Shown here: piece by piece, positions 1-64,000 of the stretch | How positions within the stretch are numbered: position 1 is the stretch's first letter | Layout: each line of letters starts with the position of its first letter | IMG/VR virus record: IMGVR_UViG_3300042910_000038 | Direction: 5' to 3' (one strand) | DNA: 64,000 nt | From: a virus | Notes under the pieces: model-generated | The model's database searches: none | Seen by the model: only the letters and a program-made list of their open reading frames with translations | Told to the model about the DNA's origin: nothing | Translations under genes and position numbers: made by a program

Positions 1-342
1 GTAGTCGCCAAACTTTATGTCTGAACCCATGCAGAATCCGTATTTGCCGCGGTAGGCTCTGCCACATGGGTATCCCCATGAACCCTTATAGCCCGGATGA
101 AAAGTCCATCCGGTCATTCCATCCTCAAACCCGCTGTTTACGACAGTATTGTATGCTCCGAAGTGTCGACATGGTATGGCAAGGTCTCTTGCGTCAATTT
201 TCCCATCCATATTTATGTCGCAATTGTCCGGTGCTGGCGGAACGTTTTGCCCAAAAACTTTCGCCACTCTAGCGATGTCAACCACGTCTATCTTACCATC
301 TTCATTAGTGTCTCCAAGCACCCTCCCTATATAGACAGCCAT
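1..342 (-). CDS. N-terminal dockerin-domain protein, runs off window edge; followed by a possible carbohydrate-binding-like segment
   Basis: Not in ORF track; manual translation from ATG 342 is open to base 1: MAVYIGRVLGDTNEDGKIDVVDIARVAKVFG...CDINMDGKIDARDLAIPCRHFG (two DxNxDGxID Ca-loops), then NSGFEDGMTGW. Confidence 0.8.
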   Translation of the reverse strand, partial: MAVYIGRVLGDTNEDGKIDVVDIARVAKVFGQNVPPAPDNCDINMDGKIDARDLAIPCRHFGAYNTVVNSGFEDGMTGWTFHPGYKGSWGYPCGRAYRGKYGFCMGSDIKFGDY

Positions 343-367
343 AACGGATACCTCTAAGAGGTAAAAA

Positions 368-390
368 CGAAACTTTTTTATATAAACATT
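368..390. promoter_or_regulatory. TATA-like element between divergent dockerin and cohesin genes
   Basis: AAACTTTTTTATATAAAC in a 64-bp divergent intergenic gap. Confidence 0.5.
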
Positions 391-406
391 ATGGAAGTTA
401 AGTTTA

Positions 407-922
407 GTGAGGTGTATGGTTAGGGTTACTGTTGAGCCTTCAACTTTGATGGGTAAGGTTGGCGACAGGGTTGGCGCTAAGGTCTGCGTTTATGGCGTTT
501 CAAACCTATGGGCTTTCGACGTGACGCTTTCATGGGACCCGAAGGTTCTTAAGCTTGTAAGCCACGATTTCGGAACTTTCCTTCGCCCGTCAGACCCAAC
601 TAAGGTTGAGATTTACACTAGGGAATGGAATGGAAACTCTGAGCTTGGCGCTAAGCTTGTAGAGCCTGAATCTCCTAAAAGCGGAGACGGCGTATTAACA
701 ATGATAGTGTGGGAAGTTCTATCCACATCCTATACGAAAATCAACATAACAAGCAAGCTGGTTGACCCAGATGCAAACCTTATAGCTCATGACGCTTTTG
801 GAGCCGAGTTTGGACAGAAATTCGACGTGCAAGCGGTTATTGACACAATAGTTCCAATATTTGCAGTAGTATTCATAGTTCCAGTCTTAAAGACGCTGTT
901 TAAGTCAATTAAACCAGCCTAG
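407..922 (+). CDS. Cohesin-domain protein with C-terminal coat-like membrane helix
   Basis: VYGVSNLWAFDVTLSWDPKVLKLVS..GTFL..SGDGVLTMIVWEV..LVDPDANLIAH pattern typical of archaeal cohesins; tail DVQAVIDTIVPIFAVVFIVPVLKTLFK. Confidence 0.75.
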   Translation: MRCMVRVTVEPSTLMGKVGDRVGAKVCVYGVSNLWAFDVTLSWDPKVLKLVSHDFGTFLRPSDPTKVEIYTREWNGNSELGAKLVEPESPKSGDGVLTMIVWEVLSTSYTKINITSKLVDPDANLIAHDAFGAEFGQKFDVQAVIDTIVPIFAVVFIVPVLKTLFKSIKPA

Positions 923-1007
923 AAACACATTTAGTATCGTAAGTATTGCTAAACACGGGTAACCTTTTTATTTAACCAAGCCTATTTTAGGCTATTGGAG
1001 AGCCTAA

Positions 1008-1241
1008 ATGTCGGAAAAAGTTGAACACATTGGAACGAAGACGCTGGCTCTCGTAGTGGGCATAATCCTAGCGGCAATCTACGCCCTGCTAAAGTTCTTC
1101 ACAACGCCAACCTTCGACCTTACAGACCTGTACAACATAGCCTTAGTAGCGGTCTTCTTCGGCTTCGTCTGGACAGCAATAATCTTCCTAGCCCAACTGT
1201 TCTGGAAATGGATGCACGGCATCAGCGAAAAAATAGGATAG
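1008..1241 (+). CDS. Small 2-TM membrane protein
   Basis: Two hydrophobic segments; GGAG RBS and upstream T-rich TATA. Confidence 0.7.
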   Translation: MSEKVEHIGTKTLALVVGIILAAIYALLKFFTTPTFDLTDLYNIALVAVFFGFVWTAIIFLAQLFWKWMHGISEKIG

Positions 1242-1334
1242 CCAGCCCGTAAACACCTTCTTCAAACCCCCAATTTTTCTATTTCCATCCATAAGCCTTT
1301 TATTGTTAATAATTGCTCATTCTTTTAGAGGACA

Positions 1335-1787
1335 ATGAATTCAGAGAAAATGCTTAACTCTGTTTATGGACTTGTTTTAGGAGTTGCCATTTTATCTGTT
1401 GCATTATATTTTTTCCAAAAGTTTGTTGAAGCCTCCAAGGTTACGGCAAGGGCGATGGCGCTTCACCACCTTGGAAATGGAACGATGATGACTGACGGGA
1501 CAGAGCAGAAGGTTTTTGAGTACAGCCGTGTAGAACCTTTTAAGCTTGAAGGCTACATCGACCTCTCCAACATGAAAACAGGCGACGAGATAATTATTAG
1601 ACAGTATGTGAAAATTAAACCTGACGGGGAACTTAAAAAATACTGGGAAGAAAAATATAACGGTATACAAGCTAACCCAATTTGTTATATCACGCCTAAG
1701 CCATCCATCTATGGTATACTGATTACTGTTCAGCAAACGTCTGGTTCATACATAACGTTCGACTGGGAGTTTTACATGGCTGGATGA
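1335..1787 (+). CDS. N-terminal TM plus beta-rich domain (paralogue family A)
   Basis: EPFKLEGYIDLSNMKTGDEIIIRQY shared with 2149, 17666 and 19964. Confidence 0.7.
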   Translation: MNSEKMLNSVYGLVLGVAILSVALYFFQKFVEASKVTARAMALHHLGNGTMMTDGTEQKVFEYSRVEPFKLEGYIDLSNMKTGDEIIIRQYVKIKPDGELKKYWEEKYNGIQANPICYITPKPSIYGILITVQQTSGSYITFDWEFYMAG

Positions 1788-1860
1788 CAAGGCTAAGGCA
1801 GATGAGCAAAATATATAAAAAGTTGTCCAGCCCAATCTTTAAAAGGAAGGGTAAGGATGC

Positions 1861-2136
1861 TTGAGTAGTAGAAAGGCTATACCACCATATATATATTGCC
1901 CTCGATGCGGCTCAAAACTTAACCTAATAGAAGACAACAACCCAGAAACTCTAACCAAAATCAAAGAACAAGGCTACACAGCAATAGCCAGAGGCATATG
2001 CGAATGCGGAGTAGTAGCCGTCATATGCTACCAACCACTACCAGCCTCACCAACATTCAGCCTCTTCTTCGACATATACCCAGCCGAAATAACAAGAAAA
2101 ATTTTAATAACAAGACTCCAGAATTTGCATGCGTAG
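1861..2136 (+). CDS. Zinc-finger protein
   Basis: CPRC...CECG. Confidence 0.6.
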   Translation: MSSRKAIPPYIYCPRCGSKLNLIEDNNPETLTKIKEQGYTAIARGICECGVVAVICYQPLPASPTFSLFFDIYPAEITRKILITRLQNLHA

Positions 2137-2148
2137 TGGTGAAAAATC

Positions 2149-2841
2149 ATGCCGGACTTCCCACGTGTCTCCGCAGTAGTCGACCCCGCAGTAATATGGG
2201 GATATAGCGTAAGGACATTGACGGACTTTACTGGAAAGCCTCGCTCAGACCTTTTAGGCACAGACAGCGACCTAGCCACAATAGGCTACACTTCAGCCAG
2301 AGCCGCCAAACTCGACAACCTAGACGTTGCCGTTTCAACCCGCTCAAGCCACACAGCCGCAGATGTATGGGCAGTGACAACACGCACTTTGACAAGCTTA
2401 ACTGGACAACCCAGAATAGACCTCTTAGGAGAAGACGCTAGCTTCGAGGCTGGAACTGGAACACGCAAAGCCTTAATAGACCGTTTGGCAAGCATGGAAG
2501 CCTTCGACACTCCAATAGAAGGCTCAGTAACAATGGACGGAACAGAAAAGGATGTTGTCCTAGACGAAGTAACGGGCAACCCGCAACGCTTCCTAGAAGG
2601 CTACATAGACCTATCGCCAATGGCTTCAGGCGACACCATAGTGATAAGACAATACATGAAAATAACCGCAACGGGAGCCTACGTCAAATACGCAGAAGAA
2701 ACCTACTCTGGAGCACAAACACTACCACTACTATACATAACAACCAAGTCTGGAAGATACGGCATAAAAGTAACAGCACAACAGACCGCTGGGACGTATC
2801 GTAGCCTGACTTACCAGTTCTTTAGAAGAAAGACAACTTAG
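2149..2841 (+). CDS. Fibre-like repeat protein with family A C-terminal domain
   Basis: Repeat VW..(S/T)(V/T)RTLT..TG.PR.DLLG twice; C-terminal LEGYIDLSPMASGD. Confidence 0.65.
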   Translation: MPDFPRVSAVVDPAVIWGYSVRTLTDFTGKPRSDLLGTDSDLATIGYTSARAAKLDNLDVAVSTRSSHTAADVWAVTTRTLTSLTGQPRIDLLGEDASFEAGTGTRKALIDRLASMEAFDTPIEGSVTMDGTEKDVVLDEVTGNPQRFLEGYIDLSPMASGDTIVIRQYMKITATGAYVKYAEETYSGAQTLPLLYITTKSGRYGIKVTAQQTAGTYRSLTYQFFRRKTT

Positions 2842-2853
2842 GCTTGATGAGTA

Positions 2854-3441
2854 ATGTCTGAAAGCTATATCCAGCTGCCTCCTGATTCTACTGGAAAGAA
2901 AGCTAGAGCCATTTATCAGTCGGATTTAGATAGTTATGAAGAGGTTGAGGCTTCTAAGCCTATTGAATGTGAAAACCCTGTTTATGCTGTTGCTGTTAGT
3001 GCTAGTGCGGTTGCAGCCAGCAAGCATCATTTGAGCATTTGGAACGGTTCATCGAGCTACATTAGGATTTTGAAGGTTATAGTTTCGATGCACGAAACAG
3101 CCACAGTTAGTGGCTATATCATGCAGTATATTATGCAGAGGGCAAGTGCTGTCAGCGGTGGGACAGCCTTAACAATAGTTAAACTTGACAACAGAGACCC
3201 AGCATTGCCAAGCGGAATTTCAGCCGTAACTGGTGCAACAGTAACGTTGAAAGAGGCTCCGATAGCTATATTCGCCATAAACCCAGAGGAAACTGGTTCA
3301 CAATGTTATGTTCAGTTTGACCCGCCTAAACCCATTGTTATAGCTCCAAACGAAGGCATAACCATCCAGCAATATGCTACTGCTGGGGTAGGTTTGTTTA
3401 ATGCGGTGATATACTTCAGCGTTGAGGTGATTAAGCCATGA
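2854..3441 (+). CDS. Putative virion structural beta-sandwich protein
   Basis: N-terminal YIQLPPDSTGKK, beta-rich composition, operon context. Confidence 0.5.
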   Translation: MSESYIQLPPDSTGKKARAIYQSDLDSYEEVEASKPIECENPVYAVAVSASAVAASKHHLSIWNGSSSYIRILKVIVSMHETATVSGYIMQYIMQRASAVSGGTALTIVKLDNRDPALPSGISAVTGATVTLKEAPIAIFAINPEETGSQCYVQFDPPKPIVIAPNEGITIQQYATAGVGLFNAVIYFSVEVIKP

Positions 3442-3602
3442 TAAAGGTGAAGGTAATCAACCTGCCTAAAGAAGGGTTAACAGCCGAAAAGCTTGAGGAC
3501 ATTATAAACAATTTTATCATGGAAGAAAAGCCAGATGAAATAATTCAGTTAGACTTCAACTCCGAGTTTGGCTTCTTAACCATAATCTACAAGAAGGGTT
3601 AA
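3438..3602 (+). CDS. Small hypothetical protein (54 aa)
   Basis: Manual ORF MIKVKVINLPKEGLTAEKLEDIINNF...; overlaps upstream stop, GAGGTG RBS. Confidence 0.6.
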   Translation: MIKVKVINLPKEGLTAEKLEDIINNFIMEEKPDEIIQLDFNSEFGFLTIIYKKG

Positions 3603-3603
3603 A

Positions 3604-3840
3604 ATGTTCATAGCCAAAAAGCACTTTTGGATGTCTGGAGTTTGGGCGCCGCCTGCTATTGTAGAAACAGTAGTAGCTAAAAACTTTCCAATGGACTATC
3701 TGCCGTCTCCAGTTAAAGCCCAACAGTTAACAAGCAAAGTTAGCGGAGCAACAATCACCACAGTAAGCCAAGACTACCCGTTAACTCTAATTAAAAAGGA
3801 TAAAGCCCAAGAACTTATAAGCAAGTTCTCAGCAACCTAA
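3604..3840 (+). CDS. Hypothetical protein
   Basis: Tight operon spacing. Confidence 0.55.
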   Translation: MFIAKKHFWMSGVWAPPAIVETVVAKNFPMDYLPSPVKAQQLTSKVSGATITTVSQDYPLTLIKKDKAQELISKFSAT

Positions 3841-3852
3841 AATGGAGGTGAA

Positions 3853-4017
3853 ATGGGGATGAAAAGGGCGTTCATATTCCTTTCAGGGTTCTTTGGTGGC
3901 TGTTTCCTAGAAGCCCTAATACCCCCTTATACCCCAGATAAAGCCTTACGTCTCCCAGTTACAGCGATATTGGCAATAATCTTCGGATATTTCGGAGCGA
4001 GAAAGAGGTCAAATTAA
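3853..4017 (+). CDS. Small membrane protein (54 aa)
   Basis: Manual ORF MGMKRAFIFLSGFFGGCFLEALIPP...AILAIIFGYFGARKRSN after GGAGGTG RBS. Confidence 0.6.
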   Translation: MGMKRAFIFLSGFFGGCFLEALIPPYTPDKALRLPVTAILAIIFGYFGARKRSN

Positions 4018-4089
4018 GAAGGCTGCGGAGCTTAAAAGCAAGTTCTCATCGTAATTCCATCTCCATAAGCTTTTTATCTTCATCACCAT

Positions 4090-4362
4090 TTGACTATATT
4101 GTGGATTAACATGACAATAACTAAGTTTGAAATAGCGTCTAAAGGCACCCTGTTCGCAATCGCCATCTCATTGATTTCTGGCGGTAGCACGCTGATTAGA
4201 GACAAATTCAATGAAGGCTTAACGTGTATGGTTATTGGAGTTGCGTTAATCGTTATATGGGCTTTCCTTATTGATTGGCAGGCTAGGCGTGAAGCGCGGG
4301 AAGCCGCCAAAAAAGAGTTTGAGAAGCTTAAGCTTGAACTTGAAAAGGGGGAGAAAAAGTGA
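4090..4362 (+). CDS. 2-TM membrane protein with charged coiled tail
   Basis: Two hydrophobic segments then RREAREAAKKEFEKLK. Confidence 0.6.
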   Translation: MTILWINMTITKFEIASKGTLFAIAISLISGGSTLIRDKFNEGLTCMVIGVALIVIWAFLIDWQARREAREAAKKEFEKLKLELEKGEKK

Positions 4363-4604
4363 AGGAACTTGACATAATCATAAAGGCTTTAAAGCTTGAA
4401 GCACAGCAAAAACCCAACGAGCGAATCTATGTAGGCTTCAAAAGCTACACCTATGCGGAGTTTGTAGAAATGCTTAACAACCATAAAAATCTAGCCAAAG
4501 CCGAAAAAGAGTTCATCGAAAACTTCCTAAAAACAAGCCTCAAACTTTTTAAAGAAAACAAAGCATATAGGGAGAAAATCTTAACGTTGGCGGGTGAAAA
4601 GTGA
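4359..4604 (+). CDS. Small protease-partner protein, copy 1
   Basis: YVGFKSYTYAEF resembles VVGNKVYAGPEL (30528) and VLGNKAYTAEEL (36585); always directly upstream of a clan-CD-like peptidase gene. Confidence 0.6.
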   Translation: MKELDIIIKALKLEAQQKPNERIYVGFKSYTYAEFVEMLNNHKNLAKAEKEFIENFLKTSLKLFKENKAYREKILTLAGEK

Positions 4605-5452
4605 CGCTCGCCATATTGGTTGCACCCCGGTTTGATGATGCTTCATCATATAGCTATGACTGGTCCCGTGAAATAAAGAAGGTGCTTGAAGATAAAGGCT
4701 TCCAAGTAATAGACATTGGTGGCAGACCACTGTCGAGGGCGGAGGTTGAGAAGGCTTTAACTGAAAACCCAAACGCCCTTTTCGTATTTTACAATCACGG
4801 AAATGAAGACTGCCTATGGGCTTCACAAACAGAGAAAGCAGTTGATGAAGACAACGTTAAACTTTTAGCTTCAAGAGAATGCTTTACAATGGCATGCCTC
4901 AGCGCTAAACAGCTTGGAGTCGAAGCATATAAGGTTGGATGTTTAGCCTACTGGGGTTACGCTGAAGTCTTCGCGTTTACAACCGAAGATGCCGATGTTT
5001 TCAAAGAGTTTGCAAACTGCGGTTTAAAGTTTAAGCTTGAAGGAAAAACGTGGGAGGAGGCTCTCCAACAAGCAAAAAACCTCGCTAAAGAACTAGCCCA
5101 AAAACTAATAGAAGCTGGAAAATACTTCTCGTCAATACTTCTTCAACAAGATGCAGACGCGCTGAGATGCTACACGCCAAACAACCCGCCAACAGAAACA
5201 AAATGCTTTTTCAGGAAGATTGCACTTAAAATCTTTGGACCAAAACTCGGATGGAGAATAAGCAGAACAACGGGCTTTGGAATACTTTTAACGCTGGTAG
5301 GATGGGGGATTGTAGCCCACGATTTTGCACATCAAGTTTACCAGCTAAAAGGGACACCGTTAAGCTTGGAAGGCGGATACATCGGTTTAGCCCTAAACCT
5401 CATAGGCTTCATACTTTTAACGTCAGAGTTCATCAATTGGCTCAAGTACTAG
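4601..5452 (+). CDS. Clan CD (caspase/gingipain/CHAT-like) cysteine peptidase with C-terminal TM helices, copy 1
   Basis: FYNHGNEDCL (His-Gly) and FTMACLS (Cys) dyad spacing; hydrophobic C-terminus. Confidence 0.6.
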   Translation: MTLAILVAPRFDDASSYSYDWSREIKKVLEDKGFQVIDIGGRPLSRAEVEKALTENPNALFVFYNHGNEDCLWASQTEKAVDEDNVKLLASRECFTMACLSAKQLGVEAYKVGCLAYWGYAEVFAFTTEDADVFKEFANCGLKFKLEGKTWEEALQQAKNLAKELAQKLIEAGKYFSSILLQQDADALRCYTPNNPPTETKCFFRKIALKIFGPKLGWRISRTTGFGILLTLVGWGIVAHDFAHQVYQLKGTPLSLEGGYIGLALNLIGFILLTSEFINWLKY

Positions 5453-5486
5453 AATACTTTAAATATTTATTACGAGCATGTTTTAA

Positions 5487-5810
5487 TTGGTGGCTCAGAT
5501 GTCTGAAAAACCTGAAGAAAAGAAAAGCGAGGTTAAAGTTCATCCCGTTTCTCCGCCAGCAGAAGAAAACGTTGAAGTTTCACCTGTTGTTCCCATGCCT
5601 CAAAGCCCAGACGCTCCAATAATGACTGTAAGCCAGTTCCAGCAGGGCGCCCAAATGATGGCACGCTTCCTAAAAAGCATAGAAATAAAAGTTAAAGGAA
5701 ACAAGGTTCAAACAATATATCATTGGGAGTTTCCAGACGAGGTTGTAGCCAAAACATTCGCGGAATCGATGCGCGCTCAATTTGAAGGCGCCATGGAAGG
5801 AGTAGAGTAA
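5487..5810 (+). CDS. Hypothetical protein
   Basis: Pro/Glu-rich N-terminus, operon context. Confidence 0.55.
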   Translation: MVAQMSEKPEEKKSEVKVHPVSPPAEENVEVSPVVPMPQSPDAPIMTVSQFQQGAQMMARFLKSIEIKVKGNKVQTIYHWEFPDEVVAKTFAESMRAQFEGAMEGVE

Positions 5811-5821
5811 GGTGCATAGGT

Positions 5822-6445
5822 ATGGCTGAGGAAAACGCTGGCGAAGAGCCTTTACCCGGAGAAACCGAGCGTAGAAGACGTAGGATTCCGGCTATGGCTG
5901 TGTGGAACGCTGGCAGGATGCTTGGACAGTTGAAGAGGCGAAACCCGCAAATAGTTGAGGAAATAAATGAGTACGCCAAAGCAACTGGCATGACGCCGAC
6001 TCAAGTCCTTGAAGAAGCCATAAACTACTATATTGTTCGCAGGAGAATAAGCCAGTCAAACCTTACAATAGAGCAAATATACGATGCATGGATGCTTCTA
6101 AGGGAAATGCAGAAAGTAGCTGTCGACATTTGGCGAGAACAGGCAAACTACCTGTTCAGCGAGGAATACGCCCAAATGCTTGAGCTTAGGCAGGAATGGG
6201 TTAGACAGGCAATGGAAACCGCGCCGGAAAAAGCGCCCCTGCCGCCTAAAACCCTTGGAGAAATTGAAAGAAAAGTGTTGGCTAAACTTGACCCATTAAT
6301 CGACTGGATACTCGACTGGACGGTTGAAACACTTTTCAAAACCATGGCACCCATGGGAATGAAACCTCCACCCGGACTAAAAAGAAAAATACCAGTAACA
6401 GTAACATATGAAGAAGAGGAAACTGGAGGTGAAAGTGGACAATGA
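5822..6445 (+). CDS. Helical protein with possible ribbon-helix-helix-like segment
   Basis: IVEEINEYAKATGMTPTQVLEEAINYYI. Confidence 0.45.
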   Translation: MAEENAGEEPLPGETERRRRRIPAMAVWNAGRMLGQLKRRNPQIVEEINEYAKATGMTPTQVLEEAINYYIVRRRISQSNLTIEQIYDAWMLLREMQKVAVDIWREQANYLFSEEYAQMLELRQEWVRQAMETAPEKAPLPPKTLGEIERKVLAKLDPLIDWILDWTVETLFKTMAPMGMKPPPGLKRKIPVTVTYEEEETGGESGQ

Positions 6446-7110
6446 TGCGTCAGCCTGTAACCACGTTTGTCCTACAGCCGCCAAAGTTTCCATTCCCGTT
6501 GCCGGTGTGTTGGGAGTGGAAAGAGGGAGACCCGCTTCCAGAAGGCTTAACCTTCGTCAAGGGGACATTAGCTGAGGACATGTACCTTAAAATCTGCGTG
6601 GTTCAGGTTGCTCCGCCAAAAATAACCATTGAAAAGAAGAACATCGCCGAAATAGATGTTGACATTAAAGGCTCGTTGAAGTGGGTTTTCAAGAAAATCG
6701 CCGGACTTCCAGAATGGAGTGGAAAAATCGGCAAGCCGCCTGAAGACTGGGCTAAAGAAAAATGCGATGAAACCGTGCGTTACGTTAAAAGCACGTGCGA
6801 CCGGTTCGACGTTGAAGTTACAAGCGACCTAACAGAAGAGAAATTCTGTTTCGTACTGCCAACAGAGTGGCGTTTCAGAGGCATACTTAAAAACAACGCT
6901 CCGGTGCCGTTCACGATTACGGACACCAACAAGGTTTGCTTCACAGTTAAACATACAAGTCCAACGTTGATAACAATCCAGTTGATAAGCGACGTAACCC
7001 AGATGACCACAACCACGGCGAACATTGCAACATCAGCCCTAGCAATATTCCTAGTATTCTACCTTCTAATAATGATAATCAGAGCGTTTAGGGGAATGGC
7101 GGCTCGTTAG
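6442..7110 (+). CDS. Protein with C-terminal coat-like membrane helix
   Basis: Tail NIATSALAIFLVFYLLIMIIRAFRG; no signal peptide. Confidence 0.6.
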   Translation: MMRQPVTTFVLQPPKFPFPLPVCWEWKEGDPLPEGLTFVKGTLAEDMYLKICVVQVAPPKITIEKKNIAEIDVDIKGSLKWVFKKIAGLPEWSGKIGKPPEDWAKEKCDETVRYVKSTCDRFDVEVTSDLTEEKFCFVLPTEWRFRGILKNNAPVPFTITDTNKVCFTVKHTSPTLITIQLISDVTQMTTTTANIATSALAIFLVFYLLIMIIRAFRGMAAR

Positions 7111-7703
7111 TGCCAGAAGAAGATGAGGTTAAACGGGAAATAAAGGAAGCCTTAAAATCTTACATAACCGTTTACTTCGACCATCTAGTGGCAGGCTTAA
7201 CCCAGAAAGGCTACAGCGAGGAAACAGTTCGGAAAGCGCTTGCCGAAGAACTTTCAAAACCCACAACCATTGAAGCTAAAAGGCTTGCATTGTTAACTGC
7301 GGAGGACGTGAAAATGCACAGGTCAAACCCAGGCTCACCCCAAATATACATGGACGAACTTAAAACTCCCATAGAGGAGATTATAAGAAAACAGGCTGTA
7401 GAACTTTGGCGGAAAGAAAAGCATGGACCAGTACCAAAGGAAATCCCACAAGAATACTTAGATAAAGCAATGGTTGAAGTTTTAAAAAGATGGCAGAAAA
7501 CCCTAAGGGAAGTTCGGGAAACAGTTCCAAAAATGGCTCCACCGCCGGAAATGCCTCCAGAAATGGTTGAAAAAGCCATTCCAACATGCCCCCAATGCGG
7601 AACACTAATGAAAAAAATAGTTGAAACAGAAACGGGCACGTTATACCAATGCCCGAACCATCCCGGAATAACGCGGCTCATTCCAAAAGTTAAGAAGGGT
7701 TAA
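7110..7703 (+). CDS. Helical domain plus C-terminal zinc ribbon (paralogue of 7706)
   Basis: LKRWQK motif, Pro-rich linker, CPQCG...YQCPNHP. Confidence 0.6.
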   Translation: MPEEDEVKREIKEALKSYITVYFDHLVAGLTQKGYSEETVRKALAEELSKPTTIEAKRLALLTAEDVKMHRSNPGSPQIYMDELKTPIEEIIRKQAVELWRKEKHGPVPKEIPQEYLDKAMVEVLKRWQKTLREVRETVPKMAPPPEMPPEMVEKAIPTCPQCGTLMKKIVETETGTLYQCPNHPGITRLIPKVKKG

Positions 7704-7705
7704 GC

Positions 7706-8215
7706 GTGGCGCAGGCTGAACCGGTAACCGAAGAAGAGCTTACAGAGCCAGTTGAAAAACTGCTGGCTAAAGAGGCTAGACGAATCTACATGGAGGAAAC
7801 AGGCAGAATATGGGAGGAAGAGCCGCCTTCAGACGAGGAAGCCAAAGAGCTTGTCCGGAAAGCTGCAAAATCACTTTTGGAAAGATGGCAGAAAGCAATA
7901 AAAACATACTACGAAATGACAACAACAATCCTTGGAGCGCCAAAACCACCAGAATACACAGTGGTCTACTACCACGAAGGAAAAATAGTTAAACACAGAG
8001 CAAAACCGCTCCTAACACAAAAAACATATATGAAGCTAGTCCCACTAATAGACGATAAACCAGCAAAAATCCCGCCAAAGGCGCTTCTAAAATGCCCTTT
8101 CGACCCTTCTCACGGCTTCACTATGCGTCAAATAATGCCGGGGCTTTGGCAGTGCACCCAAAACCCTTCACATGTCGTTAGCATCGTAAGCTGGTTCCCG
8201 CCTAGACCGCTGTAG
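7706..8215 (+). CDS. Helical domain plus C-terminal zinc-binding motif (paralogue of 7110)
   Basis: LERWQK motif, CPFDPSH...WQCTQNPSH. Confidence 0.6.
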   Translation: MAQAEPVTEEELTEPVEKLLAKEARRIYMEETGRIWEEEPPSDEEAKELVRKAAKSLLERWQKAIKTYYEMTTTILGAPKPPEYTVVYYHEGKIVKHRAKPLLTQKTYMKLVPLIDDKPAKIPPKALLKCPFDPSHGFTMRQIMPGLWQCTQNPSHVVSIVSWFPPRPL

Positions 8216-8396
8216 CTTTAACCTTTCTCTTTGGAATGAGCTTATCGATGTATATTCGTCCGTCTTCGCCTTCAATAAAAACTACTTTGTCTCCGTCTTC
8301 AAGGTTTAATCTTACTCTGATTTCTTTGGGAATTTGCACTCTTCCATTGCTATGCACTCTTGAAATTGCAATTATCGTTTCCCATCCATAAGACAA
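8202..8396 (-). CDS. AbrB/SpoVT/MazE-family transcription regulator
   Basis: ISRVHSNGRVQIPKEIRVRLNLEDGDKVVFIEGEDGRIYI. Confidence 0.85.
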   Translation of the reverse strand: MSYGWETIIAISRVHSNGRVQIPKEIRVRLNLEDGDKVVFIEGEDGRIYIDKLIPKRKVKATAV

Positions 8397-8429
8397 TAAA
8401 ACGTTCTCCGTTTTATCCGTTTTAGCCTA

Positions 8430-8446
8430 GAAACAAATATATTAAG
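8430..8446 (+). promoter_or_regulatory. BRE/TATA promoter of the candidate major structural operon
   Basis: GAAACAAATATATTAAG about 50 bp upstream of AGGAGGT RBS and ATG 8495. Confidence 0.55.
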
Positions 8447-8494
8447 ACTCCTTAAAAGCTTTTCCATGAACAAGAAAAGGAGGTAAAGTGGAAA

Positions 8495-8809
8495 ATGGGA
8501 AGACGTGCTAAATACCCAAGCCCCGAGTTGGCTGTAAGCCACTTCACAGCCGCCGTCAGCGATGCTTCAACACAGGCTAAATGGGGTACAAGGGCTGCTG
8601 AAGGCGCAGGCAAGCTTGGCGACTGGTTCAGAATGGTGCTTCCAGGCTTATACGCTAAGATTGCAACCCTTCCAGTTGAGCCTAAAGACCCATGGGCTGA
8701 GCGCTCAAAGCCTGTTGGTCAATACATAAAGAGCAAGAAGGCTGAATACAGAAAGGCTAAATTGAGGGCTTTGGCGGGCATAGGTGCCTCACCAGCGACA
8801 CCCGCATAG
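8495..8809 (+). CDS. Small basic helical protein, candidate nucleocapsid/DNA-binding major structural protein
   Basis: Lys/Arg/Ala-rich 104 aa, strong RBS and promoter, upstream of coat-like peptides; function is inference. Confidence 0.45.
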   Translation: MGRRAKYPSPELAVSHFTAAVSDASTQAKWGTRAAEGAGKLGDWFRMVLPGLYAKIATLPVEPKDPWAERSKPVGQYIKSKKAEYRKAKLRALAGIGASPATPA

Positions 8810-8828
8810 ACTAGGAGGCTGAGCAACC

Positions 8829-8939
8829 ATGGTCACGCCCATTGACATATCCGCCTTGCTGAACACCTTGATACCGATAATCTTCCTAGTGCTAATCATA
8901 AGTGTTCTAACAAGCCTCCTAAAGGAGTTCAAATTCTAG
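8829..8939 (+). CDS. 36-aa hydrophobic coat-like protein 1
   Basis: Manual ORF MVTPIDISALLNTLIPIIFLVLIISVLTSLLKEFKF after AGGAGG RBS. Confidence 0.8.
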   Translation: MVTPIDISALLNTLIPIIFLVLIISVLTSLLKEFKF

Positions 8940-8950
8940 GGTGATGTAAC

Positions 8951-9079
8951 ATGGTGACACCAATAGATGTAAGCGCCATCATAAACATGATAGTTCCAAT
9001 AATCTTCCTAGTGCTCATCGTCAGCGTCCTAACAAGCCTCATTAAAGAGTTCAAAGGCATCGGGGCTACTGCAACCTAA
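8951..9079 (+). CDS. 42-aa hydrophobic coat-like protein 2 (paralogue of 8829)
   Basis: Manual ORF MVTPIDVSAIINMIVPIIFLVLIVSVLTSLIKEFKGIGATAT after GGGTGA RBS; differences from copy 1 are mostly synonymous or conservative. Confidence 0.8.
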   Translation: MVTPIDVSAIINMIVPIIFLVLIVSVLTSLIKEFKGIGATAT

Positions 9080-9218
9080 ACAGGCAAGCTTAAAACACCG
9101 TTAACAACTGCGGAGGCGACAAGATGAAGGCTTGCCCATTTTCTACTATATATCCTGATTGTCACTCCGCATATTATCCCCCTTCTTTTTCTGAATATAA
9201 CACGTCAGAGGGTGAAGT

Positions 9219-9791
9219 GTGCCCAGCATAGGCGTTAAATATTGGGGTACATATGTTAGGGTTCCGGACAATCATCAGGTTATTCCAGACCAGATTTACG
9301 AGTCCCGGGGTAGTTTTAACCAGCCTATCCCGGAGAACATAGCGTTGGGTTTACTTAAGGACTGGAGGGATAGACTTTACGTTACTCAGGGAATAGTTTC
9401 AAACTATATAGCGGTTGATGGGACAAACTTTGTGATTCAATGGAAAGTCCCTAAAAGCGCATTTAAAACGACAGCAACCGCCTCTGCAACTGAAACCGTG
9501 ACAGCCGTGATAGAATGGGGAGCGGTTATAGCAACAGTTTTGAAGATTGTTTTGGCAGCGGTTATCGCAGCGGGGATAGTTTACGGACTTTCAGCGCTGG
9601 CTGCCGTGATACATGAAACCGGACAAGTTTTAAGCATCCTTGGACCTGAAAACGTTTCAATGATAACAACTGTTTTGTTCATGTTCGCTTTCATGATGAT
9701 GTTTGGTCCATTTATTGAAACGATTGCTGAACTTCCTAAAAGGCTGATGCCTAAAAAGGAGAAGGAGAAGGAGGAGAAGGAGAAGGAATAG
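9219..9791 (+). CDS. Membrane protein with two C-terminal TM segments
   Basis: Hydrophobic segments then an E/K-rich tail. Confidence 0.6.
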   Translation: MPSIGVKYWGTYVRVPDNHQVIPDQIYESRGSFNQPIPENIALGLLKDWRDRLYVTQGIVSNYIAVDGTNFVIQWKVPKSAFKTTATASATETVTAVIEWGAVIATVLKIVLAAVIAAGIVYGLSALAAVIHETGQVLSILGPENVSMITTVLFMFAFMMMFGPFIETIAELPKRLMPKKEKEKEEKEKE

Positions 9792-9792
9792 T

Positions 9793-10359
9793 ATGGCTCA
9801 AGTTTATAAAGAAGAATGGCTTATGGTCGACCACCACGGCACTTTTGTCCTTTTCTTTGGCAGTGGCGTTGTTGCAGAACAGTCGTGGAGCTTCACCCAG
9901 ATAAACATTCAGAAAGCCATATTGAAGCTTAGAATTGAAAACGTTCCGCCTGCTGGTGTGGCAAGTCTTAAAATAGAGTACTTCGACACAAAAGACCTGA
10001 CATGGAAGGAAATGGGGTTTATTGAAAAGTGGCACGGCGGCTCAGCTTACAAAGAAGTCGATGTAACCGAGATTTGTAGGAATAACCCGTCAACCAAATG
10101 GCGTGCCATAGTTGACATTTTTTATCCATGGGTTTTTTTCTACACATGTCTGCATTCAAGGGCATTATTGTACCTAGAATATACCGGCGGGGCACCTCAA
10201 GTACAAGGAGTAACATCCGAAACGCCGTTTGGACCAGCAGAAATGGCTTCAGTCGCCCAAATGATGGATTTTATGATGCAGTTTATGATGATGTTTATGA
10301 TGATGAGCTTAGTGACCTCTATGATTAGCGCTATGGTTGGAGCCTTTGGAGGGAGTTAA
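9793..10359 (+). CDS. Beta-rich domain with Met-rich C-terminal helix
   Basis: Tail QMMDFMMQFMMMFMMMSLVTSMISAM. Confidence 0.65.
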   Translation: MAQVYKEEWLMVDHHGTFVLFFGSGVVAEQSWSFTQINIQKAILKLRIENVPPAGVASLKIEYFDTKDLTWKEMGFIEKWHGGSAYKEVDVTEICRNNPSTKWRAIVDIFYPWVFFYTCLHSRALLYLEYTGGAPQVQGVTSETPFGPAEMASVAQMMDFMMQFMMMFMMMSLVTSMISAMVGAFGGS

Positions 10360-10360
10360 A

Positions 10361-10486
10361 ATGCCCGAAGTTGAGTATGACCCTGTAACCCTAACCTTAA
10401 TAATCATCTACAACTCAATAATAATTGGAATGACTATAAAATGGCTAATTCCAGAAGTAAGAAAGCTAATTAAAGGGGGTGAATAG
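10361..10486 (+). CDS. 41-aa coat-like membrane peptide
   Basis: Manual ORF MPEVEYDPVTLTLIIIYNSIIIGMTIKWLIPEVRKLIKGGE. Confidence 0.65.
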   Translation: MPEVEYDPVTLTLIIIYNSIIIGMTIKWLIPEVRKLIKGGE

Positions 10487-10489
10487 AAA

Positions 10490-10930
10490 ATGGCGAAGGT
10501 TGAGATTAAGATAGTGGCTAAGCCAACTACAGACATCTACACTAGGTACCACGGCAAAGCAATAGACGTCGATTTACCGCTAGACTGGTATAAAGAAGGA
10601 ACTGCAAGCCCATACTACATTAAGACAAGCAAAGAGGCGTTTGAGCACACGCAAACGGTTGACCTAAGCCCAGGCAAGCACACTATACGATATTCAGCCG
10701 CGTCAACGGCTGATGGATACTATTGGGAAGCCGAGGTTTTCGTGAACGGTCAATCGTTAGGCGTTCAATCCGACCTATGGTACAAGAAACAGTATGTGGC
10801 TGAGTTTGAGGTTAAACCAACCCTTGAAGATACAATCTCAAGCTTCACGGGCACTTTTATGAGCATAATGATGCTGGTGCTAATCATAAGTCTGCTAACG
10901 GCAGTAATAAAGGGATTTAAAAAGAAGTGA
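10490..10930 (+). CDS. Beta-sandwich domain with coat-like C-terminal helix
   Basis: Tail MLVLIISLLTAVIKGFKKK matches LVLIISVLTSLLKEFK of 8829. Confidence 0.65.
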   Translation: MAKVEIKIVAKPTTDIYTRYHGKAIDVDLPLDWYKEGTASPYYIKTSKEAFEHTQTVDLSPGKHTIRYSAASTADGYYWEAEVFVNGQSLGVQSDLWYKKQYVAEFEVKPTLEDTISSFTGTFMSIMMLVLIISLLTAVIKGFKKK

Positions 10931-10936
10931 TTTAGA

Positions 10937-12394
10937 ATGACGATAGCCGAGCAGATTAAAAGAAGCCTAGACACCATAACCGACTGGGCAAGTTCATGGG
11001 AAATCGCCAACTTCGGAGTATGCTTCAACAAAGCACCATTAACAGTGTTCAACGATGTAATAACGAAATACGCAGATGCCGGAGACTGGCTTGGAGTAGC
11101 ATGCACAGCGAAAATAGCTGAGCTAAACCACTTTGAAACTCCGGTAATAATTCAGAAAATTCAAGATATGCTGACTAATGTCGGAATGTTCACTTCAGCC
11201 AAACTTCCCAAAAACGTTCCAGCAGATGCTGAAACACCCTTCTACGTCAAACAATACGTTATGCTTGAAGGCTACTACTGGTCTGAAAAATTAGATTTCC
11301 AGAAAGAGAAATGGGATGCAATATCGGCTTTTAACGCGTTACGTAGTCTAAGATGGAGTCAAGGCAAGCCATTTTACGCATGCAACATCGACACCGGAGC
11401 CGTTAAAAGGCTCTACAGCGGCGAGTGGACAGATTATGCTGCCTTGATGAACGTATGGCTGAAGTTCGGGAAGCCCGAGATTAGGAGAAGCGTAGTTGAA
11501 ATGGCTGAGGATGAATGGACAAGCTTTATGAGCAACTGTTGGCAAGCAGACCACTTCATAGATGCGCCGGAAAAGCCAAACTGGGAAATGCACGCTCCAG
11601 TAGTCCTAAGACAGCTCGTAAAGTTCCTACTCAGCGTCCCCTATCCAGCGGGGCAAATTAAAAGCGACGTGCACGTTAGGTACCTTAAAGACTTCTGGGA
11701 CTCACCACAATGGGGAGGCAAAAACGTAGTTGTAGAGCATAATCCAGACTCAATAAAAGAACGGTTAGATGGAACCTTTGGCGCAGTAGGATTGTTACAT
11801 ACCTTTTATAGGGCGCTTGACGACTTCGACAAGAACGCTTTCAGGCAAATGCTGACTGGTGAAAAAGCGCCTAAAATGGCGGATGCACTCCTTGGCTCAG
11901 CATTATTTGACTCAGCATCAAACCGTTTCAGAAACTCTCCAACAGATTCGGCAACAGACTACGCAACGTGCTTGGGCTGTGCAACACTTTTCTTGGAGGC
12001 AATATTGCCAAATACGGGAAGCTTGGCTGTGCCGTTGGCTTGCGAAGGGTTAGATGAATGGGGGATAGACTTCTTCAACTCCCACCACTTCGGCTTCAAC
12101 TATGATGCTAGAACCATTAAAGTGCCAGTTTATGCTGGTAAATTAAAATTCAACTTTGGAACACAAACCGTTGAAGAAAGCTTCCCATATGATGGTATAT
12201 ATACTGTAACGTTCAGTCAAGACTGGAACAGAATTTTAAGTAAAACTAAAGTGGCGGATTTAGATGCCGAATACATCATCCCACCCAAAACGCTAACCAC
12301 TGTTGAAGCGTTAACCTCATCCTTCGCCGTTATGCTTTTAGCTTTCCCATTATGGTTCTTCGGAAAAGAAATAGTAAAGTATGTTAGGAGGTAG
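10937..12394 (+). CDS. Large helical (possibly alpha/alpha-barrel-like) protein with C-terminal membrane helix
   Basis: Trp/Tyr-rich helical composition; tail SFAVMLLAFPLWFFGKEIVKYVRR. Confidence 0.55.
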   Translation: MTIAEQIKRSLDTITDWASSWEIANFGVCFNKAPLTVFNDVITKYADAGDWLGVACTAKIAELNHFETPVIIQKIQDMLTNVGMFTSAKLPKNVPADAETPFYVKQYVMLEGYYWSEKLDFQKEKWDAISAFNALRSLRWSQGKPFYACNIDTGAVKRLYSGEWTDYAALMNVWLKFGKPEIRRSVVEMAEDEWTSFMSNCWQADHFIDAPEKPNWEMHAPVVLRQLVKFLLSVPYPAGQIKSDVHVRYLKDFWDSPQWGGKNVVVEHNPDSIKERLDGTFGAVGLLHTFYRALDDFDKNAFRQMLTGEKAPKMADALLGSALFDSASNRFRNSPTDSATDYATCLGCATLFLEAILPNTGSLAVPLACEGLDEWGIDFFNSHHFGFNYDARTIKVPVYAGKLKFNFGTQTVEESFPYDGIYTVTFSQDWNRILSKTKVADLDAEYIIPPKTLTTVEALTSSFAVMLLAFPLWFFGKEIVKYVRR

Positions 12395-12397
12395 AAT

Positions 12398-14047
12398 ATG
12401 CCAACCCAAGCTGAAGTTAGACGCGCAATCATGTGGGCAGACAAATACCTAGATAGGCTTTTCAGAAAATTCACATGGTACAACCCAGACCTTGGAACAA
12501 CCAGAACCTACGCTGTTCTAGCCAGTCATCCGACTGTGCGAGTGGCAATCAAACTAAACAAACAAATACCCTTCGGTTCTAAAGGAGCTAATATGCGAGA
12601 CTACTGGCAAGCCGGTGACTACTTCATTGGCGGCGGAATCCAATGCGACCCAATTTTGACTCCAGGAATTACGGATGGCTTTTACTGCCAAGTTAAGACA
12701 AGGGAAGGTTCAACACCTGAAAGATGGCTAGGCGAATACGTTTTCCAGCTAAGCGGCGACTATGGACCGCCATGGGACTTCCATTACATTATGGGAGTTA
12801 TGCACGTTGAAGTCACATATGAGCCTGCCCCTGACGACGACACACGAATGCAACTTACTGTTGAAAGAGTGTGGACTGAAAAAAATTGGTATGATACAAC
12901 AGAGGAACCAAAAGTAGAAGTTGCGGTTTGCGTTAACGAAGAGCCAGTTATAACTGGAATTAAAGGGAAACCCAATGAGCCTGTCGAGTGGATTGTGAAC
13001 AAAACCATAAAGGTTCCCGAACCGTACGGCTGTTTCCCATCGGCTGAATACTCGTTCAAGAGTGATGTAAACTTCGCAGCCTACTACTACTGGTACGACC
13101 GCCCATCCCTAAGAACAGACAGAGCCATGCCAATCTTCACATTTCTAGACGACTTCGCCATGAAACCCCTTGCAATTGGAGTGTTATACAGGCTAACTGA
13201 TAACGAGCCTGACGACTGGACATGCAAAATTAAAGACATCTACTGGGACTGTCCATCCTACTGGTGGTACTCTCTCCCAGAGTATGTAGGCGGAGTCCTC
13301 GACAAACTTCCCAGCTTTTTAGGATTTTACCCTCACTTTAGTAGATGTTGCTACTGTAGACCTTTGTGTCAGGGAAACTTCACATGTTATCCGAGCGAAG
13401 GAAACATACATTGGGTTGCAAGCCGGGCAATTCATCTGATGAACAAATATGGCGACCCGACAAGAAAGGAAAATATTGGAGGCGTCGTAGCGGATTACGG
13501 CTGTTTAAACTCCGCTGAAGACTACCTACTAAACGGATACAAAGAATACGTTGACGGAAAATGCCATTGGCATCCAGGATTGCTGACCCGCTGGGAAATG
13601 GGGAAAGGCTTTCCGAGAGGCGAAGTTGACGGAGTAAAGGTTTACTCGCTTTCTCCGTTCCTCTTTGTAGCTGCAACAGAACTTGGCTACGGCTTCGGCT
13701 ACAGCCAAGCCAAAACAGTAGCCGACGATATGGCTGACATCCTAATTAAGGTTCAATGGGGATACCCGTTCACTCAGCCATGGTACGGTAGGATTCACGG
13801 CTATGGACTTGCCAAAAGACCAGACCACACCGGGGGCTTTATGCACACTTGGGCTTGGGAAGACGAATACCCTGCTTTTGCAGGGATTCCGAGAGCGTGG
13901 TACGAGTGGGTTTTCCACCTACTAGAAATGGAAGCACAGCCTCCAGAAGCATTGATGTCAACTCCAACATGGTCTGAATACACAAAACTGATTGCAAGAG
14001 CGTTACGTATTTATGACGCTTACAAGTTTAGGTTAGGAGGGAGCTAA
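12398..14047 (+). CDS. Paralogue family B copy 1 (candidate adhesin/receptor-binding protein)
   Basis: Conserved TQxExRRAIxxxDxYLDxL start, ELGYGFG..AK..AD..AD.L.K.QWGY and RALRIYxxYKxR end shared with 31485 and 43390. Confidence 0.65.
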   Translation: MPTQAEVRRAIMWADKYLDRLFRKFTWYNPDLGTTRTYAVLASHPTVRVAIKLNKQIPFGSKGANMRDYWQAGDYFIGGGIQCDPILTPGITDGFYCQVKTREGSTPERWLGEYVFQLSGDYGPPWDFHYIMGVMHVEVTYEPAPDDDTRMQLTVERVWTEKNWYDTTEEPKVEVAVCVNEEPVITGIKGKPNEPVEWIVNKTIKVPEPYGCFPSAEYSFKSDVNFAAYYYWYDRPSLRTDRAMPIFTFLDDFAMKPLAIGVLYRLTDNEPDDWTCKIKDIYWDCPSYWWYSLPEYVGGVLDKLPSFLGFYPHFSRCCYCRPLCQGNFTCYPSEGNIHWVASRAIHLMNKYGDPTRKENIGGVVADYGCLNSAEDYLLNGYKEYVDGKCHWHPGLLTRWEMGKGFPRGEVDGVKVYSLSPFLFVAATELGYGFGYSQAKTVADDMADILIKVQWGYPFTQPWYGRIHGYGLAKRPDHTGGFMHTWAWEDEYPAFAGIPRAWYEWVFHLLEMEAQPPEALMSTPTWSEYTKLIARALRIYDAYKFRLGGS

Positions 14048-14048
14048 A

Positions 14049-15023
14049 ATGCCGGATGCCGAAATACTTTCAATAAAAGTTAAAGACGAGACAACAGGCG
14101 TTGTATTCGACGTCTACCCGGGTGGGCAGAAGCCTTTCATAACTTGGACTCCGGACTGGTCTGCGAAATGGAAGTTTCAAGAGTTAACCGTTAGAAACAA
14201 CACAAGCAAATATGTAGTCATATACGTTCATATAGAGCGTGATGGCACTACGCTTAGCATTCTCTCCGGTGGTTTTTCTCTAGGAGAAACGAAGGACTTC
14301 GCACCAAGTATGGCGGCAGTTCCCGCTTATTATGCTCCTCCAACGAGCTACAAGGTGTGGACGGAGATTGGCGGGGTTAAATCCCACGAGGTTCCTTTCA
14401 CTCTAGGTGAAGGCAACTTTGTTAAAACCATACCTTTCCATCCTAATGCTTGGATAGAATACACAACAACAGGGCTTCTTTCAGACAAAATCCCCGGCTG
14501 GCTAATATACTCCCACGGGGCAACAGCAACGCTGACAGTTAAGCTTGGCTGGGTTAAACTTGGCGGCGTCGAATATAAAGGATGGGGCGGAGCATGGCTT
14601 ATAGACGGGGCTTTAAAGCCAAACCCGGTAACTCTGACAGTTGACCACAACGTCACAGCACAATCATTGCCAGGAGCATTCTCGCCGTTCCTACCGCTTG
14701 AAGATATAAACCTAGACGGAAAGATAGATGCCAAAGACCTTGCTTTGGTTTGTCGCGCTTGGGGTTCCAAAGTTGGCGACCCGAGGTATGACCCTCTGGT
14801 TGATTTTAATGGAGATGGGCAAATAGACGCGAAGGATTTGGGCTTAGTTTGCAGAGAATTTGGAAAGGTAAATGAGTCACCGCCTCGTGCGACAACGCTT
14901 TACGAGGCTAGGGCTGCGGTTAGCGCTATGACCTCGCAGGCTATGGCTGGAGCCGCTGCCACCGCAGCCGGCATCATTTTAACTGAAACTGCTAGGAAAA
15001 TCATGCGTGAGGTGAAGAAGTGA
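14049..15023 (+). CDS. Dockerin-domain protein with C-terminal helix
   Basis: EDINLDGKIDAKDLALVCRAWG...VDFNGDGQIDAKDLGLVCREFG (duplicated Ca-loop). Confidence 0.85.
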   Translation: MPDAEILSIKVKDETTGVVFDVYPGGQKPFITWTPDWSAKWKFQELTVRNNTSKYVVIYVHIERDGTTLSILSGGFSLGETKDFAPSMAAVPAYYAPPTSYKVWTEIGGVKSHEVPFTLGEGNFVKTIPFHPNAWIEYTTTGLLSDKIPGWLIYSHGATATLTVKLGWVKLGGVEYKGWGGAWLIDGALKPNPVTLTVDHNVTAQSLPGAFSPFLPLEDINLDGKIDAKDLALVCRAWGSKVGDPRYDPLVDFNGDGQIDAKDLGLVCREFGKVNESPPRATTLYEARAAVSAMTSQAMAGAAATAAGIILTETARKIMREVKK

Positions 15024-15577
15024 TGGTTTGGCTTCCGCCTCGAGAAGTAACCGTTGGAGAGGTTCTGCCGTCCGAATATTTGACGGTTCAACCTGCTGAC
15101 GGCGCTAAACCCGCTTCAATAGTTGACTCGATGCCTGACCCGTTAACTGTTGAAATCAAAGCGCAGAACATTATGCTTCTGGAAATGGATATACCTGTGT
15201 ATCTTGAAAACCGTGGCTTCTCAAAGTCTCAAGTTGCGGCGTACGTATCTAACGTCTCAATGAGTGCAAGACAGTTCAAGTTCCATTTAGATGTTCAACC
15301 GCCGTTCTTCTTAACAGCGCATTTGCCTAAACAGTGGAGGGTTAGGAGCGCAACTGTTGACGGGAAAACTCCGGAGCTTTACGCCTACGACCCAGACGCA
15401 AACACAGTTTTTGTGGGGATAACTGAAACTTCTTCTCCGGTTGACGTCGTTCTCCAGCTTGAGCCAACGATGGAGTCGATTACAAACGCTGTTGTAGGAG
15501 TCTTCGCCATAATAATCATTGTACCATTCATTAAAGCCGTAATCAAAGAGGCTATCGAAGCTTTCAGGAAGCGCTAA
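15020..15577 (+). CDS. Beta-rich domain with coat-like C-terminal helix
   Basis: Tail TMESITNAVVGVFAIIIIVPFIKAVIKEAIEAFRKR. Confidence 0.65.
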   Translation: MMVWLPPREVTVGEVLPSEYLTVQPADGAKPASIVDSMPDPLTVEIKAQNIMLLEMDIPVYLENRGFSKSQVAAYVSNVSMSARQFKFHLDVQPPFFLTAHLPKQWRVRSATVDGKTPELYAYDPDANTVFVGITETSSPVDVVLQLEPTMESITNAVVGVFAIIIIVPFIKAVIKEAIEAFRKR

Positions 15578-15583
15578 AATAGA

Positions 15584-16207
15584 ATGCCTGCTGAAACAAG
15601 GTTTCTCAGAGCCGATGCCCACACAGTTAACGGTTTAACAGCATACAAGTTTGGGAAGGAGCCAAGCGTAGCTTCAGACTCTTTAGGAATAAGCGTCTAT
15701 TTGGCTGAAACTTATGCAGACCAGTACTTGGCGGTGGAAGTTTGCAGGAGAAGCAAGGACGGGAAAGAAACGTCGATAAGCGGAGGCTTAATTGGCGAAG
15801 TTAAGGGAAACGACACGGGGCTTTTAACTGCTAAATGGAAGTGTCCAAAGGTTGATTTAGCCCCAGCAGACGCAATTGTTCTACACGTTTACGGCGGAAC
15901 ATCTTCACCGCCAAGCAATCTTTTAGCATCCTTCATAACTGAGCCTTTAGGCGCTAAAAGCCTCGATGAGGCTGAATGGACAATAAACCTCATGCTTGAA
16001 AGGAAATATGAGGTTGTAGACTCCCAGCCAATAACAACATACAGCCTACTAATAGGCTCAACATCCTACATTGAAAACTTCACGTGGACTCCATACGTTT
16101 TAGTAGCCGAATTTATACCACAGGCTGTTCAGTTAATCAGCGCAATGCTTGTCCTCATCTTCATAGTTTCATTATTGAAGCAAGTTGTTAGAAGCTTGAG
16201 GAGATAG
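15584..16207 (+). CDS. Paralogue family C (with 23075) plus coat-like C-terminal helix
   Basis: MPAETRFLRADAHTVNGLTAY vs MPTETRYMRSDQQTINGLTAY; both contain ENFTWTPY. Confidence 0.65.
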   Translation: MPAETRFLRADAHTVNGLTAYKFGKEPSVASDSLGISVYLAETYADQYLAVEVCRRSKDGKETSISGGLIGEVKGNDTGLLTAKWKCPKVDLAPADAIVLHVYGGTSSPPSNLLASFITEPLGAKSLDEAEWTINLMLERKYEVVDSQPITTYSLLIGSTSYIENFTWTPYVLVAEFIPQAVQLISAMLVLIFIVSLLKQVVRSLRR

Positions 16208-16209
16208 AC

Positions 16210-17367
16210 TTGCAGTATGAGTTCACTGTTCCGGCTCACCACGTTTTTCTCGTTAAAACTGGAACTTACACGTATGATGTTTATTATCCTAAACAGTTAA
16301 ACAACGGGATAACCAATTACGTTTGTAGGGAATTCGCAAAACGCACGGTAGACTTCAAAACCGACCCGCCGGAATGGAAAGAAGAAAAAACAATTGATGT
16401 GGCTTCTCCAAGCGGTTTTGCAAACCCCGTTCTGCCATACAAGAACATTCTAGGCTATGACTTTTACAGGAAGCGAATCCTTTTTGTTCTAGGGGAATGG
16501 GATGGAAAATCGTGGCTTTTTCAGGGGACAAGGGCTAAACTTTTAGCCGTAGACCTAGGCTTCTCCAAGGCTGAGGTTCTAAACGACGACCTTTTCACGT
16601 TGGCACAAGAAGCTGTTCCGGAAGCTACACATATTAAGGGGTATGCAAACTTCGGCGGCTACGGTGGTAAACTGGTTGGCATACTTGCCGTATATTCCAA
16701 TGCAGAGGAAAGGTCTGTTGCTCTGGTTTTTGACGGTTCAAGCTGGTATGCTGTTAGAGCCAACACTAGACGGGATACAGTGCAGGAAGGAGTTGTCCCA
16801 ATATGGGATACCAAGGACAATTTTATAGGCTGGCTTACGGAAGGTCACAGCGATAACAGCCACTTCATAAGGATAAGTGACCTACAAGTTATACCCTGCT
16901 ACCCGCCGTTCTCAACAACAAGCGAGCCAGCCTACGACATGATAAACCACAAAATAGTTTGGACGGAGTGGGGGGCAGGCGAGGCAATATCCCAGAGAAT
17001 ATACGTTTCAGACCCAGACCCGACAAACGGATGCATAAACTTCAGAAATGCAACTCCATACGGAACAGTAAAGGATAATGAAGGAAACACCATAAACTTG
17101 ACGATAATGAGCAAGTATGCCCCAAGCATATTCCAAAACGGAGCCAACAAATGGCTTGTTATAGGGGCTTTCAGAGGCGGCATCCCAGAAGGGTTCCACA
17201 GAGTTTTCAAAGTCGATTTGGAAAGCTATTCAGATGCAAGCAAGTGGGACTTAATTAAAGACCCGTCTGGAAACGATAAGCTTGTTAAGGGAATGGTCAC
17301 ATGCATAAGCACCGATGGGAAACCTTTACCGGCTCCAATGTTCCCAGTCACTCCGTCTAGAGGTTGA
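16210..17367 (+). CDS. Hypothetical beta-rich protein
   Basis: 385-aa ORF in operon, no anchor or recognisable motif. Confidence 0.55.
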   Translation: MQYEFTVPAHHVFLVKTGTYTYDVYYPKQLNNGITNYVCREFAKRTVDFKTDPPEWKEEKTIDVASPSGFANPVLPYKNILGYDFYRKRILFVLGEWDGKSWLFQGTRAKLLAVDLGFSKAEVLNDDLFTLAQEAVPEATHIKGYANFGGYGGKLVGILAVYSNAEERSVALVFDGSSWYAVRANTRRDTVQEGVVPIWDTKDNFIGWLTEGHSDNSHFIRISDLQVIPCYPPFSTTSEPAYDMINHKIVWTEWGAGEAISQRIYVSDPDPTNGCINFRNATPYGTVKDNEGNTINLTIMSKYAPSIFQNGANKWLVIGAFRGGIPEGFHRVFKVDLESYSDASKWDLIKDPSGNDKLVKGMVTCISTDGKPLPAPMFPVTPSRG

Positions 17368-17371
17368 GAGT

Positions 17372-17545
17372 ATGTCTGAAAAGCCTATTGAAGCCAAAGT
17401 GCTTTACAACACGTTGAAAACTCCGCTACAAATAGCCATAGAAGAAATCGTAATACTTGCAGGCGGCGTGATTGCCATAATCTCGCTTTCTCCATTGCTG
17501 AAAAGCTTAATTAAAAGCTTGGTTGAAAAGGTTCATGGCGAATAA
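17372..17545 (+). CDS. 57-aa coat-like membrane peptide
   Basis: Start reassigned to ATG 17372; IEEIVILAGGVIAIISLSPLLKSLIKSLVEK. Confidence 0.6.
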   Translation: MSEKPIEAKVLYNTLKTPLQIAIEEIVILAGGVIAIISLSPLLKSLIKSLVEKVHGE

Positions 17546-17547
17546 GC

Positions 17548-17676
17548 ATGGCTGAAACACCATACTATTATCCGATTCCATCCCCATTAATAGAATCGAT
17601 TACAGCTCTAGCCTTGCTTATGATACTTTTAAGTCTAACGTCAAGTATCGTGAGGACACTTAAATATGGAGGCTGA
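17548..17676 (+). CDS. 42-aa coat-like membrane peptide
   Basis: Manual ORF MAETPYYYPIPSPLIESITALALLMILLSLTSSIVRTLKYGG. Confidence 0.65.
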   Translation: MAETPYYYPIPSPLIESITALALLMILLSLTSSIVRTLKYGG

Positions 17677-18145
17677 CAGCCCAGAATTATCGCTTATGCT
17701 TTCAGCAGTTAATCTCATTTTGCTTGCCTACATGATGCAGTGGCTCCAGCAGAACCTATCATCTCTTCACACTAGGGCGACGCAGATAGAAGAGCTTCAG
17801 AAAGACCTTAAGCTTAAGCCTCTAAAAAGTGGGGTCTTAACGGCAACAGGTGGAGAAGACGTCGTTCTAGAATACGCGGACAGCGAGCCTTTCAAAATTC
17901 AGGGCTGGATAAACCTGAAAAACATGGCAACCGGAGATGTTGTAGTAGTTACGCAAAGCTTCACCCTGCAAAGCGACACGGAACCATCAATATTCGCAAG
18001 GAGAACATACAAAGACGCGCAATCCCAACCTCTAATCCACATAACTCCAAGGGAAATCTTGAAAAGTGTAAAAATAACGCTTCAGCAGACAGGCGGAACC
18101 CTTAAACAGTATCCGTTTGAATTTTATATTGGAAGAACAAGTTAA
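17666..18145 (+). CDS. N-terminal helix plus family A domain
   Basis: EPFKIQGWINLKNMATGD...QQTGG. Confidence 0.65.
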   Translation: MEADSPELSLMLSAVNLILLAYMMQWLQQNLSSLHTRATQIEELQKDLKLKPLKSGVLTATGGEDVVLEYADSEPFKIQGWINLKNMATGDVVVVTQSFTLQSDTEPSIFARRTYKDAQSQPLIHITPREILKSVKITLQQTGGTLKQYPFEFYIGRTS

Positions 18146-18160
18146 AGGAGGCTGGTTAAA

Positions 18161-19468
18161 CTGCCCGAATTTCCCGGTATTCCATGGGAGGCACTAGAGG
18201 AGGACATTCACGTTGCAAAAAACAACCCGACAGTAACCATTGAAGAGCTTGCTCCAAACACGTTTTATCCAAGGCTTGACCTGGTAAACCCGGCTAGGAA
18301 ATGGCGTTTTCAACTCTCAGACGTTGGCGAACTGCGATTAACCGATGCTTTAGCTGTTAAGACAAGAGAGCGGGTAATATATAACTTGACATCGGATGCA
18401 AGCCAATATCAGCTTTTCAACTCAGACGGCGCGGTCATCTTCGACATCGACTATGAAGGCTACCTTAAAACAGACCTGAAAGTTAGAAAAACAAACCCGT
18501 CTCTCATTGTAACGGAAACAGCTTCGGCAACATATTATCCGAGAATCGACATTATGAACCCTCAGAGAAGCTGGCGTCTTCAGCTTGACAGCACAGGCAG
18601 ACTAAGGCTTAGAGACTTAACAGCGGCAGCGGACAGGCTAATGATTGACGGAGACGGCAAAGTTTCAAACATAGCCATGTTTGCCCAAGACCTTCTTCCA
18701 GACGGAGACCTAACACGCTCCCTTGGAAGCTCAACTTCAAGATGGCTTCTAAACGGATGGAATCCAGACGCCCACGCGTCTAGACACGAGTATGGCGGGG
18801 CAGACTTAATCCACAACCTAGACTACTTAGCAATTAGAGGCTACACAATAATAGATACGGCTAGACAACTGCAAAACATATCAGCCATAATACAGGACGT
18901 CTTCCAAACAAAAGCGTCTCCAACATTCAGAATAACCGAGACAGCTTCAGCAACAACATATCCACGCCTTGAACTATACAATCCCCAGAGAAACTGGCGA
19001 ATATTCAACTCCTCAGATGGAAGCCTAAACATTTACGACGTTTCAGCGGCAGTTTACAGGCTAAGGTTCTTCTACTCTACAGCAGCCGACTCAGAACAGT
19101 TAAGAGTGGTAAACTCTGCCGGAACAACGATAATGAGCATAGACTACGAAGGAGACGTAACAATACCGGGTAAGCTAACCCAAGGAGCATGCCCAGAATT
19201 CTCAAAAATGAGCCTAAACGAAATCAAAAGCTTCATAAAAAAATGTGTAAGCAAGCCGGAGCCGCGGAAAGATGGAAACGGAAGAGACATATGCGATTTA
19301 TGCAACAAACCCTTCAGCGAAGACGGATGCACAGACCCAGAACACTGGAACAACCATATTGAAATGCACTATCACAGAACACAAGAAGAAGTTATGGCGT
19401 TAATGCATTTGGTTCTCAATCTCATTGAAAGAGTTGAACAACTCGAACATAGGCTAGGAGTTGCTTAG
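18161..19468 (+). CDS. Fibre-like protein with three internal repeats and C-terminal coiled coil; probable CTG start
   Basis: Frame open from 18146; GGAGG 9 nt before CTG 18161; repeats PxxxIxExxxxTxYPRxxxxNPxRxWR three times; HASRHEYGGAD fibre motif. Confidence 0.65.
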   Translation: MPEFPGIPWEALEEDIHVAKNNPTVTIEELAPNTFYPRLDLVNPARKWRFQLSDVGELRLTDALAVKTRERVIYNLTSDASQYQLFNSDGAVIFDIDYEGYLKTDLKVRKTNPSLIVTETASATYYPRIDIMNPQRSWRLQLDSTGRLRLRDLTAAADRLMIDGDGKVSNIAMFAQDLLPDGDLTRSLGSSTSRWLLNGWNPDAHASRHEYGGADLIHNLDYLAIRGYTIIDTARQLQNISAIIQDVFQTKASPTFRITETASATTYPRLELYNPQRNWRIFNSSDGSLNIYDVSAAVYRLRFFYSTAADSEQLRVVNSAGTTIMSIDYEGDVTIPGKLTQGACPEFSKMSLNEIKSFIKKCVSKPEPRKDGNGRDICDLCNKPFSEDGCTDPEHWNNHIEMHYHRTQEEVMALMHLVLNLIERVEQLEHRLGVA

Positions 19469-19538
19469 TCCCGCTCACAAACCTTATAATATTGGCTTCG
19501 CAAAAATAAAATTGGATAAAACATAGAGGTCAACCATC

Positions 19539-19964
19539 GTGCTCAAGACGGAACACTATCATACTGATGAGGTTGAGGTTAGCGTAGCCTCTCGGGAGTG
19601 GAAGCCTGCTAAATATCTTGAGTTTGAGAAGGACGGCTTCAACTGCAACATTATTAAGATGCTGATTTTCGCTGACTTGAAGGTTCCGCCTGAGGAGACT
19701 AAGGGCTACTTGGGAATTTTCGTTAACGATGAGGTTAACCCGCGAGCCGTAATCGAGTCCGACTTAACCTTCAGCAACATTTTCAAACGGGAAATAGACG
19801 TCCTCAACCTGCCTTTTGGAAGGCATAAGCTTATACTGAAAATGAAAAGCGAGCAAGGCTACCCGGTAACAAACACTTTCTGGGAAGTACACATAACAAG
19901 ATTCTACAACCTATATGAAATGGCAGGATTTATCGTTCCACTAACATTACTGGCGGGACCGTAA
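19539..19964 (+). CDS. Beta-rich protein with short hydrophobic tail
   Basis: Own TATA (ACCTTATAATATT) and GAGGT RBS. Confidence 0.55.
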   Translation: MLKTEHYHTDEVEVSVASREWKPAKYLEFEKDGFNCNIIKMLIFADLKVPPEETKGYLGIFVNDEVNPRAVIESDLTFSNIFKREIDVLNLPFGRHKLILKMKSEQGYPVTNTFWEVHITRFYNLYEMAGFIVPLTLLAGP

Positions 19965-20404
19965 TGAGCGAACGCGTTTTGGAAAGAACTATTGCTTTAA
20001 CCTTCGCCGTTGTTTTAGTAGGTGTTTTAATTGCGTTTTTAATATGGTTTCTTGAAAGGCAAAAGTTGACATTAACCCATCTTGGAAGCGGAACCTTCAA
20101 GACAAGCCCAACGGAAGAGCCAATATTCGAATACACTAGAAACGAGCCTTTCACCTTCAGCGGGTATGTGAACCTTAAAAACATGGAGGATGGAGACGAG
20201 ATAATCATTAGAGAGTATGTTAAACTTGCGGTGGATGAAGATTACACGCTATACTTTGAAGAGCCCATCCACAACAAACAAAAGGAACCATTATACCACA
20301 TAGAAAAGCTTCCAGCCTTAAAAGCCATAAAAGTGACAATACAGCAAACCAAAGGAACTCCAAAATACGTTCCATGGGAGTTTTTCGGGAGCGTGGTAGC
20401 CTAA
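19964..20404 (+). CDS. N-terminal TM plus family A domain
   Basis: EPFTFSGYVNLKNMEDGDEIIIREY. Confidence 0.7.
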   Translation: MSERVLERTIALTFAVVLVGVLIAFLIWFLERQKLTLTHLGSGTFKTSPTEEPIFEYTRNEPFTFSGYVNLKNMEDGDEIIIREYVKLAVDEDYTLYFEEPIHNKQKEPLYHIEKLPALKAIKVTIQQTKGTPKYVPWEFFGSVVA

Positions 20405-20533
20405 ATGCCCAAACTGCCAAGACCAAGAATAATACTAAAACAAGTTGAAGAGCTTAAACCAGAAAACCAAAAAGGAGAAATAGTCTATTTAACAACCGAT
20501 AAACACGCCTACCTCTACCAACATGAGGGTTAA
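20405..20533 (+). CDS. 42-aa mini-protein with fibre-like motif
   Basis: Manual ORF ...KGEIVYLTTDKHAYLYQHEG. Confidence 0.5.
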   Translation: MPKLPRPRIILKQVEELKPENQKGEIVYLTTDKHAYLYQHEG

Positions 20534-20536
20534 ATT

Positions 20537-20677
20537 ATGGCTGAAGAGAAGAAGCCTGTTAAGGTGCGTGGCGGGGAAGCCCGCAAGGTTGTAGAGCTAG
20601 ACCCAGACAAGCCTAAAAGCGGGCAGATAAAATACGACCCAGAAACGAAACATATTTATGTCTTCATAGAAGAGTAG
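20537..20677 (+). CDS. 46-aa mini-protein with fibre-like motif
   Basis: Manual ORF ...KSGQIKYDPETKHIYVFIEE. Confidence 0.5.
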   Translation: MAEEKKPVKVRGGEARKVVELDPDKPKSGQIKYDPETKHIYVFIEE

Positions 20678-20690
20678 TAGGTGATGAAAT

Positions 20691-21068
20691 ATGCCGTGGA
20701 AACGCATTTTGCTTGAAGGGGATGCGGCAACTTTAACTTCGACGGTTACTCCGGTTGCTGTTGATTTTGGTGCGGCGGCTATTGGTACAAGCACTGAGGC
20801 TGCGCGTGCTGACCATAAGCATTCGGCGGTGGCTGGTTCGCCAGTTGCGTTGGATGGATTAGCTGCAGATGGGACAAGTACTGCTTTTGTTCGTGCGGAC
20901 CATAAGCATGCGCTTGGTCCTTTAGCTGTCGATTTGAACTTTAACGAGCATGAAGCTGACAAGCTTGCTTTAGACAATTTAAGCGCGGCAGCAGCCTACA
21001 CTACGACAAAGCTTGGCGTAGTATACTTTGACACGGTTGATAGACACCCGTATATTTACATAGGCTAG
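20691..21068 (+). CDS. Fibre-like protein
   Basis: GTSTxxxRADHKH twice (tail-fibre-type repeat); WKRILLEGD N-terminus shared with 21551. Confidence 0.6.
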   Translation: MPWKRILLEGDAATLTSTVTPVAVDFGAAAIGTSTEAARADHKHSAVAGSPVALDGLAADGTSTAFVRADHKHALGPLAVDLNFNEHEADKLALDNLSAAAAYTTTKLGVVYFDTVDRHPYIYIG

Positions 21069-21126
21069 CTTTCAAACTATAAATTTTTAAGTTTATTCGA
21101 ACATTATTCTATGTGGAAGTGTAGAG

Positions 21127-21543
21127 GTGGTTAGTGTGGAGCCTGCTAAGGTTGCCCCGAAACCAGTTGAAGTTGAACCTCCGAAGACTGAGGTTGTAAA
21201 GGAGGAGAAGGAAGCGATGGTTGTTCCGGAGAAGTTTAAGCCTTTGGAGAAGCCTAAAATCCGCTTTGAAGAGCTGAAAGCCAAGTATGAGGAGCTTTTC
21301 AGGGACATTTTCGGCAAGCTTGAAGTCGAGTTTTTGCAGCGTAAAGCCCAGCAGATGGAGGACTTGCACAACGACCTTGTTGAAATGATTGCATGGCACA
21401 TAAACAACGGCGTAAACGTCGACACAGTATGCTTTGTCCTAGACATAATAAAGTATGAGCTTACAACGGAAAAGCTTAAGCAAATATATTCGGGAGTAAG
21501 CATAAGAAAAGCAATGGAGACGCCGATAGAGCTGAAAAGGTAG
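21127..21543 (+). CDS. Charged helical hypothetical protein
   Basis: Own TATA/RBS; E/K-rich. Confidence 0.55.
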   Translation: MVSVEPAKVAPKPVEVEPPKTEVVKEEKEAMVVPEKFKPLEKPKIRFEELKAKYEELFRDIFGKLEVEFLQRKAQQMEDLHNDLVEMIAWHINNGVNVDTVCFVLDIIKYELTTEKLKQIYSGVSIRKAMETPIELKR

Positions 21544-21550
21544 CTGACTC

Positions 21551-21925
21551 GTGGGCTGGAAACGGATACTCCTTGAAGGCGACCCGGTTACTGGAACCGT
21601 TACAGTAGCGGACATCACCAAAACCGTTACGCCGATTTCTGGAGCCACAACCGCAGAAGGAAACACAATAGTGAGAACTCCAGCCTCTGGGATGTCTGTT
21701 AGGCTTAAAGACATTTTCATATGGAACTGTAGCGCTGCAGACCGCTGGGTTGGCTTAAGGTTCGGATGGACAGGCTCGCTTCATTTTCCAGCCCTTTTAG
21801 CCAGCAAGACAGGCTTCGCCAAAAACATTGTTGGAGGAAACATTCAAGGAGCCGTAGACGAAACCTTATACTTGTACGCTAGCGGAGACTTAGTTTACTT
21901 CACAGCTTTAGCCGAGGATGTTTAA
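21551..21925 (+). CDS. Putative structural beta protein
   Basis: MGWKRILLEGD shared with 20691. Confidence 0.55.
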   Translation: MGWKRILLEGDPVTGTVTVADITKTVTPISGATTAEGNTIVRTPASGMSVRLKDIFIWNCSAADRWVGLRFGWTGSLHFPALLASKTGFAKNIVGGNIQGAVDETLYLYASGDLVYFTALAEDV

Positions 21926-21928
21926 AAC

Positions 21929-23020
21929 TTGCGCATTTTATGGGTTAGCGTTTCACCTCTTAGAGGCAGCAGTTTCAGCGTTGTAACAGATAACATTTTG
22001 AAAAGGCTTGGCTTAAAACATAAGGTTTACTGTTTAGGCTTAGACTATTATGGAACACCTTTACAGATGGAAAACTACACGCTAGCCCAGTTCACAGACT
22101 TCAGACAGCTTGAAGACTACGTTCAAACCCTAAAACCAGACGTGACAGTCGTCTACCACGCCCCCCTTTTTCTTTCACGAATAAACCCCCACCTAGACAA
22201 GGTTAAAGCATCATCAAAGCTTGTGCTATACGTGCCAATTGAAGGATACCCGCTAACCGTTGACACGTCTTTCTTTGAAAAGGCAGACCTCATACTTGTC
22301 CCATCAAAATTCTCTCAAGAATGTTTAGCTAAAGAAGGCTTCAAAGGCGAAATTCTTCCACATGGCGTAGATTTGGAAACTTTCAAACCATTAAAGCCTT
22401 TAGAGGAGAAGTATGCTGAGGCTAACCCCTTCAAGTTTGGAACGGTTGCAAGCATGGTTCTAAGGAAAATGATAACATGTATAGTCGACGCATACGCCAC
22501 AGCCCTTTCAAGAGGTATGAAAAACACAGAATACTACCTGACAGCTTCAACATATGACGCAACGCCTTGGGATGCAGACGTAAACGTTTACGCAAGGAAA
22601 ATGGGCGTTCCAATAAAAATTTCGAGGACAGCGTTCCTGAATCTTCCAGTAACCCACCAGACAATAGCATCATTATACAACCAGCTTCACGTCCACGTTT
22701 TAACAGCCTCGGAAAGTTTCGGATTAATACATTTAGAGTCTATGGCATGCGGAACTGTTCCACTAACCATTAAATATGGGGGAGCGTTGGAAACTGTTGG
22801 AGACTGCGGATTATACGTCAACCCAAAAGCCTTCATAGCTACAAGCATGGGAAGGTTCGCCATACCAGACACGGAAGAATTGGCGGAGAAAATGGTTTGG
22901 GCAAGACAAAACCCAGAAGCCCTATTAAGACTGGCTGCTAAAGGAGTCGAAAAAGCTAAACATTTTAGCTGGGAAAACGTTGCTGAAAAATTAGAGAGCA
23001 CTTTAAAAGGCTGGGCTTAA
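21929..23020 (+). CDS. Glycosyltransferase family 4
   Basis: ILPHGVDLETF, ESFGLIHLESMACG, FSWENVA. Confidence 0.9.
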   Translation: MRILWVSVSPLRGSSFSVVTDNILKRLGLKHKVYCLGLDYYGTPLQMENYTLAQFTDFRQLEDYVQTLKPDVTVVYHAPLFLSRINPHLDKVKASSKLVLYVPIEGYPLTVDTSFFEKADLILVPSKFSQECLAKEGFKGEILPHGVDLETFKPLKPLEEKYAEANPFKFGTVASMVLRKMITCIVDAYATALSRGMKNTEYYLTASTYDATPWDADVNVYARKMGVPIKISRTAFLNLPVTHQTIASLYNQLHVHVLTASESFGLIHLESMACGTVPLTIKYGGALETVGDCGLYVNPKAFIATSMGRFAIPDTEELAEKMVWARQNPEALLRLAAKGVEKAKHFSWENVAEKLESTLKGWA

Positions 23021-23074
23021 AAATGTCCGTGAAGCATGGCTGAAGCGGTTGTTTAAAGGGGCGGTGCAGGCTAA

Positions 23075-23626
23075 ATGCCAACTGAAACCCGTTACATGCG
23101 TTCCGACCAGCAAACTATAAACGGTTTAACAGCTTACATTTTAGGTTTAACGCAGACAGCCGCTTACGCATATGTTTCCGCCGCTTATGAAGGTAGAGCG
23201 GCGGCTTATTTTGACATTCAGATTGCTGTCCGCCATGCCGATGGAACAGAAACAATCCTGCTTAACTGGTACACATTTGCAACTAGAGGCGTAAGTGGCT
23301 CTGGCTATCAAACTTACAGTTTTAGCTGTCCAGCTACAACTTTAAGCCCAACAGACGCTATTGTTGTCCGCCTCCGAGCCCGCAACACAGGAGGCTCTGA
23401 AACAGCAACTTTCATAACTGAGCAGCTTGGAGCTTCAGCGCTTCCAGCGGCAACGTGGACGTTCTACGTCTACACCGTTGCAACTGTAACTGCAACTGGA
23501 AGCCTAGCTGAAATCGACTTCGGAGACTCAGCCCATAACACTCGGGTTGAAAACTTCACATGGACACCTTATGGCGTTCCACGTTTCATAGGTGACGGTT
23601 TAAGTGGAGTGGTTGTGATAATTTAA
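23075..23626 (+). CDS. Paralogue family C structural-like protein
   Basis: Shared N-terminus and ENFTWTPY with 15584. Confidence 0.6.
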   Translation: MPTETRYMRSDQQTINGLTAYILGLTQTAAYAYVSAAYEGRAAAYFDIQIAVRHADGTETILLNWYTFATRGVSGSGYQTYSFSCPATTLSPTDAIVVRLRARNTGGSETATFITEQLGASALPAATWTFYVYTVATVTATGSLAEIDFGDSAHNTRVENFTWTPYGVPRFIGDGLSGVVVII

Positions 23627-23628
23627 AG

Positions 23629-24561
23629 GTGGTTAAAAAGTTGCGTTTTATGGTTACTGGGGGGTCGGGATTTATCGGGAGCCATTTAGTTGAAAAGCTT
23701 ACCAGTGACAGGTATGAAATTGTAGTGCTTGTTAGGGATGTTCTGCCTTCTCCGTGGGGAAGCTGGCTGAACGAAGCTTTGAAGAGTGCTGTTCAGGTTC
23801 GCGGTGACGTTTTAGATTTTAACGTTTTAAGGCGAGCCGTTTCAGACTACGAATGTGAAGCAGTCTTTCATTTAGCGGCTCAGGCTGTTGTCCGTAAAGC
23901 GCAGGCTGACCCTTCAACAACAGTTCAAACAAACGTTTTAGGAACGCTTAACGTTCTTGAAGTTGCAAGGCAATTAGATGTCCCGTTCACTTACATAATG
24001 AGCACGGATAAAGTTTACTTTGAAGGAATGAACAAAAAGGAAGAAGACGCTCTACAAGCCGGAGAAATCTATGGCACGTCTAAAGCAATGGCAGACCTGC
24101 TCGCCCAATCCTACGCAAAAACATATGGGCTGAAAATCGCTATCGGTAGAGCCTGCAACTGCTACGGTTACGACCTATCGCCGAGAATAATCCCAAACAC
24201 AATAAGAAGCTGCCTAAAAGGAGAAAGCCCAATAATCTACCGGGGGGAAGAAACCCTCCGCCAATACATATACGTAAACGATTTAGTCACAGCAATCATG
24301 CACCTAGCAGAAAACAGGCTAACAGGCATATACAACATAGCAACAGACGACATCCTAACACAAGAACAAGTAGTCCTAAAAATCCTCGAAAACTTCCCAA
24401 CAATAAAGCCAAAATACGTTGAAAGAGAAAAGCCGATAAAAGAAATCCAAAAACAAAGCATGAACTGGAGCAAGATAAAAAACACGGGGTGGACGCCAAA
24501 ATACACATTTGAAGCGGGAATTAAAGAAACAATTCAGAAATTCAAAAAATACGGGTTCTAG
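23629..24561 (+). CDS. NAD-dependent nucleotide-sugar epimerase/dehydratase (extended SDR)
   Basis: VTGGSGFIG, YGTSK (YxxxK), RACNCYG. Confidence 0.92.
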   Translation: MVKKLRFMVTGGSGFIGSHLVEKLTSDRYEIVVLVRDVLPSPWGSWLNEALKSAVQVRGDVLDFNVLRRAVSDYECEAVFHLAAQAVVRKAQADPSTTVQTNVLGTLNVLEVARQLDVPFTYIMSTDKVYFEGMNKKEEDALQAGEIYGTSKAMADLLAQSYAKTYGLKIAIGRACNCYGYDLSPRIIPNTIRSCLKGESPIIYRGEETLRQYIYVNDLVTAIMHLAENRLTGIYNIATDDILTQEQVVLKILENFPTIKPKYVEREKPIKEIQKQSMNWSKIKNTGWTPKYTFEAGIKETIQKFKKYGF

Positions 24562-24562
24562 T

Positions 24563-24859
24563 ATGAGTATGGCAGTCCTCGCCCTGTACCTAAACGTTGC
24601 AAACGTATTAGACCTTCAAACAACGCTTGACGGGCTTAAACGCGGCTTGAAAGAGGCTAACCCAATAGCAAACTACGTCCTACAAACAAGCGGAACCCAA
24701 GGCTTAGCCGAATTCAAAATAATACCGGTAATGGCGCTCACAACAATCGCATTAATAGCAGGCGACAAACACTTCGCAAAACTTATGACCGCAATGACAA
24801 TAGTTTTTAGTATAGCCGCGATGAACAACATCTTCCTAATAGCTCTGAAAGGAAGGTGA
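24563..24859 (+). CDS. Small membrane protein, DUF5658-like
   Basis: ANVLDLQTTLDGLKRGLKEANP; paralogue of 29949; start reassigned to ATG 24563. Confidence 0.55.
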   Translation: MSMAVLALYLNVANVLDLQTTLDGLKRGLKEANPIANYVLQTSGTQGLAEFKIIPVMALTTIALIAGDKHFAKLMTAMTIVFSIAAMNNIFLIALKGR

Positions 24860-24863
24860 AAAA

Positions 24864-27299
24864 GTGAGCGACTTCCTGCTCTTTCACGGCATGATAGCAT
24901 ATGATGAGCAGTTTGCTGGAGCCAAACAGAACGTTGAAGAGATGTCTCCATACGTCGACTATGTAATATTAGTCGTGGAAAAACAAAGACCATTTACAGA
25001 AGAACAGAAAAAAGAACTTTTAAAATATCCAAACGTGATACTGCTTGAATTGCCTTTTGAAGACAACATCCCAAGCTTTCGTAATAAATATTTAGATAAA
25101 GCTAAAGAAATAATGAAACAGCAAAACAAGCCCGGATGGATGGCAGTCCTAGATACAGACGAGCACTTCTGCAAGGAGCTAAGAGAGAACCTCAGAAAAA
25201 TAATTGCTGAATATGATGCGAAGAATTACACGCAGCTTGGCGTTAGATGCCTTGAAGGTTTCGAAGTTCACGACTGGATGGATGACATTGACAAGCTTAA
25301 AGAGTCCGCTACAAATCTGAGGCAGTCAAGCTATTTCAAAAGTTTGATATTCCGCATCTGTTGCGACCAGTTGCATTACGCTGGAATCGGAAATCCGCCA
25401 AACGCCGTCCACGAGTGGTGGGGGTGTCCTGTCCATCCGTGGAAGCCGATTTATCTGCCGCCTCATCTGACATACTCTCATATAAAAAGCAGTTTAACTA
25501 TATGGCGTAACTCGGCTAGAAACGTATATTTAAACGGAGGGGGCAACAACCTCGGCGACAAGGTGCCCGAATGGGTTGAGCTTCGCAGCATCTGCAATGC
25601 TTTAGGCATATCTTGTTGGCGTGAGTATGAAGCCTATTTAAAGAGGGGCAACGTTGACCCGTTGCTTAAAAAGTTTCTGATTAAGTGTTTGGATATGCCT
25701 AGAACGGATTTTGGCGTCGAGTATAGGCAAATGTGCGTGAGTGGAGATACCTTGGTAGTTACACCTAACGGAGTAAAACCCATTAAGGATTGTAAGGGGG
25801 AAAAGTATGTTTTAGGTTTTGACTTTCATCGAGGAAAAGTTGTATGGGCTTTGATTTTAGATTATTTCTGTACCACGTCTGATGATATTTATACAGTTGA
25901 AACTGCAAATCATCGCTTACGAATAACAGGCGATAACGAAGTTTGGACTGAGAAAGGCTGGGTTCCAACCGAAAAACTTAAGAAGCATAGACTACTAACA
26001 CTAAATTTAGTGACGTTAGACGATGCCACTCAGGTGGACTCCGGAAGAAATACGTATTCTAAAGGAAAATTACCAGCACATGACCATAAAAGAACTGCAA
26101 CAGAAGTTCTTTCCAAATCGAAGCCTTGGCTCTGTTCGTGGGAAGATAGAGAAGTTACACTTAACCAAGGGCAAAATCAAAAGATGGACAACGGAAGAAG
26201 TGGAAATATTAACGAAAGCTTATCGAGCGAAAGTTCCCTTGTCACAGATACCATTAGAGAGGAGTTATCAGGCTATAGCAGTAAAGGCACAAAGGTTGGG
26301 ATTGGCAAGAAAACAGAGTTTTTACATGAAGAACATAGAGAAGATGAAAGATACAGAATGGGCATACCTAGCGGGGTTGATAGATGGGGAGGGAACAATC
26401 ACAATAACAATTTCTCAAAAAGGTTCCAAAATCGAGATGAGACCACGAGTTGTGATTTCAAATTCGTGTCCAAGGCTTGTAGCGTGGTTGAAAGAGAGGT
26501 TGAGTTATGTGCCACGACGCGCAGCTCAGGGTCGAGACGTTCGGAGACGTTATACAATCCCAAATTACATAATCAATGTTACTGGGTTGAGGGAAGTGAA
26601 AGAAATCTTGGAGAAAACGTTGCCTTATTTGATAGTGAAGAAAGAGCAGGCAGAAATAGTATTGGAATATATCCGGGGAAGGAAGAAAGGGATGCCATAC
26701 GTGGAGAGGGACTTCGAACTTTTGTTGAAGGTAAGAAGATTAAACTTGCGTGGGAGCAAGTTAGAAAGATTCGAAAGGAGATTTGCAGAGTTAAAGAGGT
26801 TGTATATGACTTTACGACGTCAACGGGGAACTTTTTCGCGAATGGCATTCTGATTCATAACTGTTTATGGTATTTTGCCATGCATCCGGATGAGCTTACG
26901 CCTGAAATATTGTTTAAGATTAAGAATCCGCCTAAAATGACGCCTGAACAAGAAGTGGAATGGTATGTGATTTCCCAGTATCGTTATGTGCTTGGAAGAG
27001 AACCTGATGATGCTGGTAGGCGGCATTATGTTCAGGCTATTTTGGAGGGTAGGATTAGGCGTGAGGATTTGCCTAAAATACTGATGATGAGCGAGGAGTA
27101 TAGGCAGAAGTTTAACATTGATGAGACTGTTCAATGGGTTATAAACTGTTACCGTCAAGTGTTGAAGCGAGACCCGGATGAGGAGGGCTTACGGGTCTAC
27201 GTTGACCACATTGTTAAGGGAAGAATAAACAAGGAAGACTTGCCTAGGATATTAATGGAAAGCGACGAATACCGCTCAAGGTTTGGGGGAAGGAGTTGA
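24864..27299 (+). CDS. GT2-like glycosyltransferase containing an intein, with two C-terminal DUF4214-like repeats
   Basis: N-terminal GT-A-like region with RN...VLDTDE; intein; YRxVLxRxPDxxG repeats twice; about 435 aa after splicing. Confidence 0.7.
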   Translation: MSDFLLFHGMIAYDEQFAGAKQNVEEMSPYVDYVILVVEKQRPFTEEQKKELLKYPNVILLELPFEDNIPSFRNKYLDKAKEIMKQQNKPGWMAVLDTDEHFCKELRENLRKIIAEYDAKNYTQLGVRCLEGFEVHDWMDDIDKLKESATNLRQSSYFKSLIFRICCDQLHYAGIGNPPNAVHEWWGCPVHPWKPIYLPPHLTYSHIKSSLTIWRNSARNVYLNGGGNNLGDKVPEWVELRSICNALGISCWREYEAYLKRGNVDPLLKKFLIKCLDMPRTDFGVEYRQMCVSGDTLVVTPNGVKPIKDCKGEKYVLGFDFHRGKVVWALILDYFCTTSDDIYTVETANHRLRITGDNEVWTEKGWVPTEKLKKHRLLTLNLVTLDDATQVDSGRNTYSKGKLPAHDHKRTATEVLSKSKPWLCSWEDREVTLNQGQNQKMDNGRSGNINESLSSESSLVTDTIREELSGYSSKGTKVGIGKKTEFLHEEHREDERYRMGIPSGVDRWGGNNHNNNFSKRFQNRDETTSCDFKFVSKACSVVEREVELCATTRSSGSRRSETLYNPKLHNQCYWVEGSERNLGENVALFDSEERAGRNSIGIYPGKEERDAIRGEGLRTFVEGKKIKLAWEQVRKIRKEICRVKEVVYDFTTSTGNFFANGILIHNCLWYFAMHPDELTPEILFKIKNPPKMTPEQEVEWYVISQYRYVLGREPDDAGRRHYVQAILEGRIRREDLPKILMMSEEYRQKFNIDETVQWVINCYRQVLKRDPDEEGLRVYVDHIVKGRINKEDLPRILMESDEYRSRFGGRS
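25734..26861 (+). mobile_element. Intein (376 aa)
   Basis: Block A CVSGDTLVVTPNG, block B-like LRITGDNEVWT, blocks F/G VYDFTTSTGNFFANGILIHN followed by +1 Cys. Confidence 0.9.
26023..26853 (+). CDS. LAGLIDADG homing endonuclease with N-terminal Myb-like repeats, encoded in the +1 frame inside the intein
   Basis: WAYLAGLIDGEG; WTPEEIRILKENY and WTTEEVEILTKAY; 26023 is +1 relative to frame 24864. Confidence 0.88.
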   Translation: MPLRWTPEEIRILKENYQHMTIKELQQKFFPNRSLGSVRGKIEKLHLTKGKIKRWTTEEVEILTKAYRAKVPLSQIPLERSYQAIAVKAQRLGLARKQSFYMKNIEKMKDTEWAYLAGLIDGEGTITITISQKGSKIEMRPRVVISNSCPRLVAWLKERLSYVPRRAAQGRDVRRRYTIPNYIINVTGLREVKEILEKTLPYLIVKKEQAEIVLEYIRGRKKGMPYVERDFELLLKVRRLNLRGSKLERFERRFAELKRLYMTLRRQRGTFSRMAF

Positions 27300-28906
27300 T
27301 GTGGTTTGACTGGGAGGTTCGCTGTGAGGATGTTGATATTGCGGATGTTTCACGCTTCAGGTTTAGTTCTAAAGAGGCTGAGGAGCTTGTCAGAAACCCT
27401 CAGCCGACGGAGCATTTACTCTGGATTGCAGAAAGCATTAGGAAGCATGGGTTCATTCCAAACTATGATGGCTATTTATATCCTGAACACCGCGATGTAA
27501 CCCCTTACGCTCCTCATAGTTTTGTTTTAATGGAGAGGGAAGATGGAACGCTTGACGTTCTTTTAGGCGTTCATAGGATGGCGGCGGCTAGGCTTCTCGG
27601 CTTGAAGACGGTTCCAGCATACGTGGCGAGACCGAAAAATTACTCAGAGTGGCAGCTTAACCGCTTCCGACAAATCGCGGAAAAGCTGGAGAAAATGGAT
27701 ATTTATGAAAGCTGGGAGCTTCCAGGGGGCATTTATGTTTCCAAACGGGACAAGAGCAGGGAGATATTTGAATACTTCACCTCAATTGTTCCAACTCAAG
27801 CTTTTGCGGGGAGAACCGTGTTGGATATAGCTTGTTCAACCGGTTACTTCGCCATTAGGGCAGCTAATCTTGGCGCCAGCTACGTTGAAGGGTTTGATGT
27901 AAGAGGTGACGTTATAGAGATAGCAGAGGAAATTGCAGAAACATTCAACTTTCCATCAGAGGTTAAATTTTTCCAATGCGAGTTTTGGGATTACAAGCCA
28001 AGCAGAAAGTTTGACATAGTTTTCTGCAACCAAGCAATCTACCACTTCACGACAAAACACAGAAGCAAATGCCTCGGAAACCAAGATGAAGTTTTAGACA
28101 GAATCTCCTCATGGACAGATAAACTTCTCCTAATGTACACCTATGTTGACGCTCCATCACCATGGATAAACCCTGAAGAAGGCTACTACCCGACAAGCGA
28201 AAAAATCACAGAAGACCTACAAAAAAGAGGGTTTAAAACCGTTATAATTAAACATTTCATGCCGGGAAGCAAAAAACACGTTGTAGCATCTAAATGGGGG
28301 GTTGAAAAAATGATTAAACCTAAGACTTATGAAAGTGGAATAATTGACGCTTGCGGTTGGGGCGAATACCGTTACCTGTTGTTCACCTTGCCAGTTATTT
28401 TGAAGGCTAAAACTATTGTTGAAACTGGTTTAGGTCAGGGAAACTCGACAGTCATTTTCTTGGAGGCATGCCGTTTTCTGGGAGACTGTAAACTGTACAC
28501 TTTCGAGATAAACATAAACAAGGAAGACACGTTGCCGGCTAGGAAAAGAATAAGCGAGCTTGGGCTTGAACCATGGTGGACCCTAATAGAAAAGGATTCA
28601 GTTCAGGCTGGAAGAGAATGGAATCATGGGAAAATAGACGTCCTCTTCTTGGACAGCCACCACAGCTACGAGCACGTTTTAGCAGAGCTTGAAGCCTTCA
28701 AACCGCACTTGTCAGAAAAAGCTGTAATCCTATGCCACGACACAAACCCTAAAGAAGAACACGAAATGTATAAGACTGGCGGTCCGTTAAAAGCCTTAAA
28801 AGAGTTTCAAACTGAAAACCCAAACTGGAAACTGATAAACCTAAAAGCCAACAATGGTATGGGAGTGCTCATACGACTTGAACGTTCAAATAATAATTCC
28901 TCCTGA
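27296..28906 (+). CDS. ParB/Srx-like domain fused to two SAM-dependent methyltransferase domains
   Basis: LGVHRMAAARLLG; VLDIACSTG; IVETGLGQG...LFLDSHHSYE...LCHD. Confidence 0.7.
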   Translation: MMWFDWEVRCEDVDIADVSRFRFSSKEAEELVRNPQPTEHLLWIAESIRKHGFIPNYDGYLYPEHRDVTPYAPHSFVLMEREDGTLDVLLGVHRMAAARLLGLKTVPAYVARPKNYSEWQLNRFRQIAEKLEKMDIYESWELPGGIYVSKRDKSREIFEYFTSIVPTQAFAGRTVLDIACSTGYFAIRAANLGASYVEGFDVRGDVIEIAEEIAETFNFPSEVKFFQCEFWDYKPSRKFDIVFCNQAIYHFTTKHRSKCLGNQDEVLDRISSWTDKLLLMYTYVDAPSPWINPEEGYYPTSEKITEDLQKRGFKTVIIKHFMPGSKKHVVASKWGVEKMIKPKTYESGIIDACGWGEYRYLLFTLPVILKAKTIVETGLGQGNSTVIFLEACRFLGDCKLYTFEININKEDTLPARKRISELGLEPWWTLIEKDSVQAGREWNHGKIDVLFLDSHHSYEHVLAELEAFKPHLSEKAVILCHDTNPKEEHEMYKTGGPLKALKEFQTENPNWKLINLKANNGMGVLIRLERSNNNSS

Positions 28907-29948
28907 ACGGGAAGGCGTAAGCTTCCGCGAAGTAGGATTCACAATAGCCCAAGCCCTAAAAAAGATTCGCCCAACAATAAACGTTTCAGTTGACCCGTGG
29001 ACAAGGGTTTTCGTTCCAAACGTTAAACTCACAAACCCACTCGAATTCAACACTTGGGACCTATTCATATTCCCAATGACAGTAGCCCCAAACGCAACAA
29101 CACTCTTCGCCACATACGCCAGCCCCCTATACAGCAAGAAGGCATGGTACTATGGAGTCACGGAGGGAAGAATTCTAGGCTTCAACGATTTGATGAAGGC
29201 TTATCTGCGTAGGCGCGTCGTCACTCCTTCAAATTTCTCAAAGCAGATGCTTGAGGAGTGCGGTATAGAAGTTAAAGACGTTATTCCTCACGGTTTCATT
29301 CCTGAACAGTACGGTTTCATAGGTGATTTGGTGCGTTCAATTGTTGAGCGTTTCAAGGGGAGAATACTGCTCTACTACCTTTCAAGCGGGATTAGACGGA
29401 AAGGCATAACGCCCCTGATAGAGGCAATGAGCATAGTTGTCAAAAAACATCCAGAAGCCATCCTATACCTAGACGTGCTACCCCAATTCGTGGAAGAACA
29501 CTGGAGAACAGTCCAAAAACACAAACTGGAAGGAAACGTAGTCATAGAGGGGAACTTTGGAAGCATGCCAAAAGAACTCGTAGTAGCAAAATACCACGCA
29601 GCAGACCTAATAGTCCACGCCGCCTTCTCCGAGGGGTTTGGCTGCCCAATAGTTGAGGGGATGCTATGTGGAAAACCAGTAGTATGCGTCAACGCGCCAC
29701 CTATGAACGAGCATGTGGATGAGAGTTGCGGTTGGCTGGTAGATTTCGACCACATTGAATGGAACAACTACCTAAACTTGGTTAACATCAAAGAACACGT
29801 CTTTAAACCCGAAGCCTTCGCTGAAGCCATAATAGACGCCTTAGACCATCCAGAAGAAATAAAAGAGAAAGGCGTAAAAGCCTACGAAAAAGCAGTACGC
29901 AAATACAATTATCTGGTAACGTATAAGAAGTTCCTAGAACTTGAGTAG
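28854..29948 (+). CDS. Glycosyltransferase family 4 (true start probably TTG a few codons in)
   Basis: VIPHG, SEGFGCPIVEGMLCGKPVV. Confidence 0.9.
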   Translation: MVWECSYDLNVQIIIPPEREGVSFREVGFTIAQALKKIRPTINVSVDPWTRVFVPNVKLTNPLEFNTWDLFIFPMTVAPNATTLFATYASPLYSKKAWYYGVTEGRILGFNDLMKAYLRRRVVTPSNFSKQMLEECGIEVKDVIPHGFIPEQYGFIGDLVRSIVERFKGRILLYYLSSGIRRKGITPLIEAMSIVVKKHPEAILYLDVLPQFVEEHWRTVQKHKLEGNVVIEGNFGSMPKELVVAKYHAADLIVHAAFSEGFGCPIVEGMLCGKPVVCVNAPPMNEHVDESCGWLVDFDHIEWNNYLNLVNIKEHVFKPEAFAEAIIDALDHPEEIKEKGVKAYEKAVRKYNYLVTYKKFLELE

Positions 29949-30443
29949 CTATTCCGTTTTTCTTCCCGCTATCAAAATCAAATTTTGAACAAACGCATAA
30001 GTAAACATCGCCGCCCCTACTGCTAGGCTTGCTGTCCAAATGTAGTTTGGGTCTTCTGATGTTAAGGCTTGATATGCGAATAACGCTGGTCCGATAAGTT
30101 TGACTGCTTGGTACTTTTTCCACCCCCACTTCATAATTGTTCTTGCGAATATGTTTCCTTCTTTCAAGCCAGCTTCCAGCCCCTTCTTTGTCGTGTAGTA
30201 GTCCATGGCGTTTGCAAACAGGAAAACAGCTACAAGTGCAACTTTGAAAATGTTCAATTGCCAGTTGAAAGCGAAGTTTGCAGCCTGAACACCCAAAGCC
30301 TTAGCCTCTTCAACAGTTAAACTGCTTTTAGAAGGATTCGTAGAAGCCATCACATTTGTGGTTGCAACCTGAGACTTTGCAGTTGTAGCTTGAGGCTTCA
30401 AACGAACATGCTTTTTGACCCAGTTGCACCACTCGCAGGGCAT
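29949..30443 (-). CDS. Membrane protein, DUF5658-like
   Basis: ANAMDYYTTKKGLEAGLKEGN; hydrophobic segments. Confidence 0.55.
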   Translation of the reverse strand: MPCEWCNWVKKHVRLKPQATTAKSQVATTNVMASTNPSKSSLTVEEAKALGVQAANFAFNWQLNIFKVALVAVFLFANAMDYYTTKKGLEAGLKEGNIFARTIMKWGWKKYQAVKLIGPALFAYQALTSEDPNYIWTASLAVGAAMFTYAFVQNLILIAGRKTE

Positions 30444-30527
30444 TTGAACACCTGATGAAAATGAGGGAAAATTTGCTATTAAATTTTTGTTCGAAAATGA
30501 TATTAGAAACGATTTTGCTTTTATAAA

Positions 30528-30770
30528 ATGATGGGTATGAGCAGTCTTGAGGAGAGTTATGCTGCTTTAAAGAAGGGTTTGGCTGATTATTATAGGGCAC
30601 GGAAAGACGTGCTCTTTGTTGTTGGAAATAAGGTGTATGCTGGTCCGGAGCTTGCTAAAGAAATAGAGAATGAGACTGACGTTGGAAAACTTATGATTAA
30701 AATAGCGTTAAAAGGGACTGTTCATGATATGGCTATGGGGTGGCGTAGTTGGGCTTATACGACACAGTAA
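30528..30770 (+). CDS. Small protease-partner protein, copy 2
   Basis: GNKVYAGPELAKEIENETDVG; upstream TTTTATAAA. Confidence 0.65.
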   Translation: MMGMSSLEESYAALKKGLADYYRARKDVLFVVGNKVYAGPELAKEIENETDVGKLMIKIALKGTVHDMAMGWRSWAYTTQ

Positions 30771-31483
30771 TTTTCTCCCCGGTTTTCGACTATGCAACTA
30801 CAGTTGGTAATAACTCTTTGCATGCTGTGGTGGTTCCTTACATTAAGGCTCCATGGGTGCTGACTATGCTTGAGAAAGATAGTGCGACGAGGAGCAATTT
30901 GGAAAGTGCTTTGACAAGTAAAAACCCGTCAATTGTTTGGCTGGATAGCCACGGTAATGAAGTCTGCTTGGCTGAAACAGAGACGACTTGCGCTGTAGAC
31001 CTTACATCAGATTTATCTAAGCTTTTTAGTGGGCGTATCGTTTATATCAATGCGTGTTTATGCGGGAAGAAGTTGGCTCCAGCGATGGTTAGTGCGGGCG
31101 CTAGGGCGGTTTTAGCGTACACAGACGATGTTGTTGTTGTAATTGACCCGAGCACTAGACGAATGATAAGACCTTTTGAAGAAACCATTCTACACCCAAA
31201 AAGGCTATATGACTACATTTCCGTGGGACAAGTTTACGATGAAACAATTAAAAAATTCAATGAGTGGATTGATTGCTTAAAAGTTTGGGACCCCTCGGTT
31301 AGAGATGCGCTCTTACATGACCGTGACTGCTTTAAGCTTTTCGGAGACCCAAGTGCTGTTGTCCAATCTTCATCACAGCTAGTTGCGTCAGCCGAACGTG
31401 CTATTGCAACCGTTACAGTGGCTACTTTGCTTGTACAAACTTTTCTCATTGCAACGTTAAGAGCCGTGCTTAGGAGGAAGTAA
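30749..31483 (+). CDS. Clan CD-like cysteine peptidase with C-terminal membrane helix, copy 2
   Basis: WLDSHGNEVCL; YINACLCG. Confidence 0.6.
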   Translation: MGLYDTVIFSPVFDYATTVGNNSLHAVVVPYIKAPWVLTMLEKDSATRSNLESALTSKNPSIVWLDSHGNEVCLAETETTCAVDLTSDLSKLFSGRIVYINACLCGKKLAPAMVSAGARAVLAYTDDVVVVIDPSTRRMIRPFEETILHPKRLYDYISVGQVYDETIKKFNEWIDCLKVWDPSVRDALLHDRDCFKLFGDPSAVVQSSSQLVASAERAIATVTVATLLVQTFLIATLRAVLRRK

Positions 31484-31484
31484 T

Positions 31485-33062
31485 ATGGCAACCCAAAGCG
31501 AAATAAGAAGAGCTATTGCCTATGGCGACCGGTACCTCGATAGGTTAACAGATACGGTGACATGGAAAGGGACAACCATAACGCTTCTCAAATCGTTTCC
31601 ATTTATACCAATTATTGTGTACAACAAGGGTCAGAATTTTTGGACTTTTCCTGGAGGCATGCAGTTCATTGCCTACCGTGACCCTAGTACAGGTGAATAT
31701 ATGGGTTGCATTTTCCCCTCTGTTAGCATTTACACCGAAAAGATGACAGGCGAAGAATGGGAAGGAACCTACGATTTTGGAAACAGGATTAGCTATGACT
31801 ATGAAGACCTTTTCTACTGCATGGGCGGAATAGTTATTACCGACTATGGCGTTCCTACGGTAGATGTTCACTACTGGATTGACGGAAACGATGTAGTAGT
31901 TGATTTGAAATTTTACAGAGGTTTTCCATTTGCAGCTTATATGGGTAACCAACTCATATGTGAAACCTATAAAGTTGACGAAACCCCATCTCCAAGCGAG
32001 TTTACTTTTCGTTTTCCATGGGGTGCTGGCTTAAGAAGTCATAGGTATGTTATTGACTACGACCTATTTATGTACGCTTTGTATGCATGGTATGACCGCC
32101 CAGTCCAGCGGAGCAAGGCTCAATCAATCTTCAAGTTTTTAGACGATAACGGATACCGCATTCCCAGCGTCTATGACCCGTTGTATAGACAAACCGACGG
32201 GCTTCCAGACAACTGGATTACGAACCTAGATGCTCTTCTTAAAGTTAATGACAACTACAAGTATTGTGTCGAGAGGTTCGCCGATGGTTACGGAGACTAC
32301 AAATTCGAGTTTCCGATGGGAGGTCCGCCGTGGGCTGATGAGCATGGTAAGCGTGAGGAGCCAACGCCATACTTTCCTCATCTTTCATACAAAAGCTGGT
32401 GTAGAGAGACGCTTCGAGATGTGAGCCTAGGACGTCGCCCATTTGACTCTTGGCTTGCGATGCGCGCTATGCACGTAATGAACAAGTATGGTAGCCCGTA
32501 CGCCAAAGACGACCTTGGAAACTCAGCCTACGATTACCTGATAAAGGGCTATAAAGATGACCAAGGGAATTCACGCCCTCCAATAAAGGCAAACATTACG
32601 TCAGACGGTTATCAGCCGGCAGGTTCTCCGTATTATTTCAGTCCAGCGTACATTCTTCCAGCCTTTGCTGAGCTTGGCTATGGTTTTGGTGACAGTGATG
32701 CTAAGTCTATAGCTGACTTATTAGCCGACTGCTTGGTGAAAAGTCAATGGGGCTATCAATCCAACTTTGCTGATGGGCGATATGCCACCAACGACTATGG
32801 AGTTATAAACAGACCGGAGCACATAGGCGGATTCATTAAAGCTTGGACTATGAAAAATGGTGTTTACAATGCTGTAGATGTTGGTCGTATTATGCAACAT
32901 GTTGAAAGCATTAGTGAAGTGCAAGCTTTTTCGCTATTTTGGTATTTTGATGGTTACGGTTTTGTCGGCGAAACCCCCATGTTTATGCCAACAACTTCCG
33001 AAACTACATTGGCTGCTGTGCGCGCTCTAAGAATCTATGAATCATACAAATACCGTATGTGA
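31485..33062 (+). CDS. Paralogue family B copy 2
   Basis: MATQSEIRRAIAYGDRYLDRL; AELGYGFG; RALRIYESYKYR. Confidence 0.65.
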   Translation: MATQSEIRRAIAYGDRYLDRLTDTVTWKGTTITLLKSFPFIPIIVYNKGQNFWTFPGGMQFIAYRDPSTGEYMGCIFPSVSIYTEKMTGEEWEGTYDFGNRISYDYEDLFYCMGGIVITDYGVPTVDVHYWIDGNDVVVDLKFYRGFPFAAYMGNQLICETYKVDETPSPSEFTFRFPWGAGLRSHRYVIDYDLFMYALYAWYDRPVQRSKAQSIFKFLDDNGYRIPSVYDPLYRQTDGLPDNWITNLDALLKVNDNYKYCVERFADGYGDYKFEFPMGGPPWADEHGKREEPTPYFPHLSYKSWCRETLRDVSLGRRPFDSWLAMRAMHVMNKYGSPYAKDDLGNSAYDYLIKGYKDDQGNSRPPIKANITSDGYQPAGSPYYFSPAYILPAFAELGYGFGDSDAKSIADLLADCLVKSQWGYQSNFADGRYATNDYGVINRPEHIGGFIKAWTMKNGVYNAVDVGRIMQHVESISEVQAFSLFWYFDGYGFVGETPMFMPTTSETTLAAVRALRIYESYKYRM

Positions 33063-33063
33063 A

Positions 33064-33408
33064 CTAAGAAGGCACGATTAACAATAGAACTTCATAGGTG
33101 TTCACTTCAACGTAAACGACAACAGTTGTGTTTGGGTATTTTGGGCATTCAAAGGACAAAACCCAACAGACTTCTCCTTCGTAGTAACCTTCACGAATGT
33201 TTAAAAGTTTACCGATGAATTCGCTCATGTTACCTTTCTCGAAAAATTCTCTGGTAGCTTTTACAGCAGGATGGTTTGCGTAAACGTCGTTCAAATCTGA
33301 AAGCTTGGGAGTTGTTGTCTGTCTATAAATTGGTTTTTGACTTATGCTGATTACTAGGGACAAGGCAATCATGGACAGCAAACAAATCAAGAATATTTTC
33401 CTTTTCAT
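33064..33408 (-). CDS. Signal-anchored small protein
   Basis: MKRKIFLICLLSMIALSLVIS; start reassigned to ATG after TTTTTGGGTG. Confidence 0.6.
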   Translation of the reverse strand: MKRKIFLICLLSMIALSLVISISQKPIYRQTTTPKLSDLNDVYANHPAVKATREFFEKGNMSEFIGKLLNIREGYYEGEVCWVLSFECPKYPNTTVVVYVEVNTYEVLLLIVPS

Positions 33409-33445
33409 TAAATCACCCAAAAATACGATTGTTTTTTGAAAATAT

Positions 33446-33919
33446 TTAGGTTTTGCATGTTGCCGTTAGCTCGTTCGGTCCAAACAGCCCTATAACCACG
33501 AACGTTTTCGCCCTTGAAAGCAGTTTTAGAAACGGCTTCTTGTATGGGGTGACCCTTACAGACGGGTAGACCTTCACTTCCTTGAAGGCTTGTTTCAGAA
33601 AGGTTTCAAGGGTTTTTTTGTTCCAACTGTATAGGTGTTCATATGCAAAGTCGCATTTGGCGTTTGGAACCTTGATGATGACGGTTCCACGGCAAACTCT
33701 TTCAAATTCCTTTACAGCGTCTAATGGATGCTTTAAATGTTCAATGACGTGGCTTGCGTGAACTAGGCTGAAACATTTGTCCTTAAAAGGTAGATAGTGG
33801 GCATCGCAGACAACCTCAACGTCCTCGGCACGTAAAACGTCAACATGCACAACCTCCCCACCTTTAAACCTAAAAGGCTTACCGCCGCTGCCAACATCTA
33901 AAATCAAGAAACCACCCAA
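33446..33919 (-). CDS. Class I SAM-dependent methyltransferase
   Basis: LDVGSGG, CDAHYLPF, ASHVIEH. Confidence 0.85.
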   Translation of the reverse strand: MGGFLILDVGSGGKPFRFKGGEVVHVDVLRAEDVEVVCDAHYLPFKDKCFSLVHASHVIEHLKHPLDAVKEFERVCRGTVIIKVPNAKCDFAYEHLYSWNKKTLETFLKQAFKEVKVYPSVRVTPYKKPFLKLLSRAKTFVVIGLFGPNELTATCKT

Positions 33920-33926
33920 ATAAAAA

Positions 33927-34088
33927 CTAGCCCTTCTCTTCCTCCTCTTTAATAACGCCCTGCCTTTTCAGAAGCTCATACGTTTCAATTAACCTTCTCT
34001 CAACAGCCTTAGGAAACATTATACTCCAATACTTCTGCCAGTCCTCAGCAGCCTTCTCTGGAGGCGGATAACGGGACTTTTTACCCAA
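33927..34088 (-). CDS. 53-aa protein whose N-terminus resembles 8495
   Basis: TTG start after motif; MGKKSRYPPPEKA vs MGRRAKYPSPELA. Confidence 0.55.
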   Translation of the reverse strand: MGKKSRYPPPEKAAEDWQKYWSIMFPKAVERRLIETYELLKRQGVIKEEEEKG

Positions 34089-34107
34089 CCTTGCACCCAA
34101 AAAACTA

Positions 34108-34509
34108 CTATGCTCTTTTGCTGTTAATAGGTTTTCTCGCCGGAAATTTTGAACACCAAGGCTTCCAGAGCATAGTCCAAAGCCTCGTCCGATACCTTGG
34201 CTTCCCATCCTCAATATGCACTCTCCTACAAAACGTAACCTGCTCAGGTTTGCCGTGAAGTCGTTCGTCAAGCCAAACTCTTATCTCATCGTCTCCCATA
34301 GCTCTGCGAAACTCGTAAAACTCCTCATCCCTAATATCTGGAAAACCGTAGCCGATAACGTGGTAGCCGTTTGTTGTCTCAAAAACCTCCATAGCCTCGC
34401 AAAACTTTGCCATGTTAAAATAAACTTTCAAAAGCAAAAACTGGTTTTTACTATCAATATCAACGTTAATCCTTCTGCTCATTCCCCTTCCTCCTTGTAT
34501 GCTCGCCAT
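34108..34509 (-). CDS. Hypothetical protein with DxD and GYH motifs
   Basis: VDIDS...ETTNGYHV...GDD. Confidence 0.5.
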   Translation of the reverse strand: MASIQGGRGMSRRINVDIDSKNQFLLLKVYFNMAKFCEAMEVFETTNGYHVIGYGFPDIRDEEFYEFRRAMGDDEIRVWLDERLHGKPEQVTFCRRVHIEDGKPRYRTRLWTMLWKPWCSKFPARKPINSKRA

Positions 34510-35315
34510 TCGTCGAGCGTGCGCTGTCTTCCAACTTGCATGAACCTTGACGGCGAAAGAATCTTTCCTCTTCTGTAGGCTTCTGCTACAAGCCGCCTGT
34601 ACTCTCTGAACCAGCTTTCAACCCCCAAGCCCGGAACGGTGGCAACCCTTCTGCCAGCTTCAAGGTCGTATCTGTTCTTGTTGTCATACTCAACAGCTTT
34701 CCTAGGCTCCTCAATCCGCACGTAATACTGCTTAACGTCCAAAGGAGCCTCAACCTCGCTTTTGTCAATGGGTACAGCCTCAAAGTCGGGAATTCTTCCG
34801 GTTGGTCCTGGAATCTCAACAACAGCCCTTAACCACTCGTAGTGGCGTCTTCCAGCCAGAACGCTTGCAATAAACAATAGCTCTCTAAGCTCGGCTTCAA
34901 GTTCTGGCTGGGGGTCTTTAAACATCATCTCCTTCGGGTCCCATTTAGCCCACTGATACGGGTTGCGAGTGTAAACTGTGATGCGGAACTCAGCGTAAAA
35001 GTAGTATGGCGGCTTCGGAACCCGCTCGCGGAACATGTAGGCTATCCCAATCCGCCAGTATGGAGCCACAACCTTTTTTGCTAATGTAGCCCTTTCACTC
35101 CTCTCATCTCTAATGTTAGCCCAAATCTCCCTCATAATTGCTCTAACTCTCTCCAAATCCTCTGGGCGCCTGTACCAACGCCAACGGCTGGCATAGCGTC
35201 CCCACTCAACGTAAAGCCTCTCCCTAGCGCGAACCTTGTCCTCAACTCTGGCAATTTCCAGCCGCCACTCCCTTTCAGGAACCACAAGCTTAGGCTCAGT
35301 TGCCAAAACATGCAC
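34479..35315 (-). CDS. Arg/Trp-rich hypothetical protein
   Basis: 278-aa ORF in operon. Confidence 0.55.
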   Translation of the reverse strand: MHVLATEPKLVVPEREWRLEIARVEDKVRARERLYVEWGRYASRWRWYRRPEDLERVRAIMREIWANIRDERSERATLAKKVVAPYWRIGIAYMFRERVPKPPYYFYAEFRITVYTRNPYQWAKWDPKEMMFKDPQPELEAELRELLFIASVLAGRRHYEWLRAVVEIPGPTGRIPDFEAVPIDKSEVEAPLDVKQYYVRIEEPRKAVEYDNKNRYDLEAGRRVATVPGLGVESWFREYRRLVAEAYRRGKILSPSRFMQVGRQRTLDEWRAYKEEGE

Positions 35316-35319
35316 CCAA

Positions 35320-35592
35320 CTAAGCAGCTAGAAGGGTTAGTAGCTCCCTGAACTTTTTAACGTATTCCTTCCCCTTCTCAGTCGTTACAAATTTCCCATT
35401 CTCAACCTCAAGCAGGTTAAGGCTAGTCGCTATGTCAGTCAACTCTTTAAGAATTCCATAAGTGAAAGCGTTTGGGCGAGACCAGTAAATCTCAGCCAAA
35501 CTCCTAGGCTTCCTACAAAATCTAAGAATGTAGAAAAGCAGAGAATAGCGCGAAAGCTTCTTAGTCCTAAGCAGTCTTCTCTCCCGTTCCAT
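35320..35592 (-). CDS. Winged-helix transcription regulator
   Basis: LLEVENGKFVTTEKGKEYV (archaeal wHTH C-terminal signature). Confidence 0.75.
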   Translation of the reverse strand: MERERRLLRTKKLSRYSLLFYILRFCRKPRSLAEIYWSRPNAFTYGILKELTDIATSLNLLEVENGKFVTTEKGKEYVKKFRELLTLLAA

Positions 35593-35630
35593 AATAGAAA
35601 ATGATTCTATAAAACTTTTTAAACCTTATG

Positions 35631-35840
35631 CTAAAGAATCACGTATCTAGCTTCAAGCTCACCTTTACTGTTTTCTTTGAAAAACGCTTTAACAATACCT
35701 AGTTTTAAAAGTTCGAATATTAGTTCTGCAACTTCATCCCTTTTCATTCCAAGCTTTTCAGCAATCTCCGCCAAGGATAAAGGCTCACTGAAGCCTCTAA
35801 GCTTCTCGGCAAACTTTAAAACGTCAGCTTCAGCCGACAA
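35631..35840 (-). CDS. Winged-helix DNA-binding protein
   Basis: LSLAEIAEKLGMKRDEVAELIFELLKLGIV. Confidence 0.7.
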   Translation of the reverse strand: MSAEADVLKFAEKLRGFSEPLSLAEIAEKLGMKRDEVAELIFELLKLGIVKAFFKENSKGELEARYVIL

Positions 35841-36548
35841 CTAGCCTCTCCTTAAAAGCGGCATTATCGCCTTTACACTTTGAAGGATGCCGTAAAGGAC
35901 GAGGAAAGCTAAAATGAAAATGTCCGTCATACCCATAAATACGTAGGTGCTTAAGGCTATTTTGCTTTCACCCGTTCCAAACATCATAAAAGCGTCCCTG
36001 TCAGCCCTTAAAATGTCCGCTGTTGTCGGGTCCTCCTTATCCCAGAACTCAATCCACTTGTTATATTCGGCTATAGTAGCGTCATAAGCCTCTTTAGCCT
36101 TAACACCATCATACAAAACCTTAGGCTTAGTTAAACACTCCTTAAAGCCCGGCAAAGGCTCATAAGTTTGAGCGTCAACACGCAGAGTCAACAAATCAAT
36201 AAATGCGAAAACAGCTCTAGCACCGCTTTCCACCATGGCGGGAGCAAGCTTACGACCAGTCAGACACGCGTTGATAACCACTATTTTTCCGTTGAACCAC
36301 ACAGTATTCGCCAAATCCGCCACAGTTTGTCCCTCTTCCGGACCTATAACTGCATCTTCAGTCCCGTGTGATGCCAACCAAACAACCAGAGGGTAGCGCC
36401 GTAGAAAGTTGCCTAAAAGCTCAGTCTTATTAGCCCTCTCCTTATACAAATCCTCAACCAAATACATCCGTTTCCTAGCATAATCAATAACGTCAGGCAT
36501 AATCTTAGTGCTCAAAATCATTGATACAATTTCCCATGAAGGACGCAC
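35841..36548 (-). CDS. Clan CD-like cysteine peptidase with C-terminal TM, copy 3 (true start probably slightly upstream)
   Basis: WLASHGTEDAV; VINACLTG; frame open upstream as GDNDTTIVRP, matching YDTVIFSP of copy 2. Confidence 0.6.
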   Translation of the reverse strand: MRPSWEIVSMILSTKIMPDVIDYARKRMYLVEDLYKERANKTELLGNFLRRYPLVVWLASHGTEDAVIGPEEGQTVADLANTVWFNGKIVVINACLTGRKLAPAMVESGARAVFAFIDLLTLRVDAQTYEPLPGFKECLTKPKVLYDGVKAKEAYDATIAEYNKWIEFWDKEDPTTADILRADRDAFMMFGTGESKIALSTYVFMGMTDIFILAFLVLYGILQSVKAIMPLLRRG

Positions 36549-36584
36549 AATGGTCGTATCGTTGTCTCCGATGGCAACCGCCCC

Positions 36585-36776
36585 CTACTTCTTAAGGGAA
36601 TAGCGCTCTAGGGTTCCGCGTATTGCCCACTCGATTATCTTGTTTCCTACTTCTGTTCCAGCTTCAACTTCTTTTGCAAGCTCTTCGGCAGTATAGGCTT
36701 TGTTGCCTAGAACGGTCATGTAGCCTTTTCTGCGGATTGCGTCTGCAACAACTTTTCTAAGCTCCTCTAAGCTCAA
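36585..36776 (-). CDS. Small protease-partner protein, copy 3
   Basis: GNKAYTAEELAKEVEAGTEVG. Confidence 0.65.
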   Translation of the reverse strand: MSLEELRKVVADAIRRKGYMTVLGNKAYTAEELAKEVEAGTEVGNKIIEWAIRGTLERYSLKK

Positions 36777-36813
36777 ATAGTTTCACCCAAAAAAGATGAT
36801 GCTGATGGAAATA

Positions 36814-37074
36814 TTAAAGTTTCTGTATTGACTCGCTTCCTGCCTCAAACTCCTCAGCGAAAGCTTTGCTGTATCTGCATGACTTGTTCTGGCATGCAAC
36901 TTTGCTGCAGCCCCAGCTAATCATCAACGTGTCATTCTTCCACTTCAACCTGATAGGAGCGATGATGGCGCTAACACGATGCTTCTCGCCTTTCTCATCA
37001 ATATAATCATAGCATGGTACGCTGTAGACGCGGGGAATGAACAGCTCCCGCTCAACTGCCTCGTTCATTTTCAC
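36814..37074 (-). CDS. Cys-containing hypothetical protein
   Basis: WGCSKVACQNKSCRYS. Confidence 0.5.
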   Translation of the reverse strand: MKMNEAVERELFIPRVYSVPCYDYIDEKGEKHRVSAIIAPIRLKWKNDTLMISWGCSKVACQNKSCRYSKAFAEEFEAGSESIQKL

Positions 37075-37385
37075 CTTGCCTTCTCAATCACTATCTCTGC
37101 TTTTATGACCACTTTCGCTTTTCCAGCTAAAATCTGGTTTACAGCCCACTCGTGCGCATCGTGCAAGTCCTTAAATTTAGCCTTTAACACGTTGCCAGCC
37201 TCGTCCTCCACTCGGTAGTTGCTTTTCTCTGTTATTTTCTCAACCATTTCCTTCTCACCTCCCTTAATCCACTTTTCCATTCTTTCGTAAGCTTCAACAA
37301 GGAAGTACAGTAGCCAAGGTATGCCTAGAACAATGCAGAAGCCTACAATAATTCCAATCCCGAAGCTAGCCCAGTCCACCTTCAA
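37071..37385 (-). CDS. Small protein with N-terminal TM
   Basis: TTG after AGGTG; the longer track ORF runs into the IS end. Confidence 0.5.
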   Translation of the reverse strand: MKVDWASFGIGIIVGFCIVLGIPWLLYFLVEAYERMEKWIKGGEKEMVEKITEKSNYRVEDEAGNVLKAKFKDLHDAHEWAVNQILAGKAKVVIKAEIVIEKAR

Positions 37386-37433
37386 CACCTGCCTTTCGGC
37401 TTTCACTAACCATTTCCTTCTCACCAAATTGTC

Positions 37434-38734
37434 GCAAGGAAGCCTACGAGCTTTAGCCGTGGGAGGAATTGTGACCATGACATTTTTATGTAGATTCGCT
37501 TATCTCCTTTTCGGGGACGCCTACGAGGAAATGTTTGCCTCTTAACCTTCTTGAGCCGACTAAGGCTAAGAGAAGGATGCTTAAGCAAACTTATGAAAGC
37601 TTCTTCAATATTATGCAAGAAGCTCTCGGCTTCGTCGGCGACGTTAAGTCGAGGGCTGAGCTTCATAACAAGACATATGAGAAGTTCAGAGGCAAATACG
37701 GTGTGGCGTCCCAGCTTATCATAGAGGCTACAAGCTACGCTTGGAGCATAAGGAGAACTGTGGAAGAAGACATCAACAAATGTGTCGTGAGGTTTGACAA
37801 GAGGCTTTTCAGCTTCAGGCAGACTAAGAGGGGAAATCCAATCCTCAGCCTTAGACTTAACCATGAAAGAGTAGGGCTTCCAATAAGTCAAGATGGTGCC
37901 TATAGGAGGCTTCAAAACCACCTCGAAGATGGTTGGAAGATAACAAGCATCATCATGAAACGAAACCTCAGGTTCCTCGTCGTCCTCTCTAAAGACTTTC
38001 CAGAACCCCCTTACAGACCAAACTGGATGGGTGTGGACGTTAACAGTTCCAAAATCGCCATATCCATCGTTAGTAAAGGGAAAGTGCTGAAGCAAACCTA
38101 TTTCGGACAAGATGTCTCCATAAAACAGTTCATGTTTGAAGAGAGGAGAGCAAAACTTCAGAGTTATCGAGACAAGGGCTCCAGCAAAGCTGGTCTCAAG
38201 CTTAGGAAACTTAGTGGAAAACAGAGAAACTACGTTAGAACAAGAATGTGGCAGATAGCTAACGAAATCGTTAAGCTGGCTAAACAATTCAACGCTAACA
38301 TAGCTATCGAAAAACTCAGAAACCTTAGAAAGCATAGAGGTGAGTGGAGCAAGAATAGCCGGAAGAAAGTTAACCGCATACCCTACGCACTTTTTAGGCA
38401 CGCCTTGAAATGTGTAGCTGAAAGAGAGGGAATATTTATGAAAGAGGTTGCCCCCAGTTACACAAGCCAAACCTGCCCACGGTGTGGGCATATCAGTAAG
38501 GAGAACTGGAGAGGTTATGTCTACTTCAAATGCGTCAGATGCTGTTATGAAGCGGATAGAGACCGAGTTGCAAGTCTCAACATCGCCCTCAGGGCGGCTC
38601 CAAAAGTAGGCGTCCCCAAACGCTATTTCTGGAGCCAGTTTCCTGAGGGAGATGCCTCCGTCAGCAGGCACATTTTGAAGGATGAAGGGTGTGGAAGATG
38701 GCATCAAACCACCCTAAGCTTCAAACCCGCTGAC
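37434..38734 (+). mobile_element. IS200/IS605-family (tnpB-only) element
   Basis: Subterminal hairpin AAGCCTACGAGCTTTAGCCGTGGGAG (37440-37465); removing 37434-38734 restores an open frame for the interrupted gene; no tnpA. Confidence 0.7.
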
Positions 38735-38737
38735 TAA
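37535..38737 (+). CDS. tnpB: TnpB RNA-guided endonuclease
   Basis: RuvC GVDVN, IAIEKL, ADRDRVASLNI; zinc finger CPRCG..CVRC. Confidence 0.92.
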   Translation: MPLNLLEPTKAKRRMLKQTYESFFNIMQEALGFVGDVKSRAELHNKTYEKFRGKYGVASQLIIEATSYAWSIRRTVEEDINKCVVRFDKRLFSFRQTKRGNPILSLRLNHERVGLPISQDGAYRRLQNHLEDGWKITSIIMKRNLRFLVVLSKDFPEPPYRPNWMGVDVNSSKIAISIVSKGKVLKQTYFGQDVSIKQFMFEERRAKLQSYRDKGSSKAGLKLRKLSGKQRNYVRTRMWQIANEIVKLAKQFNANIAIEKLRNLRKHRGEWSKNSRKKVNRIPYALFRHALKCVAEREGIFMKEVAPSYTSQTCPRCGHISKENWRGYVYFKCVRCCYEADRDRVASLNIALRAAPKVGVPKRYFWSQFPEGDASVSRHILKDEGCGRWHQTTLSFKPAD

Positions 38738-39449
38738 GCAGTTTCTCTATGAGCCACGAGCTTGACTGAACTTTGCCTCCTCCAACGCCGTAAACAATCT
38801 TTATGCCAAGCCTTTCACACGCATCTTTTTCACATGTTGGTAGGTTTTCTGGAGAGTATTCTCCACCTTTTGCGTAGATAATTCTGTGCTTCGGATACTT
38901 TTTCCTGAGCTTTTCAAGCTCGGCAACCTGTGTTAAATCGCAGTTTTCGCTGCAAACCCAAATCTCGTCAATGTACCGAATGGACTGCAAAACGGCTTTC
39001 CTGTCCTCAAGCGGAACAGCGCAAATCCCCCTTTTCCTTTTAACACATTCGTCTCTATGAATGCAGACAATCAGGTAGTCGCCGAGCCTTTTAGCTTCGC
39101 GGAACAAGTTTATGTGCCCTCTGTGGAGAATGTGGAAGAACCCGCCCGTGAAAACTATTGTCTTATCCACGTTAAACTCCTCCGAGTCAAGTAAATAAAC
39201 AGGGTTAAAATATGACTTTTTCCTCTTACCAAAAGCCTCAGAAACTCTAACGTGCTTCTTTGTCTCCAAACATTTGACGGCAACAGCCTTTCCATCACCG
39301 CTAATCCACACTACAACACCTCTGTGACCGCACGGAGCCTTAACCCTGCTTCCAACCTTAACACGCTTCTTAAACGATGGAAGCACGCTTTCCCTCCTAA
39401 ACTTAAGCCAAGAAAACTGCATCCTAATCCCACCACCACAGGGCTGCAA
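38721..39449 (-). CDS. Cytidylyltransferase-family (HIGH) nucleotidyltransferase with N-terminal extension; 3' end interrupted by IS
   Basis: FTGGFFHILHRGHINLFREAKRLGDYLIV; KVQSSS. Confidence 0.85.
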   Translation of the reverse strand: MQPCGGGIRMQFSWLKFRRESVLPSFKKRVKVGSRVKAPCGHRGVVVWISGDGKAVAVKCLETKKHVRVSEAFGKRKKSYFNPVYLLDSEEFNVDKTIVFTGGFFHILHRGHINLFREAKRLGDYLIVCIHRDECVKRKRGICAVPLEDRKAVLQSIRYIDEIWVCSENCDLTQVAELEKLRKKYPKHRIIYAKGGEYSPENLPTCEKDACERLGIKIVYGVGGGKVQSSSWLIEKLLSQRV

Positions 39450-39714
39450 CCATTAGGATATAGCTTAAAACGATTAGGAAGTAGAAGAAGTCCCGCCAGA
39501 ACCAGTTCCACTGTTCAGGCGGAATATAGGGCTTTAGCAGGTTGCTTATGTAAAACGGTAAGTCGAAAAGCTTGCCTTCAAGGACGCAGATTGTGATTAT
39601 TTCAAGCTGGTAAAGCGAGCTTAACAGCAGGAAAAGCGACACTAGGAAAACTGCGAACTGCTTCTTATGCCTTGAAACCTCACGGCTGAAAACCTTTAAA
39701 GCCTTAAGCTCCAT
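39424..39714 (-). CDS. Small 2-TM membrane protein
   Basis: Two hydrophobic segments. Confidence 0.55.
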   Translation of the reverse strand: MELKALKVFSREVSRHKKQFAVFLVSLFLLLSSLYQLEIITICVLEGKLFDLPFYISNLLKPYIPPEQWNWFWRDFFYFLIVLSYILMVAALWWWD

Positions 39715-40027
39715 CTTCCTTCACTACGGCTACTACGATTTTCCGCGCCGTGCTTTCAGGCAGTATTTTCAAAGCCCAGCCTTCCTTAGCAGTTACATGC
39801 ACCGTCCTGTAGCTTCCACCCACCATGACCTCGAACATTTTCGAGAAGAAAACACGCTTTTCTCCGCCTTCGCCTGCCGGCTCGCCCGGAATATATAACG
39901 CACATTTCTCGGCAAATTGGGGCGACAGCTTATTGGGGTTAAACCTCCTATTCTGGGGACAACTGTAAAAGCTTCCATGCCATTCAAGGCGGGCGCAGCT
40001 CAAACAGCGAGGCAACACCCCGCTCAC
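39704..40027 (-). CDS. Cys-rich hypothetical protein
   Basis: CLSC...C...C. Confidence 0.5.
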   Translation of the reverse strand: MSGVLPRCLSCARLEWHGSFYSCPQNRRFNPNKLSPQFAEKCALYIPGEPAGEGGEKRVFFSKMFEVMVGGSYRTVHVTAKEGWALKILPESTARKIVVAVVKEDGA

Positions 40028-40149
40028 TTTTCATCCCCCTTCAATTCTAAAATCAAATGCACGCAGACTACGCCGTTCTCTATGCACCTGCCATCGCATT
40101 TCGCTTTCCTGCAACCGCCTTCTTCACATTTCACGTTAAACTTGCTCAT
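40024..40149 (-). CDS. 41-aa Cys-rich protein
   Basis: Manual ORF MSKFNVKCEEGGCRKAKCDGRCIENGVVCVHL... Confidence 0.45.
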   Translation of the reverse strand: MSKFNVKCEEGGCRKAKCDGRCIENGVVCVHLILELKGDEK

Positions 40150-40185
40150 TTCCGCTTCCACTTCTCCTTTCAAGCGGCAAATCAC

Positions 40186-40329
40186 TCATTTCCGCCTTCT
40201 CCTTTTTTCAAGCTTTTTTATTCTCGCCTCCAACTCATCAACATGAGAGTAGATATGAGCGATTAAAGCTTCGTAACTGTCAAAGCCTTTACCGCATATC
40301 TTACATTTAACCCATATTTCTTCACTCAA
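40186..40329 (-). CDS. C2H2 zinc-finger protein (47 aa)
   Basis: Manual ORF CKICGKGFDSYEALIAHIYSH. Confidence 0.65.
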   Translation of the reverse strand: MSEEIWVKCKICGKGFDSYEALIAHIYSHVDELEARIKKLEKRRRRK

Positions 40330-40363
40330 TTCCGCTTTCACCTCAGCAGTCTTTTTTAACCTC

Positions 40364-41308
40364 TCATGCTGGAACTAGAACGTTGCCCACAAGTTTAAGC
40401 TTTGAACCACAAACTGGACAAACGTACATCTCTTCCTCTTCAGATTTCGGAGGCGCTGGCGGTGTCGGTGGAGGCGTAACTATCTTTTTAGCTTCCTCAA
40501 CAAGCTTAGGCTTAGGAAGCTCTAGGAGAGTTTCAGCCTCTGGCTTTTTGGCTAGTGCTTCTACAACAACTTTGGCTTCTTTTGGTGCGAGTTTTTCGCG
40601 TTTTACAGTTTTAACAATTTTAACCGTTTTTTCTGGAGGTAAACCCTTCTCGATGGCTGTCTTAGCTATTTCAGCTTCTCTTACGCTTAGTTCTTCTTTG
40701 GCGATTATTTCCGCCATCTGTTTTTGTTTTTCAGGTTCAGGGATGGAGCCGAGGATTTCATAGTGGGTTGGAGAGAGGGTCAACGCTGACCCTTCTGAAA
40801 TCATCTTTCTTACTTCTGGCGAAACCCTAATCCTTGACAGTATGCGGTCAACTTCCTTGTGGCTTATTCCGAACTTTTCTGCTATCTGGTCAACAGTCAT
40901 CTTTTTAACATCGTGTAGGTAGCGGAAGTAGGCTGCTTCACGCATTGGGTCAACTGTTCCCCTTATCTTGTTCTTTTTGTAGTTAAACTCCCTTGCCTCA
41001 TCAAGGGACATGTCTGTGATGACTGCTCTAATCTCGTGCCAGCCAAGCTCCACAGCGGCATTCCAGCGGCGGTGACCGTCAACAATCATGTAGCGGGCGT
41101 TCAGCTTTCCCTTCTTCTTGTATTCCTCAATTTCTTCCGGCGTAAGCCGCCTTAGAAGTATTGGGTCTATCTTGTACATTCCAACGGTTTCAACCCTCGT
41201 CATGTCGGTTCTAAGCATAAGCTCTGTTTCGCTGTCCATTCTACAAACATTATAAGGCAGAGGCACAATCTGGTCTACAGGCACGATTTCAATCTTCTGC
41301 TCACTCAT
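40364..41308 (-). CDS. parB: ParB/Spo0J-family protein
   Basis: IVDGHRRWNAA; HTH MTVDQIAEKFGISHKEVDRIL. Confidence 0.85.
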   Translation of the reverse strand: MSEQKIEIVPVDQIVPLPYNVCRMDSETELMLRTDMTRVETVGMYKIDPILLRRLTPEEIEEYKKKGKLNARYMIVDGHRRWNAAVELGWHEIRAVITDMSLDEAREFNYKKNKIRGTVDPMREAAYFRYLHDVKKMTVDQIAEKFGISHKEVDRILSRIRVSPEVRKMISEGSALTLSPTHYEILGSIPEPEKQKQMAEIIAKEELSVREAEIAKTAIEKGLPPEKTVKIVKTVKREKLAPKEAKVVVEALAKKPEAETLLELPKPKLVEEAKKIVTPPPTPPAPPKSEEEEMYVCPVCGSKLKLVGNVLVPA

Positions 41309-41673
41309 TTCTTCCCCTCTTCCTTCTTCTTCAGTAGCATATAAGTTAATTTAATGTAGAGTTTAGTCATCGCTTCTATGACCGCCTCGCTGACTCCTTT
41401 AAGCCTCTCTTTAACTTTCTCTTTGATTAATGAGATGACGAGTTCAGCGTATCTAGGTGAGACTCCATAGTCTCTGAGGAGTTCTTCAATTTCTCTTTTA
41501 ATGTCAGCCCAGTCTGCCTTCACAGCCTCAAATAAATCGCTAAGTGATATTTCACGAATTATTAATTCTTCAGGGATTTCAGAAAGATAATAGTATGTGA
41601 TGGTTTCAGACGCTGTTGTCCAAGTTTGCGGTGTAACCGTCCAAGTTTGCGGTGTAACAGTCCAAATTTGCAT
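41305..41673 (-). CDS. Hypothetical protein with N-terminal TVTPQTW tandem repeat
   Basis: 21-nt repeat encoding (W)TVTPQT twice. Confidence 0.5.
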   Translation of the reverse strand: MQIWTVTPQTWTVTPQTWTTASETITYYYLSEIPEELIIREISLSDLFEAVKADWADIKREIEELLRDYGVSPRYAELVISLIKEKVKERLKGVSEAVIEAMTKLYIKLTYMLLKKKEEGKK

Positions 41674-41687
41674 TTAGAACCCCTCGC

Positions 41688-42698
41688 TCATTTCTTCCTC
41701 TCTTCCTCCTTGGGGACGTCCTCTATTCCGGCTTTTGTTATTTGGAATTCTACGGTTTCTCTTGGAAGGTAGTTTGAAGCTACAAGGGTTGCTAGGCGTT
41801 TGCTGGTTGCTCCGACAGGCTTCTGAAGGTAAACTCTGTGTCCAACTGCATGAGCTAGTGTGTGCCCTCCGACTGGTGGGTTTAAAACTTCCGGTCGTGT
41901 TTCATATTGTAGCGCTTCTGGTCTCGCCATAACCTGTTCTGTTGTTATAACTGCTAACTTGTAGGCTCGCATGTAGTTAAGAAGTCTCCGGACGCATTTG
42001 GCTATTAATGGCTGTCGAATGTGGAGAAGCTCTCTTCCAGGATACTCTGCTCTGAAAGGCGAAACGAAACTGTCTATAATCAAAATTTTGATGTTCTTTT
42101 CCTTGATGGGTTTGTGGGCGTTTTGAAGTAGGAACAGCAAGTGCTCGGTTCCATAAACTGCGCCGTGATAGATGTGGGGCAGAAGCTTATCTGGGTCTAA
42201 ACCTCTAGCTTTAGCCATTTCAGCAAGCCTAACGCTTGAAAAGCCTCCTTCAGTGTCCAAGTACCAAGTGTTTAACCCTTGTTCAGCAGCTAAAAGCGCT
42301 GTAGTCATACAGATTTCCGATTTACCGCTTTCATATTCTCCAGCGAACTCGGTTAGCTCCTCTTCAGGTATTCCTCCGCCTAGTAAACCGTCAAGGGCTT
42401 TAGAGCCAGTGGTGAAACGTTTACGCTTAATCTCCATTTCGTAAAGCTGTTTAGCGTCAATTATTTCAATTTTGAGGCAGTTTCTGGCTTCGTGAACTAT
42501 TTCCCTAGCTTTTTCAAGCGTGAAGCCCGGTCTAGCGCCGACGGTTTCGTAAAGTAAGTGTGGAGCTTCAACAGCTAAACTCTCTATCGTGTAATAGCCT
42601 TTGTCCTTAAGGATTTTAATGAGGTCAGGCGGCACCGACTTAAGCCTTTTTAAAGGCTCCTCCTCAAACTCTTCCTCAAAAACTTCATCTTCACTCAT
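41688..42698 (-). CDS. radA: Archaeal RadA/Rad51-like recombinase
   Basis: N-terminal HhH-like domain, TTGSKALDGLLGGG, GEYESGKS, LIIDS, PVGGHTLAH. Confidence 0.88.
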   Translation of the reverse strand: MSEDEVFEEEFEEEPLKRLKSVPPDLIKILKDKGYYTIESLAVEAPHLLYETVGARPGFTLEKAREIVHEARNCLKIEIIDAKQLYEMEIKRKRFTTGSKALDGLLGGGIPEEELTEFAGEYESGKSEICMTTALLAAEQGLNTWYLDTEGGFSSVRLAEMAKARGLDPDKLLPHIYHGAVYGTEHLLFLLQNAHKPIKEKNIKILIIDSFVSPFRAEYPGRELLHIRQPLIAKCVRRLLNYMRAYKLAVITTEQVMARPEALQYETRPEVLNPPVGGHTLAHAVGHRVYLQKPVGATSKRLATLVASNYLPRETVEFQITKAGIEDVPKEEERKK

Positions 42699-43017
42699 TT
42701 TCTTCCTCCCACTCTTCCTCTTCTTCGATTTCGTTTAAGTTTCCTATGTAATCTTGTAATCCCAGCTTCCTCAGTTCTTTTTCAGCCTCCTTTAGAGTTA
42801 CGTCTTTAACGAAGTTTATGTCGTAAAGCGTTCCATATGGTTGCCAACCATTCTTAACCAGCTTGTCGAAAACATCAGCCACCTCGTTAAGCCTAGCCTT
42901 CAACTCTTCGCCAAGCTGCCTAAGCTTCCCAGAATAGTCTTTTGGCAAGTCGCCTTCAAGGTCATCCAATTCCCAAGCGGGTTTGCCGAACAAGTGAATC
43001 ATAAGTTCAACAGTCAC
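42691..43017 (-). CDS. Acidic hypothetical protein
   Basis: Overlapping operon spacing. Confidence 0.55.
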   Translation of the reverse strand: MTVELMIHLFGKPAWELDDLEGDLPKDYSGKLRQLGEELKARLNEVADVFDKLVKNGWQPYGTLYDINFVKDVTLKEAEKELRKLGLQDYIGNLNEIEEEEEWEEENE

Positions 43018-43166
43018 TTTATTAACACCTCCATAATTATTGCTTTGCCCTTTATGTACACTTCTAGGATTGAACCTTTCTGTATTCCAAGCTTATCTCT
43101 GATGCTCTTTGGAATGGTAACTCGTCCTTGGTCTAAAACTTCTACACGCTCTCTTAATTCTTCCAT
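43014..43166 (-). CDS. AbrB/SpoVT-family regulator (50 aa)
   Basis: Manual ORF VEVLDQGRVTIPKSIRDKLGIQKGSILEV. Confidence 0.8.
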   Translation of the reverse strand: MEELRERVEVLDQGRVTIPKSIRDKLGIQKGSILEVYIKGKAIIMEVLIK

Positions 43167-43261
43167 TTATGCAGACCTCCAGAAAGAAGAATATCACTTC
43201 TTCAGAATTTAAACTTTTTGGTTAAAACTTCTCTAAACGCTAACTCATGGAGATTAACAAT

Positions 43262-43355
43262 CAAAAAGGGTGAGCCGGGCTTATCTCATCGGGAGAAGGG
43301 AGAAAGGAGAGAAAGGAATGGAAAAATCCATTTCCAGCGCCCAGCCCACCCAAAA
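43262..43355 (-). ncRNA. Candidate structured small RNA
   Basis: 13-bp closing stem GGGUGGGCUGGGC/GCCCGGCUCACCC (two G-U pairs only on - strand), inner hairpin, CU-rich tract, U-run after; TATA-like CCTTTTAAAC upstream. Confidence 0.55.
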
Positions 43356-43389
43356 ATTTCGAGGATTTTATTGTTTAAAAGGTTTACGT

Positions 43390-45042
43390 TTATGAAGTAA
43401 CGCGGTATTTATATGCTTCATAAATTCTAAGCGCCATAAGGGTGGTTATTTGACTTTCCGTCCATCCCGCTGCTGTTTCGTTTCCAATTGCGCCTGGCTG
43501 GTGTGGTATTCCAGACTCTCCTCCTCCCGCTCCAGATGGTCTGCCTGGGTATATTACGCCATCTCTGTAATGCCACTGGTACATAAAGGCTCCAGCAAGG
43601 TCTGGCAAGTTCACCTCATATGCGCTTCCATCTATGATTATTCTTCCCAACCCCGGGTTAGTGAATGGATAACCCCACTGAGTCTTAACGATTAGGTCGG
43701 CAAGTGCATCTGCAATAGCTTTCGCTTCGTCATAGCCGAAACCGTAACCCAAAATTGCAAACGGTATAAGCTTTTCACCTATATGCCAGTAGTAATCGTA
43801 TTTCTTGTCGATTATATTCTTGGCATCTTCAATAAGAGGTGGTTGTAGGGGCTCAGTTACATCCCAACAAGCATCTCTCCAACCATTTAAAAGAAAATCT
43901 TCTGCGGAGTTCGGCGGGACATCCCTTCCTGCATATGGACAAGGCAAAGTGCATGGCAAAACTACCCCTTTACACTGACTTGGACACCATCCGAAAAAGT
44001 ATCCACTAATCCCAGCCACAGGCATAACTTCTTTATATTTTGGGTCGCCGTACTTGTTCAGCAAATGCGTTGCCCTAATGTAAATCGACGTTAACGGCGG
44101 GATTCTCATAGCTTCTTCTGGGTAAGGACCACACTGACATCCAACAATGCACCCCCTACAATAACACCTTGAACTCATATATGGGTAAACTTGTGGGTTG
44201 GCTGGCAAATTATACCACACGTCACAAGAATGGTTCCTCCCCCAATCGCACAACCAATTATCCGGCAGACTGTCACTGGTTCCGAGCAAGCATGTTGCCC
44301 TGTAATCTCCAACCGTATATCCATAATCGTCTAGAAACGTAAACATTTTCCTAGCTCTGTCACGAAGGGCTGGGCGACAGTACCAATAGTAATAAGCTGC
44401 TAAGGCAGTTTCTTCGCCCCAATAGTATCCCCTCTTGAAGCATCCATACGGGCTTGTTGTTCTCTCTACAACGCTTCCAACGTGGTTTTTAGCGTCAACT
44501 ATGTCTGGAGTTTCTTTAGTAACATCTTCAGAGGTAACATATAAATCGCCATTTATATTGGGGTCAAGCCAATCCAAGATTTTGACCTTTAAAAGCATTC
44601 TATCAGAATAGCTGGGATGAGTTTCATACGATACTTGAATTTTAGCCACAGGATTCCACTCATATTCAGACCCTTCCGCTGAATATTTTTCTAGATAAAA
44701 GCCTAACTCGTAAACTGCGTCAAACTTCCATCTGCCATCAATCACCGCCCTAGAACTTGACAAAACCCGCGAAGTTTCAAACCATCTTAACCCCAATAAT
44801 GTAAGAGGGTCACACTCCTTAAACCCTGATGGTATAGCATAGCCTGGACCAAGGCAAACACTTCTCTTATCTACAAGGGCATTACCCGGTAATGGCGATG
44901 TTACTTTTAGACTGAAATGTAAACCTGCACAAGAATCTATAATGCCATAAGTTTTACCCCCGTATCGCACCTCATGGTAGAGCTTGTCCAGATAATGGTC
45001 GCCCCAATATATTGCCCGTCTAATCTCACTCTGAGTCGCCAT
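43390..45042 (-). CDS. Paralogue family B copy 3
   Basis: MATQSEIRRAIYWGDHYLDKL; LGYGFG; ALRIYEAYKYR. Confidence 0.65.
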   Translation of the reverse strand: MATQSEIRRAIYWGDHYLDKLYHEVRYGGKTYGIIDSCAGLHFSLKVTSPLPGNALVDKRSVCLGPGYAIPSGFKECDPLTLLGLRWFETSRVLSSSRAVIDGRWKFDAVYELGFYLEKYSAEGSEYEWNPVAKIQVSYETHPSYSDRMLLKVKILDWLDPNINGDLYVTSEDVTKETPDIVDAKNHVGSVVERTTSPYGCFKRGYYWGEETALAAYYYWYCRPALRDRARKMFTFLDDYGYTVGDYRATCLLGTSDSLPDNWLCDWGRNHSCDVWYNLPANPQVYPYMSSRCYCRGCIVGCQCGPYPEEAMRIPPLTSIYIRATHLLNKYGDPKYKEVMPVAGISGYFFGWCPSQCKGVVLPCTLPCPYAGRDVPPNSAEDFLLNGWRDACWDVTEPLQPPLIEDAKNIIDKKYDYYWHIGEKLIPFAILGYGFGYDEAKAIADALADLIVKTQWGYPFTNPGLGRIIIDGSAYEVNLPDLAGAFMYQWHYRDGVIYPGRPSGAGGGESGIPHQPGAIGNETAAGWTESQITTLMALRIYEAYKYRVTS

Positions 45043-45084
45043 ACTCCATCACCCAAAAATAAGACACTCAACAATAATATAGCT

Positions 45085-45468
45085 TTAGCTTTTTTTTGTT
45101 AATGTATTGTAGATTGTTATCGCCCATATGATGGCTATTGTGGCGACTATGATGTCGAACTCCCAGAAACGGAAGTTGCGGATTCCTCCTGGAAAAATGG
45201 CGAAGAGCACTGTATAAGCGACTGCTGTTATGAGCGTTGACATTAAAACTTGCTTTAACCGTTTAGACTTGACTAAGAGGCAAACTAGGCACACGGCGAT
45301 AACTGCGGAGTCCATTATAATTGTTTGTAGAATCATTTCGGCGATTTCTTCAGGCGTAGGCGGGACTTCCAACATCTGGGAATATGGAATAATGACAGCG
45401 AGCGCCCACCAAATGTGAAAGAAAGCCAATCCTATGATGACCAGCGCAATCCAATCCGTTCTGCTCAT
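45085..45468 (-). CDS. Multi-TM membrane protein
   Basis: Start reassigned to MSRTDW after motif; four hydrophobic segments. Confidence 0.6.
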   Translation of the reverse strand: MSRTDWIALVIIGLAFFHIWWALAVIIPYSQMLEVPPTPEEIAEMILQTIIMDSAVIAVCLVCLLVKSKRLKQVLMSTLITAVAYTVLFAIFPGGIRNFRFWEFDIIVATIAIIWAITIYNTLTKKS

Positions 45469-45490
45469 ATACATCACCCAAAAATCCCAT

Positions 45491-45655
45491 CTACTGTGTT
45501 GTGACCGCTCTAGCACCACATTTTCTACACTTCCATTTGTATACAACTTGTGGTGAGCCAAATATCGGATAAGCTCCAACAAGCTCCAACTTCTCCCCAC
45601 ATTTGCTACACACAGGAACGCCCTCCAACTTTTCAGCCTCTTTACCCTTAGACAT
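45491..45655 (-). CDS. Zinc-ribbon protein (54 aa)
   Basis: Manual ORF CSKCG...WKCRKCG. Confidence 0.55.
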   Translation of the reverse strand: MSKGKEAEKLEGVPVCSKCGEKLELVGAYPIFGSPQVVYKWKCRKCGARAVTTQ

Positions 45656-45807
45656 ATCGCCACCCAAAAAGCTTAAAAGTCTATGGAACTATTTTGCCGA
45701 ACACGTCCATCTTGTGTCCGGTTTCAGCGACGTGCTTCTTGGCTTTTTCTATGTCCTCTGTGGTGAAGCCGCATCCGCAGCTAGCCTTCAAATGGACTCT
45801 CACCACT

Positions 45808-46092
45808 TTAACTCACCCCGGCAACCTTTTTAACGAAGTCAAGTAGTTGCTGGTAGCATTCTGCAAGCTCCGCGCATGCGTCTGCAAACTTCAGTTCAGC
45901 CTGCCTACCCCGCTCAAGCAAATCCTTGGGGAAAACGTTTCCAGCCTTAAGCTTCTCCAAGGTTTCAGACACCTCGCGAAACCCACCCTCTCGGCGGTAG
46001 TCGTCAGCCATCTTACGGAGTCCATCAACGTTTAATTGAAGCTCTTTACACCACTTTTTTAACAAAAGCTTCTCAAACATATTATCACCCAA
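45808..46092 (-). CDS. Helical hypothetical protein
   Basis: Follows motif. Confidence 0.5.
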   Translation of the reverse strand: MGDNMFEKLLLKKWCKELQLNVDGLRKMADDYRREGGFREVSETLEKLKAGNVFPKDLLERGRQAELKFADACAELAECYQQLLDFVKKVAGVS

Positions 46093-46123
46093 AAAGTTTT
46101 ATTGTTGTTGGAGGATATTAGGC

Positions 46124-46441
46124 TTGGTGTCTCCGTTGCCGGTTTACGTTTGTCCAAAATGCGGTAGGCGAGTTGAACTTCCAGAAGGCAACTACTACTG
46201 TAAGGTTTGCGGTCCAAGCGTTATTATGGAAAAATCCCCCTTTACTGAGAAGGACATTAAAGTGGGTAAAATTGTTAAATCTATTGGCAAGGAGTTTGAC
46301 TGGTTTATTGGTAGAACAGAAGTTGACTTTGAAAAGCTTAAGAAGGAAGACCCTGAAACTTACGAAGACTTCATGGAACTAATTGACAAAATGAAAACTT
46401 TAATCTACACAAGAACGTTGGCGGTGAAAGAAAAAACATAA
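46124..46441 (+). CDS. Zinc-leader protein 1
   Basis: PVYVCPKCGRRVELPEGNYYCKVCGP. Confidence 0.7.
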   Translation: MVSPLPVYVCPKCGRRVELPEGNYYCKVCGPSVIMEKSPFTEKDIKVGKIVKSIGKEFDWFIGRTEVDFEKLKKEDPETYEDFMELIDKMKTLIYTRTLAVKEKT

Positions 46442-46443
46442 AG

Positions 46444-46641
46444 GTGAATAAAATGCCAGTTTACAAATGCCCTAAATGCGGTCGAATCGTTGAGCTTCCA
46501 GAAGGCAACTACTGTTGCAAAATTTGCGGTCCCTCGGCTAGGCTGGTTAAAGCTTCAGTCGGCGGCGACCCGAATCATTTAGAGGTTGAGCTTCGCTTTG
46601 CAAGTGAAGAGGAAGCTTTGAGGCAAGGCTACGTTGAATGA
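46444..46641 (+). CDS. Zinc-leader protein 2
   Basis: MPVYKCPKCGRIVELPEGNYCCKICGP. Confidence 0.7.
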   Translation: MNKMPVYKCPKCGRIVELPEGNYCCKICGPSARLVKASVGGDPNHLEVELRFASEEEALRQGYVE

Positions 46642-47041
46642 CCCCCAATCAGTTTACGAGATTTTCACGAAAGCTAGGCTGAAGGCTCTTCCAGTTTTAT
46701 ATGCTGAGGCTAGACGCTTCAACGTTAAAGTTCCACCCATAGTAAGCGTTAAGGAAATTATGATTGGCGATAAAAGGGCTTTTGGACTATACGAGTTCAA
46801 TAAAAGACGGATTCTGATTAACCGGGCAAAGATTAAAGAGGGACTTGAATTAGGCTACGAGCCTGACGCCATTGTGGGCGAAATGATAACAACCATAATT
46901 CACGAGTTCAAACACTACATCGACCACGTAGCATACGGAGTAGGCTTGGAAAAATACCTGCAGAACCAGCTAAAATATGAAAGGGAAGCATATGAATACA
47001 CTCGACAAATAATTTTCAAATATTGGAAAATCAAGCTCTAA
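46634..47041 (+). CDS. Zincin-like HExxH protein
   Basis: TTIIHEFKHYID...EREAYE. Confidence 0.65.
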   Translation: MNDPQSVYEIFTKARLKALPVLYAEARRFNVKVPPIVSVKEIMIGDKRAFGLYEFNKRRILINRAKIKEGLELGYEPDAIVGEMITTIIHEFKHYIDHVAYGVGLEKYLQNQLKYEREAYEYTRQIIFKYWKIKL

Positions 47042-47068
47042 TTAGGACACCCAAAAAAGTTTTGGTGG

Positions 47069-47305
47069 CTATTGCTGTTTTAATGCTTCCCTGCCCTTTT
47101 CTGTAATCTTCCATAATGACAGCTTCGATGTTATCTTCCGCCTTTCAACGTATCCGTCGGCAGCCAACGTTAAAAGCCGATAGCGAACTTTCTCGCGTTC
47201 AACACCTAAATCCTTAACAGCCGCTAAAATCTCGCCTGTCGCCCTTTCACCGTTCTGAGCCAGAAACTCCAGTATTCTTTTAGACAGCTCGTCAAATTCG
47301 CTCAT
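47069..47305 (-). CDS. Winged-helix DNA-binding protein
   Basis: VRYRLLTLAADGYVERR..WKITEKGREAL. Confidence 0.75.
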   Translation of the reverse strand: MSEFDELSKRILEFLAQNGERATGEILAAVKDLGVEREKVRYRLLTLAADGYVERRKITSKLSLWKITEKGREALKQQ

Positions 47306-47310
47306 TTACA

Positions 47311-47586
47311 TCACCTTCTTCTAGCCTCTTCTAATGCACCTTCAAGCTTAAGAAGTTGGTCGTTCATCTGTTCAACCATCGCTACTACGTTGTCAAAGAT
47401 GCTGTGGGCTAAACCTGTAGCTTTGCCAAGCTCTTCAGCCAGCGAATTAATCTCGTCCGCCAATACGGGTTTCCCGCTTTTAAGCCTATGAACAACGCTT
47501 TCAAGATGCCTTAGAGCAGTCTCATGGAAAGCTACATGAAGCTCCCAAACCTCTTTCTTCCAATCCTTCTTCAACATTTTAAACAC
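47311..47586 (-). CDS. Helical hypothetical protein
   Basis: Follows motif. Confidence 0.5.
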   Translation of the reverse strand: MFKMLKKDWKKEVWELHVAFHETALRHLESVVHRLKSGKPVLADEINSLAEELGKATGLAHSIFDNVVAMVEQMNDQLLKLEGALEEARRR

Positions 47587-47612
47587 CCAAAAAACAATAC
47601 AACTTTACAGAA

Positions 47613-47963
47613 TTAGAGTTTTGCGCGTTTATAACATTCTAGATGGTACGTTTTCCCGTTGGTAAAAACCGAGCTATCTTTGACTCTAACCATTTTGCCA
47701 CATACTGGACACTTGCCAGAAAACCATGAAACGCCAAGCAGAACCTTCTTACACTTTGGACAAACAAGGCTCTCCTTTCTATCCTTCAGCAAAGGCTTGA
47801 ACCTCTTACGGTAATAAGACATGCTGTACAGCAAACCCCTTGACGTCTTATATCTGTACCATTCAAACCCGCAAAGGTTACACCTTATCCAGTCAATCCC
47901 CAACTTTAAACCATACTCGTCAACAACCTCAGCTATCTCATACTTCAACTCCATTCTCAACAC
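47613..47963 (-). CDS. Multi-zinc-finger protein
   Basis: CNLC, CPKC, CPVC, HLEC. Confidence 0.6.
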   Translation of the reverse strand: MLRMELKYEIAEVVDEYGLKLGIDWIRCNLCGFEWYRYKTSRGLLYSMSYYRKRFKPLLKDRKESLVCPKCKKVLLGVSWFSGKCPVCGKMVRVKDSSVFTNGKTYHLECYKRAKL

Positions 47964-47975
47964 CCAAAAACGAGT

Positions 47976-48617
47976 CTATGTTAAATGTTTTGCCATTCTT
48001 TTGAACCTCCAGTTTCCAGCAATAGGCTTATACTCGTATCCAAGCCTTTTAAGAAACTCTCTATACTTTTCCTCGTCTGGCGTTCCCTCATACAATGCAT
48101 CATTATCATGGGTGTACAGCGTGTGGACTTTGAATTTTGTTTTTAGGTAGTTTTCAAACCAGAGCCAAAGCTTCTCTAAAGTTTTCCAGTCAAACCCGTT
48201 TCCTCCGAAGCTTGGAACACCATCCTCGCTCAATTTGAAGCCCCTGTACAAGAAGCACTCCCACAAGGCACAGTGTCCGCCTTTCCTAAGCCAAGCCTGA
48301 GCGTTCCCAACCTGCTTAAACTCAACATTCTGCCTAACAACTTGAGAACGAACAACCCTCCCAATCAAGCTAGGCTCTTTCGCCCTTTCCTCAGCAGTCG
48401 CCGGCTTAATACTTATCAAAACAGTCGGCGAAATCCATGGAACAACAGGACGCACATGAACATAAGTGTCAAAGCCATTGTAAACTTCACGCTCAACAAG
48501 GTCATCCATGCCCAAACTTATAGGATGATAGTCTTCAACGTGGACTTTAACGCATAAACCATCACAGATTTCGTAGAATTCAGTAAAGTATTCATTTGAA
48601 ACAGGCAAAGCAAACAC
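47976..48617 (-). CDS. Hypothetical protein
   Basis: 213-aa ORF after motif; no confident family. Confidence 0.55.
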   Translation of the reverse strand: MFALPVSNEYFTEFYEICDGLCVKVHVEDYHPISLGMDDLVEREVYNGFDTYVHVRPVVPWISPTVLISIKPATAEERAKEPSLIGRVVRSQVVRQNVEFKQVGNAQAWLRKGGHCALWECFLYRGFKLSEDGVPSFGGNGFDWKTLEKLWLWFENYLKTKFKVHTLYTHDNDALYEGTPDEEKYREFLKRLGYEYKPIAGNWRFKRMAKHLT

Positions 48618-48626
48618 CCAATAATG

Positions 48627-49070
48627 CTAGGCTGTTGAGAGATATAGTTTTTCCATTTCCTCAGCTTTGTCATGTGCCTCCACATGTTTGTCCATGCATT
48701 TTTTGAATTCCCAAACGTCCTTAAGCCTTAAACACTGAAGGTCATAGTCACGGGGATAAATCCAATAACCAACAACTCTCTTTAGCTCTTCACACTCAAC
48801 AGCCTCATGAATGATGAAAGCTACAGCTTCTCTAAACTTCCCTTTATCCAAGTATCTCTCAACTATCAATATCCAACTGGGAAAGAACTCAGTAAACTTA
48901 TCCTTACTTATAGTGTAACCATGCTTCCTCAGAAAACGCTCAGCCTCTCTCCAAACATTCTCAGCCGGAGCAACAACCATCAATACTGATGGACCGCAAA
49001 ACTTACAATAATAGCTACCTTCAGGCAACTCAACAACCCTACCACACTTCGGACACTTATAGATTGGCAT
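48627..49070 (-). CDS. Zinc-leader protein 3
   Basis: MPIYKCPKCGRVVELPEGSYYCKFCGP; later HEAVE. Confidence 0.7.
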   Translation of the reverse strand: MPIYKCPKCGRVVELPEGSYYCKFCGPSVLMVVAPAENVWREAERFLRKHGYTISKDKFTEFFPSWILIVERYLDKGKFREAVAFIIHEAVECEELKRVVGYWIYPRDYDLQCLRLKDVWEFKKCMDKHVEAHDKAEEMEKLYLSTA

Positions 49071-49090
49071 ATTTACACCCAAAAAGCATC

Positions 49091-49297
49091 TCAGTCTTCC
49101 TTTTTGCAGTAGTCTCGGCAGAAAAGCTTTGGCAATCCGCTTGAAAATAATTCGCAGTCAACTCTTAGAAGAATATCTATTGAACGACAATGCTTACACG
49201 AATAGCACAATGCTGGTGTAGTCATCAATCTCAACAATTCTTCAAATCTTTGACGTACAAATTGAGCCAAATCCGCAAGAGGAATGTCTTTAGACAA
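49091..49297 (-). CDS. Cys-rich hypothetical protein
   Basis: CYSCKHC...C...CRDYC. Confidence 0.5.
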   Translation of the reverse strand: MSKDIPLADLAQFVRQRFEELLRLMTTPALCYSCKHCRSIDILLRVDCELFSSGLPKLFCRDYCKKED

Positions 49298-49300
49298 AGC

Positions 49301-49609
49301 TTAACCCCCTAATAGTGGTTTTAACCATTTTTGGCAGGCATGGCAACCTAAATCTAGGATTTTCTTCGCTCCTTTTGTCTCTGGCGTCCTTGAGTGTTTG
49401 CAGAAGTCGCAGTGGTCCCATAGCATGTTGCAGTCTAAACATTGAATCCAAACAAGATGGTAGCCATCATAGTATATTCTCACCTTATGCCCCAGATGGT
49501 CCGGAAGAACTTTGTCTATGTGCGCCTTGATTTTCTCGCCAATCTGCCTTAACTTAGGATGTCCAACCACTAAATCCTCAAACTTTTCCATCATCATGCT
49601 TTCACCCAA
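49301..49609 (-). CDS. Cys/His-rich hypothetical protein
   Basis: CLDC, CDFCKH, CHAC. Confidence 0.5.
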   Translation of the reverse strand: MGESMMMEKFEDLVVGHPKLRQIGEKIKAHIDKVLPDHLGHKVRIYYDGYHLVWIQCLDCNMLWDHCDFCKHSRTPETKGAKKILDLGCHACQKWLKPLLGG

Positions 49610-49623
49610 AAGCTTAATGCCAG

Positions 49624-50766
49624 TTAGGTTTTCTCTAGGACTTCAAGTATTATCCATGTGTGGCAGTATGGATATTCCCATTCTTCCTCCTCGCATACGA
49701 ATACAACTGTTTTGTCCTTTGCCCATTCTCTGTATATGTCGGCTTTCCTTCTAATCATAACTTCGGGAACTTCCGAGAGAAATCTCCGCTTATACTCTTC
49801 CCATCTTTCCCTCGTCTTCGGACCAGCCTTCCACCATGAAAGCAACTGTGGACTTGGAGCCAAATCCCTATCCCAAACATCAAACACTCCACTCTGCTCC
49901 TTCAAAACCTTCAAGCCTCGCACCCTAACCTCTATAGGAACATAGCGTGTCACCAGAACATAGAACTCATCAGGACGAGGATTCTCAATAACTTCCCTAA
50001 CACTCCTACGCTTAAAACCACTACTCTTAACAGTTTTCTCCCATGCTCTTGCAAGTCTTTTAAGCCGCCTATATCCACTTTCACGCGCCCTAACAAGCTC
50101 ATCAACCTTCTCTGCATGGGCAGGCAACTGCGGCTTATAATATCCTGCTAACTTTTCCTCAACATATTTCTTAGCCTCCTCTATATCCCTTGCCTCGAAA
50201 ACCTCTTCATACTCGGCTGGAGGATAGAGAATTTCCCGTTTCAGCTCCTCAAAATCCTTGATGCTGTGGACATACCAGACGTAAACCTTGTCCTCTTCAT
50301 CATAATATAGTGAATGAATATAATCCGTAGTAGCCGTCCACCAAATACCCGCAGAATCCCTAACCCACTTCAACCTCGAACCATGCACACTTCCACCCAA
50401 ACTTGAACCAGTAACTCCTTTGATGAAACGTTCCCTAACCTCTTCAGGCGTGGGATATTTTGGACTACTGTGATGCTTTGGAATTTTCAGAGCTTCGCCA
50501 TGTCTCAAAGTTTTAATCTTCGGGTAGTACTCTTCAATAATGTCGTCTGGAACACCGTAAAGCCTCAAATAATCAATAACTCCACTATAAGACGCTGTAG
50601 CATACTCACCTACAACAAAAGTCCCATGAACATTCTTAACGGTAACATAATCGCCATACACCCGCTCACGAACCATTAACGTGGCTGGTCCACAAACTTT
50701 ACAGTAATAATTACCCTCTGGAAGCTCAACCGTCCGTTCGCACTTAGGGCATTTATAGACTGGCAT
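49624..50766 (-). CDS. Zinc-leader protein 4, multidomain with C-terminal DUF488-like domain
   Basis: MPVYKCPKCERTVELPEGNYYCKVCGP; WDRDLAPSPQLLSWW..WEEYKRRFLSE..VFVCEE..CH. Confidence 0.65.
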   Translation of the reverse strand: MPVYKCPKCERTVELPEGNYYCKVCGPATLMVRERVYGDYVTVKNVHGTFVVGEYATASYSGVIDYLRLYGVPDDIIEEYYPKIKTLRHGEALKIPKHHSSPKYPTPEEVRERFIKGVTGSSLGGSVHGSRLKWVRDSAGIWWTATTDYIHSLYYDEEDKVYVWYVHSIKDFEELKREILYPPAEYEEVFEARDIEEAKKYVEEKLAGYYKPQLPAHAEKVDELVRARESGYRRLKRLARAWEKTVKSSGFKRRSVREVIENPRPDEFYVLVTRYVPIEVRVRGLKVLKEQSGVFDVWDRDLAPSPQLLSWWKAGPKTRERWEEYKRRFLSEVPEVMIRRKADIYREWAKDKTVVFVCEEEEWEYPYCHTWIILEVLEKT

Positions 50767-50777
50767 TGATTGTCACT

Positions 50778-51125
50778 CTAAATACGGTATCCGAAGCATA
50801 TTAAATCGTAAAACTCAAACAAATACTCGTATTTGCCAGATTCCAGTTCACGCTTCAGAATCTTCTTTAGTATCTCTTCAGCCTCAGCCATAGACACCTT
50901 CATTTCCTTAGCAATCCGCTTGACAACTTCCTTCCTAGGCAAACACGTAGAATCAGAAATACCGTCCCCCTGTTCCCAAATCACATCCTTCGCTATCTCA
51001 AGGGCTTTTTCAACAACATCTTCCTGCTTAACCATCAAGACATCTGGACCACACTTTGAACAGTAATATGTCCCCTCAGGCTTTTCAACCGACCTACCAC
51101 ATTTAGGACAAACATAAACTGGCAT
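50778..51125 (-). CDS. Zinc-leader protein 5
   Basis: MPVYVCPKCGRSVEKPEGTYYCSKCGP. Confidence 0.7.
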   Translation of the reverse strand: MPVYVCPKCGRSVEKPEGTYYCSKCGPDVLMVKQEDVVEKALEIAKDVIWEQGDGISDSTCLPRKEVVKRIAKEMKVSMAEAEEILKKILKRELESGKYEYLFEFYDLICFGYRI

Positions 51126-51131
51126 CCGTTT

Positions 51132-51497
51132 TCACCCAAACCTTGCTTTCATAGCTAATTCTGCCTCTTCGTTTGTCAGTAAGCCTCGCCTGTTCCAAGC
51201 CGCAACGAAATCCTGCCACAAAACATTCTTCTGCGTAGGCGTCAAAGTCCTATCCAATTCCAGAACACTCCAAACAGCATGCATAGCCGGATGACTCCTA
51301 ATAACGTCCATAGGCTCAGCGGGAACACCGCCCGGAACAGCAGCCAACTCCTTAAGCGTTGTCTTCCCAACAAACTTCATAATGTGCGCCGGACCGCAAA
51401 CCTTGCAATAATAAGTTCCCGGCTTCTCCATAGCAACCTCTCTTCCACACTTTGGACACCTGTAAACCCAACGCTCTTCAGCCAATATTCCACCCAA
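51132..51497 (-). CDS. Zinc-leader protein 6
   Basis: WVYRCPKCGREVAMEKPGTYYCKVCGP. Confidence 0.7.
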   Translation of the reverse strand: MGGILAEERWVYRCPKCGREVAMEKPGTYYCKVCGPAHIMKFVGKTTLKELAAVPGGVPAEPMDVIRSHPAMHAVWSVLELDRTLTPTQKNVLWQDFVAAWNRRGLLTNEEAELAMKARFG

Positions 51498-51513
51498 AAA
51501 TATTTTGATGGTT

Positions 51514-52185
51514 TCACCTATATTTGCTTAATGTTTTCACTATGGCGTTCACCTCTCTCCTGCTCTGTTTATGTTTAACCATCCTTGCAAGCTTCTGGCA
51601 GTCTCTGAAATCCTTAGAGCCAAGCTTGTTCCAAACGCAGAAAGCAATATACCTCGCAATCTTCGGGTTAACCTTCTCCCTCCTCACAAGCACGTTCTTG
51701 GCAACTTGAAGAAACTCGTTCCACTTGTAAGGCTTAAACTTCAAAACAACAAAACGGCTCAGCAACTCCTCAGGCAACTCACTGACATCGTTAGCCGCCC
51801 CAACCACAATAGTTTCAAGCCTCTCAACCCTACTCCTCTTATGCAAAGTCTCAACAACAAGACCAGTCTCCATAAGCGACAGCAAAACAGCCAAACACTC
51901 CCTATCAGCCACCTTGTCAATCTCGTCCAGAAGCAAAATCTTGGGCTTCTGCTCAAGCAACAGCCAAGTCAATCCAGCGCGACTTAACCGAGAGCCAAGC
52001 ACATACGCTGAACCCTTAACCCTCTGCAGACACAACAGAAACAAAGACTTCGCGGACGCTGGCGGACCATAAAGCAGAAAATGAACTGGAAGACCATCTC
52101 CATGCATGCGCAGAGCCTTCAGGAAAAGCGCCTTAACATCTTCGTATCCGATAATCGGGTCGAAAATGGACGGATTGACTTTCAC
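51514..52185 (-). CDS. Stand-alone AAA+ ATPase (MCM/RuvB-like)
   Basis: Walker A YGPPASAKS, Walker B LLLDEIDK, GAAN, SRF. Confidence 0.85.
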   Translation of the reverse strand: MKVNPSIFDPIIGYEDVKALFLKALRMHGDGLPVHFLLYGPPASAKSLFLLCLQRVKGSAYVLGSRLSRAGLTWLLLEQKPKILLLDEIDKVADRECLAVLLSLMETGLVVETLHKRSRVERLETIVVGAANDVSELPEELLSRFVVLKFKPYKWNEFLQVAKNVLVRREKVNPKIARYIAFCVWNKLGSKDFRDCQKLARMVKHKQSRREVNAIVKTLSKYR

Positions 52186-52200
52186 ACTTTACACCCAAAA

Positions 52201-52292
52201 TAAGCGATTGATTGTGTGACTGGCTGATGCGCGTATGGCTAGACCAAAGCCTGTCTGGAAGACCGAGCTGTGTTTGGGGGAAAGTTGGTTTG
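52201..52292 (-). ncRNA. CNNN-periodic unit D (candidate guide RNA)
   Basis: caaa ccaa cttt cccc caaa caca gct cggt cttc caga cagg cttt ggtc tagc cata cgcg cat cagc cagt caca caat caat cgct. Confidence 0.6.
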
Positions 52293-52303
52293 CACCCAAA
52301 AAA

Positions 52304-52402
52304 GGATTGGATGAAGGGATGAAGGGACCCTTGCATGAAGGCTGTACGCGTGCATGCTAGGACGGATGACTGATTACATAACGATTAAGACTTGCCCCGT
52401 TG
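52304..52402 (-). ncRNA. CNNN-periodic unit C (candidate guide RNA)
   Basis: taat cagt catc cgtc ctag catg cacg cgta cagc ctt catg caag ggtc cctt catc cctt catc caat. Confidence 0.6.
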
Positions 52403-53074
52403 TTAATCCACTTTTTCGAATTTTACTATTTTTACCTTTCCCCTTTTGGTTGGTCCAAACTTGGCTGTTTCCAGTGCATGTAGTATTTGAGCCATTTCGT
52501 CATCTTCCAATGGTGCCACCCCGTTTGATGTTATCGTGCATGGTATGTTTATGTCTTTTATCACCTCGTACGCTATGTCAGCTCTGACTTTTTCTCCTGA
52601 CCTCTGCTTCGAATGTCTGGTCTCGCTTACAATATCGATGTAAAGCTTGTCTTTAACGTCTTCCAGCGGAACTTCAAACCATTCCGGCTCAATAGTGACC
52701 AGTGCAACTTTTGGCAGTTTATACCCTAAGCTTTTAATCTCTTTGCACACCTGCCTTAGGGTAGTGTCTAAAATTCCGAAATGTCCGCCAAAGGGTATCA
52801 ACAGCTTTTTCCCGTCTTTGCTCCGTGGGAAAGTTCTGAACGGTATTTCTTTCTCTTCAGACTTAACGACGCTTGTCGTCCTTGAACGTTTCTTAGACTT
52901 CTCCTTTGTCACTTCTTTGTTAGTAACTGCAATAATTTGTTTCTCTGGAAGTTGGTACCACATTGTATACTGCGGGTCCTGCCTTGCATAGAGCCTTTCA
53001 ATCTTAAACTCAACGTTCCAAGCAACGTCCTTAGACCTCCAAGCATTAATAAGAGGCGTCAAATCCGTAGCCAT
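52403..53074 (-). CDS. Solitary Cas7/Csf2-like RAMP-fold protein (putative)
   Basis: Strand WNVEFKIERLYAR, FPRSKDGKKLLIPFGGHFGILDTTL, AYEVIKDINIPCTI, helix, Gly-loop FGPTKRG then KVKIVKFE; start reassigned to ATG 53074. Confidence 0.55.
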   Translation of the reverse strand: MATDLTPLINAWRSKDVAWNVEFKIERLYARQDPQYTMWYQLPEKQIIAVTNKEVTKEKSKKRSRTTSVVKSEEKEIPFRTFPRSKDGKKLLIPFGGHFGILDTTLRQVCKEIKSLGYKLPKVALVTIEPEWFEVPLEDVKDKLYIDIVSETRHSKQRSGEKVRADIAYEVIKDINIPCTITSNGVAPLEDDEMAQILHALETAKFGPTKRGKVKIVKFEKVD

Positions 53075-53119
53075 TTTCCCACTTTCCTCCTTTTCCACTT
53101 TAGGCTTACACCCAAAAAA

Positions 53120-53204
53120 GTTGACAGACTGCCTGGAAGGGTGTACGTCTGGTTAAGTGAATGGCTGATTGGTCTCTTCAGGGAGTGCACGCCTGAAAGT
53201 CTGG
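53120..53204 (-). ncRNA. CNNN-periodic unit B (candidate guide RNA)
   Basis: 21 tetramers in unbroken register; 18 start with C, 14 have A second. Confidence 0.65.
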
Positions 53205-53213
53205 CACCCAAAA

Positions 53214-53286
53214 GTTGGGCGACTACATGACTGTCTGTTTGAATGTGGATTGAACGCTGAGTGTCAACTACACGCTGGACTGAGTG
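53214..53286 (-). ncRNA. CNNN-periodic unit A (candidate guide RNA)
   Basis: cact cagt ccag cgtg tagt tga cact cag cgtt caat cca catt caaa caga cagt catg tagt cgcc caac. Confidence 0.6.
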
Positions 53287-53303
53287 CACCCAAAAAGGCT
53301 TGT

Positions 53304-53594
53304 TTACATGAATTCGTGTAGGTATGCGTTTTTTGCTTGTAGCTTGTAGTCCGCCAAGACTTTTGGTATAGGTTCGCCTTTTGCAACTCTGTTTATAGCT
53401 TCTAAAAGCATTTCTCGACCTCTAAACCCTTCACTTTTAGGGTAAATCCGGTCTTCATTCTCAAACATAAACTGCAACAGCCTCAAAACATCTTCAACAG
53501 TAAAAACCTCTTCACCATCCGTTTCTAACAACAGAATCCAATCTCTCTCATGCTTTTTACCCTTAACATAACGCCATCTGACCACAAACAACAC
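53304..53594 (-). CDS. Hypothetical protein
   Basis: Follows motif variant; directly upstream of unit A. Confidence 0.55.
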   Translation of the reverse strand: MLFVVRWRYVKGKKHERDWILLLETDGEEVFTVEDVLRLLQFMFENEDRIYPKSEGFRGREMLLEAINRVAKGEPIPKVLADYKLQAKNAYLHEFM

Positions 53595-53601
53595 CCAACA
53601 T

Positions 53602-53815
53602 TTAACCCTCTTTCAGCTCTATTTTGAAGTTTCCCGTAAGCCGATAGTTTTCCAGCTCCTGCCAACAAACATATCTGTAGGCTGGGCATCCATATTCAGA
53701 GCAGTTTTCTGGAAAGTCTCTGGTGCAGTTTCCCGCAGTTTGGACAATGAATCTCCCAGTCAAAGTTTATGCACTTCCTCTCAAATACACACCAGTAAAT
53801 ATCCTTCTTCTTCAA
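53602..53815 (-). pseudogene. Frameshifted Cys-rich small gene
   Basis: MKKKDIYWCVF..CPNC in one frame, ..CSEYGCPAYRYVCW.. in another; AAACTGC repeated at the switch. Confidence 0.4.
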
Positions 53816-53839
53816 ATTCGACACCCAAAAAAAGCATTT

Positions 53840-54055
53840 TTATTCTTCTAGAATCTCGATTTCCTCAATCTCTTCAATTGGAATCTCAATTGTCCCTCTT
53901 TGTCGCTCTGGATAGACCTCCATCCATGGACTAATTATGACTTTGGGCATCCGCACGTAGTTTCTAATGATAACATGCTTGTCATCTCGCTCTACAAGTT
54001 CACCTTCTATCACTCCATCCCAAAATCCCCTCTTTTTCTTAACTCTAACCTTCAT
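53840..54055 (-). CDS. Small beta protein (Sm/SH3-like pattern)
   Basis: VIEGELVERDDKHVIIRN...IEIPIEEIEEIEI. Confidence 0.5.
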   Translation of the reverse strand: MKVRVKKKRGFWDGVIEGELVERDDKHVIIRNYVRMPKVIISPWMEVYPERQRGTIEIPIEEIEEIEILEE

Positions 54056-54074
54056 AAGTTATCACCCAAAAATT

Positions 54075-54359
54075 CTATTTTGGCTTTAGGTCTATTACGA
54101 TTTTGTCTCCCCTTTCAAGATACTCCTTTAAGTTCGCTAGAAAACACTTTGAACACATGGCAAGACCTCCTCGCATAACATAGCCTCCTACAACTTTCTC
54201 ATCTTTAAAGCGCATCAGGATATAATCGAAAGGCTGGTGGACAACTAATGCTGGAAAATCCATCAAAGGCTTAGAACACAAGTCGCAAACAGGATTAGCC
54301 ACAGCAAACCTTTCACGATTCCAAAGCTCGATTTTAACCTCAGCCAAACCAACACCCAA
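54075..54359 (-). CDS. Zinc-binding hypothetical protein
   Basis: CDLC...CSKC. Confidence 0.5.
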   Translation of the reverse strand: MGVGLAEVKIELWNRERFAVANPVCDLCSKPLMDFPALVVHQPFDYILMRFKDEKVVGGYVMRGGLAMCSKCFLANLKEYLERGDKIVIDLKPK

Positions 54360-54368
54360 AAATGCTTT

Positions 54369-54500
54369 TTAAATTAGCTCGCAGTCCGTTGAACCACATT
54401 CCGTGCATTTAACAGTTACAAACCTTTTAGGCGAAGGCTTCAAGTAGAACTCTTTTCCACAACTTCTACACCTGTACTGGGCTTTTTGACGATTCTTCAT
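54369..54500 (-). CDS. Zinc-ribbon protein (43 aa)
   Basis: Manual ORF YRCRSCGKEF...KCTECGS. Confidence 0.55.
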   Translation of the reverse strand: MKNRQKAQYRCRSCGKEFYLKPSPKRFVTVKCTECGSTDCELI

Positions 54501-54521
54501 CCTATGAACTCACCCAAAATG

Positions 54522-55220
54522 TTAGCGGGTGGGTCGGGCGTACGTTTTAGGTTGCAACATCTTAAACGATATGCTTCTTGAAGCCCATATTAGGTAGAAA
54601 ACCTCGCTTATCACAGCTTTCACATCTCCAATATTTCTTGTGAAGACATTTCTTTCAATGTGGATGTGGACTGCCGGCAAACCATACCACTGATGGAAGT
54701 GAAGCTGGTCAACTCTCACATGGTGTATTCCAAACCAGTCCCGTATGAAGTCATAAGACTTTTCCGAAGTTGCCAACGCTACTGGAATGTCGCCTTCAAC
54801 CCTGAACATTCCAGAATCCGGAAAATATTCAAAGGAAACTGAGCCAACAGTCGCGGTTAAAGCGTAGTCGCTAAACCTTTCAAAAGGAAGAATCCACGGG
54901 TAGATTCCGCACTCTGCAAGGCGAAGCTCAACCCTTCTTCTAAACTCTCTATCCTGATAATCCAGCGTCATTATGGTCGCGCCGTAAGCTTTTGCACGGA
55001 CAGAAAAACCGCGTGCAGTCAAATCCTCAATAAGCTCTCTAATAAGCTTCTTAACCTCTTCTGGAAAACCCTCGGGAATTTCGCGTCTAACAACAGCTTC
55101 TTCCCCGTTTGGGTTTCCAACCTTAACCATCAGGGCTTGTGGACCACACTTGGCACAGAAATACCTGCCCAAGGGCTTTTCAACTGTTCGCCCGCACTTA
55201 ACACACTTGTAAGTCGGCGT
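54522..55220 (-). CDS. Zinc-leader protein 7 (ACG at the start position)
   Basis: Frame extends upstream of track start: ACG-PTYKCVKCGRTVEKPLGRYFCAKCGP. Confidence 0.6.
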   Translation of the reverse strand, partial: TPTYKCVKCGRTVEKPLGRYFCAKCGPQALMVKVGNPNGEEAVVRREIPEGFPEEVKKLIRELIEDLTARGFSVRAKAYGATIMTLDYQDREFRRRVELRLAECGIYPWILPFERFSDYALTATVGSVSFEYFPDSGMFRVEGDIPVALATSEKSYDFIRDWFGIHHVRVDQLHFHQWYGLPAVHIHIERNVFTRNIGDVKAVISEVFYLIWASRSISFKMLQPKTYARPTR

Positions 55221-55254
55221 CCCAACCCACCCAAAAAACTATCAGCTTTAAACG

Positions 55255-55596
55255 TTAAAAGCTTTTGCCCTCCAGCTTTTTCTCCACGCTTTCAAGCCTC
55301 TTCTCCAGCGATTCAACCCTCAAAGAAAGCGTTGCAATCTCCTGCCAAACGTCCTCCGGAACCCTGAACTCAACGGGCTTGCTCGGCTTAACCCTAGCCT
55401 TCCAACCTTCAAGCCACTCGTCGAAAGCCTTCAAAATCTTCCGCCTACAGTCCTCGCACAGATTCTGGTCAACAACCTCCTCAAACTTCTCCCTAGCAAC
55501 CCAAGGCTCCAAACCATAGACCTCAGCGTAGTTAGCCCCCAAAACACTCTCCAAACGCCAAGAAACAAGCTCCCACAACTTACCCATAAGAAACAC
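55255..55596 (-). CDS. Hypothetical protein with CxxC and coiled tail
   Basis: CEDC; LSLRVESLEKRLESVEKKL. Confidence 0.5.
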   Translation of the reverse strand: MFLMGKLWELVSWRLESVLGANYAEVYGLEPWVAREKFEEVVDQNLCEDCRRKILKAFDEWLEGWKARVKPSKPVEFRVPEDVWQEIATLSLRVESLEKRLESVEKKLEGKSF

Positions 55597-55607
55597 CCAA
55601 AAATTGT

Positions 55608-56723
55608 TTAGTCGGTGGTAATTATAGGCGCCAACCAGAACGTTATTTGGCTTCCGTATAGCTGTGTTAGTATTTCAGTTTTTATAGGCATGTCTGAAGC
55701 TAAATGCAACGTTGCTATGTCTCCTATTTTCGGCAGTATCCTTACAAGCTCTTCAGTTTTGAAGCTTGCCTTAACATCCCTGTAACCCTCTAAAGCCAAA
55801 AGTATATCCGAGCCTTTCTTAACGTTCACCTCAGCCTTAACCGTTTCACCCTTACCAGTCAAAGTTAAACCCTCATCCGTAGCCTCAATGGTAACCGTGT
55901 CAGCCTTCTGCTTAATCCTCTCAAGCTTAGCCACAAACTTGTCCAAGTCAACCTTAGCTAAAACTTTAAAGTCAACCTTTGGAACAGGCACATCCTCATA
56001 ATGCTCGTCCAGAAGGCTCAAAGTAAACCTGTCCCTAGAACTTCCAACATCAACGCGCACAATGAACTCGCTTTCCTTGATACTAGGCTCACTTGTCCAA
56101 ACACTTTCCTTACGCTTCCAGACGCGAACTTTGCCCCTCCACTTGCACGTTGAACCGTCAGGCAAACGCCAACCACATTTATACCGCGTCCCTTTCGGAC
56201 CCCTCTGATTTGGCATGAGCATGTTATAAACCGTTGGGTTTCCACATTTTGGACACGTTTCAGGCTTCCGCCTCTCAACCTCAATAACGCTTCTCCGACA
56301 ATTGTAAACCGTCTTAACCTCAAACTCAGCCTTAGAATACTTATCGCATTCAGCCAAAGCATACAATAGCTCGCTTGCCAAAACATGGACGGTTACAGGC
56401 AAATCAACAGTCTTCATTCTGGGCGAGGCTGGCGCAACCTCGTAAGATTCCATATCAGTCTTCGAAACGCTTACGTCAGCCAACTTGTAGCGGTCGCTAT
56501 CCATAAACCTCAAAGACAAACCGTCATAGCTAAAGGTTAAAGGCAAAGCATCCTCACTGTAGCCACCTTTAAGAAAGCTCTGATGCAAAGCCTTCAACAA
56601 ACTCCTAAAAGTCAACAACTGCTCGCCGCCAAAACTGAACCTGACAACAACGCCTCTTTTGAAAACTCTTGGCTGTTTAGACTTTTCCTTCTGAACAACA
56701 ACTTGCTCCGTCATACAAAACAC
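55608..56723 (-). CDS. pcn: PCNA (sliding clamp) homologue with zinc-finger insertion
   Basis: LTFSYDGLSLRFMDSDRYKL, YEDVPVPKVDF, ADTVTIEA, SDMPIK, FWLAP; insert CPKC...C..C. Confidence 0.78.
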   Translation of the reverse strand: MFCMTEQVVVQKEKSKQPRVFKRGVVVRFSFGGEQLLTFRSLLKALHQSFLKGGYSEDALPLTFSYDGLSLRFMDSDRYKLADVSVSKTDMESYEVAPASPRMKTVDLPVTVHVLASELLYALAECDKYSKAEFEVKTVYNCRRSVIEVERRKPETCPKCGNPTVYNMLMPNQRGPKGTRYKCGWRLPDGSTCKWRGKVRVWKRKESVWTSEPSIKESEFIVRVDVGSSRDRFTLSLLDEHYEDVPVPKVDFKVLAKVDLDKFVAKLERIKQKADTVTIEATDEGLTLTGKGETVKAEVNVKKGSDILLALEGYRDVKASFKTEELVRILPKIGDIATLHLASDMPIKTEILTQLYGSQITFWLAPIITTD

Positions 56724-56743
56724 CCAAAAAAATATATGCTATT

Positions 56744-57121
56744 TTGGTGAATTTCTTTTTTGTGAGATGTATGGCAACTGAGTATGAGAGATTGATGACT
56801 GAAGAGGAAAAGAGGCGTGCTGAACGTGAACGGAGATGGGAAAGAATTTCCCATGAAATGGAAAGAGAAGCTAGGGTGAGACTAGATGCTATTGGTAGGG
56901 CAATGTCAATATCAGCGGTTATCGATGAAGTCAAACTGGCGAAGCATAAGTTCAAAGGATACATAGACACTATCCGGAGAGACTTACCTGAATATGTTGA
57001 CGATGCAATAGCATCGGTAACTTTCTACTTAAGCGACATCTGGAGCAAAGGCAGAGAAAGAATAACTGAAATATACGATAAACTTGTAGGTGAAGAGTCG
57101 GTATACACAAAGCCTACGTAA
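56744..57121 (+). CDS. Isolated + strand helical protein
   Basis: Opposite orientation, AT-rich TATA-like upstream. Confidence 0.5.
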   Translation: MVNFFFVRCMATEYERLMTEEEKRRAERERRWERISHEMEREARVRLDAIGRAMSISAVIDEVKLAKHKFKGYIDTIRRDLPEYVDDAIASVTFYLSDIWSKGRERITEIYDKLVGEESVYTKPT

Positions 57122-57147
57122 ATCCAAAAGCAACACCCAAAAACTTG

Positions 57148-57390
57148 CTATTTTTCCTCTTCTTTATGTTTTACTGCAAGAGTGAATTCTCTGCAAACTT
57201 TAGCTAGGCTTTCCGCTTCGAAAGGTCTGTCCTTGTCGTCCCAGTTTCCAAGCAGAGGCTTAACAGCACGGTAAACAGCACAGACGTTTAAATGACTGCA
57301 ATACGTGCACTTCTTATCCACAAACCTACCTATGTCTCCTTCAAACTCCGCCAACCTACCCTTAACAGTAACAGTAGTCAAACGAAACAC
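57148..57390 (-). CDS. Cys-rich hypothetical protein
   Basis: CTYCSHLNVC...C. Confidence 0.5.
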   Translation of the reverse strand: MFRLTTVTVKGRLAEFEGDIGRFVDKKCTYCSHLNVCAVYRAVKPLLGNWDDKDRPFEAESLAKVCREFTLAVKHKEEEK

Positions 57391-57401
57391 CCAAAAATTT
57401 C

Positions 57402-57698
57402 TCAGCCAAAAACCAAGCCAGCAGTTTTCTGTATATACCTTCTGGCTAACGGATACTTCATCATCAGTTTATGATACTCCCTTAATGCTGGAACAACTCT
57501 CTCTTTCATGTCTCTCTCAGCATCGCCAGTCCTCGGCGGAAGCGTAGCAAGAAAACTCATCCACTCATCCATAAACCTAAAATACTCTTCCTTTTCGGGA
57601 GAAAGCCTCTGCAAACGAGTTCCACAAACCTTACAAGTGTAACTTCCCTCTGACAAGTCGACATATCTATTACACTTTGGACATTTATAAATCGGCAT
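57402..57698 (-). CDS. Zinc-leader protein 8
   Basis: MPIYKCPKCNRYVDLSEGSYTCKVCG. Confidence 0.7.
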   Translation of the reverse strand: MPIYKCPKCNRYVDLSEGSYTCKVCGTRLQRLSPEKEEYFRFMDEWMSFLATLPPRTGDAERDMKERVVPALREYHKLMMKYPLARRYIQKTAGLVFG

Positions 57699-57739
57699 TT
57701 AAATACACCCAAAAGCATGTTTCTCTTTTTATCAATAGT

Positions 57740-58195
57740 TTAGGTGTAAGGAGATACTGAACCATAATACTCTAGACAATTAGGCGGTATGTTCTTGAAA
57801 ACCAGAACTTTCTCTGGGCTTCTGATGATTCCCGCTTTTGCTTGACGTTGTAACCTATCCCAAATTCTTCTTCCGTAATACTTTATTATGCGTTCTGCAT
57901 CATCGTAGTATTGGTCATAGTCAACAATTCTTCCAGTCTCATCGAGCGCAAGCGTTATACTTTTGAAATCTGGGATTCCGTTGATAACGTCTTTTACGTC
58001 TAAATATGATAACCCTCTATCCGAAAGCCATCTTTCTAAATCATCGCCACAAAGCCTAGCTCCTCTCTTTAAAGGAAACACTTCATGTGACCCAACAGGT
58101 TCCATAACATAAGTCGGACCACAAACAGCACAGTAGTATGTCCCTTCTGGTTTTTCCACACGCCTGCCGCATTTTGGACACACATAAACCGGCAA
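57740..58195 (-). CDS. Zinc-leader protein 9
   Basis: TTG-PVYVCPKCGRRVEKPEGTYYCAVCGP. Confidence 0.7.
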   Translation of the reverse strand: MPVYVCPKCGRRVEKPEGTYYCAVCGPTYVMEPVGSHEVFPLKRGARLCGDDLERWLSDRGLSYLDVKDVINGIPDFKSITLALDETGRIVDYDQYYDDAERIIKYYGRRIWDRLQRQAKAGIIRSPEKVLVFKNIPPNCLEYYGSVSPYT

Positions 58196-58238
58196 TCTAA
58201 ACACCCAAAAAGATATTCGTTGACCTTTCCATATAAAG

Positions 58239-59119
58239 CTATTTGCCTATTGAAATTGCTAAGACCTTGTGCAGTTCAGCGTTCAAGTTCCGTTTAGTGA
58301 ACATGCTGGCTGTTTCGCTGTGCCAAATTGCACGAGTCACATCATCATAGACCTCCCATAGAGTTGCTGGCTTCAAAATTTCTATTTTGTTTTCAACAGC
58401 TTTAATGTATTCTGGCAGATACTTCTTTGGCAATCTTTCAGCAAGGCGTTCTGCAATTTCTTGGTTCAGCTTCAGCGCAGTCAAAGCCCTATAATTGTCA
58501 AGTATAGCCTTGCCCCTGTCAACAATCTCCAGAATCGTTGTCTTCAGCTTTCCAACGTCAAGCTCCAAATGCTTCGTATGCTTCCAATACGCCTTAATCT
58601 CCAAATCACCAGTCTTCACAACAACTCCATTGGAGCATATCAATCGAAAAGTAAACAGGTCTATGCCAAACCCCATAGAACCATTTCCGAGGAGACGTGC
58701 CTCCACACAGTCTCCTCTTCGGAGTTTCTCACTTGCACGCCTAACTGCACTTTGTCGCCTGTGTCTATCTTGTAGCGTTCTGGGAAAACCATTGTCCAGT
58801 AGGCTCTGAAGCTTTTCTCGTCGAAATCGTACACAGTTCTTCCGCCATGAACAAGCTCATGTCCGCTCCGCTTCATCACTTGTAAGCCAAACATCTCGCT
58901 CAGTTGCTCAACAGCTTGGTTAACCATAGCGTTCGGCAAAAGCCGGTATCCGCGGCTAACAATCGATATTACTCTAGGCTGTTCCTTGATTTCCTTGATT
59001 ATGGCTTTGAACGGAATCCGCTGACCCTTAAACTTCAACGGAGCTTCATAAAGCCCGTAGTCTGCGAACTTGTCGTCTATCCGCTCAAAGTCAAGCCAAA
59101 CACCAGACAGCTTTTCCAT
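58239..59119 (-). CDS. DUF932-like protein, spliced (exons 58717-59119 and 58239-58684; 282 aa)
   Basis: VSRGYRLLPN; after splicing VRNSEDGSMGFGIDLFTFRLICSNG. Confidence 0.75.
58685..58716 (-). other. 32-nt archaeal bulge-helix-bulge intron in a protein-coding gene
   Basis: CCGA-AG^A-GGAGAC-13 nt-GUCUCC-UCGG-AA^A; excision restores frame and NSxDG motif. Confidence 0.8.
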
Positions 59120-59143
59120 TTCAAACCACCCAAAAATGAAGGG

Positions 59144-59341
59144 TTAAGGAATCTCCTTGATGTATGCCATTTCCGAAAGCATTTCGGCAATATCGCTGAT
59201 TACGAGCAGAAGCTTGCGCACATCATTCACGCTTTCGATTTCCTTGTCTTTCAAGACTCTAACAGCTATATCAATCGAGTCGATAATCTCAGTTGAACTC
59301 ATCTCATCCCAAACCTTCGCTTCGATAAACACGTTTATCAT
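59144..59341 (-). CDS. Helical hypothetical protein
   Basis: Motif-delimited. Confidence 0.5.
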   Translation of the reverse strand: MINVFIEAKVWDEMSSTEIIDSIDIAVRVLKDKEIESVNDVRKLLLVISDIAEMLSEMAYIKEIP

Positions 59342-59387
59342 CTCCCATTATTCAAATGATATTTCAACACCCAAAAATGTTGTTTCA

Positions 59388-59615
59388 TTAACTTTCTACT
59401 CCTTCAAAGGTTATGACGATTTCCTCAGGCTTTGAATTCAAATGTTTAGGACACCGTATCCAAAACGGGTCTGGAACTCTCTTACAAATTATGTCTAAGA
59501 TGTCGGGTTCCAGCAGGTAAATTTTACATCCACATTCCAGCGTTGTTATTGTAGCTTTCGGCGTTCTTTCCTGCTTTAAAACTCTTATCGGCTTTTCAAC
59601 CATACAAACACCCAA
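59388..59615 (-). CDS. Small Cys-containing protein
   Basis: LECGC...CPKH. Confidence 0.5.
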   Translation of the reverse strand: MGVCMVEKPIRVLKQERTPKATITTLECGCKIYLLEPDILDIICKRVPDPFWIRCPKHLNSKPEEIVITFEGVES

Positions 59616-60042
59616 AAATGTTTTTTGCTTTAAGAGTGTGAAACTTGACTAAAACGTTGTGTTCAACTTTTTTCTTTTCTTGAATTTTTTCTTCTGTTAG
59701 TTTGCACAGTCTTTTCAGCATTGCCCAGAATCCTTTCTCTGAAGGTTTTTCAAGTCCGCATTTTACGTTTTCCAAGTGTTTTGCTAGGCATTCCCAGTAA
59801 GAGTTGGTGTTTACGTCTAGGAATGCTGTCCGAATTTTTAGGAAGCCATTATTTCTGAGTTCATACAACCATTTGCTGAATTCAAACCAGTCTTCGTCTG
59901 AAACTTCTGGGGCTAGTTGGCGGTATCTGAAAAACAGTCCAACAGCGTCCACGTAGCCAAGAGCAGATGGCATTCCAGTTCTGGCTTCCTTTTTAACCTC
60001 GATTTCGTAGGCTTTTAACAGCAGATTGAAGTCTTTCCTCAA
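59596..60042 (-). CDS. Hypothetical protein
   Basis: Array gene. Confidence 0.5.
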   Translation of the reverse strand: MRKDFNLLLKAYEIEVKKEARTGMPSALGYVDAVGLFFRYRQLAPEVSDEDWFEFSKWLYELRNNGFLKIRTAFLDVNTNSYWECLAKHLENVKCGLEKPSEKGFWAMLKRLCKLTEEKIQEKKKVEHNVLVKFHTLKAKNIFGCLYG

Positions 60043-60217
60043 GTTTATTCATACCTCTTGACTTCAACAACTTTAACTTCATAGTCGTAAGGGTCAAAGT
60101 CGCTGTCCTGCCAAAGAAAGTCCCAAGCCTCCTTTTCCGCTTCCTCTTTGTTTTCCGCTTCAACGTAGATGGTGAAGTTTTGCTTGAACGTAACCTTGTA
60201 GCGTTTTTTAACCATCT

Positions 60218-60484
60218 TTATCCCTCAACCGTTATGGAGTAGTCTGGTGAAACCTTATAGCATAGTTTCCCGTTCTCCTCAACCCATTCGGCTAGGTTCC
60301 GCCATTCCTCTTCCGCTGACGGCGAAAGTTCTTTTAAGGCATTTTTGAAGGCTTCTTCGTCCACTTCATAGATTCTGATTTCGCCATCTCCATTTTCTCT
60401 AACAATGTTTAGTGCAACCTTTAGGACTCTCCGTCCTTCTTCGGCTATGATTTGCCATGTATTTTCGACAACCATTTTAAACAC
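60218..60484 (-). CDS. Hypothetical protein
   Basis: Motif-delimited. Confidence 0.5.
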   Translation of the reverse strand: MFKMVVENTWQIIAEEGRRVLKVALNIVRENGDGEIRIYEVDEEAFKNALKELSPSAEEEWRNLAEWVEENGKLCYKVSPDYSITVEG

Positions 60485-60496
60485 CCAAAAACGTGT

Positions 60497-60943
60497 TTAT
60501 TTGATGTTTTGAAGCAGGTTGTCTAGCTTTTCCTTTGTCTCTTTTAGGAAACTGTCAACTTGTTCATTGAAGTCTTCTGGGCTTTCAGCAAGCTCTCCCC
60601 ATCTGCAGTCGTAAACGTTTACGACTACTTCGTACACGTATTTGCCTATGGTTACATCCTTGACAACCCTTACCTCGTTATTCTTGTAGTCTGAATCCAC
60701 GCGCTCAAAGAACCATAAGCCTTTCACGGCATCCTCACCGAACCGCTTCTTAAACTGCTCTTTAAGAAAGCCAGCGAAGTGCCAAAGCTCATTGACAATG
60801 TTTTCAAAGTCATACTCCCTGTTCAAGTAGACGCCCATATAGGCTTCAGCATCCTCTTCATCCTCGACAACCTTCTCCCTAATCAAATACTCCCTAAACT
60901 CATCCCACAAGCTCATACAAACACCCAAAAACGTTCTTATCAC
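60497..60943 (-). CDS. Acidic hypothetical protein (true start probably MSLWDEF)
   Basis: Motif at 60922. Confidence 0.5.
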   Translation of the reverse strand: MIRTFLGVCMSLWDEFREYLIREKVVEDEEDAEAYMGVYLNREYDFENIVNELWHFAGFLKEQFKKRFGEDAVKGLWFFERVDSDYKNNEVRVVKDVTIGKYVYEVVVNVYDCRWGELAESPEDFNEQVDSFLKETKEKLDNLLQNIK

Positions 60944-61226
60944 TTTCTGTTTCGTTGGCTTTTTGGGAATTCGATTTTTCTAGGAATTCGATGGCTTCTT
61001 CATCTATGATGAACAAGGTTTTTCCACATTCTGGACATTTATACTCGGCGAACAAGGTTTCTCCGCATTTTGGACATTTATAGAGGAATTCATACATGCC
61101 TTCTTCTTCCATTGTGCGAATGTATTCATACTGTGGTATATAGCCGTGGAGGCTTAACATGTATTCATCAATCGTATATTCCAACAGATAGTCTATTTCT
61201 TTTCCGCATTTTGGACATTTCGGCAT
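60900..61226 (-). CDS. Zinc-ribbon protein with duplicated CPxCG
   Basis: CPKCG three-fold pattern. Confidence 0.55.
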   Translation of the reverse strand: MPKCPKCGKEIDYLLEYTIDEYMLSLHGYIPQYEYIRTMEEEGMYEFLYKCPKCGETLFAEYKCPECGKTLFIIDEEAIEFLEKSNSQKANETESDKNVFGCLYELVG

Positions 61227-61244
61227 TTAAACACCCAAAAATGT

Positions 61245-61454
61245 TTAGTCTTCGTATTCTCTTCCATGCTTATCTATTTCAACAGTTCTTTCCGTATGGT
61301 ATGTTTCAGTCCACTCGCATCCGCATTCCTCGCAGATGTAGTAGTGGGTTTCCCATTCTTCACGCCAGTCGTATGCGTTTCCATCGTCCAGATATTCTGG
61401 ATAGCCGTCTGCCTCTCTCACGTTGTGGCTGTGGCATTCTGGACATCTAGGCAT
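61245..61454 (-). CDS. Zinc-ribbon protein
   Basis: CPECH...CEECG. Confidence 0.55.
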   Translation of the reverse strand: MPRCPECHSHNVREADGYPEYLDDGNAYDWREEWETHYYICEECGCEWTETYHTERTVEIDKHGREYED

Positions 61455-61699
61455 TATCCCTTCACCTCATCCAAAAAGCTGTCTATCACATCCCAGTTTA
61501 TGCCAACAGTTGAATCCCGCCTTCTATGGATTTCATCGATAATCTCTTCAGCCTTCTTTCTTGAAATTTTGATTCCACGCTCTTCAGCTCTCTCCAAAAC
61601 GTCTTCAACACACCATATGTCAACGGCAACATGCTCGTCTGGGCTACAATTTCTCAAAAGCCAATCAACAACCTCCTTCACAGTCGGCAATTTAACCAC
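61454..61699 (-). CDS. Hypothetical protein
   Basis: WCVEDV...DSTVGINWDVI. Confidence 0.5.
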   Translation of the reverse strand: MVKLPTVKEVVDWLLRNCSPDEHVAVDIWCVEDVLERAEERGIKISRKKAEEIIDEIHRRRDSTVGINWDVIDSFLDEVKG

Positions 61700-61711
61700 C
61701 CAAAAAGTTGG

Positions 61712-62107
61712 CTAACGAATTTTTATTCTATGCTTTCTTTTCAGGGCTTCTTCCAACCTCTCCCGTATGGTTTCCAGCTCCCTAATCACGAAATATTCAA
61801 GTTTAAAGTCAATTTCTCTAATGAAGTTCTCCCTGCTACTCGTAAGCCACTCAACCTTCTCCCTGAAAGCTCCTAAAACCTGCCAATAAACGTCGTTCAC
61901 AGAAAATATCACGTCATAGTCTAAATCGAAAAACCAGTCCAAAGCATCGCTTTCAAGCTCATACGTAGTCAACTCTGGAACTTCCTCCCTCGTAGCCCTC
62001 ATATACTCCTGCACTTCTGGATGGCTAAGCACTTTTTCAAGCAACTTATCATAATATTCATCAGACACAAAAACCACCCAAAAATAGACGAAAGCGCTTT
62101 TCCTCAA
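61712..62107 (-). CDS. Acidic helical hypothetical protein
   Basis: Motif at 62075. Confidence 0.5.
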   Translation of the reverse strand: MRKSAFVYFWVVFVSDEYYDKLLEKVLSHPEVQEYMRATREEVPELTTYELESDALDWFFDLDYDVIFSVNDVYWQVLGAFREKVEWLTSSRENFIREIDFKLEYFVIRELETIRERLEEALKRKHRIKIR

Positions 62108-62122
62108 AATTTTTTATAACGG

Positions 62123-62314
62123 TTACTTGATTTTCCGTATTCTAGGTTTTCTTGACTCTGTTACTTCGTAGCCTCTTCTTTCAAGCTCTTGGGCTATTGC
62201 TTCCAACTCTATCAAATCTCTCGAACCATAACACTCCAAGACATACACGCTTTCCCAAAGGCTGATGTAACGATTTTTAAGTTCCTCATCAGACATTTCG
62301 CTTAAACCTTTCAT
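62123..62314 (-). CDS. Hypothetical protein
   Basis: Motif-delimited. Confidence 0.5.
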   Translation of the reverse strand: MKGLSEMSDEELKNRYISLWESVYVLECYGSRDLIELEAIAQELERRGYEVTESRKPRIRKIK

Positions 62315-62527
62315 GATTTACACCCAAAAATTTCTTCGAGGAGTTCTCCCAGAACAGCCTCTTGGAACTCGTCGGTCAACTCGTGATATTGGCTTTCCCA
62401 CTCTTCCATAAGCTTCACAAAGCTTGGTGAGCAGGCTGGATGTTGAGCAAGTTTCTCCCTGAGCTTCCTAAGTAAACTGCAAAGTTCTCCTCTGAAATCA
62501 TTAAAACAACTGACAACAGGCTCCCAT
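62311..62527 (-). pseudogene. Small gene with 1-nt frameshift just after ATG (or sequencing error)
   Basis: ATGGGAGCC; removing one G gives MEPVVSCFNDFRGELC..., 71 aa. Confidence 0.4.
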
Positions 62528-62914
62528 CTACAACACCCAAAAACGCATCACTTTTCAACATAGACTATCCTATGTCCCCTTTTACACCTTTTACGAAGCC
62601 CTCTCCCAGTCCTAAGCGTCCAAGTATCACAGCTTAAAAGGTCGGACGGCATCAAACAAACAAAAGGCTCTCTAGAAACAACCCTAACAACATGCTCCAT
62701 TAACAACAACACCCAAAAATTTTCTTTTACTAAATTTTGTAGAATGCGGCAATCTCGTTAAGCAGAATCAACGCTTCCTCAAGCTTCTTCTGTTCATTTG
62801 GAAGGTAGTTCTTCCATCTAAGCTCTTTCTTCACTTCTTCAATAAGCTTCATCGCACGAACCAGTTTTTGAGACATATACTCCACGTTGAACACCCAAAA
62901 CAGAAAATTGTTGG

Positions 62915-63175
62915 TTAATGGTTTTTGAGAACTTCGTCTTGATGGAAAACTGATGGAATATCTTCCCTGTCTAACCCCTTGAACCTATCATTTATCTCGA
63001 CAACCATCCGTCTAGCCATATCAATATTTTCAGCATACAAAACTGCATCTGGCATTCTCCAGTACTTCTTTTCATCCTCCGTTATTGGAATCGGTTTTTC
63101 AATAAAACGTCCCTCATAGTCACTCCACACCACGCCATACATCTTCAAACGCCGTTCGCCAGACAACACCACCAC
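62915..63175 (-). CDS. Hypothetical protein
   Basis: Array gene. Confidence 0.5.
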   Translation of the reverse strand: MVVLSGERRLKMYGVVWSDYEGRFIEKPIPITEDEKKYWRMPDAVLYAENIDMARRMVVEINDRFKGLDREDIPSVFHQDEVLKNH

Positions 63176-63203
63176 CCAACAAACAGAAAAAAGATTGGGA
63201 ATT

Positions 63204-63551
63204 TTAAGCGTTTTTCACTTCAAGTCCCTTGAAGTAGCACAGAGGGTATGGCAGTTTGCCGTTTCTACTTGGAAACTTAAGCAAAAGCCTTTCACCATAA
63301 ACAACAGCATACCAGTATCCGTTATGCCATTCACATCTAATATCAATGCCCTTGAAAATTATTGTTGGAACACCATTCCGCCAGCCCATAAAAGAAATAA
63401 TAGTCCCCTTAGGAATGGTTATGCTCTTCGTCTCGTTGTGCAACGTAGTGTCTTTAGTCAAAATTCCCACAGCCATTTTGAAGCACCCAAAAGGGTGACA
63501 TCTCACCAGCATACCACCAGCCTCACCAAAAACAACATTCGGTATTACCAA
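63204..63551 (-). CDS. Hypothetical protein
   Basis: Array gene. Confidence 0.4.
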   Translation of the reverse strand: MVIPNVVFGEAGGMLVRCHPFGCFKMAVGILTKDTTLHNETKSITIPKGTIISFMGWRNGVPTIIFKGIDIRCEWHNGYWYAVVYGERLLLKFPSRNGKLPYPLCYFKGLEVKNA

Positions 63552-63658
63552 CCAGCATCACCAGAGAGTAAAAAGACTATGTTGATAAGTCAAAAATCTA
63601 CAAACCAAACCTCTACTATAAATGCTTTCAAAACACCCAAACAGAGAAAAAGGGAATT

Positions 63659-63856
63659 TTATATGATGTCTTCTTCACGGCTTCTTGCGAGGATTTCTGC
63701 CAAATTGCTTAAGTTGTAGCATATCAAATACCATGCACACTGTTCCCTTATGCAGTATTGGACGTTTGCATCGCCGTGATGGATTCCGAAAGCAATCAGT
63801 CTAAATGGACAAACCTTTCTTTTTTCAATATACGCCTCCCTCTTCTCTTCCGACAT
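63659..63856 (-). CDS. Cys-containing hypothetical protein
   Basis: KVCPF...CIREQCAWY; start reassigned after motif. Confidence 0.5.
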   Translation of the reverse strand: MSEEKREAYIEKRKVCPFRLIAFGIHHGDANVQYCIREQCAWYLICYNLSNLAEILARSREEDII

Positions 63857-64000
63857 TAAAACACCCAAAAAGTAGAGAAAAGGGGGGTTAGTAGAATCGT
63901 AGTCCTCTTTTCTCAAGTTTTTTCTTGTGCTTCTCAAGTTTCTCGTCTTCTTCTGCTTGGATTCTCTGGGTTATTCTAACGTATGCGTCTAAATCCTTCT

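What the first reader, a model, noticed from the sequence alone, without database searches (positions are those of the whole stretch)
46124..58195. One zinc-ribbon leader (MPxYxCPKCGRxVExPEGxYYCxxCGP) fused to nine unrelated proteins
Seen at the N-terminus of 46124, 46444, 48627, 49624, 50778, 51132, 54522, 57402 and 57740, with unrelated C-termini. Some copies are nearly identical as DNA (TTGCCGGTTTA.GT.TGTCCAAAATGCGG.AGGCG at ~46136 and 58195). Several continue into short GNP/GDP/SP-type linkers. Inference: a portable tag (virion packaging or ejection signal analogous to capsid-targeting sequences, docking module, or protease-cleaved leader) and/or a recombination hub that recruits new cargo domains.
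Basis: partly seen in the sequence, partly recalled or inferred. Interest (0 to 1): 0.78.

Follow-up and report, generated by a model that had tools for sequence, protein, structure and literature searches.

The report
Shared zinc-ribbon head on swappable proteins
Nine neighbouring genes of an uncultivated hot-spring archaeal virus-like element start with the same 31-residue zinc-binding mini-domain fused to unrelated proteins, and in relatives this head sits on more than 60 unrelated protein types and marks the DNA spot where the attached parts are swapped.

Summary
Nine genes between 46.1 and 58.2 kb begin with one C4 zinc ribbon (MPxYxCPKCGRxVExPEGxYYCxxCGPxxxM), and their remaining parts share no detectable similarity.

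- **Spread.** A profile of the ribbon finds about 100 further protein clusters among 1.84 billion representatives, and roughly 115-120 more copies on about 45 metagenome contigs. These are often tandem arrays, up to 7 genes in 3.3 kb. None was found in species-representative genomes, IMG/VR, GenBank phages or PLSDB plasmids.
- **Domain.** It is a confidently folded autonomous mini-domain (AlphaFold2 pLDDT 92), occasionally C-terminal, so not a cleavable signal-like peptide.
- **Selection.** Fifteen non-ligand positions are 73-100% conserved. Synonymous sites are scrambled. Leaders stay about 66% identical where orthologous cargo has fallen to 20-40%.
- **Recombination, shown.** DNA chimeras have their crossover inside the K-V-C-G-P codons, so the ribbon is a recombination hub for cargo exchange.
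- **Function, inferred.** It is probably a common docking or address domain for a fast-turnover set of accessory proteins. The target is unknown.

Resemblance to RNA polymerase subunit RpoP and to the TFIIB ribbon is sub-threshold, and an unrelated ribbon from the same element shows it too. I found no evidence for virion packaging or proteolytic removal. I rate it a new domain family and a new variant of constant-head, variable-cargo architectures.

The parts
46124..46441 (+). Leader protein 1. Ribbon at 46136-46228, then about 70 aa of cargo of unknown fold.
   Evidence: E 2e-19. Orthologues P0021 and P0117.
46444..46641 (+). Leader protein 2. Ribbon at 46453-46545 plus only a 30-aa tail (VGGDPNHLEVELRF...). 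Its end overlaps the start of the HExxH gene at 46634.
   Evidence: E 5e-18. The same pair occurs in L002, L008 and L018.
46634..47041 (+). HExxH-motif protein (IIHEFKHYIDH) that always follows the minimal leader protein. This is context, not a leader gene.
   Evidence: no Pfam match; 78-79% identical in L002, L008, L018.
47976..48617 (-). Conserved 213-aa protein that bounds the variable leader-gene array on its downstream side.
   Evidence: 80-90% identical in about 10 loci, while the array content differs.
48627..49082 (-). Leader protein 3. Ribbon at 48978-49070. The cargo is 'module B' (…HEAVExEE…), which recurs in mosaic relatives.
   Evidence: E 1.6e-19.
49624..50766 (-). Leader protein 4. 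Ribbon at 50674-50766, then module A, a junction (KYPTPEEVRERFIKGVTGSS), module C and a DUF488-N3a domain (ParB/Srx-type fold).
   Evidence: PF22751, E 2.8e-14; mosaic homologues. A public gene call starts this protein at Met31, skipping the ribbon (P0001).
50778..51125 (-). Leader protein 5. Ribbon at 51033-51125, then a long helix and a winged-helix domain.
   Evidence: AlphaFold2 pLDDT 86. Foldseek matches the winged-helix DNA-binding domains of CprK/CRP, ScpB and BlaI, probability up to 1.00, E about 1e-2.
51132..51497 (-). Leader protein 6. Probable TTG start at 51485 (MAEERWVYRC…). Ribbon at 51375-51470, with a one-residue insertion in the loop. Helical cargo.
   Evidence: E 1.8e-15. This leader takes part in the chimera.
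51514..52185 (-). AAA+ ATPase (weakly RuvB-like) directly upstream of the leader-gene array. This is context.
   Evidence: The order AAA then leader array is kept in L005, L006, L011, L013, L016, L032, L033, L042 and L049.
54522..55220 (-). Leader protein 7. Complete ribbon at 55128-55220, but ACG at the start-codon position. Cargo of about 200 aa, possibly YbjN-like.
   Evidence: Atlas structural lead, TM 0.5-0.6 only.
55608..56723 (-). PCNA (sliding clamp) homologue with a C4 zinc-ribbon insertion. This is context.
   Evidence: Profile against PDB: Thermococcus and Pyrococcus PCNA, E 1.3e-11.
57402..57698 (-). Leader protein 8. Ribbon at 57606-57698, the most divergent copy (CNRYVDLSEGSYTC…CGT). 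Cargo of about 70 aa.
   Evidence: E 8.6e-16. Orthologue P0047.
57740..58204 (-). Leader protein 9. Probable TTG start at 58195, ribbon at 58103-58195. Cargo of about 120 aa of unknown fold.
   Evidence: E 3.7e-17. Orthologue P0027.

Best explanation
The 'leader' is a small autonomous C4 zinc-ribbon domain of 31-34 residues.

It does two jobs.

(1) Shown. Its roughly 90-nt coding segment, often together with the upstream ribosome-binding site, is the homology patch at which genes of a hypervariable island recombine. Cargo domains are swapped, deleted, duplicated and fused behind it. The island is usually bounded upstream by the AAA+ ATPase and downstream by the 213-aa gene.

(2) Inferred. The domain is a common docking or address module. 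It brings a rapidly changing set of accessory proteins (winged-helix, ParB/Srx-like DUF488, GNAT, nucleotidyltransferase, many unknown) to one shared target. The ribbon is far more conserved than the elements' own core proteins, so that target is most likely a slowly evolving host machine or nucleic acid rather than a viral protein.

The identity of the target is not established.
For: Family and modularity:
- Nine copies in the window.
- 135 profile hits among 1.84e9 representatives, of which 101 are true leader proteins, nearly all at residues 1-31.
- Cargos fall into 65 unlinked BLAST components, 52 of them singletons.
- Tandem arrays of up to 7 in 3.3 kb (L024) and 6 in 4.1 kb (L005).

Selection on the protein:
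- P2, Y4, P7, K8, G10, R11, V13, E14, P16, G18, Y20, Y21, G26, P27 and M31 are 73-100% conserved in 110 sequences.
- 56% of identical-residue codons differ synonymously between the window's paralogues.
- Orthologous cargos at 20-40% identity keep leaders at a mean of 66%.
- Distant elements L024 and L028 have PCNA at 28%, RadA at 36-38% and AAA+ at 55% identity to the window, but leaders at 70-77%.

Autonomous fold: AlphaFold2 pLDDT 91.7, a three-stranded ribbon. In the full-length model it is followed by a separate winged-helix domain.

Recombination:
- L011:257 is L005:1541 (upstream plus leader) joined to L005:1896 (cargo), with the crossover in AAGGTTTG(C/T)GGTCC.
- 14 between-locus pairs have leader DNA at least 93% identical and downstream DNA below 45% identical. 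One of them is the window's own g49624 against L007 (upstream 98%, leader 96%, downstream 35%).
- 7 pairs have downstream DNA 97-99% identical but leaders only 67-70% identical.
- Two within-contig pairs are 95-96% identical in the leader only.
Against: - No binding partner is identified.
- The fold is a generic zinc ribbon with no significant structural neighbour.
- The one complex test, against the Pyrococcus Rpo3/Rpo11/Rpo10 platform, gave no answer.
- Occasional leader-restricted gene conversion contributes to the similarity, so not all conservation need reflect a shared partner.
- There are no expression or proteomic data; every holding run found is DNA.
Confidence: 0.55

Rival explanations
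1. The ribbon anchors its cargos on nucleic acid (replicating viral or host DNA, or RNA) rather than on a protein. This is a specific version of the docking idea.
For: The conserved face is basic plus aromatic (K5/K8/R11/K23 and Y4/Y20/Y21). The genes lie in a replication module with PCNA, AAA+, RadA and ParB. Recognisable cargos are nucleic-acid-related: winged helix, a ParB/Srx-type DUF488 and a nucleotidyltransferase. Structural neighbours include the zinc modules of MCM and PolC (not significant).
Against: No test of binding was possible. The Foldseek neighbours are all at E above 0.2. Many zinc ribbons mediate protein contacts instead.
Confidence: 0.25
2. The ribbon mimics an RNA-polymerase-binding ribbon (subunit RpoP/Rpo12, or the TFB/TFIIB B-ribbon) and plugs viral effectors onto host RNA polymerase.
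For: The best single-domain PDB sequence hits are Pyrococcus and Thermococcus Rpo12 (E 6e-5 to 1e-3; 'VYRCxKCGREV'). The best Pfam family is Zn_Ribbon_TF (22 of 101 members at E below 1e-3). JGI's pipeline labels several members RPC12/RpoP.
Against: All Pfam scores are below the gathering cut-offs: best 25.0 bits against 29 for PF08271, and PF03604 only at E 0.017. An unrelated 43-aa ribbon of the same element (54369-54500) also gets RpoP among its top PDB hits (E 0.003), so the likeness is generic. The ribbon lacks RpoP's basic C-terminal tail and TFB's B-reader and cyclin folds. The complex prediction with Rpo3/11/10 gave no answer.
Confidence: 0.1
3. One reading: the ribbon is a virion-packaging or ejection tag, or a leader removed by a viral protease, like the capsid-targeting sequence of phage T4 internal proteins.
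For: A constant N-terminal element on unrelated proteins is what such tags look like. G-[ND]-P follows the ribbon in at least 22 proteins.
Against: It is a stably folded zinc domain, not a short linear peptide. It occurs at the C-terminus in P0091, P0119 and P0120. The genes sit in the replication/accessory arm. No protease family was recognisable in the proposed peptidases. The G-[ND]-P-x-x-E pattern is a normal helix N-cap and is absent from most members.
Confidence: 0.1
4. There is no shared partner. The ribbon is only a sturdy, zinc-stabilised N-terminal cap or expression cassette. It spreads because ribosome-binding site plus ribbon is a convenient recombination unit, and it is kept similar by common descent and gene conversion.
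For: The fold is generic. Leader-only gene conversion is seen (two within-contig pairs at 95-96% nucleotide identity). In many swaps the upstream region travels with the leader (upstream 92-98% identical).
Against: Median within-contig leader DNA identity is only 68%, with heavy synonymous divergence. Fifteen non-ligand positions are nevertheless 73-100% conserved, many more than a zinc knuckle needs. Conservation exceeds that of every core protein compared.
Confidence: 0.2

Closest known systems
Archaeal RNA polymerase subunit Rpo12/RpoP (Pfam PF03604, COG1996)
   Same: A small C4 zinc ribbon beginning xxVY[RK]CxKCG[RK]xV, with a hydrophobic strand after the second CxxCG. It gives the top single-domain sequence hits in the PDB.
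   Different: The leader has a shorter inter-knuckle loop and no basic C-terminal tail. It is fused to cargo, scores below the Pfam cut-off, and shows the same weak likeness as an unrelated ribbon used as a control.
TFB/TFIIB N-terminal B-ribbon (Pfam PF08271)
   Same: An N-terminal position, a CPxCG…G-x-x-x-C-x-x-CG pattern and a P-E-(x)-G loop. It is the best Pfam family for 22 of 101 members.
   Different: The leader never reaches the gathering score (at most 25 bits against 29). There is no B-reader, linker or cyclin domain behind it, and the cargo is variable.
Polymorphic toxin/effector systems of bacteria (Rhs, CDI, LXG, MuF-type): a constant N-terminal region with swappable C-terminal domains
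   Same: One constant head, dozens of unrelated tails, tandem arrays, and recombination at the constant/variable junction.
   Different: There is no secretion or trafficking domain, no recognisable toxin domains and no evident paired immunity genes. The genes are encoded by a virus-like element and the proteins are presumably intracellular.
Capsid-targeting sequence of phage T4 internal proteins (IPI-III, Alt)
   Same: A shared N-terminal element on otherwise unrelated proteins of one virus.
   Different: The T4 tag is a short linear peptide of about 10 residues, cleaved by the prohead protease. Here the element is a folded zinc domain that can also be C-terminal, and no packaging or cleavage evidence exists.
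Other shared tags on archaeal-virus proteins noted earlier in this scan (e1-3261720, e1-831089, e1-831090)
   Same: The same theme: one short constant element on many unrelated small proteins near the replication module of an archaeal virus.
   Different: Those are 5-9-residue linear peptides with unrelated sequences. This is a structured zinc ribbon with demonstrated cassette recombination.

Membership tests
Zinc ribbon (rubredoxin-knuckle) fold | Two CxxC knuckles at the ends of a three-stranded beta ribbon, forming a compact autonomous domain | tested here: met
   The four Cys are invariant in 110 sequences. The AlphaFold2 model has pLDDT 91.7 with strands at 3-5, 12-14 and 26-30.
RpoP/Rpo12 (PF03604) | Score at or above the Pfam gathering threshold (24 bits) | tested here: not met
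   Only g50778 matched, at E 0.017 and 15.3 bits. The family is not among the families matched by the 101 relatives.
RpoP/Rpo12 (PF03604) | A stand-alone protein of about 45-50 aa with a conserved basic C-terminal tail | tested here: not met
   The ribbon is followed by variable cargo of 30-410 aa. A length-restricted search found no stand-alone cellular relative.
RpoP/Rpo12 (PF03604) | Docks on the Rpo3-Rpo11-Rpo10 assembly platform | tested here: inconclusive
   The complex prediction with the P. furiosus subunits gave no answer.
TFB/TFIIB B-ribbon (PF08271) | Score at or above the gathering threshold (29 bits) | tested here: not met
   The best window score is 25.0 bits (g57402). The best among the 101 relatives is E 8.6e-6, still sub-threshold.
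TFB/TFIIB B-ribbon (PF08271) | Followed by a B-reader/B-linker and two cyclin folds | tested here: not met
   Pfam finds no TFIIB core in any of the nine proteins or the 101 relatives.
Polymorphic effector architecture | A constant N-terminal region joined to many unrelated C-terminal domains, exchanged by recombination at the junction | tested here: met
   65 cargo components. DNA chimeras and leader/cargo reassortment.
Polymorphic effector architecture | A secretion or trafficking domain, and a cognate immunity gene downstream of each toxin | tested here: not met
   No such domains appear in Pfam or PHROGs. Leader genes follow one another directly in arrays, with no interleaved small partner genes.
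T4-type capsid-targeting sequence | A short unstructured N-terminal peptide | tested here: not met
   It is a folded zinc domain, and C-terminal copies exist.
T4-type capsid-targeting sequence | Tagged proteins are packaged and the tag is removed by the prohead protease | not testable with these tools
   This needs particle proteomics. No protease family was recognised in the candidate peptidases.

The most novel reading that the evidence does not exclude
These elements run a 'polymorphic effector' system of their own. A dedicated zinc-ribbon address domain plugs an ever-changing set of enzymes and binding domains onto one conserved host machine (RNA polymerase, replisome or chromatin). The address domain's coding sequence doubles as the cassette-exchange site that lets related elements trade effectors. 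This would be an archaeal-virus counterpart of bacterial polymorphic toxin loci, aimed at host takeover or counter-defence.
Probability: 0.35. Interest if true: 0.85.

Novelty: new variant of a known kind. Interest (0 to 1): 0.68.

Why it matters
If the ribbon is an address domain, finding its target would assign a site of action at once to more than 60 families of 'hypothetical' proteins from an unexplored group of thermophilic archaeal elements. It would also give a compact (31 aa), heat-stable, genetically portable targeting tag.

Separately from function, the locus is a clear natural example of how a short conserved coding segment organises domain shuffling. Parent and recombinant sequences are preserved in public metagenomes, which makes modular protein evolution in archaeal viruses directly analysable.

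It also adds a structured-domain case to the shared peptide tags that this scan has been finding on archaeal-virus proteins.

Tried and rejected
- **RNA polymerase docking.** Complex prediction of the leader (alignment A3) with P. furiosus Rpo3, Rpo11 and Rpo10 gave no answer, score 0.00. This is not evidence either way.
- **Structural neighbours.** Foldseek of the leader model against the PDB gave no hit at E 1e-3 or better. The best was desulforedoxin 1dxg (TM about 0.6), followed by zinc modules of MCM, PolC, LapB and Rpb12. The fold is generic.
- **RpoP likeness.** It looked promising. It was weakened by a control: the unrelated 43-aa ribbon at 54369-54500 also hits RpoP.
- **Stand-alone cellular relatives.** A 45-aa query produced only one candidate (P0020), itself a leader protein.
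- **Leader in other collections.** No confirmed hit in IMG/VR or in 185,579 species genomes. Both scans depend on a short peptide pattern. A4 (PCNA) also found nothing in IMG/VR. tblastn of g50778 found nothing in GenBank phages or PLSDB.
- **Tool limits.** A2 was too divergent for the search for related loci. No whole genome is held, so no profile-profile comparison with an RpoP or TFB alignment could be made.
- **Cargo annotation.** PHROGs gave only weak hits to families of unknown function. The Atlas gave a weak YbjN-like lead for g54522 and nothing for g57740.
- **Internal start at the conserved Met31.** A public gene call starts there (P0001). I rejected it because I saw no clear ribosome-binding motif (GGTG-type) at the usual distance upstream of that codon in the sequences. 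Met31 is better explained as a core residue.
- **G-[ND]-P as a self-cleaving or protease site.** Considered. It is more simply a helix N-cap, and it is present in a minority of members only.
- **An RNA- or DNA-level element in the leader.** Rejected because synonymous sites are scrambled.
- **Literature.** Full-text searches found no description of this module.
Full report
**Observation**

A six-frame scan for CxxC(5-14)CxxC finds twelve sites in the 64 kb. Nine carry the signature x-P-x-Y-x-C-P-K-C-G-R-x-V-E-x-P-E-G-x-Y-Y-C-x-x-C-G-P-x-x-x-M, and all nine sit at the start of an ORF between 46.1 and 58.2 kb. They are g46124, g46444 (+ strand) and g48627, g49624, g50778, g51132, g54522, g57402, g57740 (- strand).

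Most copies start with ATG-CCN (Met-Pro). Two start with TTG-CCG, and g51132 has a short MAEERW extension. g54522 has a complete ribbon, but the codon in the start position is ACG and no canonical start lies in frame upstream. A second contig, L044, shows the same arrangement.

A leader HMM scores the nine copies at E 6e-16 to 1.6e-19. The parts behind the ribbon show no similarity to one another; the best BLASTP E is 0.012 in a nine-sequence database.

At the DNA level the leaders are 53-79% identical and the flanks 13-43%. Between paralogues, 56% of codons that encode the same residue are different codons. The conservation is therefore on the peptide, not on an RNA or DNA element.

**How widespread it is**

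- A profile of the nine leaders, run against 1.84 billion representative proteins, returned 135 hits at E 1e-3 or better and 62 at 1e-10 or better.
- After removing generic double-zinc-ribbon proteins, 101 clusters remain. Almost all carry the ribbon at residues 1-31.
- Three clusters (P0091, P0119, P0120) and two contigs (L045, L046) carry it at the extreme C-terminus.
- The 109 cargo sequences (101 plus the window's) fall into 65 unlinked BLAST components, 52 of them singletons.
- Each of the window's nine cargos has at least one leader-bearing orthologue elsewhere.
- Pfam recognises only a few cargos: DUF488-N3a, a GNAT acetyltransferase, a nucleotidyltransferase and rubrerythrin.
- A full-length AlphaFold2 model of g50778 (pLDDT 86) shows the ribbon, a long helix and then a winged-helix domain. 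The latter matches the DNA-binding domains of CprK/CRP, ScpB and BlaI.

A pattern scan of JGI metagenomes gave 48 loci. An hmmsearch over all fetched loci gave 141 hits. Removing L003, which is the window's own element, and a few weak hits leaves roughly 115-120 further copies on about 45 contigs.

The copies form tandem arrays: 7 within 3.3 kb in L024, 6 in the 4.1-kb L005, 6 in L031 and 5 in L020.

I found no copy in several other collections:
- IMG/VR.
- One genome for each of 185,579 prokaryotic species.
- GenBank phage and archaeal-virus records, and PLSDB plasmids.

The first two of these scans rest on a short peptide pattern.

Sequencing runs that hold the region are hot-spring and sediment metagenomes from at least eleven studies.

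One member (RLI40289.1) lies on a 3-kb contig binned to Ca. Bathyarchaeota. The element's RadA is at most 46% identical to any named cellular RadA. The nearest are Thermofilum, Nitrososphaerota and Desulfurococcales. The host is therefore probably a thermophilic member of the Thermoproteota, but it is not identified.

**What the module is**

A 38-sequence alignment folds with pLDDT 91.7 into a three-stranded zinc ribbon (strands 3-5, 12-14, 26-30), followed by the start of a helix. It is an autonomous domain, not a linear signal.

Across 110 sequences the four Cys and G26 are invariant. P2, Y4, P7, K8, G10, R11, V13, E14, P16, G18, Y20, Y21, P27 and M31 are 73-99% conserved. That is far more than a zinc knuckle needs.

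Where orthologous cargos have diverged to 20-40% identity (24 pairs), their leaders are still 66% identical on average. Distant relatives L024 and L028 share only 28% (PCNA), 36-38% (RadA) and 55% (AAA+) identity with the window. Their leaders are 70-77% identical to the window's.

The ribbon is thus the most conserved protein segment of these elements. This is my main argument that it contacts something that itself evolves slowly.

**Relation to known families**

- **Pfam.** It places the ribbon nearest the TFIIB ribbon (PF08271), but every score is below the gathering cut-off: at most 25.0 bits against 29.
- **PDB sequences.** A profile search puts Pyrococcus and Thermococcus Rpo12/RpoP first among single-domain hits (E 6e-5 to 1e-3).
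- **JGI annotation.** JGI's pipeline calls several members RPC12/RpoP.
- **Control.** An unrelated 43-aa ribbon of the same element (54369-54500) also gets RpoP near the top (E 0.003), so this likeness is generic.
- **Structure.** Foldseek finds no significant structural neighbour.
- **Complex test.** A complex prediction with the P. furiosus Rpo3/Rpo11/Rpo10 platform gave no answer. I do not count it for or against.

I therefore file the ribbon as a new zinc-ribbon family, not as a member of the RpoP or TFB families.

**Recombination hub (shown)**

Contig L005 carries two adjacent leader genes, A (leader AEERWVYRC…, cargo KFVGKTT…) and B (leader MPVYEC…, cargo RRVFTEEELRK…). In contig L011 a single gene matches A through the upstream region and the leader. 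It then switches to B inside AAGGTTTG(C/T)GGTCC, the K-V-C-G-P codons. From that point on it matches B at nearly every aligned position (97-99% over the downstream window). This is a leader-to-leader crossover that deleted cargo A.

Systematic comparisons give the same picture.

At the protein level:
- 247 pairs have leaders at least 85% identical on cargo below 30% identical.
- 5 of the 68 same-cargo pairs have leaders below 70% identical.

At the DNA level:
- 14 between-contig pairs have leader DNA at least 93% identical and downstream DNA below 45% identical.
- One of these is the window's g49624 against L007: upstream 98%, leader 96%, downstream 35%. In L007 an extra module is inserted straight after the ribbon.
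- 7 pairs have downstream DNA 97-99% identical but leaders only 67-70% identical.
- Two within-contig pairs are 95-96% identical in the leader only, which indicates leader-restricted conversion.

Homologues of g49624 are mosaics of recurring modules, with or without the leader. Breakpoints lie at the ribbon's end and at recurrent junctions (HHS[SN]P; ERF[IV]KGV[GT]GS[SN]).

**Context**

The arrays lie in the replication/accessory arm. The 371-aa gene at 55608-56723 is a PCNA homologue with a zinc-ribbon insertion (E 1.3e-11). The gene at 51514-52185 is an AAA+ ATPase, weakly RuvB-like.

In at least nine contigs the AAA+ gene is followed directly by a leader array. Where the contig reaches far enough, the array ends at the conserved 213-aa gene, while its content differs from contig to contig. 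This is the signature of a hypervariable accessory island.

**Interpretation**

Shown:
- A new autonomous zinc-ribbon domain.
- Strong purifying selection that is independent of the cargo.
- Extreme cargo diversity and tandem arrays.
- Exchange of cargo by recombination within the ribbon's coding sequence.

Inferred, at roughly 55%: the ribbon is a common docking or address domain that takes variable accessory proteins to one conserved target.

| Candidate target or reading | My odds |
|---|---|
| Nucleic acid (basic/aromatic face, nucleic-acid-type cargos, replication context) | about 25% |
| Host RNA polymerase | about 10% |
| No partner at all (structural cap plus recombination cassette) | about 20% |
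| Packaging tag or cleaved leader | about 10% |

The odds overlap, because the first two are specific versions of the docking reading.

The packaging or cleaved-leader reading is disfavoured for four reasons. The module is folded and C-terminal copies exist. The location is non-structural. No protease is recognisable. The G-[ND]-P-x-x-E motifs look like helix N-caps.

**Novelty**

Full-text searches found no description of this module. Earlier notes of this scan describe analogous but unrelated linear tags on other archaeal viruses, not this ribbon.

I rate it a new variant of a known kind: constant-head, variable-cargo architectures such as polymorphic toxin systems. Here the architecture is built on a new zinc-ribbon family in an uncharacterised group of archaeal elements.

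Noticed in passing
window 55608-56723 (-): A PCNA/sliding-clamp homologue (E 1.3e-11 to Thermococcus and Pyrococcus PCNA) with a C4 zinc-ribbon insertion of about 60 aa between its two halves. It is conserved in relatives at 28-88% identity.
   Followed up: partly
window 55128-55232 (-); L044:2216-2316: g54522 has a complete ribbon but ACG where the others have ATG or TTG, and no in-frame canonical start. The 232-codon frame is intact, and a second contig that differs elsewhere shows the same arrangement. Possible readings are a near-cognate start or a recent start loss.
   Followed up: partly
L001:8074-9558; L002:4664-6550 (relatives of window 51514-52185): In two relatives the AAA+ ATPase gene is interrupted by an insertion of about 270-390 aa carrying LAGLIDADG domains (an intein). 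The window's copy is uninterrupted.
   Followed up: partly
window 58239-59119 (-); L001:971-1761; L028:2123-2953; L046:4321-5190: The DUF932-like gene is split into two overlapping ORFs in the window. The same split recurs in relatives as distant as 63-80% identity, so it is a conserved feature (intron or recoding) and not a sequencing error.
   Followed up: partly
window 46444-47041 (+): The minimal leader protein (ribbon plus 30 aa) always overlaps the start of a 135-aa HExxH-motif protein, also in L002, L008 and L018. The ribbon plus zincin arrangement recalls SprT-like proteases, but split into two ORFs and in reverse order.
   Followed up: no
window 54369-54500, 45491-45667, 47613-47963, 49091-49609, 60900-61226 (all -): The same arm holds at least five other small Cys-rich or zinc-ribbon proteins that do not belong to the leader family. 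The 43-aa one at 54369 is conserved in relatives.
   Followed up: partly
window, about 10-25 nt upstream of the first Cys codon of most leader genes: T-rich-GGGTG (TTTTTGGGTG) lies 6-8 nt before the start codon of most leader genes. When it falls in frame it translates as 'FWV', which has led public gene calls to extend some N-termini (for example P0054, P0109).
   Followed up: partly
L010, L014, L015, L021, L024, L028 against window 41688-42698: Related elements carry one of two very different RadA genes at the same position (96-99% or only 33-38% identical to the window's). This indicates replacement of the recombinase.
   Followed up: no
P0119, P0015 (relatives): Some relatives join the ribbon or its cargo modules to a ParB/sulfiredoxin-like domain (…EGR[NH]R…). 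DUF488 is also a ParB-CTPase-fold family (bioRxiv 10.1101/2025.10.10.680097), so this fold may recur among cargos.
   Followed up: no

Follow-up and report, generated by a model that had tools for sequence, protein, structure and literature searches.

How a gene that is interrupted by a frame-shifting insert could still give rise to a full-length protein is the question raised by one locus of the virus record IMGVR_UViG_3300042910_000038, of which a stretch of 64,000 nt (hereafter the window) was analysed. On the minus strand, two open reading frames (ORFs), 58661-59119 and 58239-58706, lie in different frames and overlap each other. The original prediction took them for the halves of one DUF932-like protein, separated by a 32-nt bulge-helix-bulge (BHB) intron. 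The analysis described here leads to a related but broader reading, to which a probability of about 0.85 is given: the segment 58685-58716 of the minus strand would be an archaeal-type BHB intron that interrupts the coding region of a DUF932-family gene on an uncultivated virus- or plasmid-like element; it would derive from a mobile intron by loss of the ORF, and its splicing by host enzymes is inferred. The parts of the interrupted gene are as follows.

58717-59119, minus strand: exon 1 of the DUF932-family gene, 403 nt, the last base of which (G) is the first base of an Asp codon (ORF list, spliced translation, alignment with P0001-P0008)
58239-58684, minus strand: exon 2, 446 nt including the stop codon, starting with AU and completing the Asp codon G/AU (ORF list, PF06067 match)
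58685-58716, minus strand: predicted BHB mini-intron, 32 nt, composed of A, GGAGAC, a 13-nt loop with an extra 4-bp stem, GUCUCC, UCGG and AA; its removal restores the frame and RNSEDGS

By translation of the spliced sequence, it became apparent that deletion of 58685-58716 yields 849 nt encoding 282 aa, with NSEDGS across the junction, so that both the frame and the NSxDG motif are restored as predicted. Unsplit homologues are 276-282 aa long and the closest ones have 282 aa, equal to the spliced window protein, in agreement with the view that the two ORFs are halves of one protein. The spliced junction RNSEDGSMGFG is the same as in 16 unsplit homologous contigs, the unsplit homologues having 65-89% identity. 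In the alignment to these intron-less proteins, NSxDGS is found exactly at the predicted exon junction, its R, N, S, D, G and S are invariant, and the homologues do not align better with the halves as two separate genes. The codon for the invariant Asp is present only once the insert is removed. The product stays the same when the cut is moved by one base in the 3' direction; all other placements fail. The C-terminal half matches the DUF932 profile PF06067 with 27.8 bits (E 2.6e-6, cut-off 23), and the profile matches P0001 (48.5 bits) and P0003 (54.8 bits) in a single stretch, residues 49-256, that runs across the junction. Between the window and its closest relative, contig L009, dN/dS is 0.105 and 0.09 for the two exons; among the intron-bearing alleles it is 0.05-0.2 in both exons, with synonymous sites near saturation. 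Both exons are thus under purifying selection (dN/dS about 0.1), and the gene appears to remain functional despite the insert.

The minus strand from 58730 to 58677 reads AGAAACU CCGA AGA GGAGAC (13 nt) GUCUCC UCGG AAA UGGUUCU. The fold claimed in the original prediction, in which CCGA is followed by an AGA bulge, a 6-bp hairpin, UCGG and an AAA bulge, can be read directly from this sequence. Its elements are listed below.

58719-58722, minus strand: 5' strand CCGA (exonic) of the central 4-bp helix, pairing with UCGG at 58687-58690
58716-58718, minus strand: 5' bulge AGA, with the predicted cut between 58717 and 58716; AGA in all nine introns at this site
58691-58715, minus strand: inner helix and loop, GGAGAC/GUCUCC of 6 bp and GUGU/GCAC closing a 4-nt loop (folds, covariation)
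58684-58690, minus strand: 3' strand UCGG of the central helix (58687-58690) and 3' bulge AAA (58684-58686), with the predicted cut between 58685 and 58684

The strand order of the BHB was compared with that of the anticodon-intron pair of tRNA introns at 37/38. CCGA-[AGA]...UCGG-[AAA] has the BHB geometry of 3-nt bulges on opposite strands with a 4-bp helix between them, each bulge lying 3' of its helix strand (PMC6379350). If each bulge is cut behind its second base, as had been proposed, the junction equals that of the intron-less homologues, and the same rule fits eight other contigs. The BHB fold of the isolated window RNA has -20.1 kcal/mol, and the minimum free energy (MFE) fold -23.4 kcal/mol. 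For the window and for near relatives, this fold lies 2-3.5 kcal/mol above the MFE, because the GA of the 5' bulge can pair with the UC of UCGG in a competing hairpin extension. The predicted exon pairing AGAAAC-GGUUCU is partially present, but the outer exon-exon helix is weak, consisting either of a U.U mismatch followed by C-G, or of a 4-nt bulge AAAU followed by CU/GG and AGAA/UUCU. In the strict form, hBHBh', the flanking helices h (exon-exon) and h' (intron) are each at least 2 bp long. The h' of the window comprises 6 bp plus a further stem; owing to the weak outer helix, the motif is of the relaxed (HBh') kind. BHB-like patterns (4+6 bp) occur in the window at about 7.5e-5 per position pair and are equally frequent in a mirrored control topology, so the pattern alone is not significant. 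What is significant is that a BHB coincides with just those one or two position pairs at which removal restores the homologous protein, and that it recurs in relatives.

Twenty-five contigs are readable at this site (site 1), 16 of them without an insert and nine with one, in identical position and phase. The insert measures 32 nt in the window, 36 nt in L001, L012, L013 and L015, 816 nt in L018, L023 and L025, and 801 nt in L024, a distant homologue. The arrangement of 3-nt bulge, 4-bp helix and 3-nt bulge is kept in all nine, with compensatory and G.U changes. Covariation was counted by script across the site-1 introns: among seven distinct introns, central pairs 1, 3 and 4 and inner pairs 2-6 vary yet stay paired, with one mismatch or bulge in L023. 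The inner helix exchanges A-U, G.U, G-C and U-A, and at pairs 3, 4, 5 and 6 A-U, G.U and G-C occur. Since G.U pairs correspond to C.A mismatches on the opposite strand, the constraint acts on the sense-strand RNA. In L024, exonic GGC AUA G replaces UCC GAA G and GUGC replaces UCGG in the 3' strand of the intron, so that the intron strand of the resulting central helix (GCAU/GUGC) covaries with the exon. In this intron, the inner helix has 15 bp and the outer one 2 bp, and the 4-bp central helix and the 3-nt bulges are kept; the fold is the MFE and has the strict form. At the sequence level, the junction, the spliced length and the geometry in eight other contigs therefore support the BHB-intron reading of the original prediction.

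It might be argued that the insert is never removed, being a DNA-level insertion or the footprint of a mobile element by which the gene was inactivated or split into two polypeptides. A gene caller does see two ORFs, the GTG start of the C-terminal ORF lies inside the insert, and the BHB is not the MFE fold. However, selection on both exons is strong, no additional stop or frameshift is found in the nine insert-bearing alleles, and the invariant Asp codon needs removal of the insert. Read-through of the 36-nt variants would add 12 residues in the most conserved motif, with loss of the Asp, and drops the DUF932 score from 48-55 to 32 bits. A dead insertion would have no reason to keep its 3-4-3 geometry by compensatory changes that extend to the exon side. 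Persistence of the insert in the message is thus improbable. Assembly or sequencing error could be suspected in a metagenome-type sequence such as the window, but eight independent contigs, which come from several JGI and ENA samples, have inserts with the same flanks, leaving an artefact with a negligible probability.

The long overlap of the two frames and the stable hairpin at the junction would also be expected if translation itself rescued the gene, either through a -1 frameshift or through ribosomes that bypass the hairpin by hopping, in the manner of T4 gene 60. This is very unlikely, because neither the Asp codon nor the homologous junction can be created by any frameshift and a hop between the matching GAA codons leads into the wrong frame. 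Moreover, inserts of 801-816 nt with an internal ORF and stops cannot be bypassed at the same site, and the 36-nt variants keep the structure although they need no frame change. The nuclease ORF of the long forms is reminiscent of mobile group I introns and inteins, and would suit removal at the DNA level or an element of another class, that is, a self-splicing group I/II intron or an intein-like element. Yet a ribozyme needs far more than 32 nt, and an Rfam search of the long introns gave no group I/II intron and no known RNA family. The frame shift caused by the 32-nt insert and the stop codons in the long forms exclude an intein. The boundaries, in turn, match the BHB cutting rule at two independent sites, and such alternatives are highly improbable. 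A BHB intron removed from the RNA is accordingly the preferred reading.

The protein encoded by the long site-1 introns combines two zinc fingers of the FCS type with a helical module and a nuclease domain of the Hjc-like PD-(D/E)xK kind. The ORF, at 189-923 in L018, matches PF01870 (Hjc) with 34.9 bits (cut-off 21.1), and zf-FCS is also matched. The structure closest to its AF2 model (pLDDT 77.5) is the archaeal Hjc 1gef (TM 0.67 on the target), and the top Foldseek matches are archaeal Hjc proteins. The Hjc catalytic residues E164, D189 and K204 are conserved, while the second acidic residue is Q202 in four of four sequences, giving the motif IQAK, versus IEVK in Hjc. The zinc-finger/Hjc-like protein is a candidate homing endonuclease, a role indirectly supported by the patchy distribution of the introns, the clustered flank substitutions and the module that it shares with a LAGLIDADG-type intron ORF. 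To our knowledge, archaeal intron endonucleases with an Hjc-like nuclease domain or with an FCS zinc-finger module at the N-terminus have not been described. The flanks of three distant zinc-finger/Hjc relatives (P0013, P0015 and P0019) were checked for a BHB or split genes, and these proteins appear to be free-standing. A candidate BHB in L033/L034 was also rejected, the spliced frame not being open.

The distribution of the introns has the signatures of mobility. Their presence is patchy, requiring 2-4 changes on the gene tree, and the window allele is nested among intron-less alleles (L009 shares 95% protein identity, and 91% DNA identity over 2.7 kb). In pairs with and without the intron, substitutions are concentrated within ~20 nt of the site, with clustering p values of 1.8e-6 for L013/L011, 0.005 for L012/L035, which are 97% identical outside the clustered region, and 0.08 for window/L009. 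The 36-nt introns of L012 and L013 differ by 2 bases, although exon dS is ~1.7. Comparison with the long forms identifies the 32-nt element as an apparent ORF-less deletion derivative of a mobile, nuclease-encoding intron of ~800 nt.

Relatives also carry introns at another position of the same gene, which is unoccupied in the window.

58327/58328, minus strand: second intron site (site 2), GCA A/TT TGG, before the invariant WHS motif; the window reads ACT CGT GCA ATT TGG CAC

At site 2, the insert of L009 measures 30 nt and forms a strict hBHBh' with helices of 3+4+8 bp and the bulges AAA and AGU; its removal gives exactly the intron-less sequence. L014 has an 817-nt BHB intron with a LAGLIDADG-type ORF at 785-1552. 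These two, the complete site-2 introns, have the same bulge and helix geometry with an outer helix of 3 bp, in the strict form. The predicted junctions fall in codon phase 1 at both sites in every case. The N-terminal module of the L014 ORF is common to the site-1 ORF (BLASTP E 4e-19). Its matches to the LAGLIDADG profiles are below the gathering cut-offs (PF14528, 19.1 bits versus 22.5; PF00961, 19.4 bits versus 23.1) and the motif YIAGLFDGEGSV is visible, so the ORF is called LAGLIDADG-like. The site-2 introns thus appear to be a sister family, with the same predicted DNA-binding module fused to a LAGLIDADG-type domain.

The element is probably archaeal and virus- or plasmid-like. The window encodes a Rad51/RadA-type recombinase (E 2.3e-48), the nearest Atlas cluster is mostly Thermoproteota (as a lead only), and the relatives come from geothermal sources, including Guaymas Basin hydrothermal sediment; together with the BHB itself, these observations are the basis of the archaeal assignment. 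No relatives were found when IMG/VR was scanned with the C-terminal half and the family alignment, or when the family alignment was run against GTDB species genomes. An epimerase-like window gene was considered as a host-derived marker and discarded, its genome matches (bacteria and one Methanothrix) being at the chance level of 23-28% identity. Among ~50 window ORFs, Pfam gave no homologue of the tRNA-splicing endonuclease EndA or of RtcB, so splicing would rely wholly on the host. Pfam and PHROGs gave few matches overall and no capsid or terminase among these ORFs, and ARAGORN found no tRNA in the window. The idea that the element might hold other BHBs was not borne out, as no further convincing BHB intron was seen in the 64-kb window; the scan was too permissive, with 1319 hits in the real topology versus 1252 in the mirrored control. 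The best frame-merging candidates (16173-16220, 23603-23650, 50768-50821, 38714-38772, 12356-12470, 56719-56768 and 14966-15031) turned out to be ordinary gene boundaries with normal N-termini.

The following pathway can be proposed. Transcription would run through the insert, and in the pre-mRNA exonic CCGA would pair with intronic UCGG to form the 4-bp central helix, with the bulges AGA and AAA and the stable intron hairpin. The host EndA would cut after the second base of each bulge, and a host RNA ligase (RtcB type) would join the exons, creating the Asp codon G/AU and the 282-aa reading frame, and the intron would be released, probably in circular form. Given the weak outer exon-exon helix, a host EndA of a broad-specificity type, (alpha-beta)2 or epsilon2, is expected; an enzyme of strict specificity might fail to cut the window BHB. 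The site-1 ORF protein, as a presumed homing endonuclease, would cut intron-less alleles at the RNSxDGS-coding sequence, and repair would copy the intron in. As the mini-intron interrupts the presumed target and could be lost only by precise deletion, it would persist while splicing is efficient.

Mobile BHB introns with their own DNA-cutting enzyme have so far been known from rRNA genes, not from protein genes. The locus and its relatives are likely to represent the first mobile BHB-intron system in protein-coding genes, on an archaeal virus or plasmid. Two homing sites would lie in one gene, each with ORF-bearing and ORF-less forms, and the endonucleases would share a zinc-finger module joined to a nuclease domain that is either LAGLIDADG-like or of an Hjc type not described before. 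The viral gene would need the host tRNA splicing machinery for its expression, and the specificity of the host EndA could then become a determinant of viral host range. The combination of one DNA-binding module with two nuclease domains would amount to a natural experiment on how homing endonucleases evolve. Genes of this kind will be mis-annotated by gene callers, either as split genes or as genes with odd insertions; P0009 is an example.

Among known systems, the pre-mRNA introns of cbf5 in Desulfurococcales and Sulfolobales are short BHB introns of 16-44 bp (Watanabe 2002; Yokobori 2009, PMC2738675). The elements described here are likewise short (30-36 nt) BHB introns in a protein gene, often with a relaxed motif; they interrupt the codon of a key conserved residue, are present or absent by lineage, and some have lengths that are multiples of three, with splicing still required. 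However, cbf5 is a cellular housekeeping gene in which splicing has been demonstrated, whereas the present gene is on a virus- or plasmid-like element and its splicing is deduced from sequence. Two sites in one gene and homing-type signatures are further differences. Yokobori et al. speculated that the short cbf5 introns might derive by deletion from ORF-bearing mobile introns, and none was found (PMC2738675). An ORF-bearing form of the cbf5 intron has never been found; here, forms of 801-817 nt with an ORF exist at the same sites as ORF-less ones. The origin of the short cbf5 introns stayed open, and the two states side by side make the deletion-derivative hypothesis directly testable.

Mobile BHB introns of archaeal 16S/23S rRNA genes encode LAGLIDADG homing endonucleases such as I-DmoI, I-PorI and I-ApeI, according to the accounts in PMC2738675 and in the Thermoproteales survey PMC4496867, and deletion derivatives of Aeropyrum rRNA introns are discussed in the former. 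The resemblance extends to the BHB at the exon-intron boundaries, the nuclease ORF in the intron loop, insertion in the most conserved sequence of the target, patchy distribution, ORF-less deletion derivatives and, in the site-2 ORF, the LAGLIDADG motif. In contrast, the target here is an mRNA, so that splicing must restore the reading frame too, the site-1 nuclease is Hjc-like PD-(D/E)xK, and both ORFs have the N-terminal FCS zinc-finger module. BHB-intron homing would thereby be extended from rRNA genes to mRNA. I-Ssp6803I is a PD-(D/E)xK homing endonuclease (PMC6083498 lists the six homing-endonuclease families); the same fold is predicted to serve homing here, and PD-(D/E)xK homing endonucleases may gain an Hjc-type member. 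The phage group I introns of T4 td, nrdB and sunY are similarly mobile, reside in conserved viral protein genes and show co-conversion of flanking markers, but they self-splice as ribozymes in bacteria, whereas no ribozyme signal is seen here and a host enzyme that recognises RNA shape is proposed.

In archaeal viruses, a parallel is offered by the 12-bp gene inserts of SIRV1 variants, described as putative introns (Peng et al., as cited in PMC2738675). They too are short and located in protein genes; in that citing account they are in-frame, with splicing and a BHB not demonstrated, whereas the frame-shifting 32-nt form has a defined BHB, with counterparts that lack the intron or carry an ORF. 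Finally, the HVO_1309 mRNA of Haloferax volcanii is an EndA substrate (PMC7714728; reviewed in PMC10485636). It shares with the present gene a BHB in an mRNA, with cleavage by EndA there and as a proposal here, and differs in being a cellular gene without mobility or an ORF. A 2023 review counted only HVO_1309 and cbf5 as archaeal genes spliced by this route (PMC10485636).

The split gene and its 32-nt insert shaped as a bulge-helix-bulge (BHB) are real, and comparison with related loci supports the reading of this insert as an intron. It appears to belong to a family of mobile BHB introns, as a member that has no ORF, and the protein-coding gene that it occupies is carried by a virus- or plasmid-like element. 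The features of the gene in the window are as follows.

Split DUF932-family gene
59119-58661, minus strand: ORF of 152 aa, the N-terminal half, overlapping 58706-58239 in another frame
58706-58239, minus strand: ORF of 155 aa, the C-terminal half, matching Pfam DUF932 from profile position 74 onward (E 2.6e-6)
58730-58677, minus strand: junction, reading AGAAACU CCGA AGA GGAGAC, 13 nt, GUCUCC UCGG AAA UGGUUCU

With the 32 nt of 58716-58685 deleted, G meets AU and a frame of 849 nt (282 aa) results, whose junction reads VRNSEDGSMGFG; shifting both cuts one base 3' yields the identical product, and all other placements fail. The original prediction, that the two ORFs are halves of one protein whose frame and NSEDGS junction are restored by this removal, with an Asp codon that is present only afterwards, is thereby confirmed. 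A search among longer proteins with the C-terminal half retrieved nine homologues (276-282 aa, 65-89% identity). Eight are unsplit and read RNSEDGSMGFG without interruption, as had been expected of intron-less homologues, with R, N, S, D, G and S invariant among the eight; unsplit homologues match DUF932 in one stretch spanning the junction (48.5 and 54.8 bits). The ninth, P0009, has 12 additional residues precisely at the junction, and its DNA (L001) has 36 nt inserted exactly where the window has its 32, with the same CCGA, AGA, UCGG and AAA elements.

The predicted fold holds in part. The CCGA/AGA, hairpin and UCGG/AAA elements are present; the outer exon-exon helix is weak (a U.U mismatch then C-G, or a 4-nt bulge then CU/GG and AGAA/UUCU), which makes the motif a relaxed HBh' one by the definition in PMC6379350. 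In isolated RNA the GA of the 5' bulge pairs with the UC of UCGG in the preferred fold (-23.4 kcal/mol), lengthening the hairpin, and the BHB conformer lies 3.3 kcal/mol higher. The shape alone is no evidence, because a scan of the whole window (4-bp helix, 3-nt bulges, inner helix of at least 6 bp, spans of 12-150 nt) returned 1319 BHB-like patterns in the real topology vs. 1252 in a mirrored, biologically meaningless one. At a rate of ~7.5e-5 per position pair, with just one or two pairs able to restore the protein, coincidence is improbable; whether the window's BHB exceeds chance is settled by the comparative data. Scanning for further BHB introns, as had been proposed, revealed no convincing case in the window; the best other candidates are ordinary gene boundaries.

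A metagenome scan and exact-protein look-ups provided 25 distinct contigs with a readable insertion point in the Asp codon (site 1). The first base of this codon precedes every insert.

State of site 1 in the 25 contigs
no insert: 16 contigs
32 nt: the window
36 nt: L001, L012, L013, L015
816 nt: L018, L023, L025
801 nt: L024

Seven distinct site-1 introns vary in the inner helix at pair 3 (A-U, G.U, G-C), pair 4 (G-C, G.U, A-U, U-A), pair 5 (A-U, G-C, U-A) and pair 6 (C-G, U.G, G.U), and its sole irregularity among them is one bulged C in L023. Because the wobble pairs would be C.A mismatches on the opposite strand, the constraint acts on the sense-strand RNA and not on DNA. The most telling case for structure conservation is the distant homologue L024, whose exon reads AAC GGC AUA G vs. 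the usual AAC UCC GAA G and whose central helix is GCAU/GUGC vs. CCGA/UCGG, the intron strand being altered to suit the exon. With bulges AGA and AUA, an inner helix of 15 bp and an outer helix of 2 bp, its strict hBHBh' motif is the minimum-energy structure of the entire 836-nt segment, and the spliced reading is NGIDGS.

The insert-bearing gene seems to be kept functional. Both exons are open in all nine insert-bearing alleles, and pairwise dN/dS is 0.05-0.2 in each exon (0.13 and 0.10 in the two exons of L012 vs. L013, at dS ~1.7; 0.105 and 0.09 for the window vs. its nearest relative, L009). When the 36-nt alleles are read through, 12 residues enter the invariant motif and Asp is replaced; against DUF932 such a product reaches 32 bits, vs. 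48-55 for unsplit proteins. A dead gene, or one split into two, is contradicted by this purifying selection, by an Asp codon formed only once the insert is gone, and by changes that preserve the structure. Neither frameshifting nor ribosomal hopping can produce the homologous junction or get across the 800-nt inserts with their stop codons. Size, frame and an Rfam search of the long forms, which gave no group I or group II match, exclude a group I or group II intron or an intein, and the recurrence of the inserts across independent samples excludes an assembly error.

Within the BHB loop of the 801-816-nt introns lies an ORF of 245-248 aa, with two FCS/TRASH-type zinc fingers, a helical middle and a C-terminal domain that matches Pfam Hjc (34.9 bits, cut-off 21.1) and also Mrr_cat. 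The best structural matches of its AlphaFold model (four input sequences, pLDDT 77.5) are archaeal Holliday-junction resolvases (1gef, E 7.6e-5, rmsd 2.3 Å over 92 columns); the catalytic domains of the tRNA-splicing endonuclease EndA, a related fold, rank below Hjc. The equivalents of Hjc E9, D33 and K48 are conserved, and that of E46 is Gln. More distant relatives of the zinc-finger/Hjc protein number 256 representatives at E up to 1e-10, and the three inspected (P0013, P0015 and P0019, from loci L030-L034) are free-standing genes in small-gene, virus-like contigs, not intron ORFs. The TAG that closes the nuclease ORF in the 801-nt intron of L024 (2572-2584) lies 7 nt into exon 2, beyond the predicted 3' splice site, so the complete annotated ORF is readable from unspliced RNA only.

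A second insertion point (site 2) in the same gene family was found by tracing why the L009 gene runs 30 nt longer. It lies between GCA A and TT TGG, immediately upstream of the invariant WHS motif.

Forms of site 2
L009 3261-3290: 30-nt strict hBHBh' intron; outer helix 3 bp, GGGC, bulge AAA, 8-bp hairpin, GCCC, bulge AGU
L014 754-1570: 817-nt form; GGGC/GCCC as in L009, inner helix 8 bp, outer helix 3 bp
L001 from ~1341 to the contig end: 5' junction present, then the contig stops
Window 58328/58327, minus strand: site empty

Removal of the 30 nt from L009 gives the exact sequence of the intron-less L006. The L014 intron ORF and the site-1 ORF have a zinc-finger and helical module in common (BLASTP E 4e-19), which in L014 is followed by a YIAGLFDGEGSV motif; LAGLIDADG profiles match at E ~2e-3, under their cut-offs. 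The homing endonucleases known from BHB introns of archaeal rRNA genes are LAGLIDADG enzymes (PMC2738675), and together with the motif this precedent strengthens the reading of both ORFs as candidate homing endonucleases.

Intron presence requires 2-4 changes on the maximum-likelihood host-gene tree, and the window allele sits in a clade otherwise without introns. L009 lacks the site-1 insert at 95% protein identity to the window and 91% DNA identity across 2.7 kb of the surrounding genome. Substitutions crowd near site 1 in three pairs of close relatives, one with the intron and one without it: L013 reads TCC GAA GAT GGA AGT vs. AGC ATA GAC GGC TCT in its sister L011 (8 of 22 differences in 20 nt, p 1.8e-6); L012 and L035, 97% identical, have five synonymous differences at most 15 nt from the site (p 0.005); and the window has AGA AAC TCC vs. 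CGC AAC AGC in L009 (p 0.08). AAC TCC GAA G and AT GG flank the insert in all eight main-clade intron alleles, and between L012 and L013 the 36-nt intron shows two base differences, although synonymous sites in their exons are saturated. Marks of this kind are expected from homing accompanied by co-conversion, or from intron-less alleles escaping as targets; both readings indicate that an endonuclease acts at site 1.

Most ORFs of the window have no Pfam or PHROG match. Those recognisable include a Rad51/RadA-type recombinase (E 2.3e-48), a ParB-like protein, an AAA ATPase, glycosyltransferases and methyltransferases; neither capsid, terminase, EndA nor the RNA ligase RtcB was seen among the ORFs searched with Pfam/PHROG, and the window contains no tRNA.

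Other features of the window
407-922 and 14049-15023, both plus strand: one ORF with a cohesin domain (E 4.9e-10) and another with a type I dockerin (E 1.8e-9), possibly an element-encoded pair
24864-27299, plus strand: 811-aa ORF in which residues 306-666 match an intein-splicing domain under the Pfam cut-off (E 1.4e-7), with DUF4214 at the C-terminus; possibly a second kind of selfish insertion
57402-57698, 57740-58204 and 50778-51125, all minus strand: small paralogous ORFs with near-identical zinc-ribbon N-termini (MPxYxCPKC...EG.Y.C..CG), two of them directly downstream of the intron-bearing gene
~31000-34000: cumulative GC skew maximum and convergent junction between two gene blocks (coding plus at 1-33 kb, minus at 33.4-64 kb)

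The related locus L003 has a LAGLIDADG_3 gene at its end. We infer an archaeal host mainly from the BHB itself. The nearest Atlas cluster of the recombinase is mostly Thermoproteota, a lead only; sample 3300021472, which holds relatives, is Guaymas Basin hydrothermal sediment, and no relatives were found in IMG/VR or GTDB genomes. Relaxed BHB motifs go with broad-specificity (alpha-beta)2 or epsilon2 EndA (PMC6379350), and the host enzyme is therefore predicted to be of one of these types.

Full-text searches of open-access papers and preprints turned up nothing on protein-gene BHB introns that carry a nuclease ORF, on viral-gene introns whose BHB is defined, or on intron endonucleases of the Hjc type. 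The nearest mRNA precedent is crenarchaeal cbf5, with introns of 16-44 bp that show a relaxed motif and split a catalytic codon, and for which an ORF-bearing form is not known (PMC2738675); a 2023 review counts just two archaeal genes with splicing of this type, cbf5 and Haloferax HVO_1309 (PMC10485636). For mobility, the nearest precedent is provided by BHB introns of rRNA genes that encode LAGLIDADG endonucleases, together with the deletion derivatives of those introns.
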